Virus record (IMG/VR): IMGVR_UViG_3300033148_006706
Coordinates: 64,001-128,000 of that record
Source of the DNA: a virus
Length of the DNA: 64,000 nucleotides
Strand: one strand, 5' to 3'
Shown: positions 1 through 64,000 of the stretch, piece by piece
Numbering within the stretch: the first letter of the stretch is position 1
How the letters are laid out: each line of letters starts with the position of its first letter
Program-made: the position numbers and the translations under genes
Notes under the pieces: model-generated
Databases searched by the model: none
The model's input: only the letters and a program-made list of their open reading frames with translations
What the model was told of the DNA's origin: nothing

Positions 1-177
1 GAAGATTTAATTACCGCATTGGATTCAATGTTTACTCAAATTCAGACCATGGTAATGATTGATCCTCTTACAGGAGTTGCAGGGCCACCTCAAGCTCCTT
101 TTAATCAAATGAAAACCACTATTTGGGATGCTATCAAAACTAATGCTAAATCAACTACAATAAAAACTCAATCATAG
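1..177 (+). CDS. 3' end of upstream structural gene (possibly baseplate hub/spike), partial
   Basis: Frame 1 is open from base 1 to TAG at 175-177 (EDLITALDSMFTQIQTMVMIDPLTGVAGPPQAP...); lies directly before the gp25-like gene. Confidence 0.5.
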   Translation, partial: EDLITALDSMFTQIQTMVMIDPLTGVAGPPQAPFNQMKTTIWDAIKTNAKSTTIKTQS

Positions 178-185
178 AAAATTTT

Positions 186-193
186 ACTAATAT
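186..193 (+). promoter_or_regulatory. Putative late promoter motif ACTAATAT
   Basis: 6 nt before ATG 200 with no Shine-Dalgarno; motif recurs in front of many structural/lysis genes. Confidence 0.55.
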
Positions 194-199
194 ATTATA

Positions 200-607
200 A
201 TGGCAATAAAAGACATTAAAGAAATAGATTATCCTCAAGTTTATGATCTAGATTATAGGGGCGGGATAGACGCCCAAGGGTTTATAAGGGAAACTTGGGG
301 CGATAGGGCTCTAGTAAATAGTCTTAAATTATGGATTTCTTCTTTTAAAGGGGATTTAATTAATAATCTCAATACGGGAGGAAGAGTTGTACAACATCTT
401 CTAAAACCTATGCGTCAAGTGGATATACAAAATTTCAAGCAATCGATTCGTGATGGCATAGCAATGGATTACGGCCCCACTTTAAAGATAAAGAAACTCG
501 AAATAACACCCAATTATGAAGAAAGGGTGTTTGAAATTTATATGGAAGTTTATTCAAAAGAATTAAAGTATGTTACAGGATTATATGAAAAAATAAAAGG
601 AGTTTAA
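200..607 (+). CDS. Baseplate wedge subunit, gp25/GPW-like
   Basis: 135 aa; size, pattern (ALVNSLKLWISSFKGD...YGPTLKIKKLEI) and position before a gp6-like gene. Confidence 0.7.
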   Translation: MAIKDIKEIDYPQVYDLDYRGGIDAQGFIRETWGDRALVNSLKLWISSFKGDLINNLNTGGRVVQHLLKPMRQVDIQNFKQSIRDGIAMDYGPTLKIKKLEITPNYEERVFEIYMEVYSKELKYVTGLYEKIKGV

Positions 608-611
608 AAAA

Positions 612-2507
612 TTGGATTTTTCTTTTAATAGTATAAAAGATAGAATAATAACAAGTTTAAGAAGTAAGTCCGAATGGGCAAATATACTTTATTTCTCCAC
701 CAATATGCGGCTTATTGAAGCAGTTGCAAAAGAGATTGAAGAGTTGGCTAGGTATGATGAATATTTAACTAGAGAAACAAAATGGGATTTAGCTAGAAAC
801 AAATCATCTTTAGTAACGCAAGCTGCAGTACTGGGATATAAACCTCATAGAAAAATAGGTGCTAGGCAAAAATTGTGGGTTAGTTCTAAAGAGAAAGCGT
901 TTTCTCCTGAGTGGAATCAATATACGGTTTATGAAGCAGGAGATGTGGTACGCTATGGTGAACAAAATACACTGTATGAAGCGCTAGTAGATAATCAAGG
1001 AGTGGAACCTACTAACACTAATTACTGGAAAAAAACCACTGCCGTTCATTCTTCTGTTATAGGTATTCCTAAATACAGCATATTTAAAACAGAAAATGAT
1101 ATCTATTTTACATCAATGAGCTCGGTTGATTTGCTTACTACTGAGAACTATGCAGAAATTGATGTAGTACAGGGCATACCGAGAACATTTACAACTATTG
1201 CGCAAGGTTTAATTTATGAAGAAATAGAAATAGAAAATGATAGTATAGATAACAGTTTCTATGAATTAAGAGTTAATAATGATCTTTGGACAGAATATAA
1301 TGATATTAGACAGGCCGAAGCTGATGATAAAGCTTACCAAATATTAAATAAATTAGATTTTACAGGAATTATTATTAGATTTGGAAATAATTTAACTGGG
1401 AAAAAATTAAGTGCAGGCGATACCATAACTTTTAAATATGTAGAAACTTTAGGGGAACTAGGTGATGCGTTATCTAAAGGTGTCGTAAATACTGTTGTCT
1501 CCACTCTAGTAGACAATAAGGGAGAAACTGTTGATGGATATTGTTATAACGATGAAGTTATATCGGGCGGTAAGGATGTAGAGCATATAGAGGATATAAG
1601 AAGTAATGCAAAATATACGTTCCAGTCTGGTTATAATGTAGTAGGTAAAAACGATTACAAAATATATCTATTAAATAATTTTGATTTTATACAAAAATGC
1701 GTTGTATGGGGAGCGTATGAACAGAACATTGATGATGGAAAAGACCCTTGGGATTGGATCTCTACTCAAGAAAACCTTGTCTACATTTCAGCATTTACAA
1801 CAGGAGAAACCCCTACTCAATTACAAAACAATCAAAAAGTGGAGATAATACAAGATATAAATGAAAAGAAGCCCCCTACTGATATTATTATTTTTAAAGA
1901 TGTTGTATTCGTTAATATGATCTTTAACACAACAGCCTATTTATCAAGTACCACCTATTTATTGTCAGAAACTAAAACACTCTTAGAGCAAGCTATCCAA
2001 GAGGAATACAATATTACAAATTTAGATTTTGAACAAAATATCTATGAAACAAATTATAAAGCTTTTATCGATAATTTTGATGAAGTAAGGTATCATAATA
2101 CAACTATACAATTTTATAATGTTGAAGACTTTACAAGTGGAGACTATAGTCAAGCAATTCCTTACGAAGCTAGCGCAACTGCTATTATGATTCCTGTAAA
2201 AACAAAATCGGTATACGTTTATATTAAAGACACTTCGGATGAAGATGCTACATACGTTCATATAGGAACAGATAATGGTGGAGGGGGATTTAATCCAACA
2301 GAAGGATATGATTTAAGTGGAAGTACTATTAACTATAATACAGGAGCAATTCAAATAAAAGAGTCTTCAGGAATGAGTGGAGATTATTCTAAATATGAAA
2401 TGAAAGTGGTATATAGCACATCGGAAGATGATTTAATTTTACAGGGCAGAAATCATATTTTCTATTTAAGAGAAGTTAATGTTGAAACTCTTTATCTTAC
2501 CGAATAG
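612..2507 (+). CDS. Baseplate wedge protein, T4 gp6/baseplate-J-like, with inserted CBM5/12-like module
   Basis: gp6-type motifs (LARNKSSLVTQAAVLGYKP, IRFGNNLTGKK, GGKDVEHIEDIR); insert WNQYTVYEAGDVVRYG...LYEA...EP...YW. Confidence 0.8.
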   Translation: MDFSFNSIKDRIITSLRSKSEWANILYFSTNMRLIEAVAKEIEELARYDEYLTRETKWDLARNKSSLVTQAAVLGYKPHRKIGARQKLWVSSKEKAFSPEWNQYTVYEAGDVVRYGEQNTLYEALVDNQGVEPTNTNYWKKTTAVHSSVIGIPKYSIFKTENDIYFTSMSSVDLLTTENYAEIDVVQGIPRTFTTIAQGLIYEEIEIENDSIDNSFYELRVNNDLWTEYNDIRQAEADDKAYQILNKLDFTGIIIRFGNNLTGKKLSAGDTITFKYVETLGELGDALSKGVVNTVVSTLVDNKGETVDGYCYNDEVISGGKDVEHIEDIRSNAKYTFQSGYNVVGKNDYKIYLLNNFDFIQKCVVWGAYEQNIDDGKDPWDWISTQENLVYISAFTTGETPTQLQNNQKVEIIQDINEKKPPTDIIIFKDVVFVNMIFNTTAYLSSTTYLLSETKTLLEQAIQEEYNITNLDFEQNIYETNYKAFIDNFDEVRYHNTTIQFYNVEDFTSGDYSQAIPYEASATAIMIPVKTKSVYVYIKDTSDEDATYVHIGTDNGGGGFNPTEGYDLSGSTINYNTGAIQIKESSGMSGDYSKYEMKVVYSTSEDDLILQGRNHIFYLREVNVETLYLTE

Positions 2508-2518
2508 GGGCGTGATGA

Positions 2519-3934
2519 ATGGACATAACTAAGAATTTGCCTAAAATAATGAGAGGGAATTCCTTTTGGACTCAATTTGTTGAGAGCATTAAAGATGAAC
2601 TTCTTAATATTCAAGCAGAAATAGAAAAGAAGAAAAATTTTTATAATGTCAAAGAAATTGATTCAATAGAAGAATTAACTGATATAAATAAGTCCTTAGG
2701 TACAGAAGTTGATTTAACTCTTTTTGAAAACAAAACCACAGAAGAACAAATTAACTATATGAAGCAGGAGACCGAAGGAATTACTTATAAGATAAGAACA
2801 AAAGGTGTGTATGATTATTTTCAATATGTATTTAATAGAATTTACGAAAGAGGCAATCTATATATCGCTTATGTAACCGATACCGATTATATCTTTAAAG
2901 CGATTGATTATAAAAGAACTTTAAGAGAAGTAAAAAATCATGATTTTTCTACACCTTTTGTAAAAACTTATAATGTGTTTCCTTTCTTTGACTTAACAGT
3001 AGATATACAAGGACTAGATGATATCCCGGTAAAACATTTAGATGAAGACCCGACATGGTATTTAGACTCTGATTTATTTGAGTCTACAATTAAAATTACC
3101 AATCATATTATGGTTGAATTTATATTAGATGAAATAGTATCACAATTTGATAATAGCATAAGTGGTAATTTCTTAATTACAGAAGAATATTTTAGATATT
3201 TAGAACGGGCTACAGAATACGGAAGAAGAGTAAGCGATATTCCTCATATAGGGGGGCAATTAACATTATTAACAGATATGAGCGGGGATTATAATGTTAT
3301 ATATGACATTGAAGCATACTGTAGAACTACAGAATATTTAAATGATGAAGAAGATTTTATTTATCTATTAGCCGGAAATGATAATGATGGGTTTTTTTAT
3401 AAAAAAGAAATTAATTTTAATGAACGATATACAGATTCTAAAACAAATCCCACATATTTTATGATGCAATCTTATATTCCAGCTAGGGAAATATATCCGG
3501 ATATAATAGCACAAGGAGATGGAGTTAATACCACTTTTGATAGCAATACTTACGGATTATTAGAGCATCCTGAGATAGTTCCTAATACTTTTAAAGTGCT
3601 CTATGTGCATAATGCAACTAATTATGAAGGGTACGATGATGGGAATGGTAATATAACAAGTGATGATGGAAGTACACACGGTTCAATCACCTATGCTACG
3701 GGAGCTTATACTATAATAACCTATGACGATGGGGAGGAGATAAGTTATGCCCCTGATGATGGAACTAATATCGAAACAAGATATAAAACTAAAAAAGATT
3801 TAAAAATTTCTAAGATAAGAGTATTAAATAGCGATGAAAATGCAGTAATAGAAGGAAATTTTCCATTAGTTCAATTTTATAATGAAAATAATTATTTAAG
3901 CATACAATGTATTGTTTATAACAGCGAGAGTTAG
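2519..3934 (+). CDS. Baseplate wedge/tail protein
   Basis: 471 aa in the baseplate operon; C-terminal DDGNGNI...GSITYATG motif shared with the preceding gene. Confidence 0.55.
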   Translation: MDITKNLPKIMRGNSFWTQFVESIKDELLNIQAEIEKKKNFYNVKEIDSIEELTDINKSLGTEVDLTLFENKTTEEQINYMKQETEGITYKIRTKGVYDYFQYVFNRIYERGNLYIAYVTDTDYIFKAIDYKRTLREVKNHDFSTPFVKTYNVFPFFDLTVDIQGLDDIPVKHLDEDPTWYLDSDLFESTIKITNHIMVEFILDEIVSQFDNSISGNFLITEEYFRYLERATEYGRRVSDIPHIGGQLTLLTDMSGDYNVIYDIEAYCRTTEYLNDEEDFIYLLAGNDNDGFFYKKEINFNERYTDSKTNPTYFMMQSYIPAREIYPDIIAQGDGVNTTFDSNTYGLLEHPEIVPNTFKVLYVHNATNYEGYDDGNGNITSDDGSTHGSITYATGAYTIITYDDGEEISYAPDDGTNIETRYKTKKDLKISKIRVLNSDENAVIEGNFPLVQFYNENNYLSIQCIVYNSES

Positions 3935-3942
3935 GATAACAT

Positions 3943-3950
3943 ACTAATAT
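3943..3950 (+). promoter_or_regulatory. Putative late promoter motif ACTAATAT
   Basis: Intergenic, upstream of the tail fibre gene and its GGGAG RBS. Confidence 0.5.
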
Positions 3951-3978
3951 TATATAATATACAAAGGGAGAAAATTTA

Positions 3979-5589
3979 ATGAGTAGAAATATAACAGATT
4001 TTGGAACTCAAAAAATCTATTTTGATTATGCTGCTCCGGCAATATCGGAAGAATTTAATAATATAATGCATAAAGTAGTGAGAAGCGGTTTATATAGAGG
4101 GGGTAGTTTATCAGTTGAGTCAACATCACAAGTTAGAATATCCCCAATGGTTGTATTTATAGAGAATTCTAATAAATCTAGTGCTGATTTATCAGTACGA
4201 ATTGAAACCACTGAAGATATAGTTCTAAATATAGACGAAACCGACCCATTTGTGATTTGTCATTATGAATGGTATAACGATCCTGTCTCTTACATGGAAG
4301 TTAAAACAGTAGCAGGAGGTTTAATAGGAGAGTACGATTTAATACTGGGAAGTGGGGTTTTTACTAACGGGGATTTAACTGGATTTGATACAACCGAAAG
4401 AGATTATATATCTTGGGATGCTGATACCACTAGATTAGGAGAGTCAGCTACGATAGTAAGTTCCCCATCCGGAGGAACTCAAACTAATTTAAGCGGGGAA
4501 ACTGATATAGTAACTGCAATACAAGAAGTGTTCAACAGATTGATTGATTTAAGTGGAGTAGAAGACGATGCGGTTAAGAATCGACATATTGATTTTGGCA
4601 CTTCAGCAACTCAAATAAACAGTAATGATATTCCTATAGGAAAAAATATAACCACCGGCGGTACAATAGATAGTGTTACACAATCCGATATTACTTCCAA
4701 TGTTATTGAAATACTGTTTGATGCTTTAGCTGATTTAAGTGGAGCAGATGACAATTCTGTAAAAGAACGACATGTTGATTTTGGTACAGGACAAAATCAA
4801 ATTGACGGGGATTTACTTCCTCTAGGAACCGCAATATCTAAAGTAATTTCAGAAGCTACTAATGTAGATTTTGCTAACAGTAAAAAAATAAGAGAAGCCC
4901 TGAAAGACACTATAGATAGAATTGCTCAAGTATCAGATCAAGTAACTACGAATAAAAACAGCATAAGTTCTTTACAGACAGATGTAAATACAAATAGCGA
5001 TAGAATAGATAAGACCTATGGAATTCCTGTAGGAACTATAATGATGTTTGACGGAAGTAATTGGCAAGATGATGTTACTCTGCCTGGATGGTATGCTTGT
5101 GTAGCCGCAAATAGTGTACACGGAGCTCCTGATTTAGAAGATAAATTTATAAGAGGAGGCAGTAAAGGAACTAAAGGAGTTGACTATGGAGTAACAGGAG
5201 GTAGTGATACTGCTACTTTAAATAGTAATAATCTACCTCCTCATACTCATAGTATTAGTTTATCTCACAATGCAAGTATAGGAGCTACAGCTCCCAGTCA
5301 CAGTCATGGAATGGCACATACGCATAAATATACGAGATTTACCGTTGATTATCATCGTACTACTGTTGTTACAGAAAATATTAACAAGTTATGGGCAGGC
5401 CGGTCTGAGGTAAATACAGGCGGTTCAAGTAGTGCAAATACAGGTGTTTCTGCACCATCGCATAGCCATTCTATTTCTATTAGCAATCATTCTGGTAATA
5501 CAGGGAACGGGGGGTTTGCTAATTCAGCATTTAGCATCGTTCCCCAATATTATTCTGTTATCTATATAAGAAAGTGTTATCAAAGGTAA
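3979..5589 (+). CDS. Tail fibre protein with collar domain and His-box tip
   Basis: Collar motif PVGTIMMFDG...GWYAC...PDLEDKFIRG; multiple HxH boxes (HTH, HSH); repeated DLSGxxDxxVKxRHxDFGT. Confidence 0.8.
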   Translation: MSRNITDFGTQKIYFDYAAPAISEEFNNIMHKVVRSGLYRGGSLSVESTSQVRISPMVVFIENSNKSSADLSVRIETTEDIVLNIDETDPFVICHYEWYNDPVSYMEVKTVAGGLIGEYDLILGSGVFTNGDLTGFDTTERDYISWDADTTRLGESATIVSSPSGGTQTNLSGETDIVTAIQEVFNRLIDLSGVEDDAVKNRHIDFGTSATQINSNDIPIGKNITTGGTIDSVTQSDITSNVIEILFDALADLSGADDNSVKERHVDFGTGQNQIDGDLLPLGTAISKVISEATNVDFANSKKIREALKDTIDRIAQVSDQVTTNKNSISSLQTDVNTNSDRIDKTYGIPVGTIMMFDGSNWQDDVTLPGWYACVAANSVHGAPDLEDKFIRGGSKGTKGVDYGVTGGSDTATLNSNNLPPHTHSISLSHNASIGATAPSHSHGMAHTHKYTRFTVDYHRTTVVTENINKLWAGRSEVNTGGSSSANTGVSAPSHSHSISISNHSGNTGNGGFANSAFSIVPQYYSVIYIRKCYQR

Positions 5590-5592
5590 GGT

Positions 5593-8500
5593 ATGGGTAC
5601 TGAGCAGTTTGATGATATAGTTGGGAAAAAGATAAAATCTAATCTTGAAATAACCACTGAGGAAAAATATCCCGGTAATCCCGAGTACGCTAACAATGTA
5701 GATGGAGATTATACTAATGCAATTGGTGATGCGGTTGAAGCGTATGTCAATGGAGAAGAAACTCAACCACCCGATATTCCTCAATGGGATTCCCCAGCTT
5801 ACGACTTAGAAATAATAGAAGATGGAACGGGTCTAAAAAAACCTAAAATTACACTTCACTGGATTGATACATCTTCTGATATATTAACAGAAAATTTTCT
5901 TATTTATAAGACAGATAACTCGGGTGGAACTTTTGGTACTTTAACCTTATATGATAAAATACCAGCGGATGAAACTGATTACGTAGATGAAAAATTATCT
6001 TTTAATACAGGATACCGTTATGCAATAAGAGCGGAAGATAGATTTCTAAATCGTTCTGATTTAACAGATTATCAGGAGATTACAACTCCTACGGTTCCTG
6101 AACCATCTCGACCTACTGATAAAATCGTAACAGGTGCCGGGGTAAAACAAATCGGTTTAAAATTTCAAGGATCGCCATCTTTTGAAGATATTTTATATTA
6201 CCAAGTTGAATCAAGAAGTGCTACGGCAGATCCAGATGGATACGGTGGTTATGAGGTACCTGCATCTCCTTCTTGGGGAGATTGGGAAGTAATAAATCAA
6301 TCTCTTTCTACTCGAATAATACATGAAAATTTAGACTATACTAAATGTTATCAGTATAGATACCGCTCGGTAAATTCTTACGGAGTATCAGGGAGTGCAA
6401 ATAGCGAAGAAGGACATAGTGAGCTATTATCAGATATAGTTATCCCGCTAAAAGTAAAAAGAGATGACTTAGATTGGGATATCCAGGATCAAATAGATGG
6501 TAAATTAGATTATTATATAACACATTCTTCACAAGACCCTAAATATCATCCTGTTTACGGTTGGCCTGATACAAGTAAAGACGATTTAGATCATCATAGG
6601 GATATTTGGTATCAAATCGATACTGGGCTAAAAAAAGTTTTTAATGGTTATACTGGACTATGGGAAAATCAACCAAATATAACTAAATTAACTATTGCCG
6701 ATGATAATGTCCTTACTCCTTCCGAGAAATTAATATTAAAGAAAGAATGGAATACGATAGCTAAAGAAAAAATAGTATTACTTACTCAATTTGGTTTAAA
6801 AGAAGGAGAAATCGGTGGTGTTGAAACCGAGAAATATAACTACATAAGCGCTTATAATACACTAGATAGTTATCTAAATAATATAATAGATGGAATTCTT
6901 AAAGAATCAAACTACTTACAAGTAATAGAAGATATTGCAGGAGCTACGGCCAGAGATGATGGGTTTATCTTTTTATTCTTTCAAGATTCTACTCCTACAG
7001 CAAATGGAGCAGGAGATTTATGGATAAATACCGAAGATGAGTTAGATATTCTTTATAAATGGAACGGCTCAAATTGGATAGAACAGACAGGTGTTTCAGA
7101 AGAGGATAGATTAAAAATAGTTTCATTAAAACAAACAACGGGTAGTGATGATGAGATTGTAATTTATTTTCAAGATTCAGAGCCTAGTATTCCCGCATCC
7201 GATGAAGATGACCTGTGGGTAGATACTGACGGTGGAGATTATCTCTACAGACATACTTCTGGAGGAACATGGGAGATAGTCGAATCTGCTATTCTAGACA
7301 TAAACGGTGAAGAGCTAAGAGGAAAGTTTAGAGATTATTATGATGCAAAACAAGAATTAGTCAAAGCGATATCTGACGTATCCGCTGATGATATGAGAAC
7401 AAGATTTGTAAATAATACCTATATGATCGATATCGAAAATGATAAAATAGACAGTACAACATACTTTGTAGATTTCATAAATAATGTTACTAGAACCTCT
7501 ATTAAAGTCTATTCAGTAAAGGACGAGGATAAAAACAATTTAACTGGCCTCCAAGCAGATGATTTACTAGTTGCTACAGATACATTTAAAGAGTATCGAT
7601 ACAATGGAGCGTCTTGGGAAGAGTTAACAGAGACTAATACTGATTTTTTGCGAGCATTTATTGATGCTGATCATTTGAGAACAATTTACATTCCTGCCTC
7701 TGATGCTGACTTACCAAGCTTTTATCAGGCTAGAGACTTACTTATCCCCACAGCTACATTTTCTAATAATGATGGTTCTACTACTAAAGAATTTCAAAAA
7801 AATTCTGTATATATTACCACAGTAAATGAAATTAGCGCATTTAATAACGCCCACTGGGGATTAAGTATAAAATATACCGATGATACGCTAGCCAAGTATA
7901 AAACATCGGTATTTGATTCTCCACCTAATTGTGAATATAATGCGGGGGAAGAACGATGGGAAGTTAATACAAGTCTAGGCGATAGTTATGTAAGTGAAGA
8001 TATATTTGTGCCAGGGCAGGAATATGTAATTTTTGATGGGAGTACAACAAAAACATTTGATAAGGGAGAGGTTTATGTAGCTAGCATAGCGGATGAGGAG
8101 GCGCATAGAAGAGATGGCTATCCGTTTGTAAATACTCATTGGGAAAGAAAATTAAGATTCAGTCAAGAACTGGATGATATAACAGAAGATAATAAATTAA
8201 GTCCTACTGAAAAGCTAGCTACAAAGAAAGAGTGGGAGATAATTAGAAAAGAGTATCCTTCGATAATAGAAGAAGCTGTAGAGCAGGGGGTAAATACTTT
8301 TAGTTTTAAATCGGCTTACGACGAATTAGATGATTACCTGAATAATGAAAGTACAGGATTATTAAATGATACGAGCACTACTTCTGATATCGTAGGCGAT
8401 ACTTTTAGATCCAAGTTCAGTAATTATTACGATGAAAAAGCTAAAATTCTTAGATCGATAGCGTATATGGCGTCTCAAGACGCTTACAGTGGAACTGATT

Positions 8501-11500
8501 ATATAACAAAAAGAGAACATGTGGGGGAGGCGGTAGATGATGATACAGAATTGTGGCCTTTAACCTCTTCTGCTTGTAATTCATCTTTTGGTACAGAGCC
8601 TCTAAATAGAAATGTAGTACTTCAACCAAAAATGCACTCCTGGCTTGGACAAAGCGGGGGGGTTTTTCAAGAAACAAGCAACGTATTAAAAGACCCTTGT
8701 GATTTATCTACATCAAATTGGAGTAAAAACAGTTGCACTACTGAACTTGTAGAAAAAAAGATAGTAAACTTTCCGTTTACCAAAGCTGAATCGTCAACAG
8801 CTTCGGGGTATGTTTATCAAACCTTTGTTCCTACTGCCTCAAGAATAGCGGTGAGTGCTGTGGTGGAAAAAGGCAATACGGATAATACAGCTTTATATCT
8901 TTATGATTCTACTGCAGGTACATATATTGAAAGAGGGCTGTTTACATTCAGCACTGAAACCTTTACTCCAGATGATAGTTCAACAATTTATGAAGTAATA
9001 ACTATAGAACAATATAGACGGTACGTAATTAAATACTCTGTCGATGTAACTGGTGGAAATACTTTACAATTACGATGTTATGCAGCATGGAATGGTTTAG
9101 CGGGAGATTTTACTTATTGGGCTGCTGTACAGGTTACTGAAACTAATTACCCCGTAGCTTTTATTTCTCCAAAGAAATACCCCTCGCTCACCCGACCTAA
9201 AAGTGGATGGAAATACAATTTTCCTCTACAATCACAAATGCGAATAAAAATGGAAGTAACACCTTGGTTTAATTATGGTACGAGTATTAATCATCGATTT
9301 TATGAGTGGTATATAGATGATACACATCGTTTAATATTATATTACGAAGCATCTGATGATAAAATTTGTATATATTGGAGAGATGGAGGTACTGTTAGAT
9401 ATCTTCGATCTCCTCAATTTGATGACAGTACCTCTTATCTCAATATTAATCAAAGACTGAAAATAGATGTAGCATTTGATCCTAATGGCTCAGGAAGTTT
9501 TCTTAAAATTTATGATAAAGATGATAATCTGCTCTCGGAAGATACAACATGGGATGGAACCCCTGATACTTTTACATCTAATTTTAATAATTTTTATGTG
9601 GGACAATATGAAACTGGACTACAAGCCGATTCTGAAATACACTCTTTACAAATTTGGTCGGGGGCTCTTACCGACACTGGAGATCCTACATTTCAATTAA
9701 AACCAGAACCTTTAATTTACGGATATCTTGAACAGAAAGAAACAAAAAGCGATACAGTTGGGGTATTTAATGAAATCAATACTCTGGTTTCAGATTCAGA
9801 AAATCTTACCACAGCAAATTGGGTTCCTTACCACTGTACAACTGAATTAACTGATCAATATGTAGAGGGGCATCGATTAACGAAACTTACAGCTACTAGC
9901 GCCAATGCACAAGCATATCAAACTGTTACTTTTACATCATCTGAGAAAAAAGCGATTACTGGAATTGTAAGAAAAGGAAATTATGATCCAGCAGGATTTT
10001 TTTTACATGATGCAAGTACTTCTACAAATAAATTATATCTTAAAATCAACTTTTCTACAAAAACAATTACTGGGGCAGTCGGTTCTTTAATTCATGCTAT
10101 TTGGCTTGACAATAAGACAGTGCAAGTATACGCTGTATCTAATGCAGTAACTCATACTAATGCACATCGAATATATTGTGATGTAGACGGAGATGATTTA
10201 GGCTCTGCCGGGGATTATACCTATTGGACTGCAGTACAGGTATATGATAATGTGTTTCCTTATTCTTATACTCCTAACGACCGTGATGCTTGTTTCTTAC
10301 AAACCCAAAGAGCGCTAACAGAAAAGCATACAATAGAGTGCAAAATCTGGCCTTTCTGCAACTACGACACTGCTGGAACCCATTACATAGCCTCCTGGTA
10401 CGTAGATTCAAATAATTATTATATGCTTAGATTCTACTCTGCAAAGATTCAATTACTATATAAAAGAGGAACGGGAGAGGCGATTTTAGAATCTTCTGCC
10501 TACACTTCACAAAGCGATTGGAATAAAGCACATGATATAGCAATAATAGCAGATCTAGGAACAGGAGATACAACAGGAACAAAGTTAATAATAGACGGAG
10601 TAATAGTAGATGAAACATGGAGTGGAAACATTGATAGCTTCTCCCCTATTTTTCCCACCCTTACAATTGGATCTAAGACGAATAATAATACAGAGTATTT
10701 TGAAGGTTTTATATGGAATCTTGCCTATACTGCACGGAAAAAAGAAGTTTGGGAAGTACAACAACACTATCAAAGACAACGACCTTATTATGATATCAAC
10801 TCTATAGCTAATGAATCTGATACTATTTACATAGATCCTTATAATGTGTATATAAAAAATTTAAAAGTATTCGATAGCGTATTTTTCGGTAGACAAGAGT
10901 CAGAGAGTCTTCCTTATTTTAAATGGGATACAAATAGTGGAAAAATAACAATAAATAAAACTCTTATTACTGCAAGCGACAGTTATAACTATTGGGACTT
11001 AGATACCGGGGGATTTAGAGTAGGCAATGCTAGTAGTTATATATATTATGACCCCTCAGGAAATGGTTCTCTAACGCTTAAAATGGATGCAATATATGCA
11101 TCAACCTTAGAAACTCTAGTAAATGGAAAACTTTCAATTTCAATGGAAGGTGATTTAACAGGAGAACCCCCCTCTCTTCAATCTCCTATCTACGTGACAA
11201 CCGAAGATACAGGGGGTGCTGATCCTGCTTATGGTATCATTAGCCATTTAAATGAGATAAGATTAAGAACGGGTAATGCAGACCCACAATCAGCTTCTGA
11301 TGCAATAGTTATAGATAATAATCAAAATGTTGGCATCGGGACGACTAGTCCAAGTGCACTATTAGAGATAAAAACAGCTATAGCTGCAAGTTCAGGTCTC
11401 CTAATTACAGGTGGTGCGTCTTCTAGCAATGCTCTCAAAGTCGCTGGAAGCGCAGGAGATGGTGGGGGGAATGTCGTAGAAATATCTCCTAGTTGGAATA

Positions 11501-12315
11501 CTAACAATGGGCCGACGGCTCTTTTGATTAATCCCGAGAATATTGGCGGAACCCAGACTGGAGCAAAACTGCTAGATATTCAATATGATGGTTCAAGTAA
11601 GCTTATGGTAGATAAATCAGGCAACGTCGGCATCGGAACGCCAAGTCCAGAGAGTAAATTGCAGGTTATTGTTCCAACAGCTGCTTCTGGCTTGGGGCTT
11701 CTCATTAGTACGGCACTAGGAACAAATTATGATGATACAAGCATTCCTTTTAGAATTATAGAGTCGGCAGGGACATTGTTTACAGTACAAGGAAACGGTA
11801 ACGTCGGCATCGGGACAACGGGTCCGGGGGCGAAATTAGAAGTAAAAGCGGGTTCCGAAGGGCAATCTTCGCCTGTAGAAGCAATAAGAATCTGGGGTCC
11901 AAACAGTCCAACTAATATGAATTCTGCCCAAGATTTGAAATGGCATTTTGCTAGTGCGGGTTCTGCAGGTATAAGAGCATATCGTGGAGGCAGTTGGAAT
12001 ACTTATTTGCAATTTTTGACTAATGCTGCTTCTGCTGGTTCAGATAATCCTCAGGTAAGAATGACTATAGATGATACAGGCAATGTCGGCATCGGGACGT
12101 CGAATCCAAGCCAGAAACTTTATGTTTCGGGTAATATCCAAGCTACAGGAGCTATAATTGCAAATACTGCTGGATCTGTTTATGTGCGATATGGTATAGG
12201 TGATCCGGGAAGTGGGAATGGTAAATTAGCAGTATATGCAAGTACTTTAAATACCTTTCGTGCGGGGACTCAATGGGGGTGGCAACACTTTAATCCAGAT
12301 GGACAAGGATGGTAA
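5593..12315 (+). CDS. Large tail fibre / receptor-binding protein (FN3-like N-terminus, LamG-like modules, NVGIGT repeats)
   Basis: 2240 aa; FN3-type YRYAIRAEDRFLNRS and YQYRYRSVNSYG; duplicated internal modules; four NVGIGT repeats near the C-terminus. Confidence 0.75.
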   Translation: MGTEQFDDIVGKKIKSNLEITTEEKYPGNPEYANNVDGDYTNAIGDAVEAYVNGEETQPPDIPQWDSPAYDLEIIEDGTGLKKPKITLHWIDTSSDILTENFLIYKTDNSGGTFGTLTLYDKIPADETDYVDEKLSFNTGYRYAIRAEDRFLNRSDLTDYQEITTPTVPEPSRPTDKIVTGAGVKQIGLKFQGSPSFEDILYYQVESRSATADPDGYGGYEVPASPSWGDWEVINQSLSTRIIHENLDYTKCYQYRYRSVNSYGVSGSANSEEGHSELLSDIVIPLKVKRDDLDWDIQDQIDGKLDYYITHSSQDPKYHPVYGWPDTSKDDLDHHRDIWYQIDTGLKKVFNGYTGLWENQPNITKLTIADDNVLTPSEKLILKKEWNTIAKEKIVLLTQFGLKEGEIGGVETEKYNYISAYNTLDSYLNNIIDGILKESNYLQVIEDIAGATARDDGFIFLFFQDSTPTANGAGDLWINTEDELDILYKWNGSNWIEQTGVSEEDRLKIVSLKQTTGSDDEIVIYFQDSEPSIPASDEDDLWVDTDGGDYLYRHTSGGTWEIVESAILDINGEELRGKFRDYYDAKQELVKAISDVSADDMRTRFVNNTYMIDIENDKIDSTTYFVDFINNVTRTSIKVYSVKDEDKNNLTGLQADDLLVATDTFKEYRYNGASWEELTETNTDFLRAFIDADHLRTIYIPASDADLPSFYQARDLLIPTATFSNNDGSTTKEFQKNSVYITTVNEISAFNNAHWGLSIKYTDDTLAKYKTSVFDSPPNCEYNAGEERWEVNTSLGDSYVSEDIFVPGQEYVIFDGSTTKTFDKGEVYVASIADEEAHRRDGYPFVNTHWERKLRFSQELDDITEDNKLSPTEKLATKKEWEIIRKEYPSIIEEAVEQGVNTFSFKSAYDELDDYLNNESTGLLNDTSTTSDIVGDTFRSKFSNYYDEKAKILRSIAYMASQDAYSGTDYITKREHVGEAVDDDTELWPLTSSACNSSFGTEPLNRNVVLQPKMHSWLGQSGGVFQETSNVLKDPCDLSTSNWSKNSCTTELVEKKIVNFPFTKAESSTASGYVYQTFVPTASRIAVSAVVEKGNTDNTALYLYDSTAGTYIERGLFTFSTETFTPDDSSTIYEVITIEQYRRYVIKYSVDVTGGNTLQLRCYAAWNGLAGDFTYWAAVQVTETNYPVAFISPKKYPSLTRPKSGWKYNFPLQSQMRIKMEVTPWFNYGTSINHRFYEWYIDDTHRLILYYEASDDKICIYWRDGGTVRYLRSPQFDDSTSYLNINQRLKIDVAFDPNGSGSFLKIYDKDDNLLSEDTTWDGTPDTFTSNFNNFYVGQYETGLQADSEIHSLQIWSGALTDTGDPTFQLKPEPLIYGYLEQKETKSDTVGVFNEINTLVSDSENLTTANWVPYHCTTELTDQYVEGHRLTKLTATSANAQAYQTVTFTSSEKKAITGIVRKGNYDPAGFFLHDASTSTNKLYLKINFSTKTITGAVGSLIHAIWLDNKTVQVYAVSNAVTHTNAHRIYCDVDGDDLGSAGDYTYWTAVQVYDNVFPYSYTPNDRDACFLQTQRALTEKHTIECKIWPFCNYDTAGTHYIASWYVDSNNYYMLRFYSAKIQLLYKRGTGEAILESSAYTSQSDWNKAHDIAIIADLGTGDTTGTKLIIDGVIVDETWSGNIDSFSPIFPTLTIGSKTNNNTEYFEGFIWNLAYTARKKEVWEVQQHYQRQRPYYDINSIANESDTIYIDPYNVYIKNLKVFDSVFFGRQESESLPYFKWDTNSGKITINKTLITASDSYNYWDLDTGGFRVGNASSYIYYDPSGNGSLTLKMDAIYASTLETLVNGKLSISMEGDLTGEPPSLQSPIYVTTEDTGGADPAYGIISHLNEIRLRTGNADPQSASDAIVIDNNQNVGIGTTSPSALLEIKTAIAASSGLLITGGASSSNALKVAGSAGDGGGNVVEISPSWNTNNGPTALLINPENIGGTQTGAKLLDIQYDGSSKLMVDKSGNVGIGTPSPESKLQVIVPTAASGLGLLISTALGTNYDDTSIPFRIIESAGTLFTVQGNGNVGIGTTGPGAKLEVKAGSEGQSSPVEAIRIWGPNSPTNMNSAQDLKWHFASAGSAGIRAYRGGSWNTYLQFLTNAASAGSDNPQVRMTIDDTGNVGIGTSNPSQKLYVSGNIQATGAIIANTAGSVYVRYGIGDPGSGNGKLAVYASTLNTFRAGTQWGWQHFNPDGQGW

Positions 12316-12860
12316 AAATGTATATAGGATTTGAAACAAAAAAACTAGAATTAGATAGAGTTGAAGCTCTATACCCGCCAACGATCATATTATCAGAAAC
12401 AATACCAGAAACGACATATTATCTAGTAATTGAGGAATATTCTCAGTATTTTTATTTTAACGAAAAAGGCGAATTCAAAACAAAAATGTGGGAAGGGTGG
12501 AATAATTATCCGTTGTATACATTTAACCGTGATAAGTATGAAGCTGGAGAAGATCCTTTTGAACCATTTGACCCATATTCATCGAAAACATTTAAACACC
12601 GAATACGTCGAGAGCGAATTGAAAATCAAATTAAATGGCAACTACGATACCCAATCGAAATTAAGAAACTTCGCAAAGCACTCAAAAGAGTAATTATGCT
12701 ACTGGAAGCTTCAGGAGCAAATATTAATTGGCCAGAACTAAAAGAATTTATGGAATATTCTAACACAATTGAAACAGTGATCTCTAAGCACCCAAAGGTT
12801 TCTAAATATCTTAATAGAATAGACCTTAAAACTGAAAATGGGGTTAACAATGATGCTTGA
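12309..12860 (+). CDS. Hypothetical protein, tail-fibre associated
   Basis: Overlaps fibre stop; 183 aa. Confidence 0.45.
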   Translation: MVKMYIGFETKKLELDRVEALYPPTIILSETIPETTYYLVIEEYSQYFYFNEKGEFKTKMWEGWNNYPLYTFNRDKYEAGEDPFEPFDPYSSKTFKHRIRRERIENQIKWQLRYPIEIKKLRKALKRVIMLLEASGANINWPELKEFMEYSNTIETVISKHPKVSKYLNRIDLKTENGVNNDA

Positions 12861-13038
12861 TAATGAAGTACAACAAAAATTCTTAGAAGATAGCGGATAT
12901 GCTCAGGGTTGGGGGTGGACATTAACTGATGAGGATATTGAGCAGATGAAAAATTGCGATAACCGTGATGTTCTCTACCCAGCGCTTGAAAATAAGCTTA
13001 TACAGGAGTGTGAAAGCGAGCAGGAGGCGGCTATATGA
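12838..13038 (+). CDS. Hypothetical protein
   Basis: Coupled small ORF; ends with the GGAGG RBS of the next gene. Confidence 0.45.
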   Translation: MGLTMMLDNEVQQKFLEDSGYAQGWGWTLTDEDIEQMKNCDNRDVLYPALENKLIQECESEQEAAI

Positions 13039-13412
13039 AATTAGGAATAATAGTTAATAATCAAAATATTTTGGAAAAAATAAACAAAATGGATCTGCCC
13101 GGAAGTAAAGTTTTAAAATTAAGAAAAATAATAAAAAAATTTATGGAAGAATTACGACAATTTGAAGAAGAGAAGAATAATTATATTTTAAAACACGGTG
13201 AGAATGGAGAACTAAATAGAGACTCCAATCCGGAAGCTTATGAAAAAGCAATTCTTTTTCTAAACGAAATGATGAACAGCGAGATAGATATAGAACCAGC
13301 TCCCATTCTTGATGATAGCGATATAGAAAATAATAAATTTAGTGTTGCGGATTTAGATAGGCTGGAGGCCCTGGGATTATATAAACCCGATAGTGATGAG
13401 AAAATATCATAA
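13035..13412 (+). CDS. Hypothetical helical protein of the type often found after tail fibres
   Basis: RBS AGGAGG, ATGA overlap. Confidence 0.5.
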   Translation: MKLGIIVNNQNILEKINKMDLPGSKVLKLRKIIKKFMEELRQFEEEKNNYILKHGENGELNRDSNPEAYEKAILFLNEMMNSEIDIEPAPILDDSDIENNKFSVADLDRLEALGLYKPDSDEKIS

Positions 13413-13487
13413 ACTTAATGTGCAAAGTTTATAATATGCATAAGGCGAGGAAAATATAAACATAAAATCTAAATGGGGGAGGCAGAG

Positions 13488-14195
13488 ATGAATTATGAAG
13501 AACTTTTGCAATTTGGGGGCACATTCTATAATGATAACAACAATAATGCCGGAGTAGAATGGTATGTAGAAGAAAAAGAAAACCAGCTTATTATTAGAAT
13601 TCCTGGCACTAATTCTTTTAGAGATTGGATAACAAATTTTATATTCTTCCCTATGTCGTATTATTATCCAGATGCTAAAGTGCACTCAGGTTGGTATAAC
13701 GAGTATATACAGAGCGGAATAAATCTTAAAATGAAAAAAATAATTAAAGAGGGGGCTTATAAAAAAGTAACAATAATGGGGCATTCAAAAGGCTGTACTA
13801 CAGCATTGTTTCTTACTCAATATTTATCTCTAACTTTTAAATCTGATAATGTTAAAATTGAAACTTTTTTGCTTGGATCCCCTAAAGTGGGCAATCTTAA
13901 ATTTAAAAGACTATTAGAAAAAAATGAAAACGCCTTTATACACAATATTCAAGTAAGGGGTGATATTGTTTGTAAAATGCCTCCTAATCTTATCTTGTTA
14001 TTTCTTCTCCCTTATTTTTTTCTAATTAATAAAAAATTCATATTTTGTTTTTTCTGGCACATTGGACACGGAAAAAAGATAAAAATAGGAAAAAAGAGCT
14101 TTATAACTTTTAAAGGTCATGAGTTTGATAATTACAGAAAATTACTTATAGAGGAAGAAAAAGAAAGGAAAAGAAAATGGATAAACAAAAAATAA
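13488..14195 (+). CDS. Lipase class 3 (alpha/beta hydrolase)
   Basis: PGTNSFRDWITN lid region, VHSGW, nucleophile elbow GHSKG, GSPKVGN, DIVCKMPP, C-terminal His; start moved to ATG 13488 after GGAGG. Confidence 0.85.
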   Translation: MNYEELLQFGGTFYNDNNNNAGVEWYVEEKENQLIIRIPGTNSFRDWITNFIFFPMSYYYPDAKVHSGWYNEYIQSGINLKMKKIIKEGAYKKVTIMGHSKGCTTALFLTQYLSLTFKSDNVKIETFLLGSPKVGNLKFKRLLEKNENAFIHNIQVRGDIVCKMPPNLILLFLLPYFFLINKKFIFCFFWHIGHGKKIKIGKKSFITFKGHEFDNYRKLLIEEEKERKRKWINKK

Positions 14196-14506
14196 AGAGT
14201 AGTACAAAGGCAATTACCTGGGCAGCTTTCTTACTTAACCCTTTAGCATGGATAGCAGACTGGTTCTTTAAAAAAAGTACCATCGATTATTTAATAAAAA
14301 ATAAAATAGATATAACCCGTTTAAATGATATAGAAAAATTTATTACAGATATTCCTTTAGCTACCATTGCAACCGCCTTTGTTACAATAGCTACAGCATA
14401 CGTAGCGGGACAAAAGGGTAAAACGATCAGCAAGAATATTGGCGCTCCAAAAGGCAAGGGCACAGATGAAAACGATCCTGATGATGCGCCTCCTCCTCTA
14501 AAATAA
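14177..14506 (+). CDS. Small membrane protein (holin-like)
   Basis: Two hydrophobic segments; next to the endolysin candidate. Confidence 0.45.
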   Translation: MDKQKIKSSTKAITWAAFLLNPLAWIADWFFKKSTIDYLIKNKIDITRLNDIEKFITDIPLATIATAFVTIATAYVAGQKGKTISKNIGAPKGKGTDENDPDDAPPPLK

Positions 14507-14519
14507 TTTCAGAGATATT

Positions 14520-14527
14520 ACTAATAT
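14520..14527 (+). promoter_or_regulatory. Putative late promoter motif ACTAATAT
   Basis: 3 nt before ATG 14531, no SD. Confidence 0.55.
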
Positions 14528-14530
14528 TAT

Positions 14531-15283
14531 ATGTACAGCGAGAGAATAAACAAGTTTTTAAAAGAATATGATATAAATGATAATCTTGATTTTGATGATT
14601 TAAAATTTAGAGTTGGCGCTCCAATTACTTCTAGCTTTGGATTAGTCGCCGGATACAGAAAAGTAAACAACGAATATATATTTGATTCTGTTAGAATTCA
14701 TACAGGTGTTGATAGAAGTTGGGGAGAGAACGGAAGCGTATATGCACCGTTTTATTTTAATAGAAGCGAACTACACGATTATGGTGCAGATCATGTATAT
14801 GGAAGCCTAATACGTTTATTTAACGATGAGTATGGCTTTGAAATGCGTATAGTCCACATGAATCCAAAAACCGATATTGATAAAACAGCATATCAACTTT
14901 TAACCAACAATCAACCCATAGAACGAAATACTTATTTGGGGGTTTGCGGAACATACGGTAGTGCCAGTAGTGGAAGACATACCCATACAGAAATAGTATC
15001 TATTAAAGAAGAAAACAAAATACTGGATGTTATCCTATATAGGAAGTTTGGAGCAGATATTTATAATAGCTATACGGAAAATCACATAATAAATTTTTAT
15101 AGATCAAAGAGGGTTTTTAAAAATAAAAAAGTTGAAGAAATTTTAGACCATTTCAATAATTTAAAAAAAGCTAGAAGAGTAGTAGGTATAATAAATGATT
15201 ATTTATATGAATACAAAGATTGGTACTATGGAATGGAAAAAAGAATACGGTACAGTAGTGAAAAGTTGTTTAACGGATTATAA
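14531..15283 (+). CDS. M23-like Zn peptidase, probable endolysin
   Basis: ITSSFG, HxxxD (HTGVD) and HxH (SSGRHTHTE) motifs; flanked by holin-like genes. Confidence 0.7.
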   Translation: MYSERINKFLKEYDINDNLDFDDLKFRVGAPITSSFGLVAGYRKVNNEYIFDSVRIHTGVDRSWGENGSVYAPFYFNRSELHDYGADHVYGSLIRLFNDEYGFEMRIVHMNPKTDIDKTAYQLLTNNQPIERNTYLGVCGTYGSASSGRHTHTEIVSIKEENKILDVILYRKFGADIYNSYTENHIINFYRSKRVFKNKKVEEILDHFNNLKKARRVVGIINDYLYEYKDWYYGMEKRIRYSSEKLFNGL

Positions 15284-15306
15284 AAAAATAAAGGAGAGAA
15301 GAACGT

Positions 15307-15588
15307 ATGAATTTAAATTGGAATAACATCATGGCATGCGCAGTTATAGTGATCGGATTAACAGAGTATGTCAAAAGTTGGGATAAAAAGGAAAAGTTAA
15401 AAAAGATTTATAAACTATTCCCACTAGGTTTTTCATTTGCGGCTAGTCTTCTTTTAACGTTTATAGAAGGTTTTACGATAAATAGTTTTCTCTTTACTGG
15501 ATTGATTGTATTGGCTTTCTCAACACTTGGTTACGAAGCGATACTTAAATTTGTGCAGTCAATTATTGAAAAATTAAAATTAAAATAA
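15307..15588 (+). CDS. Holin-like membrane protein
   Basis: 93 aa, three hydrophobic helices, basic C-terminus, AAGGAG RBS. Confidence 0.6.
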   Translation: MNLNWNNIMACAVIVIGLTEYVKSWDKKEKLKKIYKLFPLGFSFAASLLLTFIEGFTINSFLFTGLIVLAFSTLGYEAILKFVQSIIEKLKLK

Positions 15589-15680
15589 GAAATACGGACA
15601 ATGCTAGATAAATTTATAAATTGGTTATTTTCACACATATTAAAAGATAATGAATACTTTAAAAAGGCGGTCATAACGTA

Positions 15681-16469
15681 ATGGCATGGGTACAGCTTAT
15701 TAAATGGTTACAATCACAAGATACATTAACACTTATCATCGCACTTGGAATTTTAATATTTCTTATTTATAAAGGAATAATACGTATTCCTTCTATAAAT
15801 AAGACAATCAGAAGAAAAAAATGTGAAAATCCTCACATAAGTTGTATTAATTATATTGATTTAGGGAATCGTTTATCAAAGCTTATGGTACTAAAAACAG
15901 AGATTGATAGAATTATAAACTTGGATATACTGAGAGAGCAAATGAACCTAGTAGATCAGATTGTATATGATATAAGAAAAAAAATGGAGCTTCATTTTGA
16001 TAAGATACTTAAAAATCAACAGCCCGATATACAGGATGTCAATTCAAGTATTGAACATAAAATCTTTGAAAATATTGCTAAATTAGGAGAGAAAACAATA
16101 AGAGATTTATTTCGATTTATAATGAAAGAAAATCGCATTCCAAACAATGAAGCTGAATTTATCCTATACGCTAAAAACAGGGCTAATAACGTTATTAACC
16201 GAGTAATTGAAGAGCTTTCAGTTAACTGGCATCGAGGACTCAGCATTACTAAAGAAATTTATATGAAAGCTTACTATGGAAAAATACAAGATTTCCGTGA
16301 TTTAAACTCTGAAATCGAAGAACAAATAATAACCACACTAAAGAGATGTAGGGACATTAACAACAGAAAATGGCTTGAAATTATGCAATATGATGATGAA
16401 GCTGCCGCTTTATTCCCCGAAATATATGAAGAAGCAATGAAGAAAGAAGGAGAAAAGCGGCAGACATGA
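15681..16469 (+). CDS. Membrane-anchored helical protein
   Basis: N-terminal TM (TLTLIIALGILIFLIY); last gene of the + strand block. Confidence 0.5.
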   Translation: MAWVQLIKWLQSQDTLTLIIALGILIFLIYKGIIRIPSINKTIRRKKCENPHISCINYIDLGNRLSKLMVLKTEIDRIINLDILREQMNLVDQIVYDIRKKMELHFDKILKNQQPDIQDVNSSIEHKIFENIAKLGEKTIRDLFRFIMKENRIPNNEAEFILYAKNRANNVINRVIEELSVNWHRGLSITKEIYMKAYYGKIQDFRDLNSEIEEQIITTLKRCRDINNRKWLEIMQYDDEAAALFPEIYEEAMKKEGEKRQT

Positions 16470-16823
16470 CTAGAATTGTATTTTAAAATACTTATATACT
16501 CTCGCCTCGAAATAAAAAAGTTCTTTTCTTAACTCTTCCATTCTTAAGTTATTTTTTTCTGGAATATTTTTATAAAAATCAAACTTAGCATCTTCAGGAT
16601 CTGTTGGATGTCGTTCGCTGTTTGCTTTATTAAGATGTCGATTAAAACTTACGTAGTGTGGTTCTTTTTTAGCCCTCTCAATAGCGATACGCCTTCCTAA
16701 ATCTTTAGAAAAGGTGTCCTTTGGATGACATAGCGACCACCCGATCCTGTCTTTTTCTAATGCAACTAAGCATCCATAAGGTTGACGATTCTCTTTTCTT
16801 ATGTACTGAACTAACATAATCAT
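16470..16823 (-). CDS. Conserved phage hypothetical protein
   Basis: GWSLCHPKDTFSKDLGRRIAIERA motif; GGAGG RBS. Confidence 0.55.
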   Translation of the reverse strand: MIMLVQYIRKENRQPYGCLVALEKDRIGWSLCHPKDTFSKDLGRRIAIERAKKEPHYVSFNRHLNKANSERHPTDPEDAKFDFYKNIPEKNNLRMEELRKELFYFEARVYKYFKIQF

Positions 16824-16984
16824 TCCTCCATCTTAATTTTTTTCAAGATCAAATAATGTTTTAACATATTTGATCTAATATTCTCAGTTTCTAAATTCAT
16901 TCTAGTTTTTTTCCTCTTCTGCACTAAAAAAAGAATTAAAAGATACTATAAGAAAAAAAATCAAAACGGCTTTTATTAAATACC

Positions 16985-18004
16985 TTATAATACTCCCTCC
17001 CATGTTATCTTTTTATTCTTTATCTTATTATAAAAATCGTATTGAGATAACCGCCATTCTGCACTCTCTATAGGATGTTCAACAGCGTATTCTAGATCTT
17101 CCAGAGTACTGTCAGCAGGATCTTGACCTGCCCCCGGCATAAAAACAATGAGATAATCATAATCATAAAACTTATTTATTTGTGTAATCATAGAGCGTCC
17201 TGCATCATCGTTATCAGGAAACAATATAAGATTTTTCACTTTACTCAGCAGCTTCTTTTGACCGGTACCTAACGAACTACCTAGTGTTGCTACAACATTT
17301 TTAGAAATATACCTCCAGATACGAAAAGCACTTTTTATTCCCTCTACTACATATAAAGGCTTTCGCAAACTAATACCGTCCCAATTCCATAATATATCCG
17401 CCTTACTGCCTTTCGGGTAGATTACTTTCAATTTCTGCTCTTCCGTATAATCTCTGCATTCCATATTCACTATTTCGCCGTTCTCTAATAATGGAATACA
17501 TATTCTATCTTTAATAAATGTACCTTTCTTGTTTTCTTTAGAAAAAGAGATATACGCTTTATTTGTATAACGAATATCAAATTCATCTATCATTTCCTTA
17601 TTAACATTTATTTTTTTAAGATATGTAAGAACCTGCGAATTTGACAAAGGATTATATAAACGCCCACCTGATATTCTTAACTCTTTCTTTAATTGTTTCT
17701 TCTCTGCTATAAGTTGATTTTGACCTAATGTCTGATTAAAAAGCCTTGATAATACCTCATCGCTTTTAATATATTTACTATAATTTCCGTTAGAAAGTTT
17801 TGTAACAAATGCATAAAAATTGTACGTAGCACCGCAGCTCCAACATTTACAATAGCCGTTGTTTTTTAACATTGTCATTGAGGGATTCCTATCCCTATGA
17901 TTTTGATTTATACACCGAAATTTTATATATTTACCTTTATCTTCGAATTGTATTCCAAGTTCACGAACTATTGATAATATTTCAGTAGTCGTTAAGTAAA
18001 TCAT
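16985..18004 (-). CDS. DNA primase (Zn finger + TOPRIM)
   Basis: C..H.D.NPS...CKCWSCG zinc finger; VVEG, ATLG, DNDDAG TOPRIM motifs. Confidence 0.9.
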   Translation of the reverse strand: MIYLTTTEILSIVRELGIQFEDKGKYIKFRCINQNHRDRNPSMTMLKNNGYCKCWSCGATYNFYAFVTKLSNGNYSKYIKSDEVLSRLFNQTLGQNQLIAEKKQLKKELRISGGRLYNPLSNSQVLTYLKKINVNKEMIDEFDIRYTNKAYISFSKENKKGTFIKDRICIPLLENGEIVNMECRDYTEEQKLKVIYPKGSKADILWNWDGISLRKPLYVVEGIKSAFRIWRYISKNVVATLGSSLGTGQKKLLSKVKNLILFPDNDDAGRSMITQINKFYDYDYLIVFMPGAGQDPADSTLEDLEYAVEHPIESAEWRLSQYDFYNKIKNKKITWEGVL

Positions 18005-19164
18005 CTTTTAACTTGCTCACGTACTTTATATTTTTCTCTTTTGCGTATTATTGGAATACTTCTTATTTTATTAATATACTTTAATAGAGCTGCTTTAAAA
18101 TATTTTTCATTAAATGAATATCCAACCCTTGATTTTTCAATATCTAAAACCGTATCTAACAATTTATTATAGTTTACGTTATTTACTATCTTAACAAATT
18201 CCTCCTCTTTAAATTCTTCAGGTAGTTTATTTAACTGATTAAATACACCAGCATCGACAAGATATTTATACATAAGATTATAAAGATATTCGTTTTCAAA
18301 TAAAGGGCTCTCTATTAAATTAAAAATACTATCTACTTTTTCGGCATTAAGTAAATTATGTATAAATTCAAACTGATTAGACTGATTCATAATACCCAAT
18401 TCTTTCTGTACTTCTTCTACAGTATATAACTCCCCTTCCATTACTCTATCAAGCATTTGTAAAGCATTACGATACGAACCAAGAGCATTGTTAGCTATTA
18501 ATAAAAGAATTTCGGGCGCTTCTTCTTCAAAAGTTTTAGGGAATCTTTTATCAGCATATAAAGTATCAACAAGATTGAAAAACACTTCTTTTATATATTT
18601 AAAAATATCTTCATAATTTGCCATGTAAAACTTATAAATTTCATATCGTGTCTTAAGGGCTAAATGAAACTTTTCACTCTCGGTAGTACAAAGAATAATA
18701 TATACGTTCTTACGAGGTTTTTCACTTAATAAAAGCATAGCCCCTTTTGCTTGAGCTGAATTTAACAAGTGTGCTTCATCAATTATTATTACCTTATTCT
18801 TATCAAAGAAAGGAACATAGGATAGCATATCCGATAAACTTTTAACCCCTTCTTTACCTAAATCCGTAGCATCTATATAAGTAGTATCCCGTTTAAACCT
18901 GCCATCGTTTATATCTTTACATGCTTCACATTTATTACAAGGCTCAACACAATCCTTTTTTATAATAGGTTCTTTACAATTGAGAATCTTAGCTATAATA
19001 AATGCCAGTGTGCTTTTACCCGTTCCACTATGACCTAGGAACATCATATAGGAAGGAAAATTATTTTTTAGACTTCTATTTTTAAATTCTTTTACTATTC
19101 TCTTATTGCCTTGCATTTCATCTAAAGTTTTTGGTCTATACTGTATTCCTAGCATATTACTCAT
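18001..19164 (-). CDS. dnaX: Clamp loader, DNA polymerase III gamma/tau-like AAA+ ATPase
   Basis: YRPKTLDE, Walker A GHSGTGKST, zinc module LNC...EPCNKCEAC, Walker B IIDEAH, sensor GSYRNAL. Confidence 0.85.
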   Translation of the reverse strand: MSNMLGIQYRPKTLDEMQGNKRIVKEFKNRSLKNNFPSYMMFLGHSGTGKSTLAFIIAKILNCKEPIIKKDCVEPCNKCEACKDINDGRFKRDTTYIDATDLGKEGVKSLSDMLSYVPFFDKNKVIIIDEAHLLNSAQAKGAMLLLSEKPRKNVYIILCTTESEKFHLALKTRYEIYKFYMANYEDIFKYIKEVFFNLVDTLYADKRFPKTFEEEAPEILLLIANNALGSYRNALQMLDRVMEGELYTVEEVQKELGIMNQSNQFEFIHNLLNAEKVDSIFNLIESPLFENEYLYNLMYKYLVDAGVFNQLNKLPEEFKEEEFVKIVNNVNYNKLLDTVLDIEKSRVGYSFNEKYFKAALLKYINKIRSIPIIRKREKYKVREQVKR

Positions 19165-19340
19165 CGTTGCTTTAATCTCCTTATTTTTCTATTTAAAATA
19201 TCACAATATTGTAAAGCTCGAATACTAAGTACATTAATTTGCAATCTCTCACTAATTCTATCTTTATCGTTTCCTTGATTATTAGATGAAAGATATTCAA
19301 TGTTGTTTAATATTTCTATAATTTGTTTCAATTCATTCAT
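19161..19340 (-). CDS. Small hypothetical protein (59 aa, below ORF-track cutoff)
   Basis: GGAGG RBS, MNELKQIIEILNNIEY..., TGA overlaps the dnaX ATG. Confidence 0.55.
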   Translation of the reverse strand: MNELKQIIEILNNIEYLSSNNQGNDKDRISERLQINVLSIRALQYCDILNRKIRRLKQR

Positions 19341-19356
19341 TATACCGCCTCCATTT

Positions 19357-19395
19357 AAAAAATGGAGCCGAGCGATATATTTACCACTCAGCTCC
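19357..19395 (-). terminator. Intrinsic terminator after rIIB
   Basis: GGAGCTGAGTGGT/ATCGCTCGGCTCC stem followed by a T-run on the minus strand. Confidence 0.7.
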
Positions 19396-19404
19396 TGACG
19401 ATGA

Positions 19405-20619
19405 TTAGGAGGATTTATCTACTCTCTCAACCGAAGGGGCTAAGAGTTCTGGAACTGACAATTTTTTTCCATTCTTTTCGATACAAGCCACTAAATATCT
19501 TTTATATGATGTGGCCTGTTTATGACGTACACCATTCCTTATACGATAATTTTCCATAAATTCCATATTCTCAATTCTGTTAATTGCGTCATCTACTGTC
19601 TCATTGGCCTCGATAGTTGTTAGAATATATCCTTTATAATCATTATTAATATGTTGCCAATTTGCTTTTCGATATAATACTGAAAAATTTTCTAAATATT
19701 TTACTCCATCGTTTTCAGTAAGCCCATATTCATTTTCTAACCAATAATTGTAATAATCTTCTTTTTCTTCATATTCCTCCTCTCTATCTGCATCATCATC
19801 ATATATAAGATAATCACCATCAGATACAAAATAATCTTTAATTTTAGTATTTTTCCAATCTTCGATAATCTTCACTACTTCATACTTACATACTCTCATT
19901 TTAGCATTATTATAGTCTGCTGGTACAGTTACTACATCCTTTGGATTAACTTTTACTAATACAGTTACATCCCTTTCCGATTCTAATGTACCGTAGTAAA
20001 GCAAATAATTATAACTACATACATGAAAGCCATAAGAACATGTCATATATCTATCAGGATCAACTTTGTCCCTATCCATTTCAATTATTTCACCTGGAGA
20101 ATTATTTATACTCCTGGTATAAATGTCAACCAATATGCCCTCTTCATTCCTTATTACTTTCTTATAAGCTAAGAAACATCCATCCTCAGTAATTGGTAAA
20201 TTGTTGTGTTCTAAAAACAAATACAATTCGTTTACACTTTGTGGAGAGGGATTTTCCATCATGTTTTCAATAAACTTTACAATACTCTTCCAATCTCCTT
20301 GTTGATCAATAACTTCTTCAAGTCTGTCAACAATAGCGGATCTTATCACTGTATCTTTATACTTGATAAGCCCATTTTCAATGGTGATTGGACTATCTTT
20401 CAGATAATTTTCAAATTTTACTTTTCTGTCCAGTAGTTTCTTAAGACTTTGAACTAAACGACTAACGGAATCCTCATCCTCCCATTGATCAAAAGCAAGT
20501 AGCATGTGACTTACTGGCTTGTAGTTATCTTCGGTAGAATGAACAGCATAAGATACACCGTCCATATACAACTGAATTTCATCCTTTGTCATAAAAAACT
20601 GCAATCTGTTCTTATTCAT
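19405..20619 (-). CDS. rIIB: rIIB-like protein
   Basis: NPS...ELYLFLEHNNLPITEDGCFLAYKKV, CSYGFHV, VKVNPKDVVTVPADYNNAKMRVCKY. Confidence 0.9.
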   Translation of the reverse strand: MNKNRLQFFMTKDEIQLYMDGVSYAVHSTEDNYKPVSHMLLAFDQWEDEDSVSRLVQSLKKLLDRKVKFENYLKDSPITIENGLIKYKDTVIRSAIVDRLEEVIDQQGDWKSIVKFIENMMENPSPQSVNELYLFLEHNNLPITEDGCFLAYKKVIRNEEGILVDIYTRSINNSPGEIIEMDRDKVDPDRYMTCSYGFHVCSYNYLLYYGTLESERDVTVLVKVNPKDVVTVPADYNNAKMRVCKYEVVKIIEDWKNTKIKDYFVSDGDYLIYDDDADREEEYEEKEDYYNYWLENEYGLTENDGVKYLENFSVLYRKANWQHINNDYKGYILTTIEANETVDDAINRIENMEFMENYRIRNGVRHKQATSYKRYLVACIEKNGKKLSVPELLAPSVERVDKSS

Positions 20620-20641
20620 TTTATTTATCCTCCTAATATAT

Positions 20642-20670
20642 AATATATATTTTTTATTGATAGTTTTTAA
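20642..20670 (-). promoter_or_regulatory. Putative middle-type promoter TTAAAA-N17-TATATT
   Basis: Same bipartite motif with exact 17-nt spacer at five gene starts. Confidence 0.5.
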
Positions 20671-22891
20671 GTAAATCTATCAATATCTTCACATTTTCTT
20701 CTTTTATTCCTACTCCATAATAGTCCTCTATTGAATCCTTGTCCACTATTTTTAATATCGGGTATTTATCTTCTACCTTTTTAAGCAAATCGCTTGTTTT
20801 TATAAACATTTCCGATAATTTTTTATTATTTAATACATCAAATTCATCTACAGAATATTCAAAATCGTATATTATTTTTTTCAAATTCTTTAAATCCCTC
20901 TCAATTTCCGGTATACTACCTTTTCCTTTTTTTCTATTAATTAACTCTTTCACATCTTTGTCACTCTCAAATACTTTTTTATCACAATCGTCAACTATCT
21001 CTAGTATAGTTACAAGTTTTCTTTCAATATATGATAAGGATTTATCATGATGCATTAAAAAACTTGTATATCCATATTGTTTTATAGCTTTAGAGCTATT
21101 AAATTTTTCTTTCAATAATACTTCTATTGATTTAAAGAATGGTTTGAATTTTGTTAATTTTTTAAATCTTTTCGTGTTAATTTCGTATCCATTAATTACA
21201 AATATTGGAATACTGTCATTAAGCACTTCAAGACTTTTCAAAATATCTAATTTTAAATTAGGAACTCTTCTATTTTCATCTCTAACATCTTTATACGAAT
21301 TTCTATATCTTATTACATAGTATAACTGTGAATTATTCTTGTATATATCACTTTCTAGCAATTCTTTATATGTAAAACTTTTATTTATGCCATCGCAGTT
21401 ATGTAAAATAGTATAAAATCTATTACTATCTTTATTTTCTGTAGCAGAAGAGTCTGTTTTACTTCTCTCTCTACCTGGTTTTCTTATATATTTAAGTTCA
21501 CTTATCTTATTTAGCTCTCCATCAACTCCCAATTTTTGAATATAATCTTCTGGAATGACTAATGCATGAAAGTTATATTGTCTCATGTTTTGTTTTAATT
21601 TGTATATTCCGCTATTTGGATTATTTTCATCATTTATAAAAATTTTTGTCTTAGGAGACCCGATTTCACTATAAGAAATAAATGAATTTAAAACAGATGA
21701 TTTTAAAACTACTCTATCTTCATAAGTATCATAAAAAGAACCTTTTTTTTGAACTTTAAAAAATTTTATTTTCTTTCTATCATCACTATTATCTATTTCC
21801 AATGCCTTTTGTAAAGGTTTTCCTTTATACCAAACGTTTCTATTAATAAAATCACGAAAAAAATCAACTTTAGAAACGATAGTATAGTAACTTCTAATCA
21901 CTTCTAACAATGTCTTATTATCACTGAAATATTCTTCTTGAATTTCATCTTGAACTTTCTTTACAATTTCTTTTAATTTTAATATAAGATTATTTACAGT
22001 TCGTGTATCTAATGAAAGCGCCTCCCTACTTGGGGCAATATCAAGCTTACCAATTGGAAATTCTATCACTATAAGTAAACTACGAAGAAAATGCGTAATG
22101 ATAGTCTTAAGCTCATTGTTTAAAAGATTGCTATCAGATATCAACCCCGATTTTGATAACGAATCAACTCTATATTCAACGTTCCCTTGCACAGCAATAA
22201 GACCGTTGTTATATCGTCCTTTATATATTCTCCAATCACTTCCTTTAAATATAGCATCTTTAGGGTATTCAAGTGGAGCAAAATCACCTTCTCCACCTAT
22301 AACTCTTGGCTTAATCCGAAAGGGGCGAAATACTTCTTTAGCGTTTGCCTCCCACATGTAAAAGTCTCCCTTATCTACTTCAACTTGTACTTTAACTCCA
22401 TTATGCTCAGAAGTACTCATCTCTGTTACTTTTGAAATACAAGGAATGTTTTCCTCATTAAGATAACAGGCATAGATTTTCTTTTCCCCATTATATACCG
22501 ACTCAACAGTAAAGGATTCCTTATACGCAAAAGGAGATTTACTCCCCAAACCCAAGACACCCACAAAGTCATTGCTTTCAGTTTTATCGCTTCCAAAATA
22601 GCTACTGTATAACGATAAAACTTTTTCCTCACTCATTCCTGTACCATAGTCTTTAACATAGAAGTATGGTTCAAGGGAATTAGGAAGATGCACTTCAAAT
22701 GGTTCTCTTTCTTTACCTGCCTCTACATGTGAATCGTATGCATTGGTAGAGAGCTCACGAATAACAGCCTTTATTTTATTTGTATATAATTTATCTGAGA
22801 GAATTTGAAAAGCTTTTGGACTGGCAGTGATAGAAAAATTCTGCCCTTGGAGATTAGTTTTTACATTCTTTTTCTTAATCACTAATTGCAT
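20654..22891 (-). CDS. rIIA: rIIA-like protein (N-terminal GHKL/Hsp90-like ATPase)
   Basis: LYTNKIKAVIRELSTNAYDSH, DYGTGMS, GVLGLGSKSPFAY, PSREALS; adjacent to rIIB. Confidence 0.9.
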   Translation of the reverse strand: MQLVIKKKNVKTNLQGQNFSITASPKAFQILSDKLYTNKIKAVIRELSTNAYDSHVEAGKEREPFEVHLPNSLEPYFYVKDYGTGMSEEKVLSLYSSYFGSDKTESNDFVGVLGLGSKSPFAYKESFTVESVYNGEKKIYACYLNEENIPCISKVTEMSTSEHNGVKVQVEVDKGDFYMWEANAKEVFRPFRIKPRVIGGEGDFAPLEYPKDAIFKGSDWRIYKGRYNNGLIAVQGNVEYRVDSLSKSGLISDSNLLNNELKTIITHFLRSLLIVIEFPIGKLDIAPSREALSLDTRTVNNLILKLKEIVKKVQDEIQEEYFSDNKTLLEVIRSYYTIVSKVDFFRDFINRNVWYKGKPLQKALEIDNSDDRKKIKFFKVQKKGSFYDTYEDRVVLKSSVLNSFISYSEIGSPKTKIFINDENNPNSGIYKLKQNMRQYNFHALVIPEDYIQKLGVDGELNKISELKYIRKPGRERSKTDSSATENKDSNRFYTILHNCDGINKSFTYKELLESDIYKNNSQLYYVIRYRNSYKDVRDENRRVPNLKLDILKSLEVLNDSIPIFVINGYEINTKRFKKLTKFKPFFKSIEVLLKEKFNSSKAIKQYGYTSFLMHHDKSLSYIERKLVTILEIVDDCDKKVFESDKDVKELINRKKGKGSIPEIERDLKNLKKIIYDFEYSVDEFDVLNNKKLSEMFIKTSDLLKKVEDKYPILKIVDKDSIEDYYGVGIKEENVKILIDLLKNYQ

Positions 22892-22929
22892 TTTAAGTCC
22901 CTCCTAATCATTTATTGTTATCTATTAAT

Positions 22930-22958
22930 AATATATAAATTTTTGCCAATTTTTTTAA
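22930..22958 (-). promoter_or_regulatory. Putative middle-type promoter TTAAAA-N17-TATATT
   Basis: Upstream of rIIA. Confidence 0.5.
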
Positions 22959-22975
22959 ATTTTTTTTTAAAAAAT

Positions 22976-23956
22976 TTATTTTTTTAAACGCCGTCTTATT
23001 TTCTTTTCTATTCTTCCTGGCACATCTCCTACATAATCTTTCTCAATTTCCCTCACAATTTCTTTTTCTACCGTAGATTCTTCATTTTTTATAATAGGAG
23101 AGGATTCTATTTTTTCCCTTTTAGGTTCTGCTAGAGCAGCAGGTTTCAGTTTTACACGTTTCTCATCTTTTTTACTTTTCTTTTTAATCCCTTTATTTTT
23201 TCTTTTATCGCTATTATAAAACTCTATTGATACATTACCCGCTACCATAAGCAGTACAGCAAAGGGGTCAAATACAACACATAGAAGAATAATAAGAACA
23301 CGAGCTGCATTATCATAAAAATCTTGCGCATTTTTTTCTCCATAAATAATCATTGCTATATATTTAACTGGGCCTACGTTCACTTCATAAGACTCCTTTT
23401 CATTTTTTAACTTATAAATTTGATCTTGATACTGAGCAATATTATCTTCTGCTTGTTTAATACGATTTCTTAATTCAATTCTTTCGCTTTCCTGTTCCTC
23501 TCTTTTTTTCAAAGCTATCGTTATAACATTTAAATCAATATAACTTTGTAAAGCGTCATCTAATAAATTAATATCTTTTTGAGCTCGATCTATTTCTCTC
23601 CGTTCACGTTTAATTAAGTTTTCAAGTCTTTCTATTTCATTATCATATCGGATTGCTACAACTCTTTGTCCTACATAAGCTTTTGACAAATATCCAAAAA
23701 TCCCAATAGTTGAAATAATAATAAGAATAATAATAGCAATAAAGAAATAAACTTTGATAAGATTTTTAGATTTTTTCCATGTACTATAGAGCCAGAGAGT
23801 GGCAGATATTTTAGCCAACTCCATAGAGGCGCCCATTATCGTAACTCCCCATAAAGCGCCGCTAAATATGGTGCGTATACCTGTAATAGAGAAAATTGCT
23901 GATATAATAGAAAGAACAACAGCAGATATTATTGAGAGAATCCCTATTATAGGCAT
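22976..23956 (-). CDS. Membrane protein with central coiled coil
   Basis: N-terminal TMs, coiled coil, C-terminal TM with FDP motif; ACTAATAT 5 nt upstream. Confidence 0.65.
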   Translation of the reverse strand: MPIIGILSIISAVVLSIISAIFSITGIRTIFSGALWGVTIMGASMELAKISATLWLYSTWKKSKNLIKVYFFIAIIILIIISTIGIFGYLSKAYVGQRVVAIRYDNEIERLENLIKRERREIDRAQKDINLLDDALQSYIDLNVITIALKKREEQESERIELRNRIKQAEDNIAQYQDQIYKLKNEKESYEVNVGPVKYIAMIIYGEKNAQDFYDNAARVLIILLCVVFDPFAVLLMVAGNVSIEFYNSDKRKNKGIKKKSKKDEKRVKLKPAALAEPKREKIESSPIIKNEESTVEKEIVREIEKDYVGDVPGRIEKKIRRRLKK

Positions 23957-23978
23957 AATATATTAGTTAACGGAGGTT

Positions 23979-24434
23979 TTAAAAAGTCTCTATGACATCA
24001 ATTTCTCGTATCTTCTCCTCCAATTTCTCTCGTAATATATTCTTACTTTTGCGATAACTTGTATCTCTAGAATCGATATAATAAAGTAACTCATATATCT
24101 GCTCACCTGTCAGCTCGATAAATATATCATGTGGTTGCATCAACAATTTTAAAGTATCTCGGCTAACGAGTCTAAAATCATTTCTTTTACAAGGGCCTAG
24201 AAATCCTAAATCTCCATTTAGAATATCCACCCCCATAAACCCTTCTTCTTCTGAAATATTCAATGCCGGATTTTCAGTCCACACTACACGACCTATAATT
24301 TCTCCGTTTGTAACTATGTCTCCAGTTTTAAATTGAATATGAGGGGTCTTTTTATACTCTTCGATTTGTTTTCTTTTATATTCCTCTTCTAATTTATCTA
24401 TAGCATCTCTTAATTTTTGAAAAATTTCTTCCAT
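23979..24434 (-). CDS. Hypothetical protein
   Basis: AGGAG RBS; N-terminus duplicated at 24681-24761. Confidence 0.6.
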   Translation of the reverse strand: MEEIFQKLRDAIDKLEEEYKRKQIEEYKKTPHIQFKTGDIVTNGEIIGRVVWTENPALNISEEEGFMGVDILNGDLGFLGPCKRNDFRLVSRDTLKLLMQPHDIFIELTGEQIYELLYYIDSRDTSYRKSKNILREKLEEKIREIDVIETF

Positions 24435-24700
24435 ATTTTACTCCTGTTTTTAATTTTTATTTTTCTTTCTAATCGTTCTTGAAATCCGATAAGAGCTAAA
24501 GCAAATTCCAGCACAAAATATTCTCTTGCAATATCTGTGTTACTATAAAACCGTTCTCCTAATATCCGATTATTAATAGCTTCGGTGATTTGATTAATAT
24601 CCTGAATGAATGCGATTTCATTATCTTCTGACAATTCCTGTAAAAATGAAAAACCAACAGTAAACAATACCATTAGAATTTCACATATAATCTTTTGCAT
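24410..24700 (-). pseudogene. Truncated duplicate of 24784..25194
   Basis: Near-identical over the first ~77 codons, then jumps to downstream intergenic sequence. Confidence 0.65.
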
Positions 24701-24783
24701 ATTTATACTCCCCTTCTAATTTGTCTATAGCATCTCTTAATCTTTGAAAAATTTCTTCCATATTTTACTCCTGTTTTTAATTT

Positions 24784-25194
24784 TTATTCCCCTTCCCAAA
24801 CTTTCTCTTTTAATACCTCTTTAAGAGTTACATTATGCCAATTAATATTTTCTTTCCTATACTCATCGAAAAGGTATTCTACCATGTAGCCCAATATTCT
24901 TGATATTTTAATATCGTTTATCATTTCGATTTTATTTTCCTCACTTAAAAAACCGTAATTATCAATTCGTTCTTGAAATTCAATAAGAGCTAAAGCAAAT
25001 CCCAGCACAAAATATTCTCTTGCAATATCTGTGCTACTATAAAACCGTTCTCCTAATATCCGATTATTAATAGCTTCGGTGATTTGATTAATATCCTGAA
25101 TGAATGCGATTTCATCATCTTCTGACAATTCTTGTGAAAATGAAAAACCAACAATAAACAATACCATTAGAATTACACACATAATCTTTTTCAT
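24784..25194 (-). CDS. Hypothetical exported protein
   Basis: Signal-peptide-like MKKIMCVILMVLFIVGFSFS. Confidence 0.6.
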   Translation of the reverse strand: MKKIMCVILMVLFIVGFSFSQELSEDDEIAFIQDINQITEAINNRILGERFYSSTDIAREYFVLGFALALIEFQERIDNYGFLSEENKIEMINDIKISRILGYMVEYLFDEYRKENINWHNVTLKEVLKEKVWEGE

Positions 25195-25221
25195 ATTTAT
25201 ACTCCTTTGTCTTTAAATTTT

Positions 25222-25407
25222 TTATAAGTTTTCTATATTGATCAATTCTCCATGCTCAGCATTAAAATCAAATCTTCTTCCTTCTGCATAGATACTATTA
25301 TCAATAATTTTAAAATTGCTGTTTAACAGCACAAATAAGGCTTTAAATTTTTCAAAGTCATTACTTAAACCGCTAATTTTAATAATTTCACTTGGTACTC
25401 TCATCAT
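25222..25407 (-). CDS. Hypothetical protein
   Basis: Coupled by ATGA overlap. Confidence 0.45.
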   Translation of the reverse strand: MMRVPSEIIKISGLSNDFEKFKALFVLLNSNFKIIDNSIYAEGRRFDFNAEHGELINIENL

Positions 25408-25616
25408 ATTACCCCCTTACTATCATTTATTTGAAATTTACCACAATAATCTTCCGCTCCGTATGTTACAGGAAACCGCTCGGGATTTCTTGTAACATTT
25501 GATATCGTAACAGATATCGCAGGAGGATTAAACCTGCATTCTCCTATTTTCTTATTATTTAATTTTTGTTTCCAATATAAACAATCTTTACATGTATACC
25601 TGCTCATAAATTTCAC
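25404..25616 (-). CDS. Small Cys-rich phage protein
   Basis: CKDCLYW...GECRFNPP...DYCGKF. Confidence 0.55.
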   Translation of the reverse strand: MKFMSRYTCKDCLYWKQKLNNKKIGECRFNPPAISVTISNVTRNPERFPVTYGAEDYCGKFQINDSKGVI

Positions 25617-26245
25617 ACCCCCATTACTTTTTTAAGAGTTTCTTCAACATTATTTCCGGGAATTACTCTATTAAAATTATACTTTTGAGACAAATACTCG
25701 TATGCAATTCTTACTCTTTGAATAGATTCTGTATCCATGTTTTCGTATATATCATTTACGTTTTTTTCTTCTTTTATATCAGCAATTTGAAAAGGGAAAT
25801 AAAATACCATATCAGGTTCAAGATTCAGAACTGATATTTTACTTAAAAAGTATGAAAGTTGTAAATCTTTATCCAGATCATATTTATATATAATTTGCTT
25901 CCCATACAATTGATAAGCAAATGTACTATACCACCACCGGTCACAAATTACGGTTTTCCCATCTTTTAAAGCGGGCAATACTATCTTAGTGACATGCTCT
26001 ACTTTATCAGCAAGAAATAGAAAAAAATTTGTTAAATCATGAATTTGCCAACGCTTATCCTTGCATAAACTCCTAAGCAAGGGGGCTAAAATACCATAAT
26101 TATCATCCCCAGGTTGAAATGTAAATATCGCTTTAATTCCTGTATTATTTAAATATTTTACCATCGCTCTAGCAACAGATGTCTTGCCTGTTTTATCTAT
26201 TCCCTCGAATACTATTAGCTTATTTCTAAATTTATCTAGTTTCAT
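25613..26245 (-). CDS. tmk: Thymidylate (dTMP) kinase
   Basis: P-loop FEGIDKTGKT, ICDRWWYSTFAYQ, EPD motif. Confidence 0.9.
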   Translation of the reverse strand: MKLDKFRNKLIVFEGIDKTGKTSVARAMVKYLNNTGIKAIFTFQPGDDNYGILAPLLRSLCKDKRWQIHDLTNFFLFLADKVEHVTKIVLPALKDGKTVICDRWWYSTFAYQLYGKQIIYKYDLDKDLQLSYFLSKISVLNLEPDMVFYFPFQIADIKEEKNVNDIYENMDTESIQRVRIAYEYLSQKYNFNRVIPGNNVEETLKKVMGV

Positions 26246-26293
26246 CTATATTATTCCCCGTCTTTAAAAATGGCGCTATTCTTTAATAATAAT

Positions 26294-26322
26294 AATATAT
26301 ACTTTTTTTAAAAAAATTTAAA
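26294..26322 (-). promoter_or_regulatory. Putative middle-type promoter TTTAAA-N17-TATATT
   Basis: Upstream of tmk. Confidence 0.5.
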
Positions 26323-27238
26323 CTAAGAAGTCAGGATATCCTCTGACAAAACATATTCTATCTAAACCAAATTCATCTATTATTTCCTGAAATCGCCTTC
26401 TAAAGGATACGCCACTTTTATACTTTGTGTATAGATCGCCTCCTCCGAAATCAAACCCTGATAAAAATATTTTGTCAAAACCTTCATACAATGCCTGTAA
26501 AATCCAAAAATACCCCGTATTACCTTTTCTATCATTATAGTAAAATACATTATTCCCTCTTGTACTATATAAACTAAACTTTTTACTTTTATAATTTTGT
26601 ATTTCTCTAAAAAGTTTCTTATCCAATACTCCAATACGAGTAAATGGCAAATCTTCTTTATATGCATGGTTACACCCCCATAGCTCGCCTTTCCAATTTT
26701 GTATAAAAGAAATATCAGGCTCCTCTGTCCTGGTTACCCCGTTACCTAAAATGAGCACCTTATTAGAGAAATCATTATATATGGTTTCCCCATACAATTT
26801 TACTTCTTCTTGTATAATTCCATCATAATCATTCTCTATAAAATATATATTATCACTAAAATTAAAATCATGAGATAGCTTCTGTAAATCCCGTATCCAG
26901 TTAGCTTTATTCTTCTTTTCGTGATTGGTTCTTCCTAGGTTAATTCCGCAAATATAGATATTCTTATATTCCTCGGTTAATGCATGATAAATGGCAAAAG
27001 AAAATAAATTGAGATTAGAACCATCCGTATTACATAATATATCAAAATTTTTACCAAATTCTCTTTTATACTCCTGCGCTTTAAACAAGCCAAGATTATC
27101 TACAAATATTTTACTAAATTGAATTGATTTATCTAGAAAACGAAAATTGAATCCCCATATTTCCTCTTTCCATTCTTTAACAAATTGTTTAGATTCTTTA
27201 CATAGATTATCGTTGCCGAGAATTAGGATACTTTTCAT
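26318..27238 (-). CDS. Tandem-domain Maf/GT42-like putative nonulosonate transferase (paralog 3)
   Basis: Two copies of ILG(N)...W.xN...IxxxG(F/I)(D/N)xG module; the first is degenerate. Confidence 0.5.
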   Translation of the reverse strand: MKSILILGNDNLCKESKQFVKEWKEEIWGFNFRFLDKSIQFSKIFVDNLGLFKAQEYKREFGKNFDILCNTDGSNLNLFSFAIYHALTEEYKNIYICGINLGRTNHEKKNKANWIRDLQKLSHDFNFSDNIYFIENDYDGIIQEEVKLYGETIYNDFSNKVLILGNGVTRTEEPDISFIQNWKGELWGCNHAYKEDLPFTRIGVLDKKLFREIQNYKSKKFSLYSTRGNNVFYYNDRKGNTGYFWILQALYEGFDKIFLSGFDFGGGDLYTKYKSGVSFRRRFQEIIDEFGLDRICFVRGYPDFLV

Positions 27239-28392
27239 ATTAAAAAATCGGGCTGTTTTCCAATGAATGACATATTCTTAATCCCAAATTCTTTACTAAC
27301 AGATAAAAACTGTTTTTTAAATAGCGCCCCATTTTGTTCACTGGAATTATAAATATTTGAATTATCAAAATCAAATCCTCCTAAAACAATCTCTTCAAAT
27401 TCTTCATAAATAGCCTGTAAAACAAGAAGAATTCCTGTACTCCAATTTCTCTGTTCTTTGAATAGAAAGACTCCCAATTGCTTATTTTCATATTCTTCAA
27501 ATCCATCAAACTTTAAAGTAAATATATCATAATCATAATTATTGTTAAGCTTATATTGAAGCGCCTTATCAACCATATATTTTTCTCTACAGCCAACTGC
27601 TTTAATAGTCCTTACATTTTCCACTTCTCTATATGCTTCATTACATACCCATATCCTATGTCGCCACTTATTTATAAATTTTTTAACTGATGGTTGTAGA
27701 CGAGATTTGCCATTCCCCAATATTAAAACTTTTTCATTTAATACAATATGAGCGTTCTTATTATTTACCTCAAGATGATTTATCCCCTTTAAATACAATT
27801 TTGCATAATAATCTGAAGGCTCATCACTCATAATAAAAGGCTTATGATCCTTCCCTATAAATATTACTTTATCCAGTCCAAGCTCATCTCGTATAAGTCG
27901 CCAATTCCTTACCCATTTCTCCTTATTCTTTATATGATGATTTTGTACATATATATCTTTTCCACCTAGATCAAATCCAATTACATAAATTTTATCATAT
28001 CCTTTTATTATAGCCCTTGCTACCAAGGTACTGCCAGAGTCTTTAATAAATAATCCAGGAATATCAATCATTTCTACACCCGGAAGCGTTTTAGCTTTTG
28101 GATTTTTTCCAAATATGCGATATTTACCCCCGTATCTTTTTTTATATTCTACAATTTCTTTTAATGCCGATATATCGCCAATTATTAAATCTAATCTTGG
28201 AAGCGAACCGTTATAGTATTCTAAATAAGCTGAATTACAGGCCCAAATTTCCCCGCTCCATTTTTGTATAAAATCCTGATGTTCTAATCTTGATATTCCA
28301 TTTCCAACAATAAGCACTTCTTTTATTTTTTTTATAGAATTCTGGTGGCTGTTATTTAAATTTTTATTTTCAATAATTGAAGGATTTTTCAT
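27235..28392 (-). CDS. Tandem-domain Maf/GT42-like putative nonulosonate transferase (paralog 2)
   Basis: VLIVGNGISR...WACN...SG...IYVIGFDLGG module present twice. Confidence 0.55.
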   Translation of the reverse strand: MKNPSIIENKNLNNSHQNSIKKIKEVLIVGNGISRLEHQDFIQKWSGEIWACNSAYLEYYNGSLPRLDLIIGDISALKEIVEYKKRYGGKYRIFGKNPKAKTLPGVEMIDIPGLFIKDSGSTLVARAIIKGYDKIYVIGFDLGGKDIYVQNHHIKNKEKWVRNWRLIRDELGLDKVIFIGKDHKPFIMSDEPSDYYAKLYLKGINHLEVNNKNAHIVLNEKVLILGNGKSRLQPSVKKFINKWRHRIWVCNEAYREVENVRTIKAVGCREKYMVDKALQYKLNNNYDYDIFTLKFDGFEEYENKQLGVFLFKEQRNWSTGILLVLQAIYEEFEEIVLGGFDFDNSNIYNSSEQNGALFKKQFLSVSKEFGIKNMSFIGKQPDFLI

Positions 28393-29501
28393 GCTATATA
28401 TTTTTCTCTATTTAAGAATTTTGGTTGCCCCTCAACAAATTTAATTTTATTTACATTAAACCAGCATCTTATTAAATTCATCTGTTTTCTATACGTTAGC
28501 CCTTCTACCGCCCTGTTCTTATAGATATGATCTCCCCCAAAATCAAAACCACTTAACCATATCATATCATACTCTTCATACAAAGCTTGTACTAAAAGAA
28601 GCATGCCCGTTTTAAAAGAATTAGTATAAAACAGCTTAACATCTTTGTTGACTTTTTCTATAGTATAAACATCATAATCAAGATTATGCTTCTCTTTAAA
28701 CTCAAGCATATCAAAAACTAAATGCGTAAACCTGGTTCCTACTCTATCAATTCTATTAAGATTATTATATTCTCTGTAATATGCATCATTACAAACCCAT
28801 ATTTCTTCTCTCCAATTTTTTATAAATCTTCTATTAAGAGAATTCTCTCTACTTCTTCCATTTCCTAAAATAAGCACGTTATTAGTTCTTTTAACATTCT
28901 CTTCTTGATAACTTTTTACAGGATAATTAACAAAAAAGTTTTCTTTTAAATGATCTTCTCCATTCATATATTTTCTAGCATAACTATTTATAGGCATCTC
29001 ACTTAATATGAAAGGCTTATGATCTATTCCCACAAAATGAATTCTTTCTAATCCAAACACCCTTGCTATTTTTCTCCAATTATCCACCCATTTACTTTTA
29101 TTTCTTCTTTCATGATTTTTTACATATATATCTTTTCCGCCCAGATCAAATCCTACTAAAAATATCTTACCATAATTTTCATATAATGCCTTTACAACAA
29201 GCGTTGACCCGGAATCTTTAATATATCTTTCTGGAATTTCAACTTTTTTTACTTCTGGTATACTTAATGCTTTTGTATTTTTACATAATAATTTATAATT
29301 TAATTTATATCTTTTTTTAGCTCTATAAGCTTCTTTTAATGCATCCTTATCTCCTATTAGAATATCTATTCTTGGAATTTTTTTATCAATCAGGTCTTTA
29401 AAAGCCCAATTGCAAGTCCAAATTTCTCCTTGCCATTTTTGTATAAAATCCTGATGTTCTAATCTTGATATTCCGTTACCTATAATAAGAACTTCTTTCA
29501 C
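28389..29501 (-). CDS. Tandem-domain Maf/GT42-like putative nonulosonate transferase (paralog 1)
   Basis: VLIIGNGISR...WTCN...SG...IFLVGFDLGG module present twice. Confidence 0.55.
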   Translation of the reverse strand: MKEVLIIGNGISRLEHQDFIQKWQGEIWTCNWAFKDLIDKKIPRIDILIGDKDALKEAYRAKKRYKLNYKLLCKNTKALSIPEVKKVEIPERYIKDSGSTLVVKALYENYGKIFLVGFDLGGKDIYVKNHERRNKSKWVDNWRKIARVFGLERIHFVGIDHKPFILSEMPINSYARKYMNGEDHLKENFFVNYPVKSYQEENVKRTNNVLILGNGRSRENSLNRRFIKNWREEIWVCNDAYYREYNNLNRIDRVGTRFTHLVFDMLEFKEKHNLDYDVYTIEKVNKDVKLFYTNSFKTGMLLLVQALYEEYDMIWLSGFDFGGDHIYKNRAVEGLTYRKQMNLIRCWFNVNKIKFVEGQPKFLNREKYIA

Positions 29502-30211
29502 TTAAATTTCTCCTTTAGCAATAATTCAACAATTCTAAAGTCCGTCTTTACATCTATTTCAAAATGGGTATAATAGTCCATTATAAAAAGCCCAACCGGA
29601 TCAGTTAACCTGTTTTTTGATTTAATAATATTACTAATCGTGTTTATATACATAGCCCCGTTTTCCATATAAATGTTATTTTTGTAAAAACGCTTCTCTT
29701 GCCTTAAAGGCCTAGATTTAAAATCATAATTCAAGGGAATAGCCCGAGATTTTTGATATTTATGGGAAAAACTTTCAGTCCATAAAAACCTGTGATTTAG
29801 ATCCGCTACTGATAACATTGAATTGTATGACCCCTTTTCATATTCATCAATCATTTTATTAACATCCTTATAATTAAGCAAAGGATTAGTAGCTTGGACA
29901 AGTATAAAAACGTCTTCATTATTTTCGTATCCTTTTCCCAAATACTCCAATATAGCATCCTCGGTTGTTGAATTATCTTGTGCATTTTTATGTTCCCTAT
30001 CATAAAAGATAATTTTATTAAATTGAAATTTTTTTATTATTAATTTATATTCTTCCGAATCGATTGCAACTATTATTTTATTAACTTTACTTTGCTGTAG
30101 AGCACTTAAAACCCAATATACTAGAGGTCTATGATTAATCTTTTTTATATTCTTATCTTTTATTCCTTTACTGCCACTTCTTATAGGAACAAACGATATT
30201 ATATTATTCAT
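29498..30211 (-). CDS. neuA: Acylneuraminate cytidylyltransferase (CMP-nonulosonate synthetase)
   Basis: VPIRSGSKGIKDKNIK, QATNPL, ENGAMY, EID motifs. Confidence 0.9.
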   Translation of the reverse strand: MNNIISFVPIRSGSKGIKDKNIKKINHRPLVYWVLSALQQSKVNKIIVAIDSEEYKLIIKKFQFNKIIFYDREHKNAQDNSTTEDAILEYLGKGYENNEDVFILVQATNPLLNYKDVNKMIDEYEKGSYNSMLSVADLNHRFLWTESFSHKYQKSRAIPLNYDFKSRPLRQEKRFYKNNIYMENGAMYINTISNIIKSKNRLTDPVGLFIMDYYTHFEIDVKTDFRIVELLLKEKFK

Positions 30212-30225
30212 ATAATATTAGTCAC

Positions 30226-30828
30226 TTAAAAAATATAATCAAATCTTTCTAAATCATCAGCATATAAAGTACTAACTATATCAACAGATTTTTTATCGTA
30301 ATATTCTTTATAATTTTTTCTTCGTGGCGCTCCGAAACTTTTATTAATCTGTTTAGGCTGTGGTATTCCTATTAAATCAAATATGTGGCGTATTTCTTTT
30401 TCAAAGTTTTCAAATCTTGCAATATAATCATAATTTTTACTACCTTTAGGAATTGCAAACCAACGTAACTGCGGTACATAGTGTATTTTATGTAAAGACT
30501 CTTTTAATTGAGTTTGAATAAAATCGTTAAAATCTTTTTTTATAGCACTAAATACTTTATTGTCATTTAAATCTTTTTGAGAAAGTGAACCTCTGTTTGC
30601 CCGTGACCAATACGAAACAAGTCTATCAAAAGGATTTCTTACAATAGTAAACGTAAAGTATTTATCCCATTTTTTGGGGTACGCTTGTATGTATCGAATT
30701 GGGAAGGCATGTCTCCCACCTACTTCTTTTGGATTTATGACCATATTTTCATCAAATAATGCATTTATCGTATGCCCTCCAGTACGAGGAATACTTACAA
30801 AAATCGTCTTGTACTTATCACTTACCAT
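30226..30828 (-). CDS. Sulfotransferase family 2 (carbohydrate sulfotransferase-like)
   Basis: 5'-PSB FVSIPRTGGHT, 3'-PB FTIVRNPFDRLVSYW, HYVPQ, YDYIARFEN; start reassigned to ATG 30828. Confidence 0.8.
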   Translation of the reverse strand: MVSDKYKTIFVSIPRTGGHTINALFDENMVINPKEVGGRHAFPIRYIQAYPKKWDKYFTFTIVRNPFDRLVSYWSRANRGSLSQKDLNDNKVFSAIKKDFNDFIQTQLKESLHKIHYVPQLRWFAIPKGSKNYDYIARFENFEKEIRHIFDLIGIPQPKQINKSFGAPRRKNYKEYYDKKSVDIVSTLYADDLERFDYIF

Positions 30829-30832
30829 ATTA

Positions 30833-31033
30833 TTATACTCTCGTTGTTTGTAATATGAAGAACCCATGCCCATTAGGCCAGCTTTTATAATTATCTTTAT
30901 ATCTACACCCTTGTACACCCCCCCAAGAAATATCATCCCAAAAGATAAATATCTTATCCACATAATCAGTTATCGAATTTATAGACTGCTGGACAAAATC
31001 TTCCCCATAAAGACATCTATATATTGCTATCAA
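30833..31033 (-). pseudogene. N-terminal fragment of a GT-A (GT2-like) glycosyltransferase
   Basis: IAIYRCLYGEDFVQQSINSITDYVDKIFIFWDD resembles the first beta-alpha-beta of GT2, but stops at 66 aa. Confidence 0.45.
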
Positions 31034-31721
31034 AATTCTTAATAAACTCCTTTAATTTTTCAGCATCCCGTATTCTTTCCCATTCTTTCTCTCTATATAA
31101 TGCTTTTACTTTATCTCGTTTTCTTCTCGCCCTTTGATCTCTATATGTGTCATCCAACTCTGACTTACCCACACTGAAATGTAAATGCTCTATATACAGA
31201 TCAGGTATATATACAAGCCTATCTATTCTTTTTGCTAAATCAGTAAGCCAAGTATCGTTATAATCTGCACTAAAGTAGGGAGGTACAAAATATCCTACTG
31301 TTTCTATCCAATTTTTATGAATAAAGCCATGGGTTCCTAACTCCCCACTATCTACAATTCCATCTCTACCGTATACGAATAAAATTTTATCAGGATATTT
31401 TTCAAATTCGCTTTTAACAATTCTATCCCATTCTTTTGTTTTATAAACAAGATCATCTCCTGCATGATGATAAATAGGACCTGTTGCTTTTCTGTAGCAT
31501 TCATTCCACATATTACTAAGTACAATCCTTTCACCAATAATGAATTTTATATTATAATTTTTTTGCAATTCTAGTGCTTTATCTCTTGATCTTTTATCGT
31601 CATTATCAATATAAAAAACAATTTCAACACTATTAGAATCCTCTGCTTTAGAAAATGCTGAATTGCATAATCTTTCCATTCCTGACGGTCTGTTTCTTGT
31701 TGGCACTAGTAAACTAATCAA
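31017..31721 (-). CDS. Glycosyltransferase family 2
   Basis: ISLLVPTRNRP, YIDNDD, GDD motif, DTWL, EHLH. Confidence 0.85.
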   Translation of the reverse strand: MISLLVPTRNRPSGMERLCNSAFSKAEDSNSVEIVFYIDNDDKRSRDKALELQKNYNIKFIIGERIVLSNMWNECYRKATGPIYHHAGDDLVYKTKEWDRIVKSEFEKYPDKILFVYGRDGIVDSGELGTHGFIHKNWIETVGYFVPPYFSADYNDTWLTDLAKRIDRLVYIPDLYIEHLHFSVGKSELDDTYRDQRARRKRDKVKALYREKEWERIRDAEKLKEFIKNFDSNI

Positions 31722-31725
31722 CTTT

Positions 31726-32301
31726 TTACTCTCCTATTCTAATTATTTCCACTCCGGGCTGATCTTTTATATATCTCCAGGGGTCAAGAATACAAGAGCC
31801 TTTTGGAAAAGAATATGTTCCAAATTCTTTATGTCTTGTTCCAATAAAATAGATAGCTGGCTCTTGTAATGGAGGGGGACTTTTATCAATATACGGATCA
31901 TACATTTGAGCATCTATATCTTTTTCCCTTAGTATATTCTTTAAAAGGATAGCGGGGCTACCAACTTCTAAATTAGTCTGTTCTTTAAACGCTTTTCCTA
32001 AAATAATTACGGGCAAATCCAACTGCTCTTTCTTTTCTTTTACTAATTCTGCCAACCATTCAGTTTGTTTTTCTCTGCAAAGCATAATATTTTCAAACCA
32101 ATCGTACGAAAGATTAAGTTTTCTAGAAAGCCATGAAAGAGCTATATTATCACGGGGATGACAATTATGCGAAACAATATTAGATTTTTTCTCTATCCAA
32201 AATAAATCATCATTATTCTGATGATTTGGAAATAACTCTAAATTATACACATCCCCTTCATAATATAATGTTTCAATTTTTTTAATATTCTTTTTTTTCA
32301 T
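31726..32301 (-). CDS. Split-intein C-part (46 aa) fused to C-terminal extein of UDP-glucose/GDP-mannose dehydrogenase
   Basis: Block F GDVYNLEL, block G VSHN|C, then CHPRD...ILGKAFK...YDPY of the dehydrogenase; own AGGAG RBS. Confidence 0.9.
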   Translation of the reverse strand: MKKKNIKKIETLYYEGDVYNLELFPNHQNNDDLFWIEKKSNIVSHNCHPRDNIALSWLSRKLNLSYDWFENIMLCREKQTEWLAELVKEKKEQLDLPVIILGKAFKEQTNLEVGSPAILLKNILREKDIDAQMYDPYIDKSPPPLQEPAIYFIGTRHKEFGTYSFPKGSCILDPWRYIKDQPGVEIIRIGE

Positions 32302-32331
32302 ATTTTAACACTCCTATTAGCTAATCTTCTT

Positions 32332-33459
32332 TTAATTTCTATTATCATAATATAATTTATCCGTTTGTTTTACTTTATCTGCTCGAATAATTTCCATTTT
32401 ACCATTCCTAAATACAGGAATTAAATGATCCTCAGTACAAATAAATTCTTCATCCTGAACAGAGAATTTATACAATTTGCCTTTATATTTTCTTTTAGTT
32501 ACGTCTTTTATTAATTTTTCTTCTTTTTCAGAACAATCGCTATTAATAGATTCTATAAAAAATTTTTTATTTTCTGATGAGTGGAAAATCTCATAGAAAT
32601 CCCCTATAGTAAATATTTCATTATTAACTTTTATTTTTGAATCATATAAAACACATCCTCCACCATCTCCCATTCCGCCCCTCATATATTTATTTGATAT
32701 AATTCTATCAGTTGCAAGTGAAAGAGCCCTAGTTACTTCATCTACATTTGTATTTGGAGTCTTATGACATATCTCCATAACGGTATTCATCATAACTATT
32801 TTTGTCGATATCGCAGTGTTATAAACCACTTTTATAAGCTCTGCATTTTCTATTGTTGTTTCAAATACAGGACGATCATGTAAAGTTTTATAAAAAAGTT
32901 TTACTGTTTCTTTCGCTGCAAAACTATCAGTTCCTAATAATACAAACTCGGGGTTCATAAAATCGGGTATTGTGGTTCCCATAGCTATAAAGAAAGGATT
33001 ATAACATAGATCTATATAAGGAGACATAAACGGACGAATTTCTCTTTCAATAGTCCCTGGTAACACTGTTGAAATAATAACCACAATTTTATGTCTTTTT
33101 ATTTTATTTAATTCCTCTGAAAGTTGTATTACTGATTCTTTTAAGTAACTATAGTCAAAATCTTTTCTTTCATCCGGTAATCTTGTAATTCCTTCATATT
33201 TTTCAGCATGAGGCGTTTGTACAGCAATAAAAATTATATCAGAACGCCCCGCTACATCCTTAATTGGTAATATCTTGATATTACTATTATCGAGTAGCTC
33301 TTGAGCCCCCTCTTCTCTATATGGAATTTTTTTATCTTTTATAATTTCTTTAACTTTCTCGGAAGGATCATATCCCACTACTGAATGGCGCCCAAATTTT
33401 TCTATTGCTAAAGCGCAAGGTAGCCCCAACTTTCCAAGACCTAAAAATCCTATATTCAT
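32332..33459 (-). CDS. ugd: UDP-glucose/GDP-mannose dehydrogenase N-terminal extein (268 aa) fused to split-intein N-part (107 aa)
   Basis: GLGKLG, AVQTP, STVLPGT, YNPFF, AELIKV, GMGDGGG then block A CVLYDSKI and block B CTEDH. Confidence 0.9.
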   Translation of the reverse strand: MNIGFLGLGKLGLPCALAIEKFGRHSVVGYDPSEKVKEIIKDKKIPYREEGAQELLDNSNIKILPIKDVAGRSDIIFIAVQTPHAEKYEGITRLPDERKDFDYSYLKESVIQLSEELNKIKRHKIVVIISTVLPGTIEREIRPFMSPYIDLCYNPFFIAMGTTIPDFMNPEFVLLGTDSFAAKETVKLFYKTLHDRPVFETTIENAELIKVVYNTAISTKIVMMNTVMEICHKTPNTNVDEVTRALSLATDRIISNKYMRGGMGDGGGCVLYDSKIKVNNEIFTIGDFYEIFHSSENKKFFIESINSDCSEKEEKLIKDVTKRKYKGKLYKFSVQDEEFICTEDHLIPVFRNGKMEIIRADKVKQTDKLYYDNRN

Positions 33460-34457
33460 TTGAAAACTCCTTCGTATATTCTTAAATAATCATTCAATAT
33501 TTTTTCATTATTCCAATGCTTCTCCATAAATTCTCTTGAATCCCGCTGAAGTTTCTTTAACAAACTTCTATTTTCATTTAACTCTGTAATTGTAGTAGCT
33601 AAAGAGTGCTTATCTGCCAGCACCCAGGGCAATTCATACAATTCGCACTTTAAGAACTCGGTAAGGTATTGAATCATCCAGTCTTTTAAGTTACACATAA
33701 CTACTTTCCCTTGTGATAGCCCCTCCAATGATGATAAATGATAGCTGCCAGTATAAATATCGTCAATATGAATATCACCTGAGGCTCGTCTTTTTAAACA
33801 CTCATCAAATCGTTCTCCGTAGATAATATCTTTTTCTATAATACCTTTACTTTCTAATTCATTTAATATAGCAGAAACCTCGCTATAACTTTTATAAGCC
33901 CATGTGGATTTCCTCTTTTTTTTAAGTTTTTCCAACGGCTCCTTATTAGATGGGCTATAAGTAACTTTTATTCTTTCATTATTAACTTCCTTGTATTGAA
34001 GCAAAGGGTCGCATATATCAACAACATTACGCACTGGATAAAAATCATCTTTAAGTAAAGACTTCAATCTTACCGCTTGATACTGTGCAATACAAGCTAT
34101 TCTGTCTATTCTTACCCATTTCTTAATAACATTAAACATTTCATTAATTACTTTCTCAGGCTCACCGTGCATCTGGTACACAAACGGTTTATTAATATTG
34201 CTTAGCATTTGCCATCCCTTGCTATTTTTATGTAAAGGAGGCTGATTATGAATGTGTATAATATCTGCCCAGTTAAGATATTCTTTAAATTGTTTTAAAT
34301 CTTCTTTACCTTTACCCCATACAACATCTGGTATTATTTTCATACTACTTAATCGAGATTGAATGCACTTTGATTCTATCCCATTTTTATTTAAAAAATT
34401 ACTTAACCTAACCGGCGCTCCTGCTAATGGTGATCTACAAAGATGCAATATTTTCAT
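33456..34457 (-). CDS. GT-B fold glycosyltransferase (GT4-like)
   Basis: MKILHL, ADIIHIH, MHG, DIHIDD...LEGLSQGKVV. Confidence 0.65.
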   Translation of the reverse strand: MKILHLCRSPLAGAPVRLSNFLNKNGIESKCIQSRLSSMKIIPDVVWGKGKEDLKQFKEYLNWADIIHIHNQPPLHKNSKGWQMLSNINKPFVYQMHGEPEKVINEMFNVIKKWVRIDRIACIAQYQAVRLKSLLKDDFYPVRNVVDICDPLLQYKEVNNERIKVTYSPSNKEPLEKLKKKRKSTWAYKSYSEVSAILNELESKGIIEKDIIYGERFDECLKRRASGDIHIDDIYTGSYHLSSLEGLSQGKVVMCNLKDWMIQYLTEFLKCELYELPWVLADKHSLATTITELNENRSLLKKLQRDSREFMEKHWNNEKILNDYLRIYEGVFK

Positions 34458-35214
34458 CTAGTAGAAACTCCTCATCGTTAAACAATTTAAAGACAACATC
34501 ATTATAATATTTGTCTTTCATTAAATGTAAGTTTTTCCAACTATTGAGATAATCCTTTCTTGAGAACGATAGTTTTCCAACTTTCTTTTTATGCTCGATA
34601 CTCTTAGCGTATTGCGCACTCTCTTCAGCACTTTCAATATAACTCCCATCAAATCCAACATAATATATTTCTTTATATCCCATATACGCTGTAAGAAAAT
34701 AAAACGCTCCCACTACCGAACCTTGTGCCTGTACAATTATATTATCTTTATATTCGGTATTGAAGCTCCCCTTCCGGATATCATTATCATCAATATTATT
34801 TGATTTAAAAAAATATATGTTCTTCAGATTCTTTATCTTTTCATAAAGTGACATAATTATTTCTATATCTAATGGGCTATCATTTCTTTTTTCCTTTTTC
34901 TCAATATGAAATGAAAAGATAGCATGCGGTAGTAATACATATTGAGCTAAATGTAATTTATCTACATTTCTTCTAAGTCCTTGATAATGAAAATTAACAG
35001 CATACTGAACACTCTTACTAGCTGTAAAGATAGATATAGCATCAGTAAGTGTACAAATATCATACTGCCTTTGCCCTTCCAGTTTCTTAATATTCAGCGT
35101 ATCTATAGAAGGGCCGGAGCCAATAAGTAAAGCCTTGTTATTTCGAGGCTTCCTCGGTACTTTTTCTAAAGTAGGCAGAAAAGGCTCTCTTAAGTCATCG
35201 ACTGTTGTTATCAT
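34435..35214 (-). CDS. Maf/GT42-like putative nonulosonate transferase
   Basis: ALLIGSGPSI and MGYKEIYYVGFD motifs of the CstII/Maf fold. Confidence 0.6.
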   Translation of the reverse strand: MITTVDDLREPFLPTLEKVPRKPRNNKALLIGSGPSIDTLNIKKLEGQRQYDICTLTDAISIFTASKSVQYAVNFHYQGLRRNVDKLHLAQYVLLPHAIFSFHIEKKEKRNDSPLDIEIIMSLYEKIKNLKNIYFFKSNNIDDNDIRKGSFNTEYKDNIIVQAQGSVVGAFYFLTAYMGYKEIYYVGFDGSYIESAEESAQYAKSIEHKKKVGKLSFSRKDYLNSWKNLHLMKDKYYNDVVFKLFNDEEFLLDENIASL

Positions 35215-35951
35215 TTCTTCTTACCTGCTCTTCTTAATCGTGCCTCATAATTATAATAATCGGGGTGTTCTATGATTTTTTTTACAATATTATAAATAAA
35301 ATCATGAGTTTTTATCTTTCCTTTTTGTAGTAATTGCCACATATACTTAGCATTAGAATATTGATCATGTGGATCAACACGACCCCGATTTTTTATGTTT
35401 GCTTTATCACGAATTTTCTTAGGCAGATAGTCTGGAAAATATTCTCTATAATCGTTGGGAATAAATAAATCAGGTTTCATATAATAAAAGTCTATTCCAG
35501 TAAACCAAAGTTCTTTTGGATTATATTGTAAAAAATGTTCCATGATAATAGGGCCGTACAGTACGCCTTTTATTTTTTTGCTAAGTTTTGCTATTGTATC
35601 AGCAAGCGTAAATGTAGGAATGGTTTTAGAGTATTTATCAATAAGATTCCTCTGATTTGTTTTCATTCCTAATAATTTCACCCCATATTTATCTCTCCAT
35701 GTTTTTAAATACCCCGCCGGTTGCATTTCACGATTAAATTGTACATTCATACAAAGTATATCGCATCTCTTACCATAATTCTCCACATAAGCAACTTTAT
35801 CTAAAAGAAAAATAGCGCCGTTTGTTCTTATTACGCAATCGAAACTGTCTATTTCTTTACCGAGATATTTCCCTTGTAATATCGGAGACGGGCCAACAAA
35901 TATTACTCGTTTCTCTTCTACCTGCTGCTGTAATAACTTTTCTACGTTCAA
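35211..35951 (-). CDS. GT29-like sialyltransferase
   Basis: Sialylmotif-L-like RVIFVGPSPILQGKYLGKEIDSFDCVIRTN...YGKRCD; S-like G...FTGIDFY; late His (DPHD). Confidence 0.7.
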   Translation of the reverse strand: MNVEKLLQQQVEEKRVIFVGPSPILQGKYLGKEIDSFDCVIRTNGAIFLLDKVAYVENYGKRCDILCMNVQFNREMQPAGYLKTWRDKYGVKLLGMKTNQRNLIDKYSKTIPTFTLADTIAKLSKKIKGVLYGPIIMEHFLQYNPKELWFTGIDFYYMKPDLFIPNDYREYFPDYLPKKIRDKANIKNRGRVDPHDQYSNAKYMWQLLQKGKIKTHDFIYNIVKKIIEHPDYYNYEARLRRAGKKK

Positions 35952-36499
35952 TATTTCTTCCTTATAACACAGGATGTATCTTTAAATATTTCATCTGGAA
36001 ATTTAAGTACTTCATTAAAAGCCTTTCTGACTCCTGGATGATGCTTACTATTACTATAATCATGTAGCGCCAGGAAGCCATTTATTTTTAATTTTGGCCA
36101 CCATAAGCCAATATCTTCCTTTACATTAAGAAAATTATGATTAGCATCGATATAAATAAACATTAAAGAGTTATTTTGAAACATTTTACAAGCTTCTTTA
36201 CTTGTTGTTTTTATTTTATAAATATTAGAATACTTTTTACAAAGTTCATCAAATTGCTTTTCTACTATTTCCATAGGATATTTATATGAAGAAGCGTCAT
36301 TTTTATCATATCCGTTTTTCCAAGCATCAATCGCTATAACCTGATCAAAATTTTTTGCAAATATTTCTGTACTATCTCCTACGTAAGAGCCTATTTCTAC
36401 AACTTTGGCAATAGTAGGATCTATTCGCTTTACATAAGCACATAAATCTTGAAGTCCCGATTTTGCATTTCTAGCTTTTCGTATACTAATTTTTTCCAT
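35948..36499 (-). CDS. Class I SAM-dependent methyltransferase (Methyltransf_24-like)
   Basis: VEIGSYVGDS, IDAW, FIYIDANH, LHDY...GVRKA; start at TAATG overlap. Confidence 0.85.
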   Translation of the reverse strand: MEKISIRKARNAKSGLQDLCAYVKRIDPTIAKVVEIGSYVGDSTEIFAKNFDQVIAIDAWKNGYDKNDASSYKYPMEIVEKQFDELCKKYSNIYKIKTTSKEACKMFQNNSLMFIYIDANHNFLNVKEDIGLWWPKLKINGFLALHDYSNSKHHPGVRKAFNEVLKFPDEIFKDTSCVIRKKY

Positions 36500-37278
36500 T
36501 ATATCTCCATACGATAATAATACATCCAAAGTTCTTCTAATTCATCATACCCTTTATTTAATTTATCCCTAGGGGATTTATCCCAAGGCTTTTGACTTAC
36601 AAAGTGAAGTAGTCTTACTTTTTCGTTAGTTATTCTATACAATAAATCTCTATTTCTACTAAAGAAAATTTTATGTTTCTTACCTTTCCACATTCTCTTC
36701 TCACAATTATATTCTTTCGGAAGAATGTGAATCATCTTTTTAAAGTATTTATTAATAGCTTTTTGATCCGGCATTGAAAATCCCCGCCTTGAAAACTGTA
36801 AAATATTTTTATACAGCTTAAAGTCTAGATAGGGTTTATTTACAACAATGACGCCAGTATTTATTCCGCTTCGTAGATTATCGCTTCCTGATCCATAAGC
36901 CTGCACTCCCGCCAATCTTGCTCCACATCGAAAAAGTGGATTTAAATCTCCTAATGCAATAGTATCCATATCGATAAAAACAACTCTATCACAATCAGTA
37001 TAAGAAAAAATATCAAGTTTGTAATACGTATTTTTTAAACAATCGTCTGTTATTGACATATTAATGTGTTTATAATTTTCAAATCTTGGTTTTACAAACT
37101 CTACATTATCATGTAATAAAGAAGCCATATAACCTTTATTTGAATTAGAAAGCCCCATATCAATAAATCGCCATTTATAATTTAATATTTTGGGACTATT
37201 TTTTACCACCGATTTATAAAAAGCAATAAAGCCGGGCATAAACGCATTATCTATCATTGACAGTAGAATAATTTTCAC
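36499..37278 (-). CDS. Glycosyltransferase family 8
   Basis: YYKL, FIDMD (DxD), INTGV, DQ, EYN, LHF..KPW. Confidence 0.9.
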   Translation of the reverse strand: MKIILLSMIDNAFMPGFIAFYKSVVKNSPKILNYKWRFIDMGLSNSNKGYMASLLHDNVEFVKPRFENYKHINMSITDDCLKNTYYKLDIFSYTDCDRVVFIDMDTIALGDLNPLFRCGARLAGVQAYGSGSDNLRSGINTGVIVVNKPYLDFKLYKNILQFSRRGFSMPDQKAINKYFKKMIHILPKEYNCEKRMWKGKKHKIFFSRNRDLLYRITNEKVRLLHFVSQKPWDKSPRDKLNKGYDELEELWMYYYRMEI

Positions 37279-37280
37279 TC

Positions 37281-37532
37281 TTATATCTCTTCGTATGTCC
37301 TATTAAATATATCGATTTTACAGGGATAGAACTCTCCATTTACTCCTTGTATTACATAATTTCCTTTTTCACATTTCATGTCCCCCTCTAACGTTTTTAT
37401 AACTAAGGCATTACTTGACTCCACAGATAAATGACAATGAGATTTACAAAGTTTTTTTATCTCATCCAAATTATTTCCATCCCATCTTATTGCTTTCACA
37501 ATGATTGGCTTCTTTCTGAATTCTTTCCACAC
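37281..37532 (-). CDS. Conserved phage hypothetical protein
   Basis: FRKKP..V.A..W...TLEGDM...G...GEFYPCK.DIF..TYE family pattern. Confidence 0.7.
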   Translation of the reverse strand: MWKEFRKKPIIVKAIRWDGNNLDEIKKLCKSHCHLSVESSNALVIKTLEGDMKCEKGNYVIQGVNGEFYPCKIDIFNRTYEEI

Positions 37533-37533
37533 T

Positions 37534-38388
37534 TTAATTACCTCCGATCCTTAAATTCTTTTTCTTCTCTTCTTCTCCTGGATATAATACTCTTGGCCCG
37601 TATCCTTTGGATAACCCCCTCTCAATATCTCTTACTCCTTTAACAAGCTCAAATAAACCATTAGGTTCAACTGAAGCTGCTTGATCACTACCCCACAGAT
37701 TATGATTCAACGTTATATGCTTTTCTATCCATGTAACTCCATACGCAAGCACTGCAAATGCATCTTTAATTCCGTAATAATGAGAGCTATAACCGATTTC
37801 TTTTCGAGGATACTTTTCTTTCAACCATTTTACATACTGTAAATATAAATCATCAATAGAAGTAGGATACACACTATTTGTATGCATAATAACATGAGGA
37901 TCTAATATATTAACAGCTTTTTCTATTTCCTCCTCAGTACTCATGCCCGTCGACATTATCCTATAATCAAATAAATCTCTACATAATTCAAGAAGTGCGT
38001 CGTTGGTAATAAGAGCAGATGGAATCTTTACAATATCCACAAATTTCTTCATGAAATAAGCGCTGTCTAAATCCCAAACCGATGCAAACCAGCCTATTCC
38101 ACAACTAAAACAATAATTATCAATTTCAGCATAATTGTCTTCATTAAATTCAATATCTTTTTTATATTGCAAATATGTAATAGGCTTTTGTCTCCAAGGT
38201 ACAATTTTTTCTTTATTTTTCTTATCTTCAGGAACGCAGATATCCGGATTTCTTTTCTGGAACTTTACATAATTACAATCTGCAGCACTAGCAATTGTAA
38301 TAAGTTTTCTAGCACTTTTAATAAACTCTAACTTATCATTTCCAAAGAATGCATTTAAGCCAATCTCAGCTATTATCTTAACTTCCAT
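37534..38388 (-). CDS. neuB: N-acetylneuraminate (nonulosonate) synthase, short form
   Basis: IIAEIG, VKFQKR, KIPSA, STGMS, S.YP, GYSSH, IEKHITL, GSDQ. Confidence 0.9.
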   Translation of the reverse strand: MEVKIIAEIGLNAFFGNDKLEFIKSARKLITIASAADCNYVKFQKRNPDICVPEDKKNKEKIVPWRQKPITYLQYKKDIEFNEDNYAEIDNYCFSCGIGWFASVWDLDSAYFMKKFVDIVKIPSALITNDALLELCRDLFDYRIMSTGMSTEEEIEKAVNILDPHVIMHTNSVYPTSIDDLYLQYVKWLKEKYPRKEIGYSSHYYGIKDAFAVLAYGVTWIEKHITLNHNLWGSDQAASVEPNGLFELVKGVRDIERGLSKGYGPRVLYPGEEEKKKNLRIGGN

Positions 38389-38431
38389 ATTATACTACTC
38401 CAAAGATAGAATAAAAAAATTTGAGTCTATT

Positions 38432-38439
38432 ATATTAGT
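38432..38439 (-). promoter_or_regulatory. Putative late promoter motif ACTAATAT heading the glycan island
   Basis: Intergenic, upstream of neuB; second copy at 30215-30222 before neuA. Confidence 0.55.
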
Positions 38440-38448
38440 ATTTCTCTT

Positions 38449-39243
38449 CTACTGGCTTAAAATTATTTCGCTTGTAGATGTGAGATAATCGATTGGATTA
38501 ACAAGTTTCCCGTTTTTCCTAATTTCGTAATGAAGATGAATCCCATACGATTTTCCCGTATTTCCCATTAACCCAATTACTTGACCTCGTTTTACCTTTT
38601 GGCCTTCTCTTACATAAGTTCTACTCATGTGTGCATATAAAGTAGTATATCCGCCATTATGTTTAATCTTTACCATCTTTCCATATACAGGGTGCCAAAT
38701 CCAAACATCTGTAACTATTCCATCAGCGGTAGCTATTATCTTAGTCCTATCACTTGCAGTTATATCTATACCTTTATGAAAAAAGATCTCTTTTGTGAAA
38801 GGATAAATCCTATTACCAAATCCCGATGTAATTCTAACCTCCGGACTATAACATACAGGAAACACATTGGGAATATTATGAGTATACTCTTTCCTTTTAT
38901 CAAAGAAATTTTGAACATTATTTAAGAAGCTATCAAAGCTTCCTGTTCCATTTTTAATTGCTGTCACTAAATTTTCTATAGAGGTATTTTGTACAGTATT
39001 ATCAATACCGCCAATATTTATATATTGTTCCTTATTATAAAGAGAAACTACAATATCTTTAAGCGTTTCTCTATACTTAATTTGATTACTCTCCAAGTTG
39101 TTTATTTTCTTTTCTTTTTTCTCAAGTTCCTGTTTATATGCGGTTTCTTCTTTTCTTAATTTATTTTGATACCAAATATTTAAATCGATAATAAAAAATA
39201 TAAAAAAAAGAAAAAGAAATCTCCAAAATAATTTTTCATTCAT
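38449..39243 (-). CDS. Membrane-anchored M23 peptidase
   Basis: N-terminal TM + coiled coil; ITSGFG, HKGID, YAH, HLHYE. Confidence 0.9.
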   Translation of the reverse strand: MNEKLFWRFLFLFFIFFIIDLNIWYQNKLRKEETAYKQELEKKEKKINNLESNQIKYRETLKDIVVSLYNKEQYINIGGIDNTVQNTSIENLVTAIKNGTGSFDSFLNNVQNFFDKRKEYTHNIPNVFPVCYSPEVRITSGFGNRIYPFTKEIFFHKGIDITASDRTKIIATADGIVTDVWIWHPVYGKMVKIKHNGGYTTLYAHMSRTYVREGQKVKRGQVIGLMGNTGKSYGIHLHYEIRKNGKLVNPIDYLTSTSEIILSQ

Positions 39244-39256
39244 TTTAAAACCTCTC

Positions 39257-39700
39257 CTACAGGCGATTTAAAACTTTCACAACCTTTACAAAGTATCTGT
39301 TTCCTTGATGTACTTTGTAATTATTAGTAACTGCTTTAGGACCAATATTATAAGCCATAATGGCTTTTTCCCATGAATTAAAGTAAGTATATAGCCACTT
39401 AAGATATTTTAAACCCACCTCTATATTATGATAAGGGTTCCAGGGATTAAATTTCTTTTCTCTATTCCAGAATTTCTTTTCAAAATAACTTATATAAACA
39501 GGATTTAGTTGAAAGATACCGATATCCCCGGATACCCCTCTGATATTCCGCCAACCTGATTCTACTTCAATTATTGCAATTGCTATATCAGAGGGGATAT
39601 CATATTCTTTACATTTATCTATTGTAAAGTCTTTTAAAGGGGAACTAAAAGAATATAAATGAGTAAAAAAGTACAATAATATAACTACAAAATTCTTCAT
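39257..39700 (-). CDS. Lytic transglycosylase (SLT domain)
   Basis: AIIEVES, GIFQLN, NIEVG, MAYNIG; N-terminal signal. Confidence 0.9.
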   Translation of the reverse strand: MKNFVVILLYFFTHLYSFSSPLKDFTIDKCKEYDIPSDIAIAIIEVESGWRNIRGVSGDIGIFQLNPVYISYFEKKFWNREKKFNPWNPYHNIEVGLKYLKWLYTYFNSWEKAIMAYNIGPKAVTNNYKVHQGNRYFVKVVKVLNRL

Positions 39701-39709
39701 TTTCCTATA

Positions 39710-40486
39710 TCACATATAAGCATGGTATGCTATCTTCTTATATAAATCCTCACTACATATTTCACAAAATCCAACATCTTTGATGAGGAACTTAGAAAGA
39801 TCTCTAACAAATTTTTTGTCTTTGATACTCATATACCAGTTAACATAAGAAACAGGTTTTTCTTTTTTATTAGAGAATTCGTTTCGATATTTATCATATT
39901 TAGAAATTGTTGATTGAGATAATCTCATCTTTATAAAAGTTTCATACTTCTTATATTTCTTATTATTGTGAAAAAATTGCAATAATAGATTATTTACAAT
40001 CTTTCTTTTATCGTATTCGATCTTTTTATATGTCGCTAGATGATTATCAATGTAATCTTCAAAATTTAAATTATTTTCCTCATCGATCACAGAATCTTTA
40101 TTTAGACACGATAATCTTAACTTTCTATATATTCCCTGTTCATAATCTAATTTTACAAATGAATGGTTTTTCATCTCTGTTTTGAAAAACTTCTTAGCCT
40201 CATTCATTAACTTCATTTTAAAGATATTTGTTATATCAAAATTATCATCTATTTTATTAACATCAATATATTTAACAACTTCATTTAATATAAGATAAGC
40301 TTCCATTTTAAAATCTTGGAAATCGTCATAATTTTTTGTCCATTTCAGTAATTTCCCGCTTACCTTATTAACTAAAGGTTGATACTTTTGCCATAGCTTT
40401 TCCATATTATATTTGACATTCTTATTATTCTTAATTTCTTTTATTAATTGTTTATCGCTTTTAATTTCTTCTTTTATCTTTCTCAT
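39710..40486 (-). CDS. Sigma-factor-like protein (region 2)
   Basis: EKLWQKYQPLV...DDFQDFKMEAYLIL pattern. Confidence 0.55.
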   Translation of the reverse strand: MRKIKEEIKSDKQLIKEIKNNKNVKYNMEKLWQKYQPLVNKVSGKLLKWTKNYDDFQDFKMEAYLILNEVVKYIDVNKIDDNFDITNIFKMKLMNEAKKFFKTEMKNHSFVKLDYEQGIYRKLRLSCLNKDSVIDEENNLNFEDYIDNHLATYKKIEYDKRKIVNNLLLQFFHNNKKYKKYETFIKMRLSQSTISKYDKYRNEFSNKKEKPVSYVNWYMSIKDKKFVRDLSKFLIKDVGFCEICSEDLYKKIAYHAYM

Positions 40487-40553
40487 TTTCTTCTCCTTAA
40501 AATTATATTAGTCATAAGTTATAAGCTCCTAAAAAAATGATTTGCATAACTTT

Positions 40554-40775
40554 TCATGAAATACCCCCTATTATCGAGGGATATTCCCCTTCTATATATG
40601 TATTTGTCAAAGTAGAATTATCAGAAAACTGTTGCCTTACTCCGACAAACAATTTGCCTTTTGGAGTTTTACCTCTAAAGGTTATTTCAATAACTTCTTT
40701 CATTTGGCCAAAACAATTGGGAAGTATATCCCCAATTGTTATATTTTCAATGTCTTCTTTAGAAAACCTTTTCAT
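40554..40775 (-). CDS. Hypothetical protein
   Basis: AGGAGG RBS. Confidence 0.55.
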   Translation of the reverse strand: MKRFSKEDIENITIGDILPNCFGQMKEVIEITFRGKTPKGKLFVGVRQQFSDNSTLTNTYIEGEYPSIIGGIS

Positions 40776-40796
40776 ATTATCCTCCTTGTAATCAAT

Positions 40797-41366
40797 TTAT
40801 TCTAACAGTTTAATTTCTTTTTTAATTTCCTTCTCTAACAAAAGAGAAGTATCTTTAGTGTTTACTGTAGTTTGACGTCCTCCGGTAATTTCTGCAAGCT
40901 TTTTCATAAACTCTTCTCCTTTATCTCCACCAGGGCCAATATAAATAATATTGACTGGCGTTGCAAGTTTAAGCGCTTCTTCTATTGCTTGAGATTCAGA
41001 ATCGGGTAAGCCATCGCTAATAACAATTATTGTTTGTCTTTTACTCCGCGGCAATGTCGTACATAAACGGAAAGCTTCTGCCATATTTGTTTCTCCTGCT
41101 GGAAATGTTTCAATTCCTAGACAAGCGCTTTCTGAAAATGAAATATATGATGCCCTTGGATAGTCTTGAATTGCTTCCATTAAAGCATCAAACTTGGATT
41201 TACCCTTCACATATTCTGACATCGATCCAGAGCAATCAAGCAATAAAGTTAAACTTGATTGCGCTTCAATTCTTTTCTTTTCTTTTTTTATGTCAGCTAA
41301 ACCTTTTTTTAAGCTATCTGACAATGATAGCATTGAATCTTTTTTAAAAACTAAAGCTTTTTTCAT
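40797..41366 (-). CDS. von Willebrand factor A domain protein
   Basis: MIDAS DCSGSM, T (GETNM), SDG. Confidence 0.85.
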   Translation of the reverse strand: MKKALVFKKDSMLSLSDSLKKGLADIKKEKKRIEAQSSLTLLLDCSGSMSEYVKGKSKFDALMEAIQDYPRASYISFSESACLGIETFPAGETNMAEAFRLCTTLPRSKRQTIIVISDGLPDSESQAIEEALKLATPVNIIYIGPGGDKGEEFMKKLAEITGGRQTTVNTKDTSLLLEKEIKKEIKLLE

Positions 41367-41977
41367 ATTTCTACCCTCTCTTCTATTTCATTTAATATTT
41401 TATTGCATAATACAAAGAGCCGATCAATACAAGCCTCTAATTCTCCCTCGCTGTCAGTACTCTCAGCTCTCGCTATTATGCTTGAAATTTTTTCAAATTG
41501 CCTCTCAGCTTTTTCAATAAATTCATCATCAATTAGGTCTTGAAAATAACAATGTTTAACAAGCGTGAGAAGATTAATAGGAATATATTCAATGTCTTTC
41601 TTTTTTATTGAGTATTTGGCTTTCGCTATTACAGCAGGCAATGGCCTAATTATTTCAAAGTTTTCATGCATAAAAACTCTATGAGTCCCCGTATGAGAAA
41701 GCCATTTATTCTTTTTATCTACAATACAAAAGGCTGGAGGCGGCCTATCATTCCTTTTTTGAAGAGGATAAAATCTAAAAGATCTTCTTCCTCTTGAATT
41801 TAAACTGCACACGATAAAGACCCTTCTGGTATAAAATTCCTTTAAATTTGGAGTCCATACCATCGGATCTGATTCATGATTCGGAACAATTTTAGTACAT
41901 GCGGTTGCCACGAACTTAGACGGATTCTCTTTATCAAATGTAAACATGAAACCGTCTCCATTTTGCACTTTTCCCAC
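41363..41977 (-). CDS. Hypothetical protein
   Basis: Coupled to the vWA gene; start uncertain. Confidence 0.5.
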   Translation of the reverse strand: MGKVQNGDGFMFTFDKENPSKFVATACTKIVPNHESDPMVWTPNLKEFYTRRVFIVCSLNSRGRRSFRFYPLQKRNDRPPPAFCIVDKKNKWLSHTGTHRVFMHENFEIIRPLPAVIAKAKYSIKKKDIEYIPINLLTLVKHCYFQDLIDDEFIEKAERQFEKISSIIARAESTDSEGELEACIDRLFVLCNKILNEIEERVEI

Positions 41978-42209
41978 GAGGCAGGCCTTTCTGTGGCCTC
42001 CAAAATCCTTCTGCTCGTGCTAATCGATACATGTATCGATCAACTGCTCGAGCCAGATCAACTGATTTTTCAGTAACTTCACAACAAGCTAAACTTACTT
42101 GTTGCCTAAAATCTTGAGGCATTTCTTCTTCTAACCACCGCCATCGTCGATAAGCGATGGCAAGAGCATAGGGAAAATGTGGACGAGGGTCATTGTATAT
42201 CTTCTTCAT
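41934..42209 (-). CDS. Hypothetical protein
   Basis: AGGAGG RBS. Confidence 0.55.
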   Translation of the reverse strand: MKKIYNDPRPHFPYALAIAYRRWRWLEEEMPQDFRQQVSLACCEVTEKSVDLARAVDRYMYRLARAEGFWRPQKGLPRGKSAKWRRFHVYI

Positions 42210-42246
42210 TTTATTTTCCTCCTTAACATCATTTAATTTTTAGGAA

Positions 42247-42552
42247 TTAAATTCCAGATAGCTTTCTTTTTATTTTCAAATGCGATTCATACAGACAGCG
42301 AATCTTTCCTTGATTGTCAATTCTAAGCAAAGCTTCACCAAGCGTATTTTCAGTACCAAAAGTCTCTCTTATTCCATTACATTCTTTGTAAATTCTCCAG
42401 AAGAATTTGGTTTTATAACCATCCCAGTTACCTGATCGGGAAATGATTCTAGATTCTTTAATGATTTCATATCCACGGAAGTACCATTTCCCGTTTTTTC
42501 TTTTAGCTTCTTTTTTTAATTCCTTGATTTTAGTCTTATCATTGTCATTCAT
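42247..42552 (-). CDS. Hypothetical early protein
   Basis: AAGGAG RBS. Confidence 0.55.
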   Translation of the reverse strand: MNDNDKTKIKELKKEAKRKNGKWYFRGYEIIKESRIISRSGNWDGYKTKFFWRIYKECNGIRETFGTENTLGEALLRIDNQGKIRCLYESHLKIKRKLSGI

Positions 42553-42596
42553 TTTTCTCTCCTTTACATTTTAAATTCATTAGTTATAATACTACA

Positions 42597-42664
42597 TTCT
42601 GCTTACAATGTAAATATATAACTGCACCTGGAAATTAAACTGGGGCTAGCCACCAGGATAGCTA
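42597..42664 (-). repeat. Degenerate tRNA-like element + hairpin
   Basis: TAGCTAT-CCTGGTGGCTAG-CCCCAG-TTTAATT-TCCAGGT-GCAGTTA then TTACATTGTAAGCAGAA. Confidence 0.55.
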
Positions 42665-42666
42665 TT

Positions 42667-42945
42667 CTATAAAATAACTACATCAGCATCGACGGGCTCA
42701 TATAAAACCACATGCCCGCTGGCTTCTTCAATACTCTTGACAGAAGCTCCCGCCCAGCCAAACGGGCCTCCGACTCCGAAAGGGTCAATTTTAATAGCAT
42801 TGAAAAAATCAACGCTATCCATGCCTTCCCAAACCTTGTTGTCATCAACAAAGAAAACTGCGTAAACATCTTCGCCCTTGTCGACGACTTGATCTTTTAT
42901 TACTGTGTCATACTGCACAGTAAATTTCACTGCTACCTTTTTCAT
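42667..42945 (-). CDS. Hypothetical early protein
   Basis: Start reassigned to MKKVAVKF after AAGGAG. Confidence 0.6.
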   Translation of the reverse strand: MKKVAVKFTVQYDTVIKDQVVDKGEDVYAVFFVDDNKVWEGMDSVDFFNAIKIDPFGVGGPFGWAGASVKSIEEASGHVVLYEPVDADVVIL

Positions 42946-42965
42946 TTTTTCTCTCCTTATCATAA

Positions 42966-43037
42966 TATTCTGCTTACAACATAAGCATATAACCATGCCC
43001 AGGAATTGAACCCGAGCCTTATACCACTAGAATGAAT
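42966..43037 (-). repeat. tRNA-like element + hairpin
   Basis: CTAGTGGTATAAG-GCTCGGG-TTCAATT-CCTGGGC-ATGG then GCTTATGTTGTAAGC. Confidence 0.65.
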
Positions 43038-43051
43038 AATTGGAATTATAA

Positions 43052-43357
43052 TTATTTATGATAAAATCTTGCTTTTATTCTCCCACTCTTAGTTGTGTAC
43101 AATTCAATAGCATTCTCCCACTCTACACTTGAAGGGGGGTCACCATAGATAACAACCTCTCTTCTTTCACTGTCATCTACCCACTTATAAAAAGTTTCCT
43201 CCTCTATCCAAGAGTGATCCGAAAATATTACTTTTGCGTAATCCCTAAATACTTGATAATCTATCTCTCCATCCGTATAGAAGCACATCGCTACATCTAT
43301 ACCCTGCTCATAAATAAGGTAATCGGGAAGGTCGCTTATCCTAATAATATCTCCCAT
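43052..43357 (-). CDS. Hypothetical early protein
   Basis: AAGGAG RBS. Confidence 0.55.
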   Translation of the reverse strand: MGDIIRISDLPDYLIYEQGIDVAMCFYTDGEIDYQVFRDYAKVIFSDHSWIEEETFYKWVDDSERREVVIYGDPPSSVEWENAIELYTTKSGRIKARFYHK

Positions 43358-43401
43358 CCTTATCTCCTTTACGTTTTAGACCCGCCGGTCATAATATTAT
43401 A

Positions 43402-43450
43402 TTTCGCTTACAACGTAAGCTTACAATTGTACCCAGGAATTGAACCAGGG
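43402..43450 (-). repeat. 5'-truncated tRNA-like element + hairpin
   Basis: CCCTGG-TTCAATT-CCTGGG then GCTTACGTTGTAAGC. Confidence 0.65.
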
Positions 43451-43452
43451 AA

Positions 43453-44022
43453 TTATTCATAATAATTAAAAAGAACAGGCATTATAAAAGCCATATACCG
43501 GAATTTATTATACTGCTGCGATGATACAAGAATCAAAGGATTAAAAGGTTCCGCAGGTATTTGTACTTCCAGAAAATAACCGGAAGGAATATTCTTTAAA
43601 TAGTCACGTAAATGATCGTATTCGATAGTCCAAGTTTCTTTTGTGTTCCAGTTTTTGGACATTTTAATGATTATGTCCGTGTATATGAGCGGTATCGAGC
43701 TAACAGGATATTGAACTAAATATTGAGTTTGTAATTTATATTTCTGCATCACCCGCTTGTGATCTGGGAAATTAATATTATCAGATTGAATCAGATATTT
43801 ATTTTTTAGATCAATATAATAAATTCCTTCGGGCAAAATTATATCCTCGTCTGTAGTTTCAACAATATACATTCTCTTAGTATCGGTACTTACAAGAGAA
43901 TAACCTGTTGAGAGGATATGACCGAAAAACGGCAACCGAGTGCCTTTCCCGGCAGCTACCTTCAAGTATTTTATCAGCGGTTTTAAATCTTGATGAATAA
44001 AAATCTGATCTTTTTCTTTCAT
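43453..44022 (-). CDS. Partial beta-clamp-like protein
   Basis: STDTKRM ~ ATDGHRL, INFPDHKRV ~ GxFPDYxRV, C-terminal FIMPV ~ xxMPxR; only 189 aa. Confidence 0.5.
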   Translation of the reverse strand: MKEKDQIFIHQDLKPLIKYLKVAAGKGTRLPFFGHILSTGYSLVSTDTKRMYIVETTDEDIILPEGIYYIDLKNKYLIQSDNINFPDHKRVMQKYKLQTQYLVQYPVSSIPLIYTDIIIKMSKNWNTKETWTIEYDHLRDYLKNIPSGYFLEVQIPAEPFNPLILVSSQQYNKFRYMAFIMPVLFNYYE

Positions 44023-44043
44023 TTTGTTATCCTCCGTTTTATT

Positions 44044-44481
44044 CTATCTATCAAATTTAAAATAAACTCTCGGTTCAATCTCCCCAGGACGTCCAACGTC
44101 AAACCCGATGGGCATGATCGGTTCTAATTCATAAGCTCCTAGAAAGCCCTCGAGAAGATTCTCTTGATCGATTTGATCAAGAGTAAGAAAGATTGCCTCT
44201 TCAGCTGGAGATAGGGAAGCGCCAACATTACCTAAGAACCAGAGTTGACCGAAATTGAGATTTTTAACCTCAACTTCAACTCTGTACCATGGGTCATCAG
44301 CAAGAATGATCCATTTTGGAAAACTCTGCCCCCGCAAGGCTTTCCTAAGATCATTTACAGATGGGAATTTATACTTCCCGTTTGTATTGATCGTTAGAGA
44401 TAGAGAGCGAGGGGCTGGAGCTCCTTCTTTCTTTACTCCATCCCAAGAGAATCCAGGGCGGATTGAAAAAGAATATTTCAT
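44044..44481 (-). CDS. Hypothetical early protein (paralog of 45116..45580)
   Basis: SFSIRPGFSWDGVKKEG...DVGRPGEIEPRVYFKF. Confidence 0.6.
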   Translation of the reverse strand: MKYSFSIRPGFSWDGVKKEGAPAPRSLSLTINTNGKYKFPSVNDLRKALRGQSFPKWIILADDPWYRVEVEVKNLNFGQLWFLGNVGASLSPAEEAIFLTLDQIDQENLLEGFLGAYELEPIMPIGFDVGRPGEIEPRVYFKFDR

Positions 44482-44511
44482 TTCTCTCATTTCTCCTTTC
44501 ATTATAATATA

Positions 44512-44578
44512 TTCTGCTTACAACGTAAGCTTACAGCCGTGCCCAGGAATCGAACCTGGGCTAACCACCAGGACGGCT
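44512..44578 (-). ncRNA. Anticodon-less tRNA-like element (acceptor + T-arm + GG linker) followed by hairpin
   Basis: AGCCGT-CCTGGTGGTTA-GCCCAGG-TTCGATT-CCTGGGC-ACGGCT then GCTTAC-GTT-GTAAGC. Confidence 0.7.
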
Positions 44579-44590
44579 AATTCCAATTTG

Positions 44591-44821
44591 TTAGTACTGC
44601 AATTTTTCCAAAAGCCACACATACCCATCCCATTCATAGCGAATAGGATGAACGATAAACCCGTCTTCTCTCGTATGGTTGCGAAGATATCTTTCTACAG
44701 CTCCAGGGCTTCTCTTTATAATTCTGTATGGATGATCTTCCTGCTGCTGCAGAAACCACATGAGATCAATGATCTCATCCTTCTTTCCGTTCTCCCAAAT
44801 TTTTACCACGTCATTTCTCAT
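44591..44821 (-). CDS. Hypothetical early protein
   Basis: GGAGAGG RBS. Confidence 0.55.
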   Translation of the reverse strand: MRNDVVKIWENGKKDEIIDLMWFLQQQEDHPYRIIKRSPGAVERYLRNHTREDGFIVHPIRYEWDGYVWLLEKLQY

Positions 44822-44838
44822 TTCTTCACCTCTCCATT

Positions 44839-45015
44839 TTAATAATCTTCTCCAGGTTCTCTTCTTAGAACCTTTTGAAGTCTAATTTTATATGCTCGAG
44901 GACTTAGAACTTCTAAGTCCTCATAATTTTTGACGAAATCAAAGCACTTTTCCATATTCCCCTCAAAGAGGACATCTGCCCTTTTGAAGGAAACCACAAC
45001 CCACTTTTTCTCCAT
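44839..45015 (-). CDS. Small hypothetical protein (58 aa, below ORF-track cutoff)
   Basis: AAGGAG RBS, MEKKWVVVSFKRADVLFEG...EDY*. Confidence 0.55.
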   Translation of the reverse strand: MEKKWVVVSFKRADVLFEGNMEKCFDFVKNYEDLEVLSPRAYKIRLQKVLRREPGEDY

Positions 45016-45115
45016 CTTTCTCTCCTTTCTTTTTCATAATCTTCTACTTGCCATACGGCGAGCTATATTCCTATAAATATATCACTTAGCGAACTTTTGG
45101 CCCCAGCTTCCCCCT

Positions 45116-45580
45116 CTAAAATTTTAGAAAAAGTGCAGGCTCGGGCCCACCGGGACGCCCCAAATCCAAGCTTACAGGTCGGATATGTATCCCACCGTGA
45201 ATGTCCAAGAACTTGTCGAGAAGATTCATTCGGCTCCCATCATCGGATGTGACATATTCTTGGTTAGCCTGATTCATAACTGAGAGAATTTCTCTCTCGG
45301 CTAAATTGAGAGTTGCTCCAACTTGGCCAAGAAAGAACAATTGATCAAATGTCATATCCCTGATATCACATTTGACTTCGATTCTCACATCTGGGCCATC
45401 ATTAACAATAGTCCAGATAAAGCCATGCCCGTCCAGGGCTTCCCTCATATCTCTTACTGACGAGAAACTCCGCTCTCCGTCAGTGAGAATTATTAAAGTC
45501 ATTGAGTGCGGGTCTGGCACTCCATGCTTTTTTGCCCCATCCCAGAAGAATCTAGGGCGAATTCTAAAAGACCGCTTCAT
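45116..45580 (-). CDS. Hypothetical early protein (paralog of 44044..44481)
   Basis: SFRIRPRFFWDGAKKHG...DLGRPGGPEPALFLKF. Confidence 0.6.
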   Translation of the reverse strand: MKRSFRIRPRFFWDGAKKHGVPDPHSMTLIILTDGERSFSSVRDMREALDGHGFIWTIVNDGPDVRIEVKCDIRDMTFDQLFFLGQVGATLNLAEREILSVMNQANQEYVTSDDGSRMNLLDKFLDIHGGIHIRPVSLDLGRPGGPEPALFLKF

Positions 45581-45798
45581 TTTCTTCCTCCTTTAATAAT
45601 ATTATTAGTCTCCTTTAACAGAGACTCTTCACTATAATGCCCCCCGCAATATAGACAATATAAGTAATCTCCATACCCATATATCTTTATATCAGATAAA
45701 GATATGGGATCGCCAACATTAAGCGCTTCAATTGCACATTTAACATGATAGCGCAAAGGATTCGCTATCACTTCATTATACATAGTACTATTTTTCAT
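45577..45798 (-). CDS. Small zinc-binding-like protein (paralog of 46280..46504)
   Basis: PLRYHVKC...YCLYCGG. Confidence 0.6.
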   Translation of the reverse strand: MKNSTMYNEVIANPLRYHVKCAIEALNVGDPISLSDIKIYGYGDYLYCLYCGGHYSEESLLKETNNIIKGGRK

Positions 45799-45820
45799 TT
45801 TCTTTCTCCATTTAATGATT

Positions 45821-45890
45821 TTCTACTTGCCATACGGCAAGTTACAGCCGTGTCCGGGAATCGAACCCGGGCCTAACCACCAGGACGGCA
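45821..45890 (-). ncRNA. Anticodon-less tRNA-like element followed by hairpin
   Basis: GCCGT-CCTGGTGGTTAG-GCCCGGG-TTCGATT-CCCGGAC-ACGGC then ACTTGCC-GTAT-GGCAAGT. Confidence 0.7.
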
Positions 45891-45896
45891 ATCCCT

Positions 45897-46124
45897 CTAT
45901 TCCTCAAATTGCTCCCATCGGGAGCTATAAATATATGCTCCCGCGCAAGCGAGCATCTGCACGTGTTTATCACAAAACTCGCCGCCATCACCTTGACCCC
46001 ACCACACATGCCAGACGCCTTCAGCGTCTTCCGGATACTCGAGAATCCCTGCAGGGTTCTCTAGCCCGCAATACGGACAAGATTCAGCATCTCTTAAAAT
46101 TTCGTCAATTGTCTTCTTCTTCAT
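45897..46124 (-). CDS. Small CxxC protein
   Basis: CPYC...CDKH; AAGGAG RBS. Confidence 0.5.
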   Translation of the reverse strand: MKKKTIDEILRDAESCPYCGLENPAGILEYPEDAEGVWHVWWGQGDGGEFCDKHVQMLACAGAYIYSSRWEQFEE

Positions 46125-46287
46125 TTTCTTCTTCCTTTAGTCTGTCACAATAGACATTACCATTTTCATCTACTCCCGAGTTACATCCGCCACCAAATGG
46201 CGAACATGACAACCCGGACGACTTCCAAGTGTAATCATAATACGGGCAATCATCACCCGACATAATTTGAGACGGTTCTTTATTCAT
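46105..46287 (-). CDS. Small Cys-rich protein
   Basis: Coupled ORF. Confidence 0.45.
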   Translation of the reverse strand: MNKEPSQIMSGDDCPYYDYTWKSSGLSCSPFGGGCNSGVDENGNVYCDRLKEEENEEEDN

Positions 46288-46504
46288 TTTTCTCTCCTCT
46301 TATAATTTCATTGCTTTCCTTCATTAATGACTCTTCACTATATTGTCCTCCACAATACGGACAATATAATGAACCACCATACTTATATATCTTTATATTA
46401 GATAAAGATATATAATCATCAATGTCAAATGCTTCGATTAAACATTTGACGTGATAGCGCAAAGGATGCGCTACCGCTTCATTGTACATAGCATTGTTTC
46501 TCAT
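46280..46504 (-). CDS. Small zinc-binding-like protein (paralog of 45577..45798)
   Basis: PLRYHVKC...YCPYCGG. Confidence 0.6.
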   Translation of the reverse strand: MRNNAMYNEAVAHPLRYHVKCLIEAFDIDDYISLSNIKIYKYGGSLYCPYCGGQYSEESLMKESNEIIRGEKNE

Positions 46505-46528
46505 TTTCTCTCTCCATATAAAATTTTA

Positions 46529-46726
46529 TTAGCTTGTCCGCCATCCACAATTAAGACAGCGAACAAGGGGATCATCCCCCTCCAATCCGGTTACCTGAAG
46601 CTCCTGCTCTCCGCATTTAGGGCAGGGCTCAATCGGATACCCGGAACTCATTCCAAGTACCCATTCCACACCAACAAGGTTAAAAACCTTGCCGGATATT
46701 TTAATGGTTTTTTCTATTTTCTCCAT
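46529..46726 (-). CDS. Zinc-ribbon protein
   Basis: CPKCG...CLNCGW. Confidence 0.55.
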   Translation of the reverse strand: MEKIEKTIKISGKVFNLVGVEWVLGMSSGYPIEPCPKCGEQELQVTGLEGDDPLVRCLNCGWRTS

Positions 46727-47828
46727 TCTCTCCCTCCTCTAGCTTTTTTATAATTACTTCCATACTATCAGTCTGGAAGTAATTACTAAGACGGCTTAAC
46801 ATCATGTCAACTGTGCCGTCTTCTTTATCTGGAAAAAGCTCAATGCTTTTTTCCAGTTTCCTTTGTTCTTTGAATAGGCTATTAACCCGTTCTCTTAGTT
46901 GCTCAATTTTAGCGCTGTATTTTTTTACTTTCCTTTCAGCGCTCTTTTGAGCAATTATTTTTTCATTGAGTATCCCCCTATATTTCTCAGTCACATCTTT
47001 TTCTCTTTCATAAGACGTAACTTCCTTTTCCCCCCAACAGCCGCCCCTCATACCATCGGGGGATTCCTCAATATAATGACTTTCAACTCTCTGAACAGGG
47101 TACACCGTATATACCCGCTGTTCATCAAGGTCAATCTCAATAAGTTTAGAACTAAGAATTCCTTTTATTCCCTCTCCTTCGGATATTTTTCCACGTATCC
47201 GAGTTTCGAGCTCAATTCTCTCAGCTTGGCGCTTAGCTTCGCCGAGAGAAGATAGAGCCCCTTTCATTCTAGTAATCTTTTTTTGAATTTTTTTAATTTT
47301 GGGGAGTATCTCTTTTTTCAGGTGGGTGACTTTTTTAAATCGGGGCAGTAAAACTTTACGCCCCCAAGCCAGGGCTTCTTGGTGCCGTTTTCTTAAATCG
47401 GCTTCCCTGGCTTCTTTTTCAGCTATTTTATACAAGCGATAGGCTTCTCCCATCGCTTGCCATTCTTCTTTTTTTAAATATTTCTCAATTCCTGACTCCC
47501 AACTGCCATCTTCGTTCGGGTAGAAGACAGCAATCCTCTCCTCTCTATCGTCAGGGAAAACCTTAACGACAGAGACTCTGGGAGTCCATGTCCTCAGGCT
47601 GACTTTAGTGGGAACTTGCCAATCCCACTTTCTAATTTCAACCCGAGGCTCTGCTTTTCGGAGCGGTGTGGCGATAAAAAACCGCTCCTTTTCAACCAAT
47701 CTACATTCCCACCACTCGCCAATGGTGGGCTGAAAACAAGAACGGCGATCTATCAAAATCACCTTCCCGTTTTCGTTTTTTCCAAAGAACGGCCCTTTCG
47801 AGCCGTTCTTTACTTGGAGGAGTTTCAT
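46701..47828 (-). CDS. Hypothetical basic coiled-coil early protein
   Basis: 375-aa ORF. Confidence 0.6.
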   Translation of the reverse strand: MKLLQVKNGSKGPFFGKNENGKVILIDRRSCFQPTIGEWWECRLVEKERFFIATPLRKAEPRVEIRKWDWQVPTKVSLRTWTPRVSVVKVFPDDREERIAVFYPNEDGSWESGIEKYLKKEEWQAMGEAYRLYKIAEKEAREADLRKRHQEALAWGRKVLLPRFKKVTHLKKEILPKIKKIQKKITRMKGALSSLGEAKRQAERIELETRIRGKISEGEGIKGILSSKLIEIDLDEQRVYTVYPVQRVESHYIEESPDGMRGGCWGEKEVTSYEREKDVTEKYRGILNEKIIAQKSAERKVKKYSAKIEQLRERVNSLFKEQRKLEKSIELFPDKEDGTVDMMLSRLSNYFQTDSMEVIIKKLEEGENGENRKNH

Positions 47829-47836
47829 TTAAATAT

Positions 47837-48211
47837 TTAAATACAAAACTGATCTACGCAAACCAGCATTGATACTCGATCAGCTAGTTTGCATACCCTA
47901 GCCTTTCCCAACGGCCGACCGCTTGCCTTTATTGCGGTTAGCGTCGGGAAAGACACCAAAACGATATCGACGCTGCTGTCAGCCTCAAGCTCATCAAGAG
48001 CTTGAATGATAGCTGGAGGCAGCTCAAAAGCCATCTCCACATCGACCCAACCTCTAGAATTCTCGATCTTTTTCTCGATTTGCTTGACCGAGAATCTTCT
48101 TACAGTTTCACAGTCGACACGTGACAGCACCGTGCCATCTGTGAACTTGAAATCGTGCGGACTGGAGAAATTTACAACTCGCAGTCCATTCTTCAATTTT
48201 ACTTTTGTCAT
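47837..48211 (-). CDS. Hypothetical protein, first gene of early operon
   Basis: AGGAGG RBS before MTKVKLKNG. Confidence 0.6.
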   Translation of the reverse strand: MTKVKLKNGLRVVNFSSPHDFKFTDGTVLSRVDCETVRRFSVKQIEKKIENSRGWVDVEMAFELPPAIIQALDELEADSSVDIVLVSFPTLTAIKASGRPLGKARVCKLADRVSMLVCVDQFCI

Positions 48212-48242
48212 TTTTCCTCCTAATCTAATCATTTTTTCGTTT

Positions 48243-48332
48243 CCAGCCGCGTGGGATTCGAACCCACCCCGGCTAATGCCGGTTCCCGCATCGGAATTTC
48301 ACCTTGCGGCCGATGCCCCTGTCTGCAGCCAG
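48243..48332 (-). ncRNA. Structured tRNA-like leader RNA (non-canonical cloverleaf)
   Basis: T-arm GTGGG-TTCGAAT-CCCAC; closing helix CTGGCTGC/GCGGCTGG; arms GCATCGG/CCGATGC and CCGGC/GCCGG. Confidence 0.55.
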
Positions 48333-48390
48333 GCGTCCGGGACTTTTTTACGGTGGGACACTCACCGAAATTTCATTTTTAATTAACTGC

Positions 48391-48419
48391 ATTATACCCC
48401 CCTTTGCAAAAAAAGTCAA
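48391..48419 (-). promoter_or_regulatory. Host sigma70-type early promoter TTGACT-N17-TATAAT
   Basis: Near-consensus -35/-10 with 17-nt spacer and A/T tracts upstream (UP-like). Confidence 0.85.
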
Positions 48420-48534
48420 TAGTTTTTTCTAAAAAAATAAAAAAATTTTAATTTTTTTCTGGAAAAATAGTAAACACATGTTTACTACTCCTATATCTCT
48501 AAAATCTCTAATTCTCCTGTCAAATTTAAGATTG

Positions 48535-51222
48535 CTATATCAGCTCATCCCCAAATCCCCATACCTGATTTTTATCATAATAATCAGCTATATTTATTTC
48601 AAGTTCAAGTGGAATTCCTTTATTCTCCGGTCTATCTTTCTCAAATTCTTCTTTTGCTACTTTAAACAACTCATTTACCTCTTCTCTATGTGTATATCCT
48701 ACAATAGCGTCATGTACATTTCCACATAATCTGCTTTTCAAATTATTTTCTTTAATATATTTGTTTAATTTAATAGCCATTAATATCATAATTGCGTTTT
48801 CATAACTTTGTACTGGAGAATTTAACGCTATATTTTTAAGATTTTTAATCACTCCTTTTCTATCATCCTTTCCTTGATATTTTAATTGTGGCAGTCTCCT
48901 GATTGCCCCAAACGGGCTTCTTACGTACCCATCAATTTCAGCCTGCCCTTTTATCTCATTTGTACCCACAATTTTATCTATCCAACTCTTCAATCCACTA
49001 TATTTTTCAAAATATTTACCTCTTATATCACTAGCTACTGCCCAACATTTAGCAAAATAAGATTTATTAGAAATAGATTTAAACATATCAGATTTATCAT
49101 CATTTAATAATGAAAGCATTTTATCAACCTTGTTTTGCAAATTAAAATCATTTATATATTTAATTACGTCCCTCTCACCCCATTCTTTCTCAATAACAGT
49201 TTTAGCAAAATTAAAAGCTGTTGCACCGAATTCTAATTGAAAATTGATTCCCTTGGCTTTAAATCTTATCTCTTTTATATTATCATCCCCAGCTTTTTTT
49301 AATTTAATAAACTCTTCAAGAGATAAATCCCTTCTTAGTACAAATTGAGCAGTCATACTATGCATATCGCCACCCAATTCTGTAAAAACCTTCTTCATTT
49401 CTTTATCTTGACTATAAATAGCTCCAATACGTAACTGAAATCCCGATGCGTCTTTTTCATCTATAACATAATCCTCGCTCGGGGGAATAAATATCCTGCG
49501 ATACCATTTAGCTCTTTCTCCGTGTTTCGGAATATTTTGTCCATTCGGGTTTTGACTCCAATTCCTGTGAGAACTTGTAAGAAAGGGGCCAAATGTGGGG
49601 TGTATTCTATCATCACGCTTCCTATATTGAAAGAATCCTGAATTATCTTCTCTTTTGCCCACAAAGGTATTCATAAGAGTCTTCAGGGCCCTGTACTCTT
49701 GAATAAGCTTAGCCTCTTTATGTCCATCGTTAATCCATTGAATTAACTGATCATCTCCAGTTAAATATATATTATTTATTTTTAAATCTGCATTTAATTT
49801 TTTAATTAAACCGGGCTTAGGCTTTTCTTTACTTCTGCCATAATCTTTCCATCCTAACATTTCCAATACAGCCCCCAATTCATTACCGCTATCCAGGTCA
49901 AAGTCAACTTTTAAAGATTTTATTATTTCATCTTTTTTTTCACTTATTAATTTCTCCAATTCTAATGAATATTTTTCAAGTAAATTCCAATCAACACACA
50001 TCCCCTCTAATTCTATATCTAGAAAAACATTCACAGCTGGCATAACAATATCATAAAAATATTTTTTTAAACTCCATTGGCTCTCAGGAAATTTTTCTTG
50101 TACAGGAAAGGCTCTATCAATTCTTTCTATTTCCTTTACTTGTTGTTCATATATCTGATATGTAACAATAGCATCCATAATAGCATAGGGATATCTAACT
50201 TCTTCTGGAATCCTGCTATAATCATTTTTACATTCAGGATATTTCTTTTTATACAAGTCTAATTCTCTATCATATCCCCCGTGTATTGTATAGAGCCATG
50301 CATCACTTTTAAGTGATGAGCGTTGCATTTCGTTTATAACATGACTGGCATTCCATGTATCATGATATATGTTGATATTTTCTCTAGGAACCCCTTTTAG
50401 AATGAAAAATTTTGTATCATATTTTCCATTTTGCATGATAAGCATTTTATTCTTAATAAATTCTGAAAAAAGATATATATCAACTTTCTTCCAATCTAAT
50501 AAGTAACCGGTTATACCATCAAAGGAGATAGTTACTTCGAGTATTTCGCTATCAGGATGCCAGGGATCTAGTAATTTAGTTTCAATATCACAGGCCATCT
50601 TACAAGCTTTATCTTTATTAGCCTGCAGCCACACGTTAGGGTCCTCAATTACTTCTTTCTTTATTCTTTGTTTTTCTATTTTCGGAAATTCTATCATAAA
50701 AGCGTTTCTAATTTGATGTTTAGCAAAAATGTAAGACCAATTATCAAGGATTTTATTTTTTCTAGGGTTGATAAAATTATATAAATTGTCAATCGGGAAA
50801 ATTATAGAATCTAAATCAGGAGCATAAAAATAAGTTTTGTTAAATATAATATCATAAAAACCTTTGATATCTAAATCGTCGCTTTTAATAATAGAATATA
50901 ACGCCCTGCCTACTGTAATAATTTTACTTTTTGGTTTTATATACTGCTTCAAGTCTATACATCTGTCGGCATAAAAATCAATTATTTTATTTGGTTCTTT
51001 ATCTAAATTGAAATTGAAACAGTTCAAGACAAGTATATCTGCATCAACTATACTAGAAATAAATCTTAAGAAAATTTCTCTAGTTTTATAATTATAATTT
51101 TTATCTAAAACAACTACAAAATCATAAGATTGATCTTTATTAGATTTAAATACTACTGAATCGATCATATTATAATATTTTTTAATATCGAGGTTTCTAT
51201 TTAGAGGCTTACTAAAAATCAA
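48535..51222 (-). CDS. polA: DNA polymerase family A with 3'-5' exonuclease and N-terminal UDG-like region
   Basis: Exo CDIET, NGKYD, YAIMD; motif A DASGFQLR, motif B RFKAKGINFQLEFG, motif C VHD. Confidence 0.9.
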   Translation of the reverse strand: MIFSKPLNRNLDIKKYYNMIDSVVFKSNKDQSYDFVVVLDKNYNYKTREIFLRFISSIVDADILVLNCFNFNLDKEPNKIIDFYADRCIDLKQYIKPKSKIITVGRALYSIIKSDDLDIKGFYDIIFNKTYFYAPDLDSIIFPIDNLYNFINPRKNKILDNWSYIFAKHQIRNAFMIEFPKIEKQRIKKEVIEDPNVWLQANKDKACKMACDIETKLLDPWHPDSEILEVTISFDGITGYLLDWKKVDIYLFSEFIKNKMLIMQNGKYDTKFFILKGVPRENINIYHDTWNASHVINEMQRSSLKSDAWLYTIHGGYDRELDLYKKKYPECKNDYSRIPEEVRYPYAIMDAIVTYQIYEQQVKEIERIDRAFPVQEKFPESQWSLKKYFYDIVMPAVNVFLDIELEGMCVDWNLLEKYSLELEKLISEKKDEIIKSLKVDFDLDSGNELGAVLEMLGWKDYGRSKEKPKPGLIKKLNADLKINNIYLTGDDQLIQWINDGHKEAKLIQEYRALKTLMNTFVGKREDNSGFFQYRKRDDRIHPTFGPFLTSSHRNWSQNPNGQNIPKHGERAKWYRRIFIPPSEDYVIDEKDASGFQLRIGAIYSQDKEMKKVFTELGGDMHSMTAQFVLRRDLSLEEFIKLKKAGDDNIKEIRFKAKGINFQLEFGATAFNFAKTVIEKEWGERDVIKYINDFNLQNKVDKMLSLLNDDKSDMFKSISNKSYFAKCWAVASDIRGKYFEKYSGLKSWIDKIVGTNEIKGQAEIDGYVRSPFGAIRRLPQLKYQGKDDRKGVIKNLKNIALNSPVQSYENAIMILMAIKLNKYIKENNLKSRLCGNVHDAIVGYTHREEVNELFKVAKEEFEKDRPENKGIPLELEINIADYYDKNQVWGFGDELI

Positions 51223-51288
51223 TTTGCTCCCCTTTTGCTTCGATATCTATTTCAAGATTAGTTGCTTTAATAAAGTTTAAACAATTAT

Positions 51289-52284
51289 TTATCTTTCATT
51301 ATTAACATAAGGTATTTGCTTGATCATTCCATTCCACAATTTAACAAGATATAATTCGGGAAATTTACCTCCTCCCGCTTGCTTATGTCCATGAATATTA
51401 TGCAAGTTATTTACATCAAACCCTTCCCTAGCCCTCACTGACACTTTCCCGTTTACAGCCTTTTTATTACCCCCCTGAAATGTATTAATATTAATTATAT
51501 ATACAATATCATCATATTTCTCAAGCAGCTTAGAGCAAACAATACTTACTCTAGAAGAACCATAATAAAGAATAAATTTATTTCCTCTATTATCAATTCT
51601 AATTTTCATATTCTGTTCAGCATTTAATAGCTCTTCCTGTTCTTTAGCGATGCCCTCCTGTATAATGTTATGTTCATAATCTGTCCAATACCAATCTCCT
51701 CCCTTCTCAAATTTAGAAAGCTGGAGATGAATAAAGGGCATAAACTTCTGCCAGGTTTTCTCTTTCGCTTCATAATCTGTACATTTCCAAAGTACTCTAT
51801 TAAGATTTTGAGCTTCTTCCCATAAAGGGGAGCCTTTATTCCAAGTATCATATATATTTATTAAATCAACAAAATGTTTCACAATCTCAGGAATTGTTTT
51901 TTTCTTATCTTTAATAAGCCATTCGTAAAAAAGTAAAGTTCCTGATTTTGATATATCCACATAAATATTATCGTCTGAGGGGAGTTCCAAGGACATCTCA
52001 TGGTGGTCAAAAATAAAGTAATTTTTAAAATTACATTTAATATAATTAAAAAAAGAAACGCTAATTGAAAAATCAGTTATAAATATAATATTATCCTTTC
52101 CCTTATAATCTTCAACTATATACTTCTCGTCATCATTTTTCTCTTCACCATATATAACAGGAATATACTGATCAATTGGCAGTTCAAAATATTTAGATAA
52201 AATTATAGGAGCAATACCGTCCAAGTCTATATAATGTGTCAATAAGATATTCATTTTAAACATAAACCCCCATTTAAGAAACAT
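51289..52284 (-). CDS. DHH-family phosphoesterase
   Basis: THYIDLDG, TDFS, DHH, GHKQAGG. Confidence 0.85.
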   Translation of the reverse strand: MFLKWGFMFKMNILLTHYIDLDGIAPIILSKYFELPIDQYIPVIYGEEKNDDEKYIVEDYKGKDNIIFITDFSISVSFFNYIKCNFKNYFIFDHHEMSLELPSDDNIYVDISKSGTLLFYEWLIKDKKKTIPEIVKHFVDLINIYDTWNKGSPLWEEAQNLNRVLWKCTDYEAKEKTWQKFMPFIHLQLSKFEKGGDWYWTDYEHNIIQEGIAKEQEELLNAEQNMKIRIDNRGNKFILYYGSSRVSIVCSKLLEKYDDIVYIININTFQGGNKKAVNGKVSVRAREGFDVNNLHNIHGHKQAGGGKFPELYLVKLWNGMIKQIPYVNNER

Positions 52285-52312
52285 TAACTAAAAAAACAAC
52301 TCAATATTTCTT

Positions 52313-52900
52313 TCAATCATTGTTTAGTTCCAGTTCTTTTAATTTTAAAAATCCATGTTTCCATTCATTCCATATTTTATTATTACTCAGATCCTCCTTT
52401 AAACTTCCTACATTTCTAATAATGTACGAGGGATGATATAAAGGAAAAATTGTATACCCAAAATCATCATCCTGTAATATCTTCTCTTTATACTTACCAA
52501 TACCATTTAGTCCAAAGGCTTTTAATGCGTTATCTCCAAAAGGCACAACAATAGTATATCCTTTCTCCTTTAAGAATTTAAGTTCATTATATAAACCTTT
52601 CTTACAGTAACGAACCGCTTTTATCGAATCCGGATGAAAAAAATTATTATTGGGCGGCCTGCAAGAAATTCTATTTGTCACCCATTGTATATTTCTCTTA
52701 ATGCCTACTTCAGCTAACATTTTATTAAGAGCTTGCCCAGCCCGCCCTACAAAAGGGCGTTTTAATCTATCTTCATCTTTTCCAGGAGCTTCTCCCATAA
52801 ATATGATCCTACCTCCATACGCCCCCTCGCCCCACACCTTATTTTGTCTTTTAAATGGACAGAAATTACATTCGCTTTCTTTCCTTATAAATTTAAACAT
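52313..52900 (-). CDS. Uracil-DNA glycosylase family 4-like
   Basis: CxxCP, GEAPG, PFVGRAG, CRPPNN, HPSY. Confidence 0.9.
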   Translation of the reverse strand: MFKFIRKESECNFCPFKRQNKVWGEGAYGGRIIFMGEAPGKDEDRLKRPFVGRAGQALNKMLAEVGIKRNIQWVTNRISCRPPNNNFFHPDSIKAVRYCKKGLYNELKFLKEKGYTIVVPFGDNALKAFGLNGIGKYKEKILQDDDFGYTIFPLYHPSYIIRNVGSLKEDLSNNKIWNEWKHGFLKLKELELNND

Positions 52901-52937
52901 CTTATTTATGTTCTCCTCAATAATAGATAATTAAAAT

Positions 52938-54770
52938 TCACACATCGCCTTTAAAAATATTTTTCCACTCGTCCTTACTTAAAGTTTCTTTTTGAAATAA
53001 TTTCTCATCGAGATCAGTTTTTTGAATCAAAGCTTTTTCAATATACTCATCTAAACTTTCTTCAAAAATTATAGGATTAATAATAACCCGTTTACTTTGT
53101 CCAATACGGTGAAATCTTTTTATACTCTGACTCCAATTTGTATAGCTAAAATCACGACTGAAATAAATTACCCGAGAGCATTCAGTTAAATTTATTGCTG
53201 TACTCATTACTCGAAAACTGCCAACGAGCAGATTACTATCCTTATCTTGCTTGAATCTTTCTATCTTAGCATCTCGTTCTTCTTGAGTTTTTTCAGTATT
53301 GCCGTGTATAGTAATTGGATTATATTTGCTATACCGTTCTGAAAGTAAATCAATTGTTCTCGGATGAAAATCAAAAATAACCAGTTTTTCCTTTTCTTCA
53401 TTTAAATAATTATTTACAAGAGAATCAAGAATATCAATCTTTCCATGATGCTTTTCAAATTTAAACTTTTTTACAAGGTCTGCTAATGTGCGTGAATAAA
53501 CAGGGTCAATCTTCCCTTTTAACAACTCAGCATTTTCATAAGCGAGCGAAATATATGCAAATTTATTTCTTAACTTTTTTGGTACTAATCTTCCATCGTT
53601 CTCTTTCTTGATAATTGTAATAACATAATTAACAAGAGCCTCGTAGATTTGTTTCTGCAAATCACTTAATTCTGCATATACATTTTTAATATATAATTTA
53701 GGCAATTCAAGAACTTCATCTGATTTATATCGTACTACTAACTTTTTAAACTGCTTTTCCCACCATTCTTGTTTATCTTTATAAACATAATTTACGGCAT
53801 AATCACTAAATCTATTACCTATATTAGCAATATCATCAATCCACTGGTAGTATGATTTGCCTATTATATTATTATCAAGAAAAGTTATCTGATTGTATAT
53901 TTCATCAAATCTATTTGGAGTAGGAGTTCCAGTAAGCACATATCGAAAATCAAAATACTGTTTATGCAAAAGAATTACTTTAGCCTGTCGAGATTGAATA
54001 GACTTAATATTATGAGACTCATCAAGTATAATAGCTCGTTTATTACCAAATAAATCCCAAGGGATGACAGGTTTTCTATATTTTTTATTTAACCTACCAT
54101 TATTTAACTTTCTAAACCAATCATCACTAAGCGTTAAGTAATGCCGATATGTCATGATAATTACCTTAACATTAGACAGGTCTTGTTCAAATGGATTTCT
54201 ATTACTATTCGCTTGTGATATTAATATATTATCTTTCGTAAGAAAATTAGAGAAATGAAGTAATTCTCTTCTCCAGTTATAAACGCCTTCTGAAGGCGAT
54301 ACGATTACGATTTTATCAATTTCGTTTTCAGCATACAATTGATTCAGTAAAGAAGTAACAATATACGTCTTTCCAGTACCCATTTGAAGAAACAATGCAA
54401 GTCTATTCTGTTTAATACCTTTTCGTATTGCGTCAAGTTGAAAATTCTCATAGGGCGGTTTCCCCTTAATAGGCGGCACGATAAGATACTTCTCATCAAA
54501 TATTTTCCTTCTAAATTCTGTTTCCGGTTGTGTTTCTTTAAGAGATTGCTGCATCATTTCTTCTTCATTTCTAACAATAATCGTATCAATCTCTTCAAGT
54601 TTGTATTTAATCTTTATAAAAGAAGAAGCCTTACCATACCATGCTTTATACTCAGGGTCATACCGAAATTCTTTAGTACTTTTTATAATATCTTTTATAC
54701 TATTGAAATAATCACCATTGAATTTTATACCAACCAACTTAGCTGGCTCATTATACTCTACCTTAATCAT
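52938..54770 (-). CDS. SNF2-family helicase
   Basis: MGTGKT, DESH, LTGTP, RFHRIGQ. Confidence 0.9.
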   Translation of the reverse strand: MIKVEYNEPAKLVGIKFNGDYFNSIKDIIKSTKEFRYDPEYKAWYGKASSFIKIKYKLEEIDTIIVRNEEEMMQQSLKETQPETEFRRKIFDEKYLIVPPIKGKPPYENFQLDAIRKGIKQNRLALFLQMGTGKTYIVTSLLNQLYAENEIDKIVIVSPSEGVYNWRRELLHFSNFLTKDNILISQANSNRNPFEQDLSNVKVIIMTYRHYLTLSDDWFRKLNNGRLNKKYRKPVIPWDLFGNKRAIILDESHNIKSIQSRQAKVILLHKQYFDFRYVLTGTPTPNRFDEIYNQITFLDNNIIGKSYYQWIDDIANIGNRFSDYAVNYVYKDKQEWWEKQFKKLVVRYKSDEVLELPKLYIKNVYAELSDLQKQIYEALVNYVITIIKKENDGRLVPKKLRNKFAYISLAYENAELLKGKIDPVYSRTLADLVKKFKFEKHHGKIDILDSLVNNYLNEEKEKLVIFDFHPRTIDLLSERYSKYNPITIHGNTEKTQEERDAKIERFKQDKDSNLLVGSFRVMSTAINLTECSRVIYFSRDFSYTNWSQSIKRFHRIGQSKRVIINPIIFEESLDEYIEKALIQKTDLDEKLFQKETLSKDEWKNIFKGDV

Positions 54771-54774
54771 TTTT

Positions 54775-55740
54775 TTATCTCCTTCTCATTTTGGGCGGAT
54801 TAAATAGAATTTTTGCAGGATCCTTTTCTTTTTCTGCATCCTCTCTACATATATAAATATACATTTTTTTATCTATTTCTTTAATGTCAAATCCCAGAAT
54901 TTTATAAATTATTTCAAGCGCTTTCGGATTAAATTTGCCTGGTATAATGTATTGATCAATTTCTTCTTCCTTTATTGGAAAGAAAGATATAAGCTGGTGA
55001 TTAAGATTAAGTCTGTTTTTATTTTTTCTAAACTCATTTTTAACTTTATCGCTTATGTAATCTATAATATCCAAATTCTCTAGTATTTCATACACATCTT
55101 TATATTCACTACATAACCTCTCAACTATTTTAGTCTGTATTCTCGGCACACCAACAGGAATTTCATCACTTGCGTCACCTTTTATCACTTTGTATAAAGT
55201 TACAGAATCTACAGTGGGTTTAAAGTTATATTTATTAATAAAAGCACATAAATCAATAATTTGCTTATTTCTATATAGGTGTGTATTTTCACTAATACAG
55301 CGAGCCCAATCTAGATCTTCAGATATAAGCAAGTTTTTACTTTCTTTTGAAATATTTTTTAATATATAAGGAACAATATCATCGGCCTCATATCCTGTAC
55401 CATAAACTATTACATATTGTTCGCTTTTATTAAGAAGAATAAGTCGTAAATAGTCCATTCCCTTGTAGAAATGTTTAGGCCTTCTAAATCGAATCATTTT
55501 ATAACCGGGATCAATCATTTCTTGTCGTAAATTATACTTAGAATCATGGTTATCAAATAAAAACCAAAATTTTGTATTCTTTTTAGCGAAATTCCTCTCC
55601 CATTTCAATACGGAATTTAAAAATCCCCATATCCCCCCTGTTATTATAGTGCGCCCCTTTACTCGATGGGTCATATTTTTAAATATAGAATAATTTCGAG
55701 TATACCAAAGATTTGAATCTACTAAAATATTATCATACAT
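54775..55740 (-). CDS. 5'-3' exonuclease (flap endonuclease-like)
   Basis: LVD, FD, YEADD, SEDLD, GDASDEIPVGV. Confidence 0.85.
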   Translation of the reverse strand: MYDNILVDSNLWYTRNYSIFKNMTHRVKGRTIITGGIWGFLNSVLKWERNFAKKNTKFWFLFDNHDSKYNLRQEMIDPGYKMIRFRRPKHFYKGMDYLRLILLNKSEQYVIVYGTGYEADDIVPYILKNISKESKNLLISEDLDWARCISENTHLYRNKQIIDLCAFINKYNFKPTVDSVTLYKVIKGDASDEIPVGVPRIQTKIVERLCSEYKDVYEILENLDIIDYISDKVKNEFRKNKNRLNLNHQLISFFPIKEEEIDQYIIPGKFNPKALEIIYKILGFDIKEIDKKMYIYICREDAEKEKDPAKILFNPPKMRRR

Positions 55741-55746
55741 ATAGTA

Positions 55747-56142
55747 TCATTCAGTTAATGTATCCTGTAAATATAATCGAAATATTTCTTTTAACATATT
55801 CTTATTTGAACTTATTTGTTGTAAGAAATTATCTAAATTTTTATTATCATTTACAATACTTTCAATATCTGTTTCCTTAAAAGCATCATATCTTCTTATT
55901 AATTGTTCAAATTTTTCTTCATTTTCTATTTTCTCATTATTCAAGTTAAACGGAATATATTTATTAATTGCCTCAACAGAGAATATATTTAATTTAATAA
56001 GAAAAAGTTTAATAAAAACTATCAACTCTTCGGGACTAACATCCCCCATTAAATCCAAGGTACTTGTATAATTATCATCTACATTATTACTATAGTCTTT
56101 ATAAATGTATTGTATCTTAAGTTCATGTATAATTGCCGACAT
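55747..56142 (-). CDS. Hypothetical protein
   Basis: AAGGAG upstream. Confidence 0.5.
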   Translation of the reverse strand: MSAIIHELKIQYIYKDYSNNVDDNYTSTLDLMGDVSPEELIVFIKLFLIKLNIFSVEAINKYIPFNLNNEKIENEEKFEQLIRRYDAFKETDIESIVNDNKNLDNFLQQISSNKNMLKEIFRLYLQDTLTE

Positions 56143-56179
56143 AATTTATTAATCTGCTCCTTTTAATACTAATTAATAG

Positions 56180-57556
56180 TTACTCCGTCACCTTACTGTA
56201 ATCCGGTTGATAGTAAAAGGTAGAAATCTTCCCCCTTTTTTTATGCCATAAGTGCGCTTGCGCTTCTTTAAGATGACTGTGACCTTCAGCATAAGCCCAT
56301 GCACTTATAGGAGCAATAGATGGGAGTACAAGTACTCTTACTCCCATTTTTTCCATTACCGAGTATGCATGAAGGTGCCCAGTATGAATCTCTCTAAACT
56401 CAGTTTTACCCCAAAGTTCAGGCACTTCTCTTGCCATAATAAGCGGAATACTATCTATTTTTTTCTTTCTCCCGCCACTTTTCGTACCATGATCAAATCC
56501 GATAAGACATTTGCCCCATCTATAGTATTTCCGAAGCTTAGGTTCATTATCAATTTCTACTTGATTTGTTGTACGATAATGATGCTTTAATGTCTCACCT
56601 AGATAATAGGCCCTTTGTACATCATGATTTCCGGGAATAATAGGAACAATAACGTTGGCAATTGTTAAAAGCATATCGATTCCTCGTATTGCCATTTCCA
56701 CTCCATAAGTGAAGCTCTTTTGATATCTACAGTCTTCATGCTGTACGGTACCGGAAAACGTTGTGTTTTGAGCATTATCAACATTAAAATAATCGTTGCC
56801 TATTGGAAACAAAATTCTCGAAATATCGTATTCCTTACAAACTTTAATAATATTATCTACACATTCTATAAATTTTTCTCTCGTAACTTTAATATCATAA
56901 TTTGCATCGCCCGTTTCTTCTCCCCATGCAAGTAGTCCTAGATGTGTATCAGGAATAGAAACTTCTAACATAAGATCGTTATTCTTTATGTTTCTCTTAA
57001 TTTCGGGATATTCAAATTTATAATCTTTAAGAAACTTCTTAATTTTCTTAGCTGCTGTTTCTATAGACTCCTCTTTTCTTCTTTCAAAAACAGCTTTTAT
57101 TTTACATTGATAATTTCTATTTACTACCCATTGATTCTTTTTAGTAGATGTGCCGTTTATAACGCCATCGTTCCATGACAAGTCTTGCTCTTTATATTTT
57201 GCTGATACGTCCCAGTAGTTCGTAGTAATTGTATAATTTCTTACTTTCCATACCGCCATATCGATTTCAGCATAAGTAATCAAATCTTCTAAAGTTTTAA
57301 TATCCGGAGATACCGATACAATCGTCTGTTTTTTGTCGCTTACTGTTCTTGTAATAGTTGTTTTATTTGAATTGTTAAAATCTTTCTTAAACTCTACACG
57401 TAATATTCTTGTTATGTTATCATTAAAAGTTTCATAAGTAAAATTACTTAAAACCTCCCTTTTACACTGATCTATATTATTTCTTACCCAATCTTCTCCT
57501 TTTTCTTTTAAATAAAAACGAATCCACTCTGTAGAGTATTTAAATCTTTTATCCAA
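56180..57556 (-). CDS. Calcineurin-like metallophosphoesterase
   Basis: DTH, GND, GNHD, HG, GHLH motifs. Confidence 0.8.
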   Translation of the reverse strand: MDKRFKYSTEWIRFYLKEKGEDWVRNNIDQCKREVLSNFTYETFNDNITRILRVEFKKDFNNSNKTTITRTVSDKKQTIVSVSPDIKTLEDLITYAEIDMAVWKVRNYTITTNYWDVSAKYKEQDLSWNDGVINGTSTKKNQWVVNRNYQCKIKAVFERRKEESIETAAKKIKKFLKDYKFEYPEIKRNIKNNDLMLEVSIPDTHLGLLAWGEETGDANYDIKVTREKFIECVDNIIKVCKEYDISRILFPIGNDYFNVDNAQNTTFSGTVQHEDCRYQKSFTYGVEMAIRGIDMLLTIANVIVPIIPGNHDVQRAYYLGETLKHHYRTTNQVEIDNEPKLRKYYRWGKCLIGFDHGTKSGGRKKKIDSIPLIMAREVPELWGKTEFREIHTGHLHAYSVMEKMGVRVLVLPSIAPISAWAYAEGHSHLKEAQAHLWHKKRGKISTFYYQPDYSKVTE

Positions 57557-57857
57557 CCCCTTTTTTTCTCCTTCTTTTTTTAATCTGTTTGTGATGAAAA
57601 TCTAATTTATGCCCCCTCCTTCTTGATTTCTTAGCCTCTAATCTTCTCTCTTCTCTATTTTTAATTCCGGGCAGGGTAAGAAACTTTTTTATAATTGTTC
57701 GATTATTAACAACATATCTTTTTTGATAAGCGTAATCTTCAAACTTTCTGACAACAGAGTATTTTCCTTTTGGAAAAAAATCATTAAGATTTTTTCCTTC
57801 TGGAATTTTTTTTACATCTTCTTCAGTATAAAAAAGAACATGACCTATTATTCTCAT
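57549..57857 (-). CDS. Hypothetical basic protein
   Basis: AGGAG RBS; very basic C-terminus. Confidence 0.5.
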   Translation of the reverse strand: MRIIGHVLFYTEEDVKKIPEGKNLNDFFPKGKYSVVRKFEDYAYQKRYVVNNRTIIKKFLTLPGIKNREERRLEAKKSRRRGHKLDFHHKQIKKRRRKKGVG

Positions 57858-57873
57858 AATTATTTATGCTCTC

Positions 57874-58494
57874 CTACACTTTTTTTGTAATAACGTTATT
57901 ATATTTATCTACTTCATATCCTTCAGATACGAGCTTCGACTTATTATCAAAATATTTCCATCTGTTACGAGGATCAGTTATATCGTTTAAAATTTTTTTA
58001 AGAAAATATGTACAAGGAATTTTTAATTTAAATCTTTTTATTTCATTTGTTACAAGATTTCTTATTATAAGTTCATCTACTTTCATAATTACTTTTTCTA
58101 TTCGCCATTTTACTTCCTTTTCTTGAATAATCCCCCCACTTGGTGTAATATCCTTAAGGGATATATCCCCCCTTGAAACCATACAGTTAAGCTCCTCAGT
58201 TGTAAATTTCTGCTCATATTTAACAACTTGAATCATAATTGGATAATGCTCATTTATAAGTTTTTGACGTATATCATAAATATTCGATTTCACATCTTTT
58301 GTAAAATCAAAATTAAAATCAAATAATTTTTTCTTTTTGTAATCTTTTCCTACATAATGATAAAGAGTAACTCCTTTATCCGTTATGATAGGATTATGTA
58401 AAAAAAGGGGGGATTTAGAACAAAAATTTTTAAATCTTTTTTCAAATTCATCTAGAAAAATTCTCACATCAATTTTTTCATCATTTACTATCAT
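57874..58494 (-). CDS. Hypothetical protein
   Basis: GAGG RBS; in replication operon. Confidence 0.55.
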   Translation of the reverse strand: MIVNDEKIDVRIFLDEFEKRFKNFCSKSPLFLHNPIITDKGVTLYHYVGKDYKKKKLFDFNFDFTKDVKSNIYDIRQKLINEHYPIMIQVVKYEQKFTTEELNCMVSRGDISLKDITPSGGIIQEKEVKWRIEKVIMKVDELIIRNLVTNEIKRFKLKIPCTYFLKKILNDITDPRNRWKYFDNKSKLVSEGYEVDKYNNVITKKV

Positions 58495-58520
58495 TTGAGT
58501 ATTACCTCGTTTCCTATATC

Positions 58521-59600
58521 TTAGTAATCTTTGAACTTGGATAGAGCAACATGAATCTCTTTATTAGTCAAGCCTATAATATTATAGGCGTTCTTATCTT
58601 TATCAGTAAGATCAATCTGAATTAGAATATCAGAGTCATCAATAACATTGATAGCTTCATAAAAGCTCCTTCTAGCGATCCAAAATCCATACCCAATTTG
58701 ATCTTCATCAATTTTTTCAACGTTTACAACATGTTTAATTCTGGTATAAGCGTCGTCATCTGACTTTATTAATATGTGTTTTTCATCTATTGCCTCTATG
58801 TAAACTCTCTCATTTACCTCATTATAAACGAATTGCCCTACAAATTCGAGGTTTTCTAAAAAAGAGTCTTTTTTAATATGAATAAATTTATCATGTGTGT
58901 ATAAATTTATAATATCATCTGAATCTAAATTTTCAGGTATCTTTAATTCTAAATATTCAACAAATTGAATTTTTATTTCTTTATTTTCATCGCAAATAAA
59001 AAGTTGTTTTTTATCTTTATTAAAATAAATTTGTAATTCTCTGAACGGCAATGCTTTTATAACAGAAACAACCGACCTGTTAAAATCTGCATGATAATCT
59101 ATTTCTTGATCACTATTTAAGACGGCTTCATAAAGACACGTCCCATCCGTACTTACAATCTTATTCTTATAAAAACGAACCCCCCCATAATTTCTAGCCG
59201 ACTCATCACCGGCAAATTCCAAGCCTTTTATCATTTTTTGAATGCCCTCAGAACTTAGGCTAAATTTCTTCGCATTATCAAAATCAAAATTTATATAATA
59301 AAAAAAATCAGAACCAGAGAACGAGTATAAATTATATTCATTATTTCCCACGCAAAAAGCTTTATTTTCTTTTACTTTTAACTCCTCAAAAATAGCACAA
59401 AGAGCAAGTAATTCCTTACCTGCTACATAGAAGTTATCCACTTTGTCTGGATCAACAGTATGCTGAAATTGAACTTCAGCAATAAAATTATCGCTAGTTA
59501 TTCTAAAAACAGATTCTTTAAAATCGAGATAAACCTGATTTTCATTGGCCATTCTAACTAAGTTAGAAAATTTAGAAAATTTCTCTGTAATAATCTTCAA
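58521..59600 (-). CDS. DNA sliding clamp, beta (DnaN)-like
   Basis: 359 aa (clamp-sized), acidic, RNYGGVRF...VSTDG motif; DnaX-like loader in the same genome. Confidence 0.6.
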   Translation of the reverse strand: MKIITEKFSKFSNLVRMANENQVYLDFKESVFRITSDNFIAEVQFQHTVDPDKVDNFYVAGKELLALCAIFEELKVKENKAFCVGNNEYNLYSFSGSDFFYYINFDFDNAKKFSLSSEGIQKMIKGLEFAGDESARNYGGVRFYKNKIVSTDGTCLYEAVLNSDQEIDYHADFNRSVVSVIKALPFRELQIYFNKDKKQLFICDENKEIKIQFVEYLELKIPENLDSDDIINLYTHDKFIHIKKDSFLENLEFVGQFVYNEVNERVYIEAIDEKHILIKSDDDAYTRIKHVVNVEKIDEDQIGYGFWIARRSFYEAINVIDDSDILIQIDLTDKDKNAYNIIGLTNKEIHVALSKFKDY

Positions 59601-59637
59601 TTTGCTTCTCCTTAATGCTTAATTTTTTACATGATAT

Positions 59638-59666
59638 AATATATATTAATTTTAAGAAAATTTTAA
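59638..59666 (-). promoter_or_regulatory. Putative middle-type promoter TTAAAA-N17-TATATT
   Basis: Heads the clamp-to-PolA operon; back-to-back with ACTAACAT at 59666-59673 (+). Confidence 0.5.
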
Positions 59667-59679
59667 CTAACATTACACT

Positions 59680-60075
59680 ATGAAGAATTTAACAACAATT
59701 CAAGTATTTATAGTGTTTCCAAAAAGAAAAGATAAATGGAAATATTATATTAATGACAATCTTAAAGATAGTCATACTCTCCATCGTGATAAAATTCAAC
59801 AACTCATATTACAATATATAAACTCTAAAGCTGGTAATCAAGTAATAGAGCATCTAAACAAATATCATGCTTTCATAGTATATACAAAACAGAATAAAGT
59901 ATATAGATTACAAGTCGATAAGGAGTCAGCATTTAAACAAATGAAAGAAAAATTCAACAGAGAAGCATTTAATGCAGATAAAATTTATAAAAAAATAAAA
60001 AAAGAGCAAACAAAAAATGAAGATGATATGTTTATCTCTCAAAATAATGCGCTATTGAAAAAAATCTTAAAATAA
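59680..60075 (+). CDS. Hypothetical protein
   Basis: ACTAACAT 6 nt upstream; TAATG-coupled to the next gene. Confidence 0.55.
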   Translation: MKNLTTIQVFIVFPKRKDKWKYYINDNLKDSHTLHRDKIQQLILQYINSKAGNQVIEHLNKYHAFIVYTKQNKVYRLQVDKESAFKQMKEKFNREAFNADKIYKKIKKEQTKNEDDMFISQNNALLKKILK

Positions 60076-60974
60076 TGTATCTTTTAAAAAAAACGCCTAT
60101 GACCAACTTAAACGAAAAACAAAAAGAATTTCAATATCTTATTAACGACATTACTAATGAAAAATCACTTTATTATCTTTTCACAAAGCACACAAAAGAA
60201 CCGTCGTATAAAACAGAATATAAAATTATTTACAGACTTGTTAATCTGCAGTATGACGATCAAATAATTGAAAAGTTTTTTAAAACTTTTATCTGGAAAA
60301 ATACAAATCTTAAGCAAAACAGAATAAACTCTCTCCGATCGTCTATCCAAAAAGCCAGAGTCTATTATAATAACCATAAAAGCAAGTTTGACTATGAATA
60401 TGATATAATTATTGGACAAGTAGACTACTTTACAGCTTTGACAGTTTATGAAAGAGTAACGCTTAGGGCAATTTTAAGAATTGCAAAAACTATAGGCCGA
60501 TTCGATAATTTACAACTATCCTTAAGAAGAATAGCTAAAAAATCAGGAATAACTCCTCCTGCGGTTAATAATAATATTAAGAAACTTATAAAAAAAGAAA
60601 TTATAGCAAAAGTAAAAAAAGGTAAAATGAAAGTAGCTACAATTTACACCATAAACAAAGATAGGATACTTAAATCTATTTTTTCCAAAGAAAATCTAAA
60701 AATAGATAGCGTATCTGTTAAATCTAGCAAAAATAAAACTAATGCGAGAATATTCGGCGGGGGGGAGTTGGGCAAAACAGGGTATCTTATCTTAAATATG
60801 TTTTTAGACAACCCAAAAAAAGAATTTAGCATCCAGGAAATATCTAAAGCATTAGCAATAAGTTTTCCAACCTCTAAAAAGAAAATTGATTTTTTAGAAA
60901 GAGAGAAATATTTAAAATCGAGAGAAGTAAAAACTAAAGGGAGACCTAAAAGAATGTATAGACTAAGAGATTGA
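60075..60974 (+). CDS. Tandem winged-HTH DNA-binding protein (possible origin-binding protein)
   Basis: SLRRIAKKSGITPPAVNNNIKKL and SIQEISKALAISFPT...GRPKRMY wHTH motifs. Confidence 0.65.
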   Translation: MYLLKKTPMTNLNEKQKEFQYLINDITNEKSLYYLFTKHTKEPSYKTEYKIIYRLVNLQYDDQIIEKFFKTFIWKNTNLKQNRINSLRSSIQKARVYYNNHKSKFDYEYDIIIGQVDYFTALTVYERVTLRAILRIAKTIGRFDNLQLSLRRIAKKSGITPPAVNNNIKKLIKKEIIAKVKKGKMKVATIYTINKDRILKSIFSKENLKIDSVSVKSSKNKTNARIFGGGELGKTGYLILNMFLDNPKKEFSIQEISKALAISFPTSKKKIDFLEREKYLKSREVKTKGRPKRMYRLRD

Positions 60975-60983
60975 AAGGGGGGA

Positions 60984-61065
60984 CTTTTTTAAATAGATTA
61001 ACAATTCTTATATTAATATATATATATTAATATTAATATATGAATTGTAAACCTATTTAAAAAAG
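60984..61065. repeat. 36-bp AT-rich inverted repeat (3 mismatches), candidate origin/cruciform
   Basis: Arms 60984-61019 and 61030-61065. Confidence 0.8.
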
Positions 61066-61129
61066 ATCCTAATATATACTCCTGTTAAATATGATAAAAA
61101 TATAGAAAATATGCCCGCCAAGTGCCGAC

Positions 61130-61158
61130 TTAAATTTTTTTCTGTTTATGTGTATATT
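61130..61158 (+). promoter_or_regulatory. Putative middle-type promoter TTAAAT-N17-TATATT
   Basis: Upstream of the SSB-like gene. Confidence 0.45.
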
Positions 61159-61260
61159 AGATATGTAAAGTAGAATTTGTGATATTGTATATCACATTTA
61201 AAAGATCATCTGAATAGATGATATAAAAAATTATTTATATTTATTTATAGGAGGCTATAA

Positions 61261-62670
61261 ATGGGAATTAATGACTTTACAGAAGATATGTTTAACAGTG
61301 CAATTAAGAAGCACAAAGAGGAAATTGAGAGAGAATCTCAAAGAGGAGCAACATTTGTAAGAAATTTTGAAGATATAGTGTATTCTGCACTTCAGACAAA
61401 TCAATTAAAGTTTATACGAATTATTGGTGTTCCGATGGAACACAGATTAGCTTATGATCCATTATATTCACCAAAGCTTGTTTATATTTCCTGGATAGAA
61501 GACGATGGAGGAAATAGAATGCGGGTAGTTTGGCCTAATAGGCTAGAAGATAGAAATTGGCCACTTTATCGAATAATGGATAAAGTTCTCTCTTATGATT
61601 ATATAAGAGAAACTAATAGTAAACTTTATCATTACAGTAAAAAATATCCAAAGCTTTTCAATAGAGTATTTAGAAATTTACGTATAAGAGACATGGATCT
61701 TAAAGAAGATGGAGAGTTGACTAAAGAATGCAGGGAAAGTATTAATCCTTATGAAACAGGATGGAGACCATCCCAGTATGTGGTTATGAATGTTATTGAT
61801 AGAGCCATGTACGATTGGCACAGAAAAAATAAGCATACAGTAATTCTTTCAAAGAAGTCAACTTTAAGAACTCGTTTAGATGGATCCCAGTATTTTATAT
61901 ATGAGCCGGGAGTACCTAGGACAGTATATGATCTGCTAATGAGTGATGAAATTGCAGGAGCGTATGGATACTTTAAAAAGTATGATATTATTATTAAAAA
62001 GCTTAATGGGGATCCTTGGTATAAAATGTATCACCCAGAAGAAGAGAAAAAGTTTATGGGGTCTTTTAACTCAAAGCAAGAATTTCTAGAAGAATATCCT
62101 TTTTATAATCCAGAAGTGCATCTTGGAGATTTAACAGATGAAGAATTGAGTTGGGAAAAATACAATTTCGATAAAATTTATAAAGTTACTTCGTATCAGA
62201 AAATCCTAAATAGATTAGGAAATTTTATAAAAGATTATGATAGGAAATTCAACGATAGGTTATACGAAGAATTGGAATATCTTGCAGAAGAGGAAAGAAA
62301 GAATTACAAGGAAGAACAAGATGAAGATAAAGAAAATGTTAATGTTTATGAAGGCCCTAGTGAGAGGTCTTCTTCTCAACCTGTAGGAGAAAATCCTCTT
62401 CCTGTAAGAGAAAGATCAAGCAGTGAACGAGCTAGAGAAGAAAAGTTTGATGTGGAACTTTTTAAAGAAAAAGGATTTAAAGGAATCGATGCATTGACTA
62501 GTGATGAGAAAAAAATAATTGTAGGATATGACGAGGAAAGAGAAACTTTTATTTATAGTACAGATGAAGATTTATTTGCATGTATAAATTCTAAAGATGA
62601 GAATGATCCATGTCCAATGATAACTCCTGAGAGTTTTTCAGTTTGCCCGAGGTGTGGGGCTAAATTTTAG
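61261..62670 (+). CDS. Probable single-stranded DNA-binding protein (gp32-like) with C-terminal Cys cluster
   Basis: FIRII, YVVMNVIDR, YDIIIKK patterns; acidic linker; terminal CPRCG; strong AGGAGG RBS. Confidence 0.45.
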   Translation: MGINDFTEDMFNSAIKKHKEEIERESQRGATFVRNFEDIVYSALQTNQLKFIRIIGVPMEHRLAYDPLYSPKLVYISWIEDDGGNRMRVVWPNRLEDRNWPLYRIMDKVLSYDYIRETNSKLYHYSKKYPKLFNRVFRNLRIRDMDLKEDGELTKECRESINPYETGWRPSQYVVMNVIDRAMYDWHRKNKHTVILSKKSTLRTRLDGSQYFIYEPGVPRTVYDLLMSDEIAGAYGYFKKYDIIIKKLNGDPWYKMYHPEEEKKFMGSFNSKQEFLEEYPFYNPEVHLGDLTDEELSWEKYNFDKIYKVTSYQKILNRLGNFIKDYDRKFNDRLYEELEYLAEEERKNYKEEQDEDKENVNVYEGPSERSSSQPVGENPLPVRERSSSERAREEKFDVELFKEKGFKGIDALTSDEKKIIVGYDEERETFIYSTDEDLFACINSKDENDPCPMITPESFSVCPRCGAKF

Positions 62671-62705
62671 ATTAAAAAAAAGTTTTTTTAAATATTATTT
62701 GATTT

Positions 62706-62757
62706 AAAATGGTCGTCTACAGAATGATGAAAAAAAATTGTGGGCGATCATTTTTTT
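62706..62757 (+). terminator. Probable intrinsic terminator
   Basis: TGGTCGTCTACAG/TTGTGGGCGATCA stem followed by a T-run. Confidence 0.5.
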
Positions 62758-62768
62758 ACTAAGTTTTT

Positions 62769-63062
62769 ATGGATGTTAAAGAAAAAAATAAATATAGACA
62801 GAGCAGGCAATGGAAAGAATTTAGAAAAAGAATTTTAAAAGATAGAGATTATACCTGTGAAGTTTGCAAAATAAAAAAGAAAAAAGGACTGCATATTCAT
62901 CACTTTGATGAATCTGCCTATGGAAGGGAAAAAGAATCAGATGTTGTTCTTCTCTGTTCTGTTTGTCACAGGCTTGTTGAGTGGATATTATCAAGAACTA
63001 AGAATAAAATAGATATAGATGATTTCTGCAACAATTTAAAGAGGGTATGCTATAGAGATTAA
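62769..63062 (+). CDS. HNH endonuclease
   Basis: RDYTCEVC, HIHH, LLCSVCH. Confidence 0.85.
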   Translation: MDVKEKNKYRQSRQWKEFRKRILKDRDYTCEVCKIKKKKGLHIHHFDESAYGREKESDVVLLCSVCHRLVEWILSRTKNKIDIDDFCNNLKRVCYRD

Positions 63063-63099
63063 AAAAATTTTTCTACAGCTTTTGTATTACTAACATATT

Positions 63100-63939
63100 G
63101 TGATGAAACAAAAAGAATTATTGCCACATGAAAAGGCAATTATTAAAAGTAAAAGCAGGAGGAAGGACGGGAAAATATTATATAAGAATACGTGTGCCTA
63201 TTGTGGTAACATTGTGGAATATTTCCACGGGGGGAGGCCTGAGATTTGTCCTGCATGTGGTGAAGATGATTATATAAAACCAGTTACGGAGACAAGGCTT
63301 TTTTTACTTCAGAGAGAATATTTTGATAGAAATAGAGACCCTGAAGTTTTAAGTAGCTTATATATTTTAATGGTGGAGTATGCCAAATCTCTTGTTAAGA
63401 AAACATTACCCAAAACATTCACTTATCATTTTGATAGAGTTGAAGAAAAGGCGGCGGATGCCGCCAGTCTTATAATAAGTCTTTATTTAGAAAAACCTGA
63501 TTTCAAGATAGAAAAATCTTTTGCTGGATTCTTAAAGACTAAGATAAAACAGGTGCTCTGGAATAAAAAATTACAAAATGAAGAGGATCATGAATCTATT
63601 TACGATACTGTTAATGATGATATTGATAAAGAGATCTTACAACTTCCAAATGTATTAAAATTTGAGACAATTTTTCCTCATTATTCAGATTATAGACAAA
63701 GAGAGCATGAGAAGGAGGAGCTTTTAAAAGGGATTCGAAGTATAATTGAAAAAATATCGGAGACGGTAGAAAAAGAATATAATAAATATTATATGCTTCT
63801 TACACTTATAGGAATTTATCAATATATAATAAATCAGGGAAATATAGAAAAGTTTTATACATGCTTTGGCTCATTATATTCGAAAGAATTAATTGAAAAA
63901 AGTATGGCTATTATTTATGAATTTTTGAAGGATCATTAG
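63100..63939 (+). CDS. Zinc-ribbon + sigma-region-2-like protein
   Basis: CAYCG...CPACG; YAKSLV...EEKAADAA...KSFAGFL. Confidence 0.45.
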   Translation: MMKQKELLPHEKAIIKSKSRRKDGKILYKNTCAYCGNIVEYFHGGRPEICPACGEDDYIKPVTETRLFLLQREYFDRNRDPEVLSSLYILMVEYAKSLVKKTLPKTFTYHFDRVEEKAADAASLIISLYLEKPDFKIEKSFAGFLKTKIKQVLWNKKLQNEEDHESIYDTVNDDIDKEILQLPNVLKFETIFPHYSDYRQREHEKEELLKGIRSIIEKISETVEKEYNKYYMLLTLIGIYQYIINQGNIEKFYTCFGSLYSKELIEKSMAIIYEFLKDH

Positions 63940-64000
63940 AATTATGGATAATGTATATGCTAACACCTGGGAATATAAAATAAAGCGAGCTTTTAGAAAA

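Follow-up and report, generated by a model that had tools for sequence, protein, structure and literature searches.

A candidate virion glycosylation island built around a nonulosonate pathway in an uncultured tailed phage

Introduction

In Campylobacter, Neisseria and Haemophilus the transferases of the lipo-oligosaccharide (LOS) loci are soluble or peripheral; CstII, like GT8 enzymes such as LgtC, modifies LOS on the cytoplasmic side of the membrane, after which MsbA of the host flips the product. GT8, CstII-fold, NeuB and NeuA enzymes together also typify bacterial LOS sialylation loci, likewise without a flippase of their own. Maf systems (Campylobacter, Helicobacter, Aeromonas and the Magnetospirillum Maf, PDB 5mu5) O-glycosylate flagellin with pseudaminic or legionaminic acid.

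The phage island described here resembles the Campylobacter jejuni LOS locus (neuB1, neuC1, neuA1, CstI/CstII/CstIII) in its NeuB plus NeuA route to CMP-nonulosonate, in its CstII-fold transferases (Z 11-12; profile E 3.6e-4) and in its soluble or peripheral enzymes with no dedicated flippase. It differs in being phage-borne, in lacking NeuC, in its two-domain tandem transferases, which form a separate, nearly virus-only family, in its additional GT29-like enzyme, sulfotransferase, methyltransferase and intein-split dehydrogenase, and probably in using a protein rather than lipid A-core as acceptor. With the Maf systems it would share MptE-like-fold enzymes, direct transfer of nonulosonate to protein in the cytoplasm and several paralogs per genome, whereas it has no flagellin and no Pse/Leg precursor pathway, and the phage domains that match the Maf fold (Z 10.8) span about 180 aa against about 630, with sequence similarity undetectable without structure.

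Among viruses, mycobacteriophages Che8 and Rita encode glycosyltransferases that modify their own capsid proteins to give a glycan coat (Freeman et al. 2023, as summarised in PMC11256854); our reading likewise has phage-encoded glycosyltransferases acting on the phage's own capsid, but theirs was shown by experiment, whereas ours is drawn from genomes. The Megavirinae, giant viruses with fibril glycans, encode rare bacterial-type sugar synthesis and transferases for their own surface layer (PMC10117803), although with eukaryote hosts and other sugars, whereas the present island belongs to a tailed phage and has a minimal two-step nonulosonate route. Cyanophages S-SCSM2R, S-SCSM1 and P-SSM2 are also large lytic phages with many glycosyltransferases and an ulosonic-acid gene pair (KdsA and KdsB), but their product is KDO and not a sugar of nine carbons, a sialyltransferase-fold array is not among the features reported for them, and their authors prefer host-surface or DNA roles (PMC12801897). 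Our literature search found no paper on phages with a comparable nonulosonate island aimed at their own particle. To our knowledge, the Che8 and Rita enzymes are ordinary nucleotide-sugar transferases, with no nonulosonate pathway.

Results

Organisation of the island

The island occupies positions 26318-38440 of the window (the 64,000-nucleotide stretch of DNA that was analysed), on the minus strand of a complete uncultured phage genome of 139,843 bp. Its 16 genes are co-oriented and packed into a single run of about 12 kb; neighbouring genes overlap by 4 nt or stand no more than 53 nt apart. The initial annotation had described co-oriented, mostly overlapping genes, and each gene class named there was found in its place by Pfam, ESM Atlas or structure matches. 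The Pfam matches of NeuB, NeuA, the GT29-like, GT8 and GT2 enzymes, the sulfotransferase, the methyltransferase and the N-terminal and central domains of the dehydrogenase all exceed the curated cut-offs. The features, in the order in which the genes run from neuB and with the upstream context first, are:

40580-40564, terminator-like hairpin just upstream of the motif at 40505-40512
40505-40512 and 38429-38440, minus, late-type motif copies upstream of the island (the second is the neuB copy, TACTAATATAAT)
39710-40486, minus, 258-aa gene behind the motif copy at 40505-40512
39257-39700, minus, SLT transglycosylase (Pfam), N-terminal hydrophobic segment
38449-39243, minus, M23 peptidase (Pfam), N-terminal hydrophobic segment
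37534-38388, minus, NeuB-type nonulosonate synthase (Pfam NeuB 1e-55), 284 aa, TIM-barrel only
37281-37532, minus, conserved small phage protein of 83 aa (phrog_419 6e-28)
36499-37278, minus, GT8 retaining glycosyltransferase (Pfam Glyco_transf_8 8.8e-13)
35948-36529, minus, SAM-dependent methyltransferase (Pfam Methyltransf_24 4.9e-13)
35211-35951, minus, GT29-like sialyltransferase (Pfam Glyco_transf_29 33.7 bits, cut-off 23)
34435-35214, minus, MptE/Maf-like single-domain transferase (Pfam MptE-like 2.6e-6; 27.8, below the cut-off of 34.6)
33456-34457, minus, GT-B (GT1/GT4-like) glycosyltransferase (ESM Atlas features 0.99, TM 0.78-0.84 to GT1-type clusters)
31726-33459, minus, UDP-sugar 6-dehydrogenase in two genes, with a split intein just before the catalytic Cys
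32332-33459, minus, dehydrogenase gene 1, N-extein and IntN (Pfam UDPG_MGDP_dh_N and central domains; weak Intein_splicing match)
31726-32301, minus, dehydrogenase gene 2, IntC and C-extein (Pfam C-terminal domain)
31017-31721, minus, GT2 glycosyltransferase (Pfam Glycos_transf_2 27.7 bits, cut-off 23.3)
30226-30963, minus, carbohydrate-type sulfotransferase (Pfam Sulfotransfer_2 5.8e-18, residues 46-243)
30215-30222, minus, neuA motif ACTAATAT, 3 nt before the neuA ATG
29498-30222 including the motif, minus, NeuA-type CMP-nonulosonate synthetase (CTP_transf_3 1.7e-22; Pfam hit gene 29498-30211)
28389-29501, 27235-28392 and 26318-27238, minus, three paralogs, each a tandem of two CstII/Maf-fold domains

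Membrane segments (19-residue stretches with Kyte-Doolittle of at least 1.7) are absent from the island proteins, where the maximum is 1.59. Across the whole genome three is the most that any protein carries, and membrane and export proteins are missing, as are lipid-carrier, flippase and ligase genes. The island looks soluble and carrier-free, in agreement with the original observation that flippase, polymerase and transmembrane segments were missing.

The island sits inside a minus-strand block of replication and nucleotide-metabolism genes, adjoining thymidylate kinase and distant from the tail genes, which speaks against a virion target. This position would suit DNA hypermodification, in which sugars are placed on modified phage bases against restriction, as with the glucosyl-hydroxymethylcytosine of T4 DNA; longer DNA glycans were reportedly described in 2024, the year in which Pyle et al. 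(cited in PMC12619734) are said to have found that phage glycosyltransferases often act on DNA. We nevertheless regard a DNA target as highly improbable, as the genome contains no thymidylate-synthase or hydroxymethylase family gene, homologous enzymes are tied to head genes (see below), and we know of no CMP-nonulosonate-dependent DNA transferase. Pfam assigns the single PHROG match with the label 'thymidylate synthase' to the dual-specificity phosphatases.

NeuB and NeuA

The NeuB-type enzyme, which has no SAF/antifreeze-like domain, scores 164.7 bits against NCBIfam NeuB_NnaB and 91.7 against PseI, both under the equivalog cut-offs, and in the PDB it comes closest to 6ncs, a sialic acid synthetase of 290 aa (6e-21). 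Alignment with Neisseria NeuB 1xuu pairs both metal-binding His residues and the KxQ, KIxS, STG and HxxNxYP positions. Among PDB entries NeuA is most similar to CMP-Neu5Ac synthetases (1qwj 1e-20, PpNeuA 5e-19), with KdsB reaching only 4e-5, and the best NCBIfam match is PseF at 66 bits, under its cut-off. The proposed NeuB and NeuA chemistry is supported by these matches and by the intact NeuB catalytic positions; the particular nonulosonate that the pair would produce we can only infer. Precursor genes of the NeuC, Pse or Leg type are missing from the phage.

Short NeuB proteins of this type occur in 42 viral contigs, some of them from giant-virus bins, and in most cases none of the other island genes lies within 10 kb. 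This distribution and the missing upstream precursor enzymes would fit a role in metabolic support, in which NeuB, NeuA and the dehydrogenase top up host acidic-sugar pools while the transferases are diverse or decayed and have no dedicated phage acceptor. We consider such a role improbable: the 16 genes are all intact and form a tight, translationally coupled array, three relatives with 30-67% identity keep the core order that runs from NeuB to the tandem transferases, and eight sialyltransferase-fold domains would be a large outlay for a supply role.

Transferases and modifying enzymes

Relatives L049 and L051 share 44-64% protein identity with this phage across the island. The 83-aa protein, which also matches more weakly a family labelled 'nucleotide pyrophosphohydrolase', has a 67% identical homologue at the same position in L049. 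After neuB and this gene, the methyltransferase gene is the best kept of the island in relatives (48-59% identity), and its cassette with GT8 and GT29 is kept in L019, L047, L049, L050 (twice) and L051. The GT29-like enzyme has 18 homologues, many with PF00777, and its family profile A4 matches ST6Gal1 (4mps) at 3.2e-5, as well as ST8Sia3 and ST3Gal1, in a region corresponding to sialylmotif L. The MptE/Maf-like product falls closest to Atlas clusters that are MptE-like and largely viral in content, and a single homologue was found among 5.8 billion proteins; the GT-B gene has no Pfam match. The true start of the sulfotransferase is probably an internal Met, because the long start has no ribosome-binding site; two copies of its homologue are present in L049, and the phage genome has no APS kinase.

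The four Maf/GT42-like genes initially counted correspond to the MptE/Maf-like gene and the three tandem paralogs, and the large set of sialyltransferase-fold enzymes was borne out. The tandem paralogs match no Pfam family at E <= 0.01. The AlphaFold2 model of a tandem paralog (pLDDT 89.8) matches CstI (Z 12.2), CstII (11.1), MptE HPPK (10.9) and Maf (10.8), with thiamin pyrophosphokinase also at Z 9-10 and the next unrelated fold at 5.6, and profile A1 matches CstI/CstII sequences at E 3.6e-4 to 2e-3. Since pyrophosphokinases share the CstII/MptE fold, the paralogs are putative transferases, an activity suggested by fold, profile matches and gene context.

The nucleotide-sugar dehydrogenase is present, but as two genes split by an intein and not as the one gene originally described. 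Profile phrog_9148 covers them at positions 1-291 and 261-356, the split falling at ...GGG then CVLYD... in one and ...SHN then CHPRD in the other, and stops and a separate ribosome-binding site lie between the genes.

A promoter-like motif shared with structural genes

The motif TACTAATATAAT proved to be a real promoter-like signal of the phage. Its number in the window, 9 against 7.5 expected, is not above chance, but its placement is far from random: of the 33 copies in the genome, 20 stand on the coding strand no more than 70 nt ahead of a start codon, so that 20 genes are preceded by it, whereas the 280 8-mers with this composition average 1.05 such copies (sd 2.0). As had been noted, neuB and neuA share it with structural genes: it precedes the genes for tail sheath, tail tube, tail fibre and a baseplate-wedge-like protein, as well as the SLT/M23 cassette. 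Both L049 and L051 keep a copy about 40-55 nt upstream of neuB, and L049 has one ahead of neuA as well. The neuA motif ends only 3 nt before the ATG and may therefore serve the downstream genes instead of neuA. From the motif alone, the island would be expressed late.

A virus-restricted family linked to head genes

The tandem transferases belong to a small family nearly confined to viral contigs. It was found in 31 viral contigs, and 1.84 billion representatives contain only 188 that match it at E <= 0.001; the 185,579 species genomes gave two matches, both on phage-like MAG contigs. In 13 distinct small myovirus-like contigs (L053, L055, L056, L059, L062 (= L080), L063, L065, L066, L067, L069, L071, L072 and L081) a single-domain homologue directly follows the major head protein gene, in the order portal, protease, decoration protein, head protein, transferase, sheath, tube. 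The transferase starts at most 45 nt after the head gene (247 nt in L062), and the linkage persists across contigs whose head proteins are only 29-67% identical or too far apart for BLAST to detect. The profile of these capsid-linked proteins scores about 200-210 bits on the N-terminal domains of the paralogs at 28389 and 27235 and about 58-60 on their C-terminal domains; on 26318, whose N-terminal domain is without the GNGxSR and DSGST motifs, the two domains score 45 and 65 bits. In this phage, profile searches did not find the major head protein, a candidate gave a structure model with pLDDT 38, and no Ser/Thr-rich acceptor stands out. The linkage supports a virion glycan without proving it.

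Discussion

We favour, with a probability of about 0.55, a reading in which soluble phage enzymes under a structural-gene signal assemble a nonulosonate-containing acidic glycan in the cytoplasm, with a virion protein as acceptor. NeuB would condense PEP with a hexose or hexosamine from the host, NeuA would turn the product into CMP-nonulosonate, and the dehydrogenase, once its intein is trans-spliced, would provide UDP-uronic acid. Hexose units may be placed by the GT8, GT2 and GT-B enzymes and nonulosonate residues by the GT29-like, MptE-like and three tandem CstII/Maf-fold enzymes, and the glycan would be decorated by the methyltransferase and sulfotransferase using host SAM and PAPS. The order of these steps is our proposal, and a virion protein is the most likely acceptor.

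The initial annotation had preferred virion glycosylation over a host-surface or DNA target. The capsid linkage in 13 contigs and the virus-restricted family speak for the virion, but the absent flippase, which had been part of the argument, excludes no host-surface role, because CstII and GT8 enzymes act cytoplasmically and host MsbA flips the product. The phage could thus remodel a host glycoconjugate late in infection, with the LOS core, flagellin, pilin or an S-layer protein being sialylated, sulfated and methylated and then exported by the host; this would mask a receptor and block superinfection, or keep progeny off cell debris. Its GT8, GT2, GT-B, CstII-fold, NeuB and NeuA set does resemble the Campylobacter, Neisseria and Haemophilus LOS loci, the CstI/CstII and Maf fold match suits either target, the exported wall hydrolases SLT and M23, which adjoin the island and share its motif, offer a cell-envelope context, and comparable cyanophage glycosyltransferase and KDO sets have been read as host-surface modification (PMC12801897). 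We judge this remodelling unlikely, though a serious competitor, given that the transferase family is nearly missing from cellular genomes and is fixed behind a head gene in 13 phage lineages rather than at typical moron sites; the phage also brings no carrier, flippase or ligase, which the host could provide, and with expression from the structural-gene motif, lysis would probably come too soon for much turnover of the surface. The complete relative G003 (L051) favours the virion reading: its island runs in the same direction as homologues of this phage's motif-preceded late-block genes and lies 1.2 kb upstream of them.

The island is a minimal-pathway, many-transferase gene set

The window spans bases 64003-128002 of a virus record that is complete, 139,843 bp long and carries direct terminal repeats. 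The tail sheath, tube, fibre and baseplate genes of this virus form a long plus-strand block, and the island sits within a minus-strand, replication-type block (window 16470-59600) that carries DNA polymerase A, an SNF2 helicase, a primase, a clamp loader and thymidylate kinase. All 16 island genes have the same orientation and are joined by 4-nt overlaps or short gaps.

Features of the island and its surroundings (window positions)
26318-38388, minus strand: island of 16 genes
26318-27238, minus strand: tandem transferase
27235-28392, minus strand: tandem transferase
28389-29501, minus strand: tandem transferase
31726-33459, minus strand: UDP-sugar dehydrogenase in two genes, with a natural split intein just before the catalytic Cys
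34435-35214, minus strand: 259-aa MptE-like gene
37281-37532, minus strand: 83-aa protein (phrog_419), between neuB and GT8
38449-40512, minus strand: cassette under a late-type motif, with a 258-aa protein, an SLT transglycosylase and an M23 peptidase

Pfam matches above curated cut-offs were obtained in the island for NeuB, a NeuA-type cytidylyltransferase, GT29, GT8, GT2, Sulfotransfer_2, Methyltransf_24 and UDP-sugar dehydrogenase, all of them gene classes that the initial annotation had named by eye, and its GT-B gene, of 333 aa, was recognised as such from ESM Atlas features and structure. That annotation had also seen no flippase and no obvious transmembrane segments here, and indeed membrane-like segments are missing from every island protein and never exceed three per protein genome-wide; the sequences show a soluble, carrier-free chemistry. 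The genome lacks genes for precursor and PAPS supply (NeuC-type epimerase, DegT aminotransferase, APS kinase), and the island, which lies apart from the head genes, is a minimal-pathway, many-transferase set that includes tandem enzymes, a GT29-like enzyme, a sulfotransferase and a split-intein dehydrogenase. From the well-known functions of these families it follows that a CMP-nonulosonate is made and transferred, together with hexoses, a uronic acid, sulfate and methyl groups.

Searches against 50,697 phage records, by megablast with the island and by tblastn with a neighbouring gene, returned no match. Three large viral contigs of 90-155 kb (L049, L050 and L051) represent the same phage lineage and share the order NeuB, small protein, GT8, methyltransferase, GT29-like, MptE-like, sulfotransferase, NeuA and tandem transferase; the middle part varies, and the transferase genes number one or two. 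In L051, the complete relative, the island has the DNA polymerase gene on one side and homologues of this phage's motif-preceded late-block genes on the other, and lies on the same strand. The cassette of GT8, methyltransferase and GT29 recurs with NeuB in two unrelated contigs, L019 and L047, and occurs twice in L050. The 83-aa protein is 67% identical in L049, a value that exceeds those of the surrounding enzymes.

NeuB and NeuA would provide the activated sugar

NeuB matched PF03102 with 189.3 bits (cut-off 22.1) over profile positions 1-238 of 241, covering the whole TIM barrel. When aligned to Neisseria NeuB (1xuu), the SDH/SSH, RH/KH, KxQ, KIxS, STG and HxxNxYP columns were kept, so that by alignment both metal-binding His and the PEP-site motifs are present; the roles of these residues we take to be those known from 1xuz. 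In the NeuB family a C-terminal SAF/antifreeze-like domain makes contact with the substrate's N-acetyl group. The phage protein has no such domain, ending at 284 aa (compare the 290-aa PDB entry 6ncs), and falls below both the NeuB_NnaB and the PseI equivalog cut-offs; it is nonetheless a NeuB-family barrel, whose substrate is not readable from sequence. NeuA scored 80.8 bits against PF02348 (cut-off 22.6) and reached no equivalog cut-off; in the PDB it is nearer to CMP-Neu5Ac synthetases (1qwj, 1e-20; PpNeuA, 5e-19) than to KdsB (4e-5).

Short NeuB genes were present in 42 viral contigs, giant-virus bins included, where the rest of the island is mostly absent. Relatives of the SAF-less phage NeuB with 45-51% identity lie on contigs binned as giant viruses (L018, L021, L023, L024, L027, L031, L033, L034, L038, L042, L044 and L045), and the NeuB clade therefore includes viruses of eukaryotes as well as bacterial ones.

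Five genes encode eight sialyltransferase-fold domains

The three tandem transferases are paralogs that share 30-46% identity, are repeated internally and matched no Pfam family. Searched singly, the unknown transferases gave only noise against PDB sequences and nothing in PHROGs, and their fold assignment required family profiles together with a model. The model, built from a 30-sequence alignment (pLDDT 89.8), contains two similar domains, both of which matched CstI/CstII with Z 10.5-12.2 and rmsd 3.3-3.8 over 145-164 residues; other matches of both domains were Maf (Z 10.8), a Pasteurella sialyltransferase (10.7), MptE-like HPPK (10.9) and GT29 (about 9), and the closest unrelated fold reached Z 5.6. 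Both halves of the model thus have the CstII-type modified GT-A sialyltransferase fold with its N-terminal GNGxS nucleotide loop, and the GNGxSR motif is nearly invariant in the family. Against PDB sequences the family profile found CstI/CstII at E 3.6e-4, over about 90 residues only. Catalysis in CstII involves His188, Tyr156 and Tyr162; the family has conserved His and Tyr residues (H156, Y173, Y177 and H183 in alignment A2) as candidate equivalents.

All family motifs are kept in the N-terminal domains of the genes at 28389 and 27235, whereas that of the gene at 26318 looks degenerate; the C-terminal domains retain GNGxSR and GFDFGG and have lost others. Some relatives of the tandem transferases are fused to a GT29 domain. 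The 259-aa gene matched MptE-like PF01973 at 27.8 bits, below the cut-off of 34.6, with MptE-like proteins as its nearest Atlas neighbours, and the three paralogs had no match to PF01973 (Maf/MptE-like). Fold likeness and Atlas neighbours place these enzymes in the same superfamily as Maf and MptE, and only that. The GT29-like enzyme matched PF00777 with 33.7 bits (cut-off 23) at profile positions 55-168, sialylmotif L included, and its family profile matched ST6Gal1 at 3.2e-5 over sialylmotif L; these GT29 matches span the N-terminal half only, and His195 is invariant in the family alignment. Taken together, the fold and profile matches give eight sialyltransferase-fold domains in five island genes, the number of genes first counted as sialyltransferase-like (one GT29-like and four Maf/GT42-like).

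The UDP-sugar dehydrogenase is interrupted by a split intein

The N-terminal, central and C-terminal domains of the dehydrogenase were all found, spread over two genes. In the first the N-half of an intein follows directly after GGG and begins CVLYD; in the second the C-half ends in SHN and is followed by the catalytic CHPRD. Since the catalytic-Cys region is interrupted by these halves, an active dehydrogenase would need trans-splicing. In a related contig, L076, the N- and C-terminal parts of the dehydrogenase (1132-2277 and 2995-3525) lie about 700 nt apart.

Relatives of the tandem transferases follow phage head genes

The tandem transferase family is small, with 188 representatives among 1.84 billion, and was found in 31 viral contigs versus two matches in 185,579 species genomes, both on phage-like MAG contigs. 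In 13 distinct myovirus-type contigs of about 40 kb a single-domain member (250-310 aa) starts at most 45 nt after the major head protein gene (247 nt in one), in the order portal, protease, decoration protein, head protein, transferase, sheath and tube. The head proteins of these contigs belong to two PHROG families and are 29-67% identical or beyond the reach of BLAST; the adjacency is therefore old and has been maintained. The N-terminal domains of two of our tandem paralogs scored about 200 bits against the profile of the capsid-linked enzymes. Since the small phages show neither NeuB nor NeuA within 10 kb, they would use a donor made by the host.

In four other contigs (L052, L061, L070 and L074) the gene preceding the transferase was not recognised by PHROGs as encoding a head protein; in L074 the neighbours are tail-fibre-like. 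The transferase domain of L070 (9131-11080) is the C-terminal part of a 649-aa ORF whose N-terminal 290 residues have no PHROG match, and which may represent a structural protein fused to the transferase. Three capsid-linked enzymes (L071 10004-10831, L053 10001-10864 and L056 9209-9985) carry C-terminal tails of 70-100 residues enriched in Lys, Glu and Ala, with EAKAK repeats as one example, which are absent from the tandem enzymes of this phage and might dock the enzyme on the procapsid.

neuB and neuA share a promoter-like motif with structural genes

The initial annotation had seen one motif before neuB, neuA and structural genes, and its placement across the genome bears this out. By count ACTAATAT is not over-represented in the window. 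By position, 20 of its 33 genome copies precede a start codon by at most 70 nt on the coding strand, compared with a mean of 1.05 (sd 2.0) for 280 control 8-mers of the same composition, among which the runners-up were shifted versions of the same site. In its extended form the consensus reads TACTAATATAAT. It lies upstream of tail sheath, tube, fibre and baseplate-like genes, and the minus-strand block holds only four copies, before the cassette of 258-aa protein, SLT and M23 genes, neuB, neuA and a gene for a 326-aa membrane protein. The motif is kept upstream of neuB in L049 and L051 and of neuA in L049, where the proteins are only 41-64% identical. From this placement we infer a putative late (structural) promoter of the phage. 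A sigma-70 promoter scan was uninformative (109 sites versus 106 expected).

The distance from motif to ATG is 43 nt for neuB and 3 nt for neuA. Five genes have the motif ending 3 nt before the ATG (genome 8250, 54012, 78522 [window 14520], 87969 [window 23967] and 94224 [window 30222]) and no Shine-Dalgarno sequence, suggesting leaderless transcripts; the arrangement also suggests, as an alternative, that the motif doubles as a translation start context.

Virion proteins are the favoured acceptor

Since the transferase family is linked to capsid genes and restricted to viruses, and the island shares a putative structural promoter, we favour virion proteins as the acceptor of the glycan, with a probability of about 0.55. 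The evidence for a glycan on virion proteins consists of gene neighbourhoods in other phages only. The virion target proposed at the outset gains from these three lines; the head genes and the acceptor of this phage itself were not found, which counts against it. Specifically, the small-phage head-protein HMM, Pfam Gp23 and Pfam Phage_capsid detected no head protein in the genome, a 479-aa candidate had no close relatives in the viral-contig scan and gave an unusable AlphaFold2 model (three sequences, pLDDT 38.3), and no Ser/Thr-rich acceptor protein was seen, the maximum being 38% in any 40-residue window. The likeness of the gene set to bacterial LOS sialylation loci, which need no flippase of their own, also counts against the virion reading; host-surface remodelling is a serious rival that we nevertheless consider rather unlikely. 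Modification of the phage DNA, which the initial annotation had disfavoured, has no support, as the genome has no PF00303 gene. The PHROG match to thymidylate synthase (phrog_17568; genome 50477-51820, L004 10477-11820, 447 aa) proved by Pfam CDKN3/DSPc to be a dual-specificity protein phosphatase, whose gene comes after a Trp-solenoid gene family.

In a fuller version of the virion reading, which we offer tentatively, a tailed phage would decorate its own capsid or tail, wholly in the cytoplasm and free of a lipid carrier, with a complex acidic heteroglycan that is uronic, bears nonulosonates and is modified by sulfate and O-methyl groups. The transfers would be made by a virus-specific sialyltransferase-fold family whose tandem two-site versions would extend oligo-nonulosonate chains. 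Such a particle would have a mucin- or glycosaminoglycan-like anionic coat.

Phage particles are usually viewed as bare protein, and to our knowledge phage-encoded virion glycosylation has been demonstrated in a few mycobacteriophages only, with ordinary sugars. The virions of mycobacteriophages Che8 and Rita are known to be glycosylated by phage-encoded enzymes (PMC11256854), giant viruses make rare sugars for their own fibrils (PMC10117803), and the glycosyltransferase and KDO genes of cyanophages have been interpreted as host-surface tools (PMC12801897). Our literature searches turned up no published nonulosonate pathway encoded by a phage, nor any sialyltransferase-fold or -like enzymes that act on virions or are tied to phage heads. 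If phages wear sialic-acid-like, sulfated sugars, we would have to rethink phage stability, how phages stick to particles and mucus, how hosts, grazers and immune systems recognise them, and where the nonulosonic acids of the environment come from. The head protein and its capsid-linked single-domain enzyme form a simple two-gene system that could be studied in E. coli. The island moreover adds a branch of the sialyltransferase fold that is new and restricted to viruses, GT29-like enzymes from a prokaryotic virus and a sugar dehydrogenase with a natural split intein.

Genes beside the island

Both the SLT and the M23 hydrolase beside the island have an N-terminal hydrophobic segment and may be endolysins of the signal-anchor-release type. 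At window 24410-25194, adjacent genes of 96 and 136 aa are paralogs with N-terminal hydrophobic segments and have a run of 34 identical nt in common (at 24559 and 25053).

Follow-up and report, generated by a model that had tools for sequence, protein, structure and literature searches.

A probable naturally split intein at the catalytic cysteine of a UGDH-like nucleotide-sugar dehydrogenase in an uncultured phage

Two adjacent phage genes, each of which joins one part of a dehydrogenase to what looks like one half of an intein, raise the question of whether a single enzyme is made from both by protein splicing, or whether the locus is a relic, a two-chain enzyme held together without splicing, or an artefact. 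To our knowledge, only a small number of natural split inteins have been described, almost all of them in proteins of DNA replication or nucleotide metabolism. The locus lies in a stretch of 64,000 nucleotides (the window; positions 64,001 to 128,000 of the IMG/VR record IMGVR_UViG_3300033148_006706) and had been pointed out in an earlier interpretation made from the letters alone, here called the sequence-only reading. We conclude that a genuine naturally split class-1 intein very probably divides this phage's only UGDH-like nucleotide-sugar 6-dehydrogenase at its catalytic cysteine.

Both genes are located on the minus strand. Gene 1 (33459..32332, with its TAA stop codon at 32334-32332) encodes 375 amino acids, of which 268 belong to the dehydrogenase and 107 to IntN. 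The N-extein (32656..33459, residues 1-268) comprises the NAD-binding domain together with the beginning of the central domain and ends in GGMGDGGG. IntN (32335..32655) starts with Cys1, which is Cys269 of gene 1 (codon 32655-32653), in the motif CVLYDSKI, contains the block B motif TEDH and has DKLYYDNRN at its C-terminal end. Gene 2 (32301..31726) encodes 191 aa, a 46-aa IntC followed by the C-extein. IntC (32164..32301) runs from MKKKNIKK through VYNLEL and DD to IVSHN, which ends at 32164, and holds blocks F and G. The C-extein (31726..32163, 145 aa and the stop codon) begins with Cys+1 in the motif CHPRDN, consists of Cys-His-Pro-Arg-Asp and 140 further residues, and contains the remainder of the central domain as well as the UDP-binding domain.

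The spacer between the two genes, on the same strand, is 30 nt long (32302..32331). In the frame of gene 1, starting from the gene 1 stop, it reads TAA-aag-aag-att-agc-TAA-TAG-gag-tgt-TAA-aat-ATG and contains three in-frame stops besides that of gene 1 itself. An AGGAG motif (32315-32311) is positioned 9 nt upstream of the ATG of gene 2. A re-check of the ORFs and the sequence confirmed all the gene and junction coordinates and the motifs given in the sequence-only reading, together with its four separating stop codons, a count that includes the gene 1 stop, and its assignment of an AGGAG ribosome-binding site to gene 2. On the coding strand, the region between the two genes contains neither a sigma-70-like promoter nor a terminator. 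Dassa et al. saw a hairpin ahead of the C-half at gp41-7; here such a hairpin is absent (z = -0.25).

We then examined the intein identity of the two halves by sequence. A Hint-domain HMM search had been suggested as a check of the first interpretation; the TIGR01445 profile (intein N-terminal region) matched residues 269-347 of gene 1 with 30.6 bits and gave 35 bits at IntN in a six-frame search of the genome (curated cut-off 24.5), whereas Pfam PF14890 fell short on the locus, with 21.2 bits against a cut-off of 35.8. The PDB sequence matches of IntN were inteins, namely the mini-intein of Methanocaldococcus jannaschii KlbA (2jmz, 2.7e-6) and the Aes123 PolB1 split intein (9hth, 3.9e-6), followed by weaker matches to Pab PolII and gp41-1, the similarity to gp41-1 being marginal (E 0.05).

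Alignment of 19 N-halves showed that C269, T342, P348, R351 and D367 of gene 1 are invariant, and that H345, the last residue of the block B TEDH (residues 342-345), is present in at least 90% of them. In 19 C-halves, positions G16, V18, Y19, N20, P25, D31, D32, H45 and N46 of IntC and the Cys+1 (C47 of gene 2) are invariant, the two aspartates being those of block F. The Cys1, TxxH, HN and Cys+1 residues are retained in about 30 relatives. Identity to the window copy in these alignments is 35-48% for IntN and 38-53% for IntC. The window copy has the class-1 hallmarks, with a cysteine directly after GDGGG, TxxH, and HN followed by Cys+1, and its halves are encoded by two genes, each with start and stop codons of its own, in a layout that is conserved among relatives. 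The intein identity of the locus is well supported, and the earlier proposal of a split intein was strengthened by the TIGR01445 match, the conserved splicing residues and the predicted docking of the halves, splicing itself being predicted.

The window intein is the most divergent member of its family. Block F reads VYN in the whole family, and its asparagine (N20) is among the invariant residues. Most class-1 inteins have an aspartate at this F:4 position (VYD). Because the asparagine is invariant across the family, we consider it a family trait rather than a sign of decay. The window IntC also departs from nearly invariant positions by the substitutions Q33L, Y35W, T40S and G41N, which could reflect relaxed selection after loss of an endonuclease.

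The docking of the two halves was predicted with residues 259-375 of gene 1 and residues 1-62 of gene 2, each with its own alignment. The ipSAE was 0.77, compared with 0.00 for the best of three controls; the 0.77 mark is attained by 58 of 80 solved complexes and by 2 of 110 mismatched pairs. The runs had at least 87% of contacts in common, with a partner pLDDT of at least 69, and the pLDDT of the two chains in the complex model was 82 and 72. The predicted interface covers both splice junctions (residues 267-277 of chain 1 and residues 45-47 of chain 2). This result may stem from the likeness of the halves to solved split-intein complexes.

A contiguous homologue was modelled for a comparison of folds. 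The AlphaFold model of the 154-aa intein of L024 had a mean pLDDT of 65 and is poor over the last 31 residues, because alignment depth is missing over the C-terminal third. Comparison of this homologue model with the PDB by Foldseek gave only inteins as top matches (TM-scores 0.4-0.48), in the order KlbA (1.7e-6), then the Aes123 PolB1, NrdJ-1 and gp41-1 split inteins; NpuDnaE was also among the structural matches.

The host protein was characterized in the same way. Residues 1-275 of gene 1 matched the UDP-glucose/GDP-mannose dehydrogenase family (PF03721, 5e-23; PF00984, 7e-13), and gene 2 gave a weak match to PF03720 (5.6e-5; 23.9 bits against a cut-off of 30), with the NAD-binding, central and UDP-binding domains in order across the two genes. 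On TIGR03026 the N-extein spans positions 1-269 (147 bits) and the C-extein positions 264-358 (29.5 bits), each half alone scoring below the whole-protein cut-off of 189.8; the exteins therefore meet at one point of the enzyme. Together they make up 413 aa (268 + 145), the length of the TIGR03026 profile and the product length proposed in the sequence-only reading, splicing being predicted here too. The N-extein shares 62-68% identity with homologues of 408-434 aa that lack an intein; over both exteins, identity to intact homologues is 57-68%, and the conserved motifs are retained.

Comparison of the C-half profile with solved structures placed Cys+1, at profile position 46, opposite residue 276 in chains of human UGDH and opposite residue 260 in the Streptococcus enzyme 1dli. 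The profile was needed for this alignment, as a PDB search with gene 2 as a single sequence gave no match. Cys276 of UGDH is described as the covalent catalytic residue, which forms thiohemiacetal and thioester intermediates (PMC3265891). This alignment agrees with the earlier assignment of the catalytic cysteine from the motif GGxCxPxD, here taken in the form GGxCxxxD.

The name UDP-glucose dehydrogenase, which the locus had been given, stands in part. The intein-less homologues scored 208-217 bits on TIGR03026, above its cut-off of 189.8, and membership of the dehydrogenase family was upheld; the scores on the UDP-glucose equivalogs AglM (NF041297) and TuaD (NF047673), with cut-offs of 670 and 700 bits, were 191 and 158 bits for homologue P0018 and 163 and 121 bits for P0085, and the substrate was not upheld. 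Judged from these profiles, the enzyme would be placeable solely in the nucleotide-sugar dehydrogenase subfamily (UGDH-like). Because the homologues lie so far below the equivalog cut-offs, UDP-glucose as substrate and a supply of uronic acid are presumptive. It had also been suggested that splicing gates this supply. This holds in a trivial sense only, since neither half contains the whole active site; a regulatory role of splicing is conjectural.

The mechanism that we propose begins with the two adjacent genes being co-transcribed and translated separately, gene 2 from its own AGGAG. The 107 residues of IntN and the 46 residues of IntC would associate into a single HINT domain, in which Cys1 would undergo an N-S acyl shift and Cys+1 would carry out trans-thioesterification. 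Cyclisation of Asn46, then an S-N shift, would complete the reaction. The predicted product has 413 aa, reads GDGGG-CHPRD across its junction and would use the former +1 nucleophile as its active-site thiol. The spliced enzyme would presumably provide the glycosyltransferases encoded nearby with an oxidised nucleotide sugar.

This locus does not stand alone but is a member of a family of fractured genes that is widespread in viral metagenomes. Searches of metagenome proteins gave about 15 N-halves (370-378 aa), about 12 C-halves (185-192 aa) and many intein-less enzymes (408-434 aa). In IMG/VR, one pattern scan gave 80 loci and another gave 34; the split is present in more than 30 distinct IMG/VR contigs, and the two-gene layout recurs in dozens of contigs with 35-60% identity. 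No IntC match and no intein-bearing UGDH were found in the phage GenBank collection. A scan of 185,579 species-representative prokaryotic genomes for the pattern of the IntN start, limited to what this pattern can detect, found no relative. There is a weak hint in these sequences that the split-intein family may be confined to viruses.

ORF analysis of the IMG/VR and metagenome loci showed five states at one codon. In the first, the site is intein-free. In the second, which is the commonest among the intein-bearing contigs, the N-half and the C-half are separated by 837-900 nt containing a free-standing ORF of 262-300 aa, whose C-terminal domain resembles T7 endonuclease I (PF05367, DUF7487, phrog_945, PDB 1m0d); the middle ORF of L075 is a different homing endonuclease (phrog_314). 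In the third, rarer than the second, the gene is split by a short spacer and has no middle ORF; this is the form found in the window (30 nt), in L119 (27 nt), in L073 and L086 (21 nt each) and in L062 (16 nt). The fourth is the contiguous 154-aa mini-intein of L024, identical to P0002. The fifth consists of contiguous LAGLIDADG inteins (L014, L045, L023 and many of P0241-P0329), whose IntN (CFLPDQ..) forms a lineage clearly separate from that of the split family (CVLPxFK..).

A near-identical allele of the window locus in a sediment metagenome contig (run X2) is intein-free. We rejected the view that this contig is an imprecise deletion carrying the intein asparagine as a scar; the simpler explanation is an intein-free allele with Asn at position -1. 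Two divergent homologues that lack the intein, P0019 and P0211, have an asparagine at -1 as well.

We then compared the short spacers with the ends of the endonuclease genes. The endonuclease ORFs of the second state end in ..KDLxKLGIKI, and their TGA stop shares bases with the start codon of the C-half. Among the short-spacer loci, L119, L062 and L073 keep ..LGIK[IL] followed by TGA in the endonuclease frame. The window spacer reads ..KRRLANRSVKI in the +1 frame, and its TGA overlaps the gene 2 ATG in the same ATGA arrangement. Up to 20 of 33 nt of the window spacer are identical to the endonuclease tails, in a comparison of 33 AT-rich nucleotides. Of 64 other stretches upstream of ORFs in the window, none attains this level, and of random 33-mers 0.8% do. 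With moderate support, the spacer is probably a relic of the 3' end, that is the last codons, of a lost endonuclease gene.

The N-half tree, which carries mostly extein signal and is rooted only at its midpoint, placed the endonuclease-less loci at no fewer than three separate positions, two of them nested among endonuclease-bearing loci, and L119 as sister to the contiguous L024. As the tree is dominated by the exteins and midpoint-rooted, the direction of change was taken from the relics rather than from the tree. The second state corresponds to the fractured gene of the gene-breaking model of Dassa et al., and one step of that model is the loss of the endonuclease gene, after which the halves are neighbours; we therefore infer that the third state, and with it the window locus, would represent the "endonuclease lost" state, step III of the model.

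A broader interpretation would be that one site displays the whole life cycle of an intein, still running, and that the split form has been co-opted as a post-translational switch of the glycan pathway; we hold this to be unlikely. The states that it would bring together are the contiguous LAGLIDADG form, the mini-intein, the gene fractured by two unrelated free-standing nucleases, the intein-free allele, a nuclease lost three or more times whose last codons were kept as a ribosome-binding region, and a probable re-fusion (L024, next to L119). The co-option part would explain the persistence of the intein in a complete phage lacking the endonuclease, and the switch would act on the joining of the halves at the catalytic thiol, through the redox state or through the stoichiometry of the halves.

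Distinctly unlikely, in our judgement, is that the locus is a decaying relic in which the endonuclease has been deleted, the split intein no longer splices and a dead dehydrogenase is on its way out. The divergence of the window intein within its family and its departures from some nearly invariant IntC positions would fit such decay, as would the near-identical intein-free allele of the sediment metagenome, which indicates that the phage lineage can dispense with the intein. However, both reading frames are open from end to end, all the family-invariant residues are retained, including C1, T342, H345, H45, N46 and C+1, and the exteins have kept both their identity to intact homologues and their conserved motifs. 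Gene 2 is moreover preceded by a proper ribosome-binding site, and the locus is the genome's sole copy, inside an intact glycan cluster.

We consider it highly unlikely that the intein halves serve as a tight dimerisation module that assembles a non-covalent two-chain enzyme and never splices. The predicted interface is very extensive, and fragmented phage enzymes that assemble in this manner are known, the fractured nrdA of phage Aeh1 being described as assembling without an intein (PMC3045599). In such an assembly, however, the catalytic cysteine would remain buried at the intein junction as the +1 residue, and the retention of Asn46, His45, Cys1 and TxxH at 35-50% identity would be the mark of selection for splicing chemistry rather than for association as such. 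That faulty assembly or sequencing made a contiguous mini-intein look split is barely credible. Although a contiguous form of the same family exists (the 154-aa L024/P0002), a single error cannot produce four in-frame stops together with a ribosome-binding site and an ATG, a separately deposited JGI contig of 3,016 bp (sample 3300033150) is 100% identical over both genes and the spacer, and the short-spacer layout recurs, in different sequences, at four other loci. The identical contig, the recurrent layout and the stops also bear out the earlier view that no single sequencing error is involved.

The preferred reading of a genuine split intein was then set against the known systems. Dassa et al. 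(2009) described fractured genes with split inteins in marine metagenomes (gp41-1, NrdJ-1, IMPDH-1 and gp41-7; PMC2677866), and the eight host types that they reported are all enzymes of DNA synthesis or repair (PMC2677866). Those loci and that of the window share a phage-like source and the arrangement, on one strand, of an IntN of about 100 aa on the N-part and an IntC of about 40 aa on the C-part. The window's relatives also share with them a free-standing endonuclease gene between the halves, with a stop codon that overlaps the start of the C-half; this endonuclease is mostly T7 endonuclease I/DUF7487-like, whereas Dassa et al. reported GIY-YIG or "Vsr-like" enzymes. Unlike these fractured genes, the window locus has no endonuclease gene and only its 30-nt spacer, which is the same layout as that of gp41-7, where the endonuclease gene has been lost and the halves are adjacent (PMC2677866). 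It differs further in its host, a sugar-nucleotide dehydrogenase, and in that the Cys+1 doubles as the catalytic thiol.

Contiguous inteins of UDP-glucose dehydrogenases were already known (PMC2874743, PMC4071816), examples being the InBase entry "UDP GD" of M. jannaschii and the "udp" allele of Halobacteria (PMC4071816, PMC2874743). The UDP-glucose 6-dehydrogenase inteins share the host enzyme family with the window, and the contiguous LAGLIDADG inteins of viral and metagenomic homologues (L014, L045, L023, P0241-P0329) occupy exactly the window site. The UDP-glucose dehydrogenase inteins are single-chain with a nested LAGLIDADG endonuclease, whereas that of the window is split and has no endonuclease.

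The Ssp and Npu DnaE inteins resemble that of the window in being natural class-1 split inteins that have Cys1 and Cys+1 and combine an IntN of about 100 aa with a short IntC, although sequence similarity beyond the fold is not detectable. The DnaE halves are far apart in the genome, which is step IV of the model of Dassa et al. (PMC2677866); the window halves, in contrast, are 30 nt apart in one predicted operon. The best solved matches of the window intein in both sequence and fold are Aes123 PolB1 (9hth) and the KlbA mini-intein (2jmz), at E ~1e-6, with an identity of about 21-23% and in other host proteins. Aes123 PolB1 is cysteine-less and KlbA is contiguous, whereas the window intein is split and has Cys1 and Cys+1.

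Our literature search found no paper that joins a split intein with a nucleotide-sugar dehydrogenase. By its sequence, the locus appears to hold a genuine natural split intein whose host protein is new and whose architecture is already known. Because the fractured-gene family is widespread and contiguous UDP-glucose dehydrogenase inteins are known, the novelty is less than the sequence-only reading implied. The family indicates that gene fracturing also strikes a sugar-nucleotide enzyme in phage glycan clusters. For protein engineers, the family is a set of divergent Cys1/Cys+1 split inteins with a short IntC of 40-46 aa; their mutual identity, below 50%, and their identity to solved inteins, about 20%, make them candidate tools for orthogonal ligation. 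The gene-breaking model of Dassa et al. can also be tested directly on the many states of this one site, the endonuclease-less loci that retain the last codons of the endonuclease being among those useful for it.

The split dehydrogenase belongs to an uncultured phage of about 140 kb with a complete genome, as the source record, in which the window lies, is 139,843 bp long and has direct terminal repeats and a completeness of 100%. The genome also encodes a baseplate wedge protein, tail fibres, rIIA, a helicase, an SbcD-like exonuclease and a DNA polymerase of family A. Since the polymerase has at most about 25% identity to any GenBank phage counterpart, the phage has no cultured relative. Apart from gene 1 and gene 2, nothing in this complete genome matched a dehydrogenase, the six-frame TIGR01445 search found no further intein in it, and an Rfam search of the window gave no match.

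A search of sequencing runs showed that two DNA datasets, both sediment metagenomes, share the stretch (shares of 0.16 and 0.05), and it found no RNA dataset with it. Across 32302-32334, the contigs of the two sediment runs gave only short low-complexity pieces of unrelated contigs.

A same-strand run of glycan genes of about 12 kb surrounds the split dehydrogenase gene. On one side are, in order, genes for a NeuB-type nonulosonate synthase, a GT8 glycosyltransferase, a methyltransferase, a GT29-like sialyltransferase, an MptE-like protein and a GT4-like protein, and the split gene is followed by those for a GT2 glycosyltransferase, a sulfotransferase and a CMP-sugar cytidylyltransferase.

The extein-to-extein join was recovered in a Logan contig of 151 nt (depth 2.4) from a sediment-metagenome sequencing run (X2), which covered positions 32125-32166 of the window joined to positions 32659-32765. 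The 492 nt absent from this contig corresponded exactly to IntN with its stop codon, the spacer and IntC. Because its flanks differed from the window by 0 and 2 mismatches, the contig is, at the sequence level, a near-identical intein-free allele of the window's dehydrogenase. Its junction read GDGG-N-CHPRD, with an Asn at position -1 whereas a Gly is located there in the window; GDGGNC was also present in two divergent intein-less homologues (P0019 and P0211). This one low-depth contig suggests that the presence or absence of the intein is polymorphic within the window's phage lineage.

L024 (positions 3623-4114), which carries a contiguous 154-aa mini-intein at the same site, and L119 (positions 3391-3591), a split locus with a 27-nt spacer and no endonuclease gene between the intein halves, are sister sequences whose DNA could be aligned on either side of the break. 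Where L119 has its stop codon, spacer and start codon, L024 instead has a linker (..IIDDYNSVVEK..). L024 would represent either a re-fused split intein or else the pre-fracture state.

The ORF located between the intein halves of the viral contig L075 (positions 1650-2528) matched phrog_314 ('homing endonuclease'), and the same match, with a GIY-YIG-looking N-terminus, characterized the middle ORF of its sub-family, which includes L076-L080 and L113-L118. This nuclease is distinct from the T7-endonuclease-I-like endonuclease of most related loci, and therefore two unrelated nuclease genes occupied one split-intein site. Dehydrogenase homologues of 1,120-1,192 aa were also observed (IMG/VR contigs L023 and L025, ORF 1178-4645; P0263, P0266, P0311 and P0324). 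In addition to a LAGLIDADG intein at the catalytic Cys, these carried about 950 nt of inserted sequence at an earlier point of the central domain, near residue 215-254 in the numbering of the window's protein. This second insertion probably represents a further intein, with an insertion site of its own.

The split gene is flanked on both sides by a phage-encoded glycan gene cluster (26318-38388, minus strand). Its members include a NeuB-type nonulosonic acid synthase (match at 1e-55), a CMP-sugar cytidylyltransferase, a GT29-like sialyltransferase, GT8, GT2 and GT4-like proteins, an MptE-like protein, a methyltransferase and a sulfotransferase. A phage pathway for a sulfated, sialic-acid-like glycan would merit separate study.

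Elsewhere in the window, an ORF of 2,240 aa (5593-12315, plus strand) gave PHROG tail-fibre and tail-protein matches confined to short segments; its predicted product is a giant tail or host-recognition protein, largely without annotation. An island of 42% G+C was observed at 44000-48300, in a genome of 30% G+C. Its genes specify a pair of paralogues of about 153 aa each (44044-44502 and 45116-45580, minus strand) and a Lys/Glu-rich protein of 375 aa for which neither Pfam nor PHROG gave a match. ARAGORN called a 93-nt 'tRNA-???' at 44534-44626 without Rfam confirmation. This island may be a foreign insertion.
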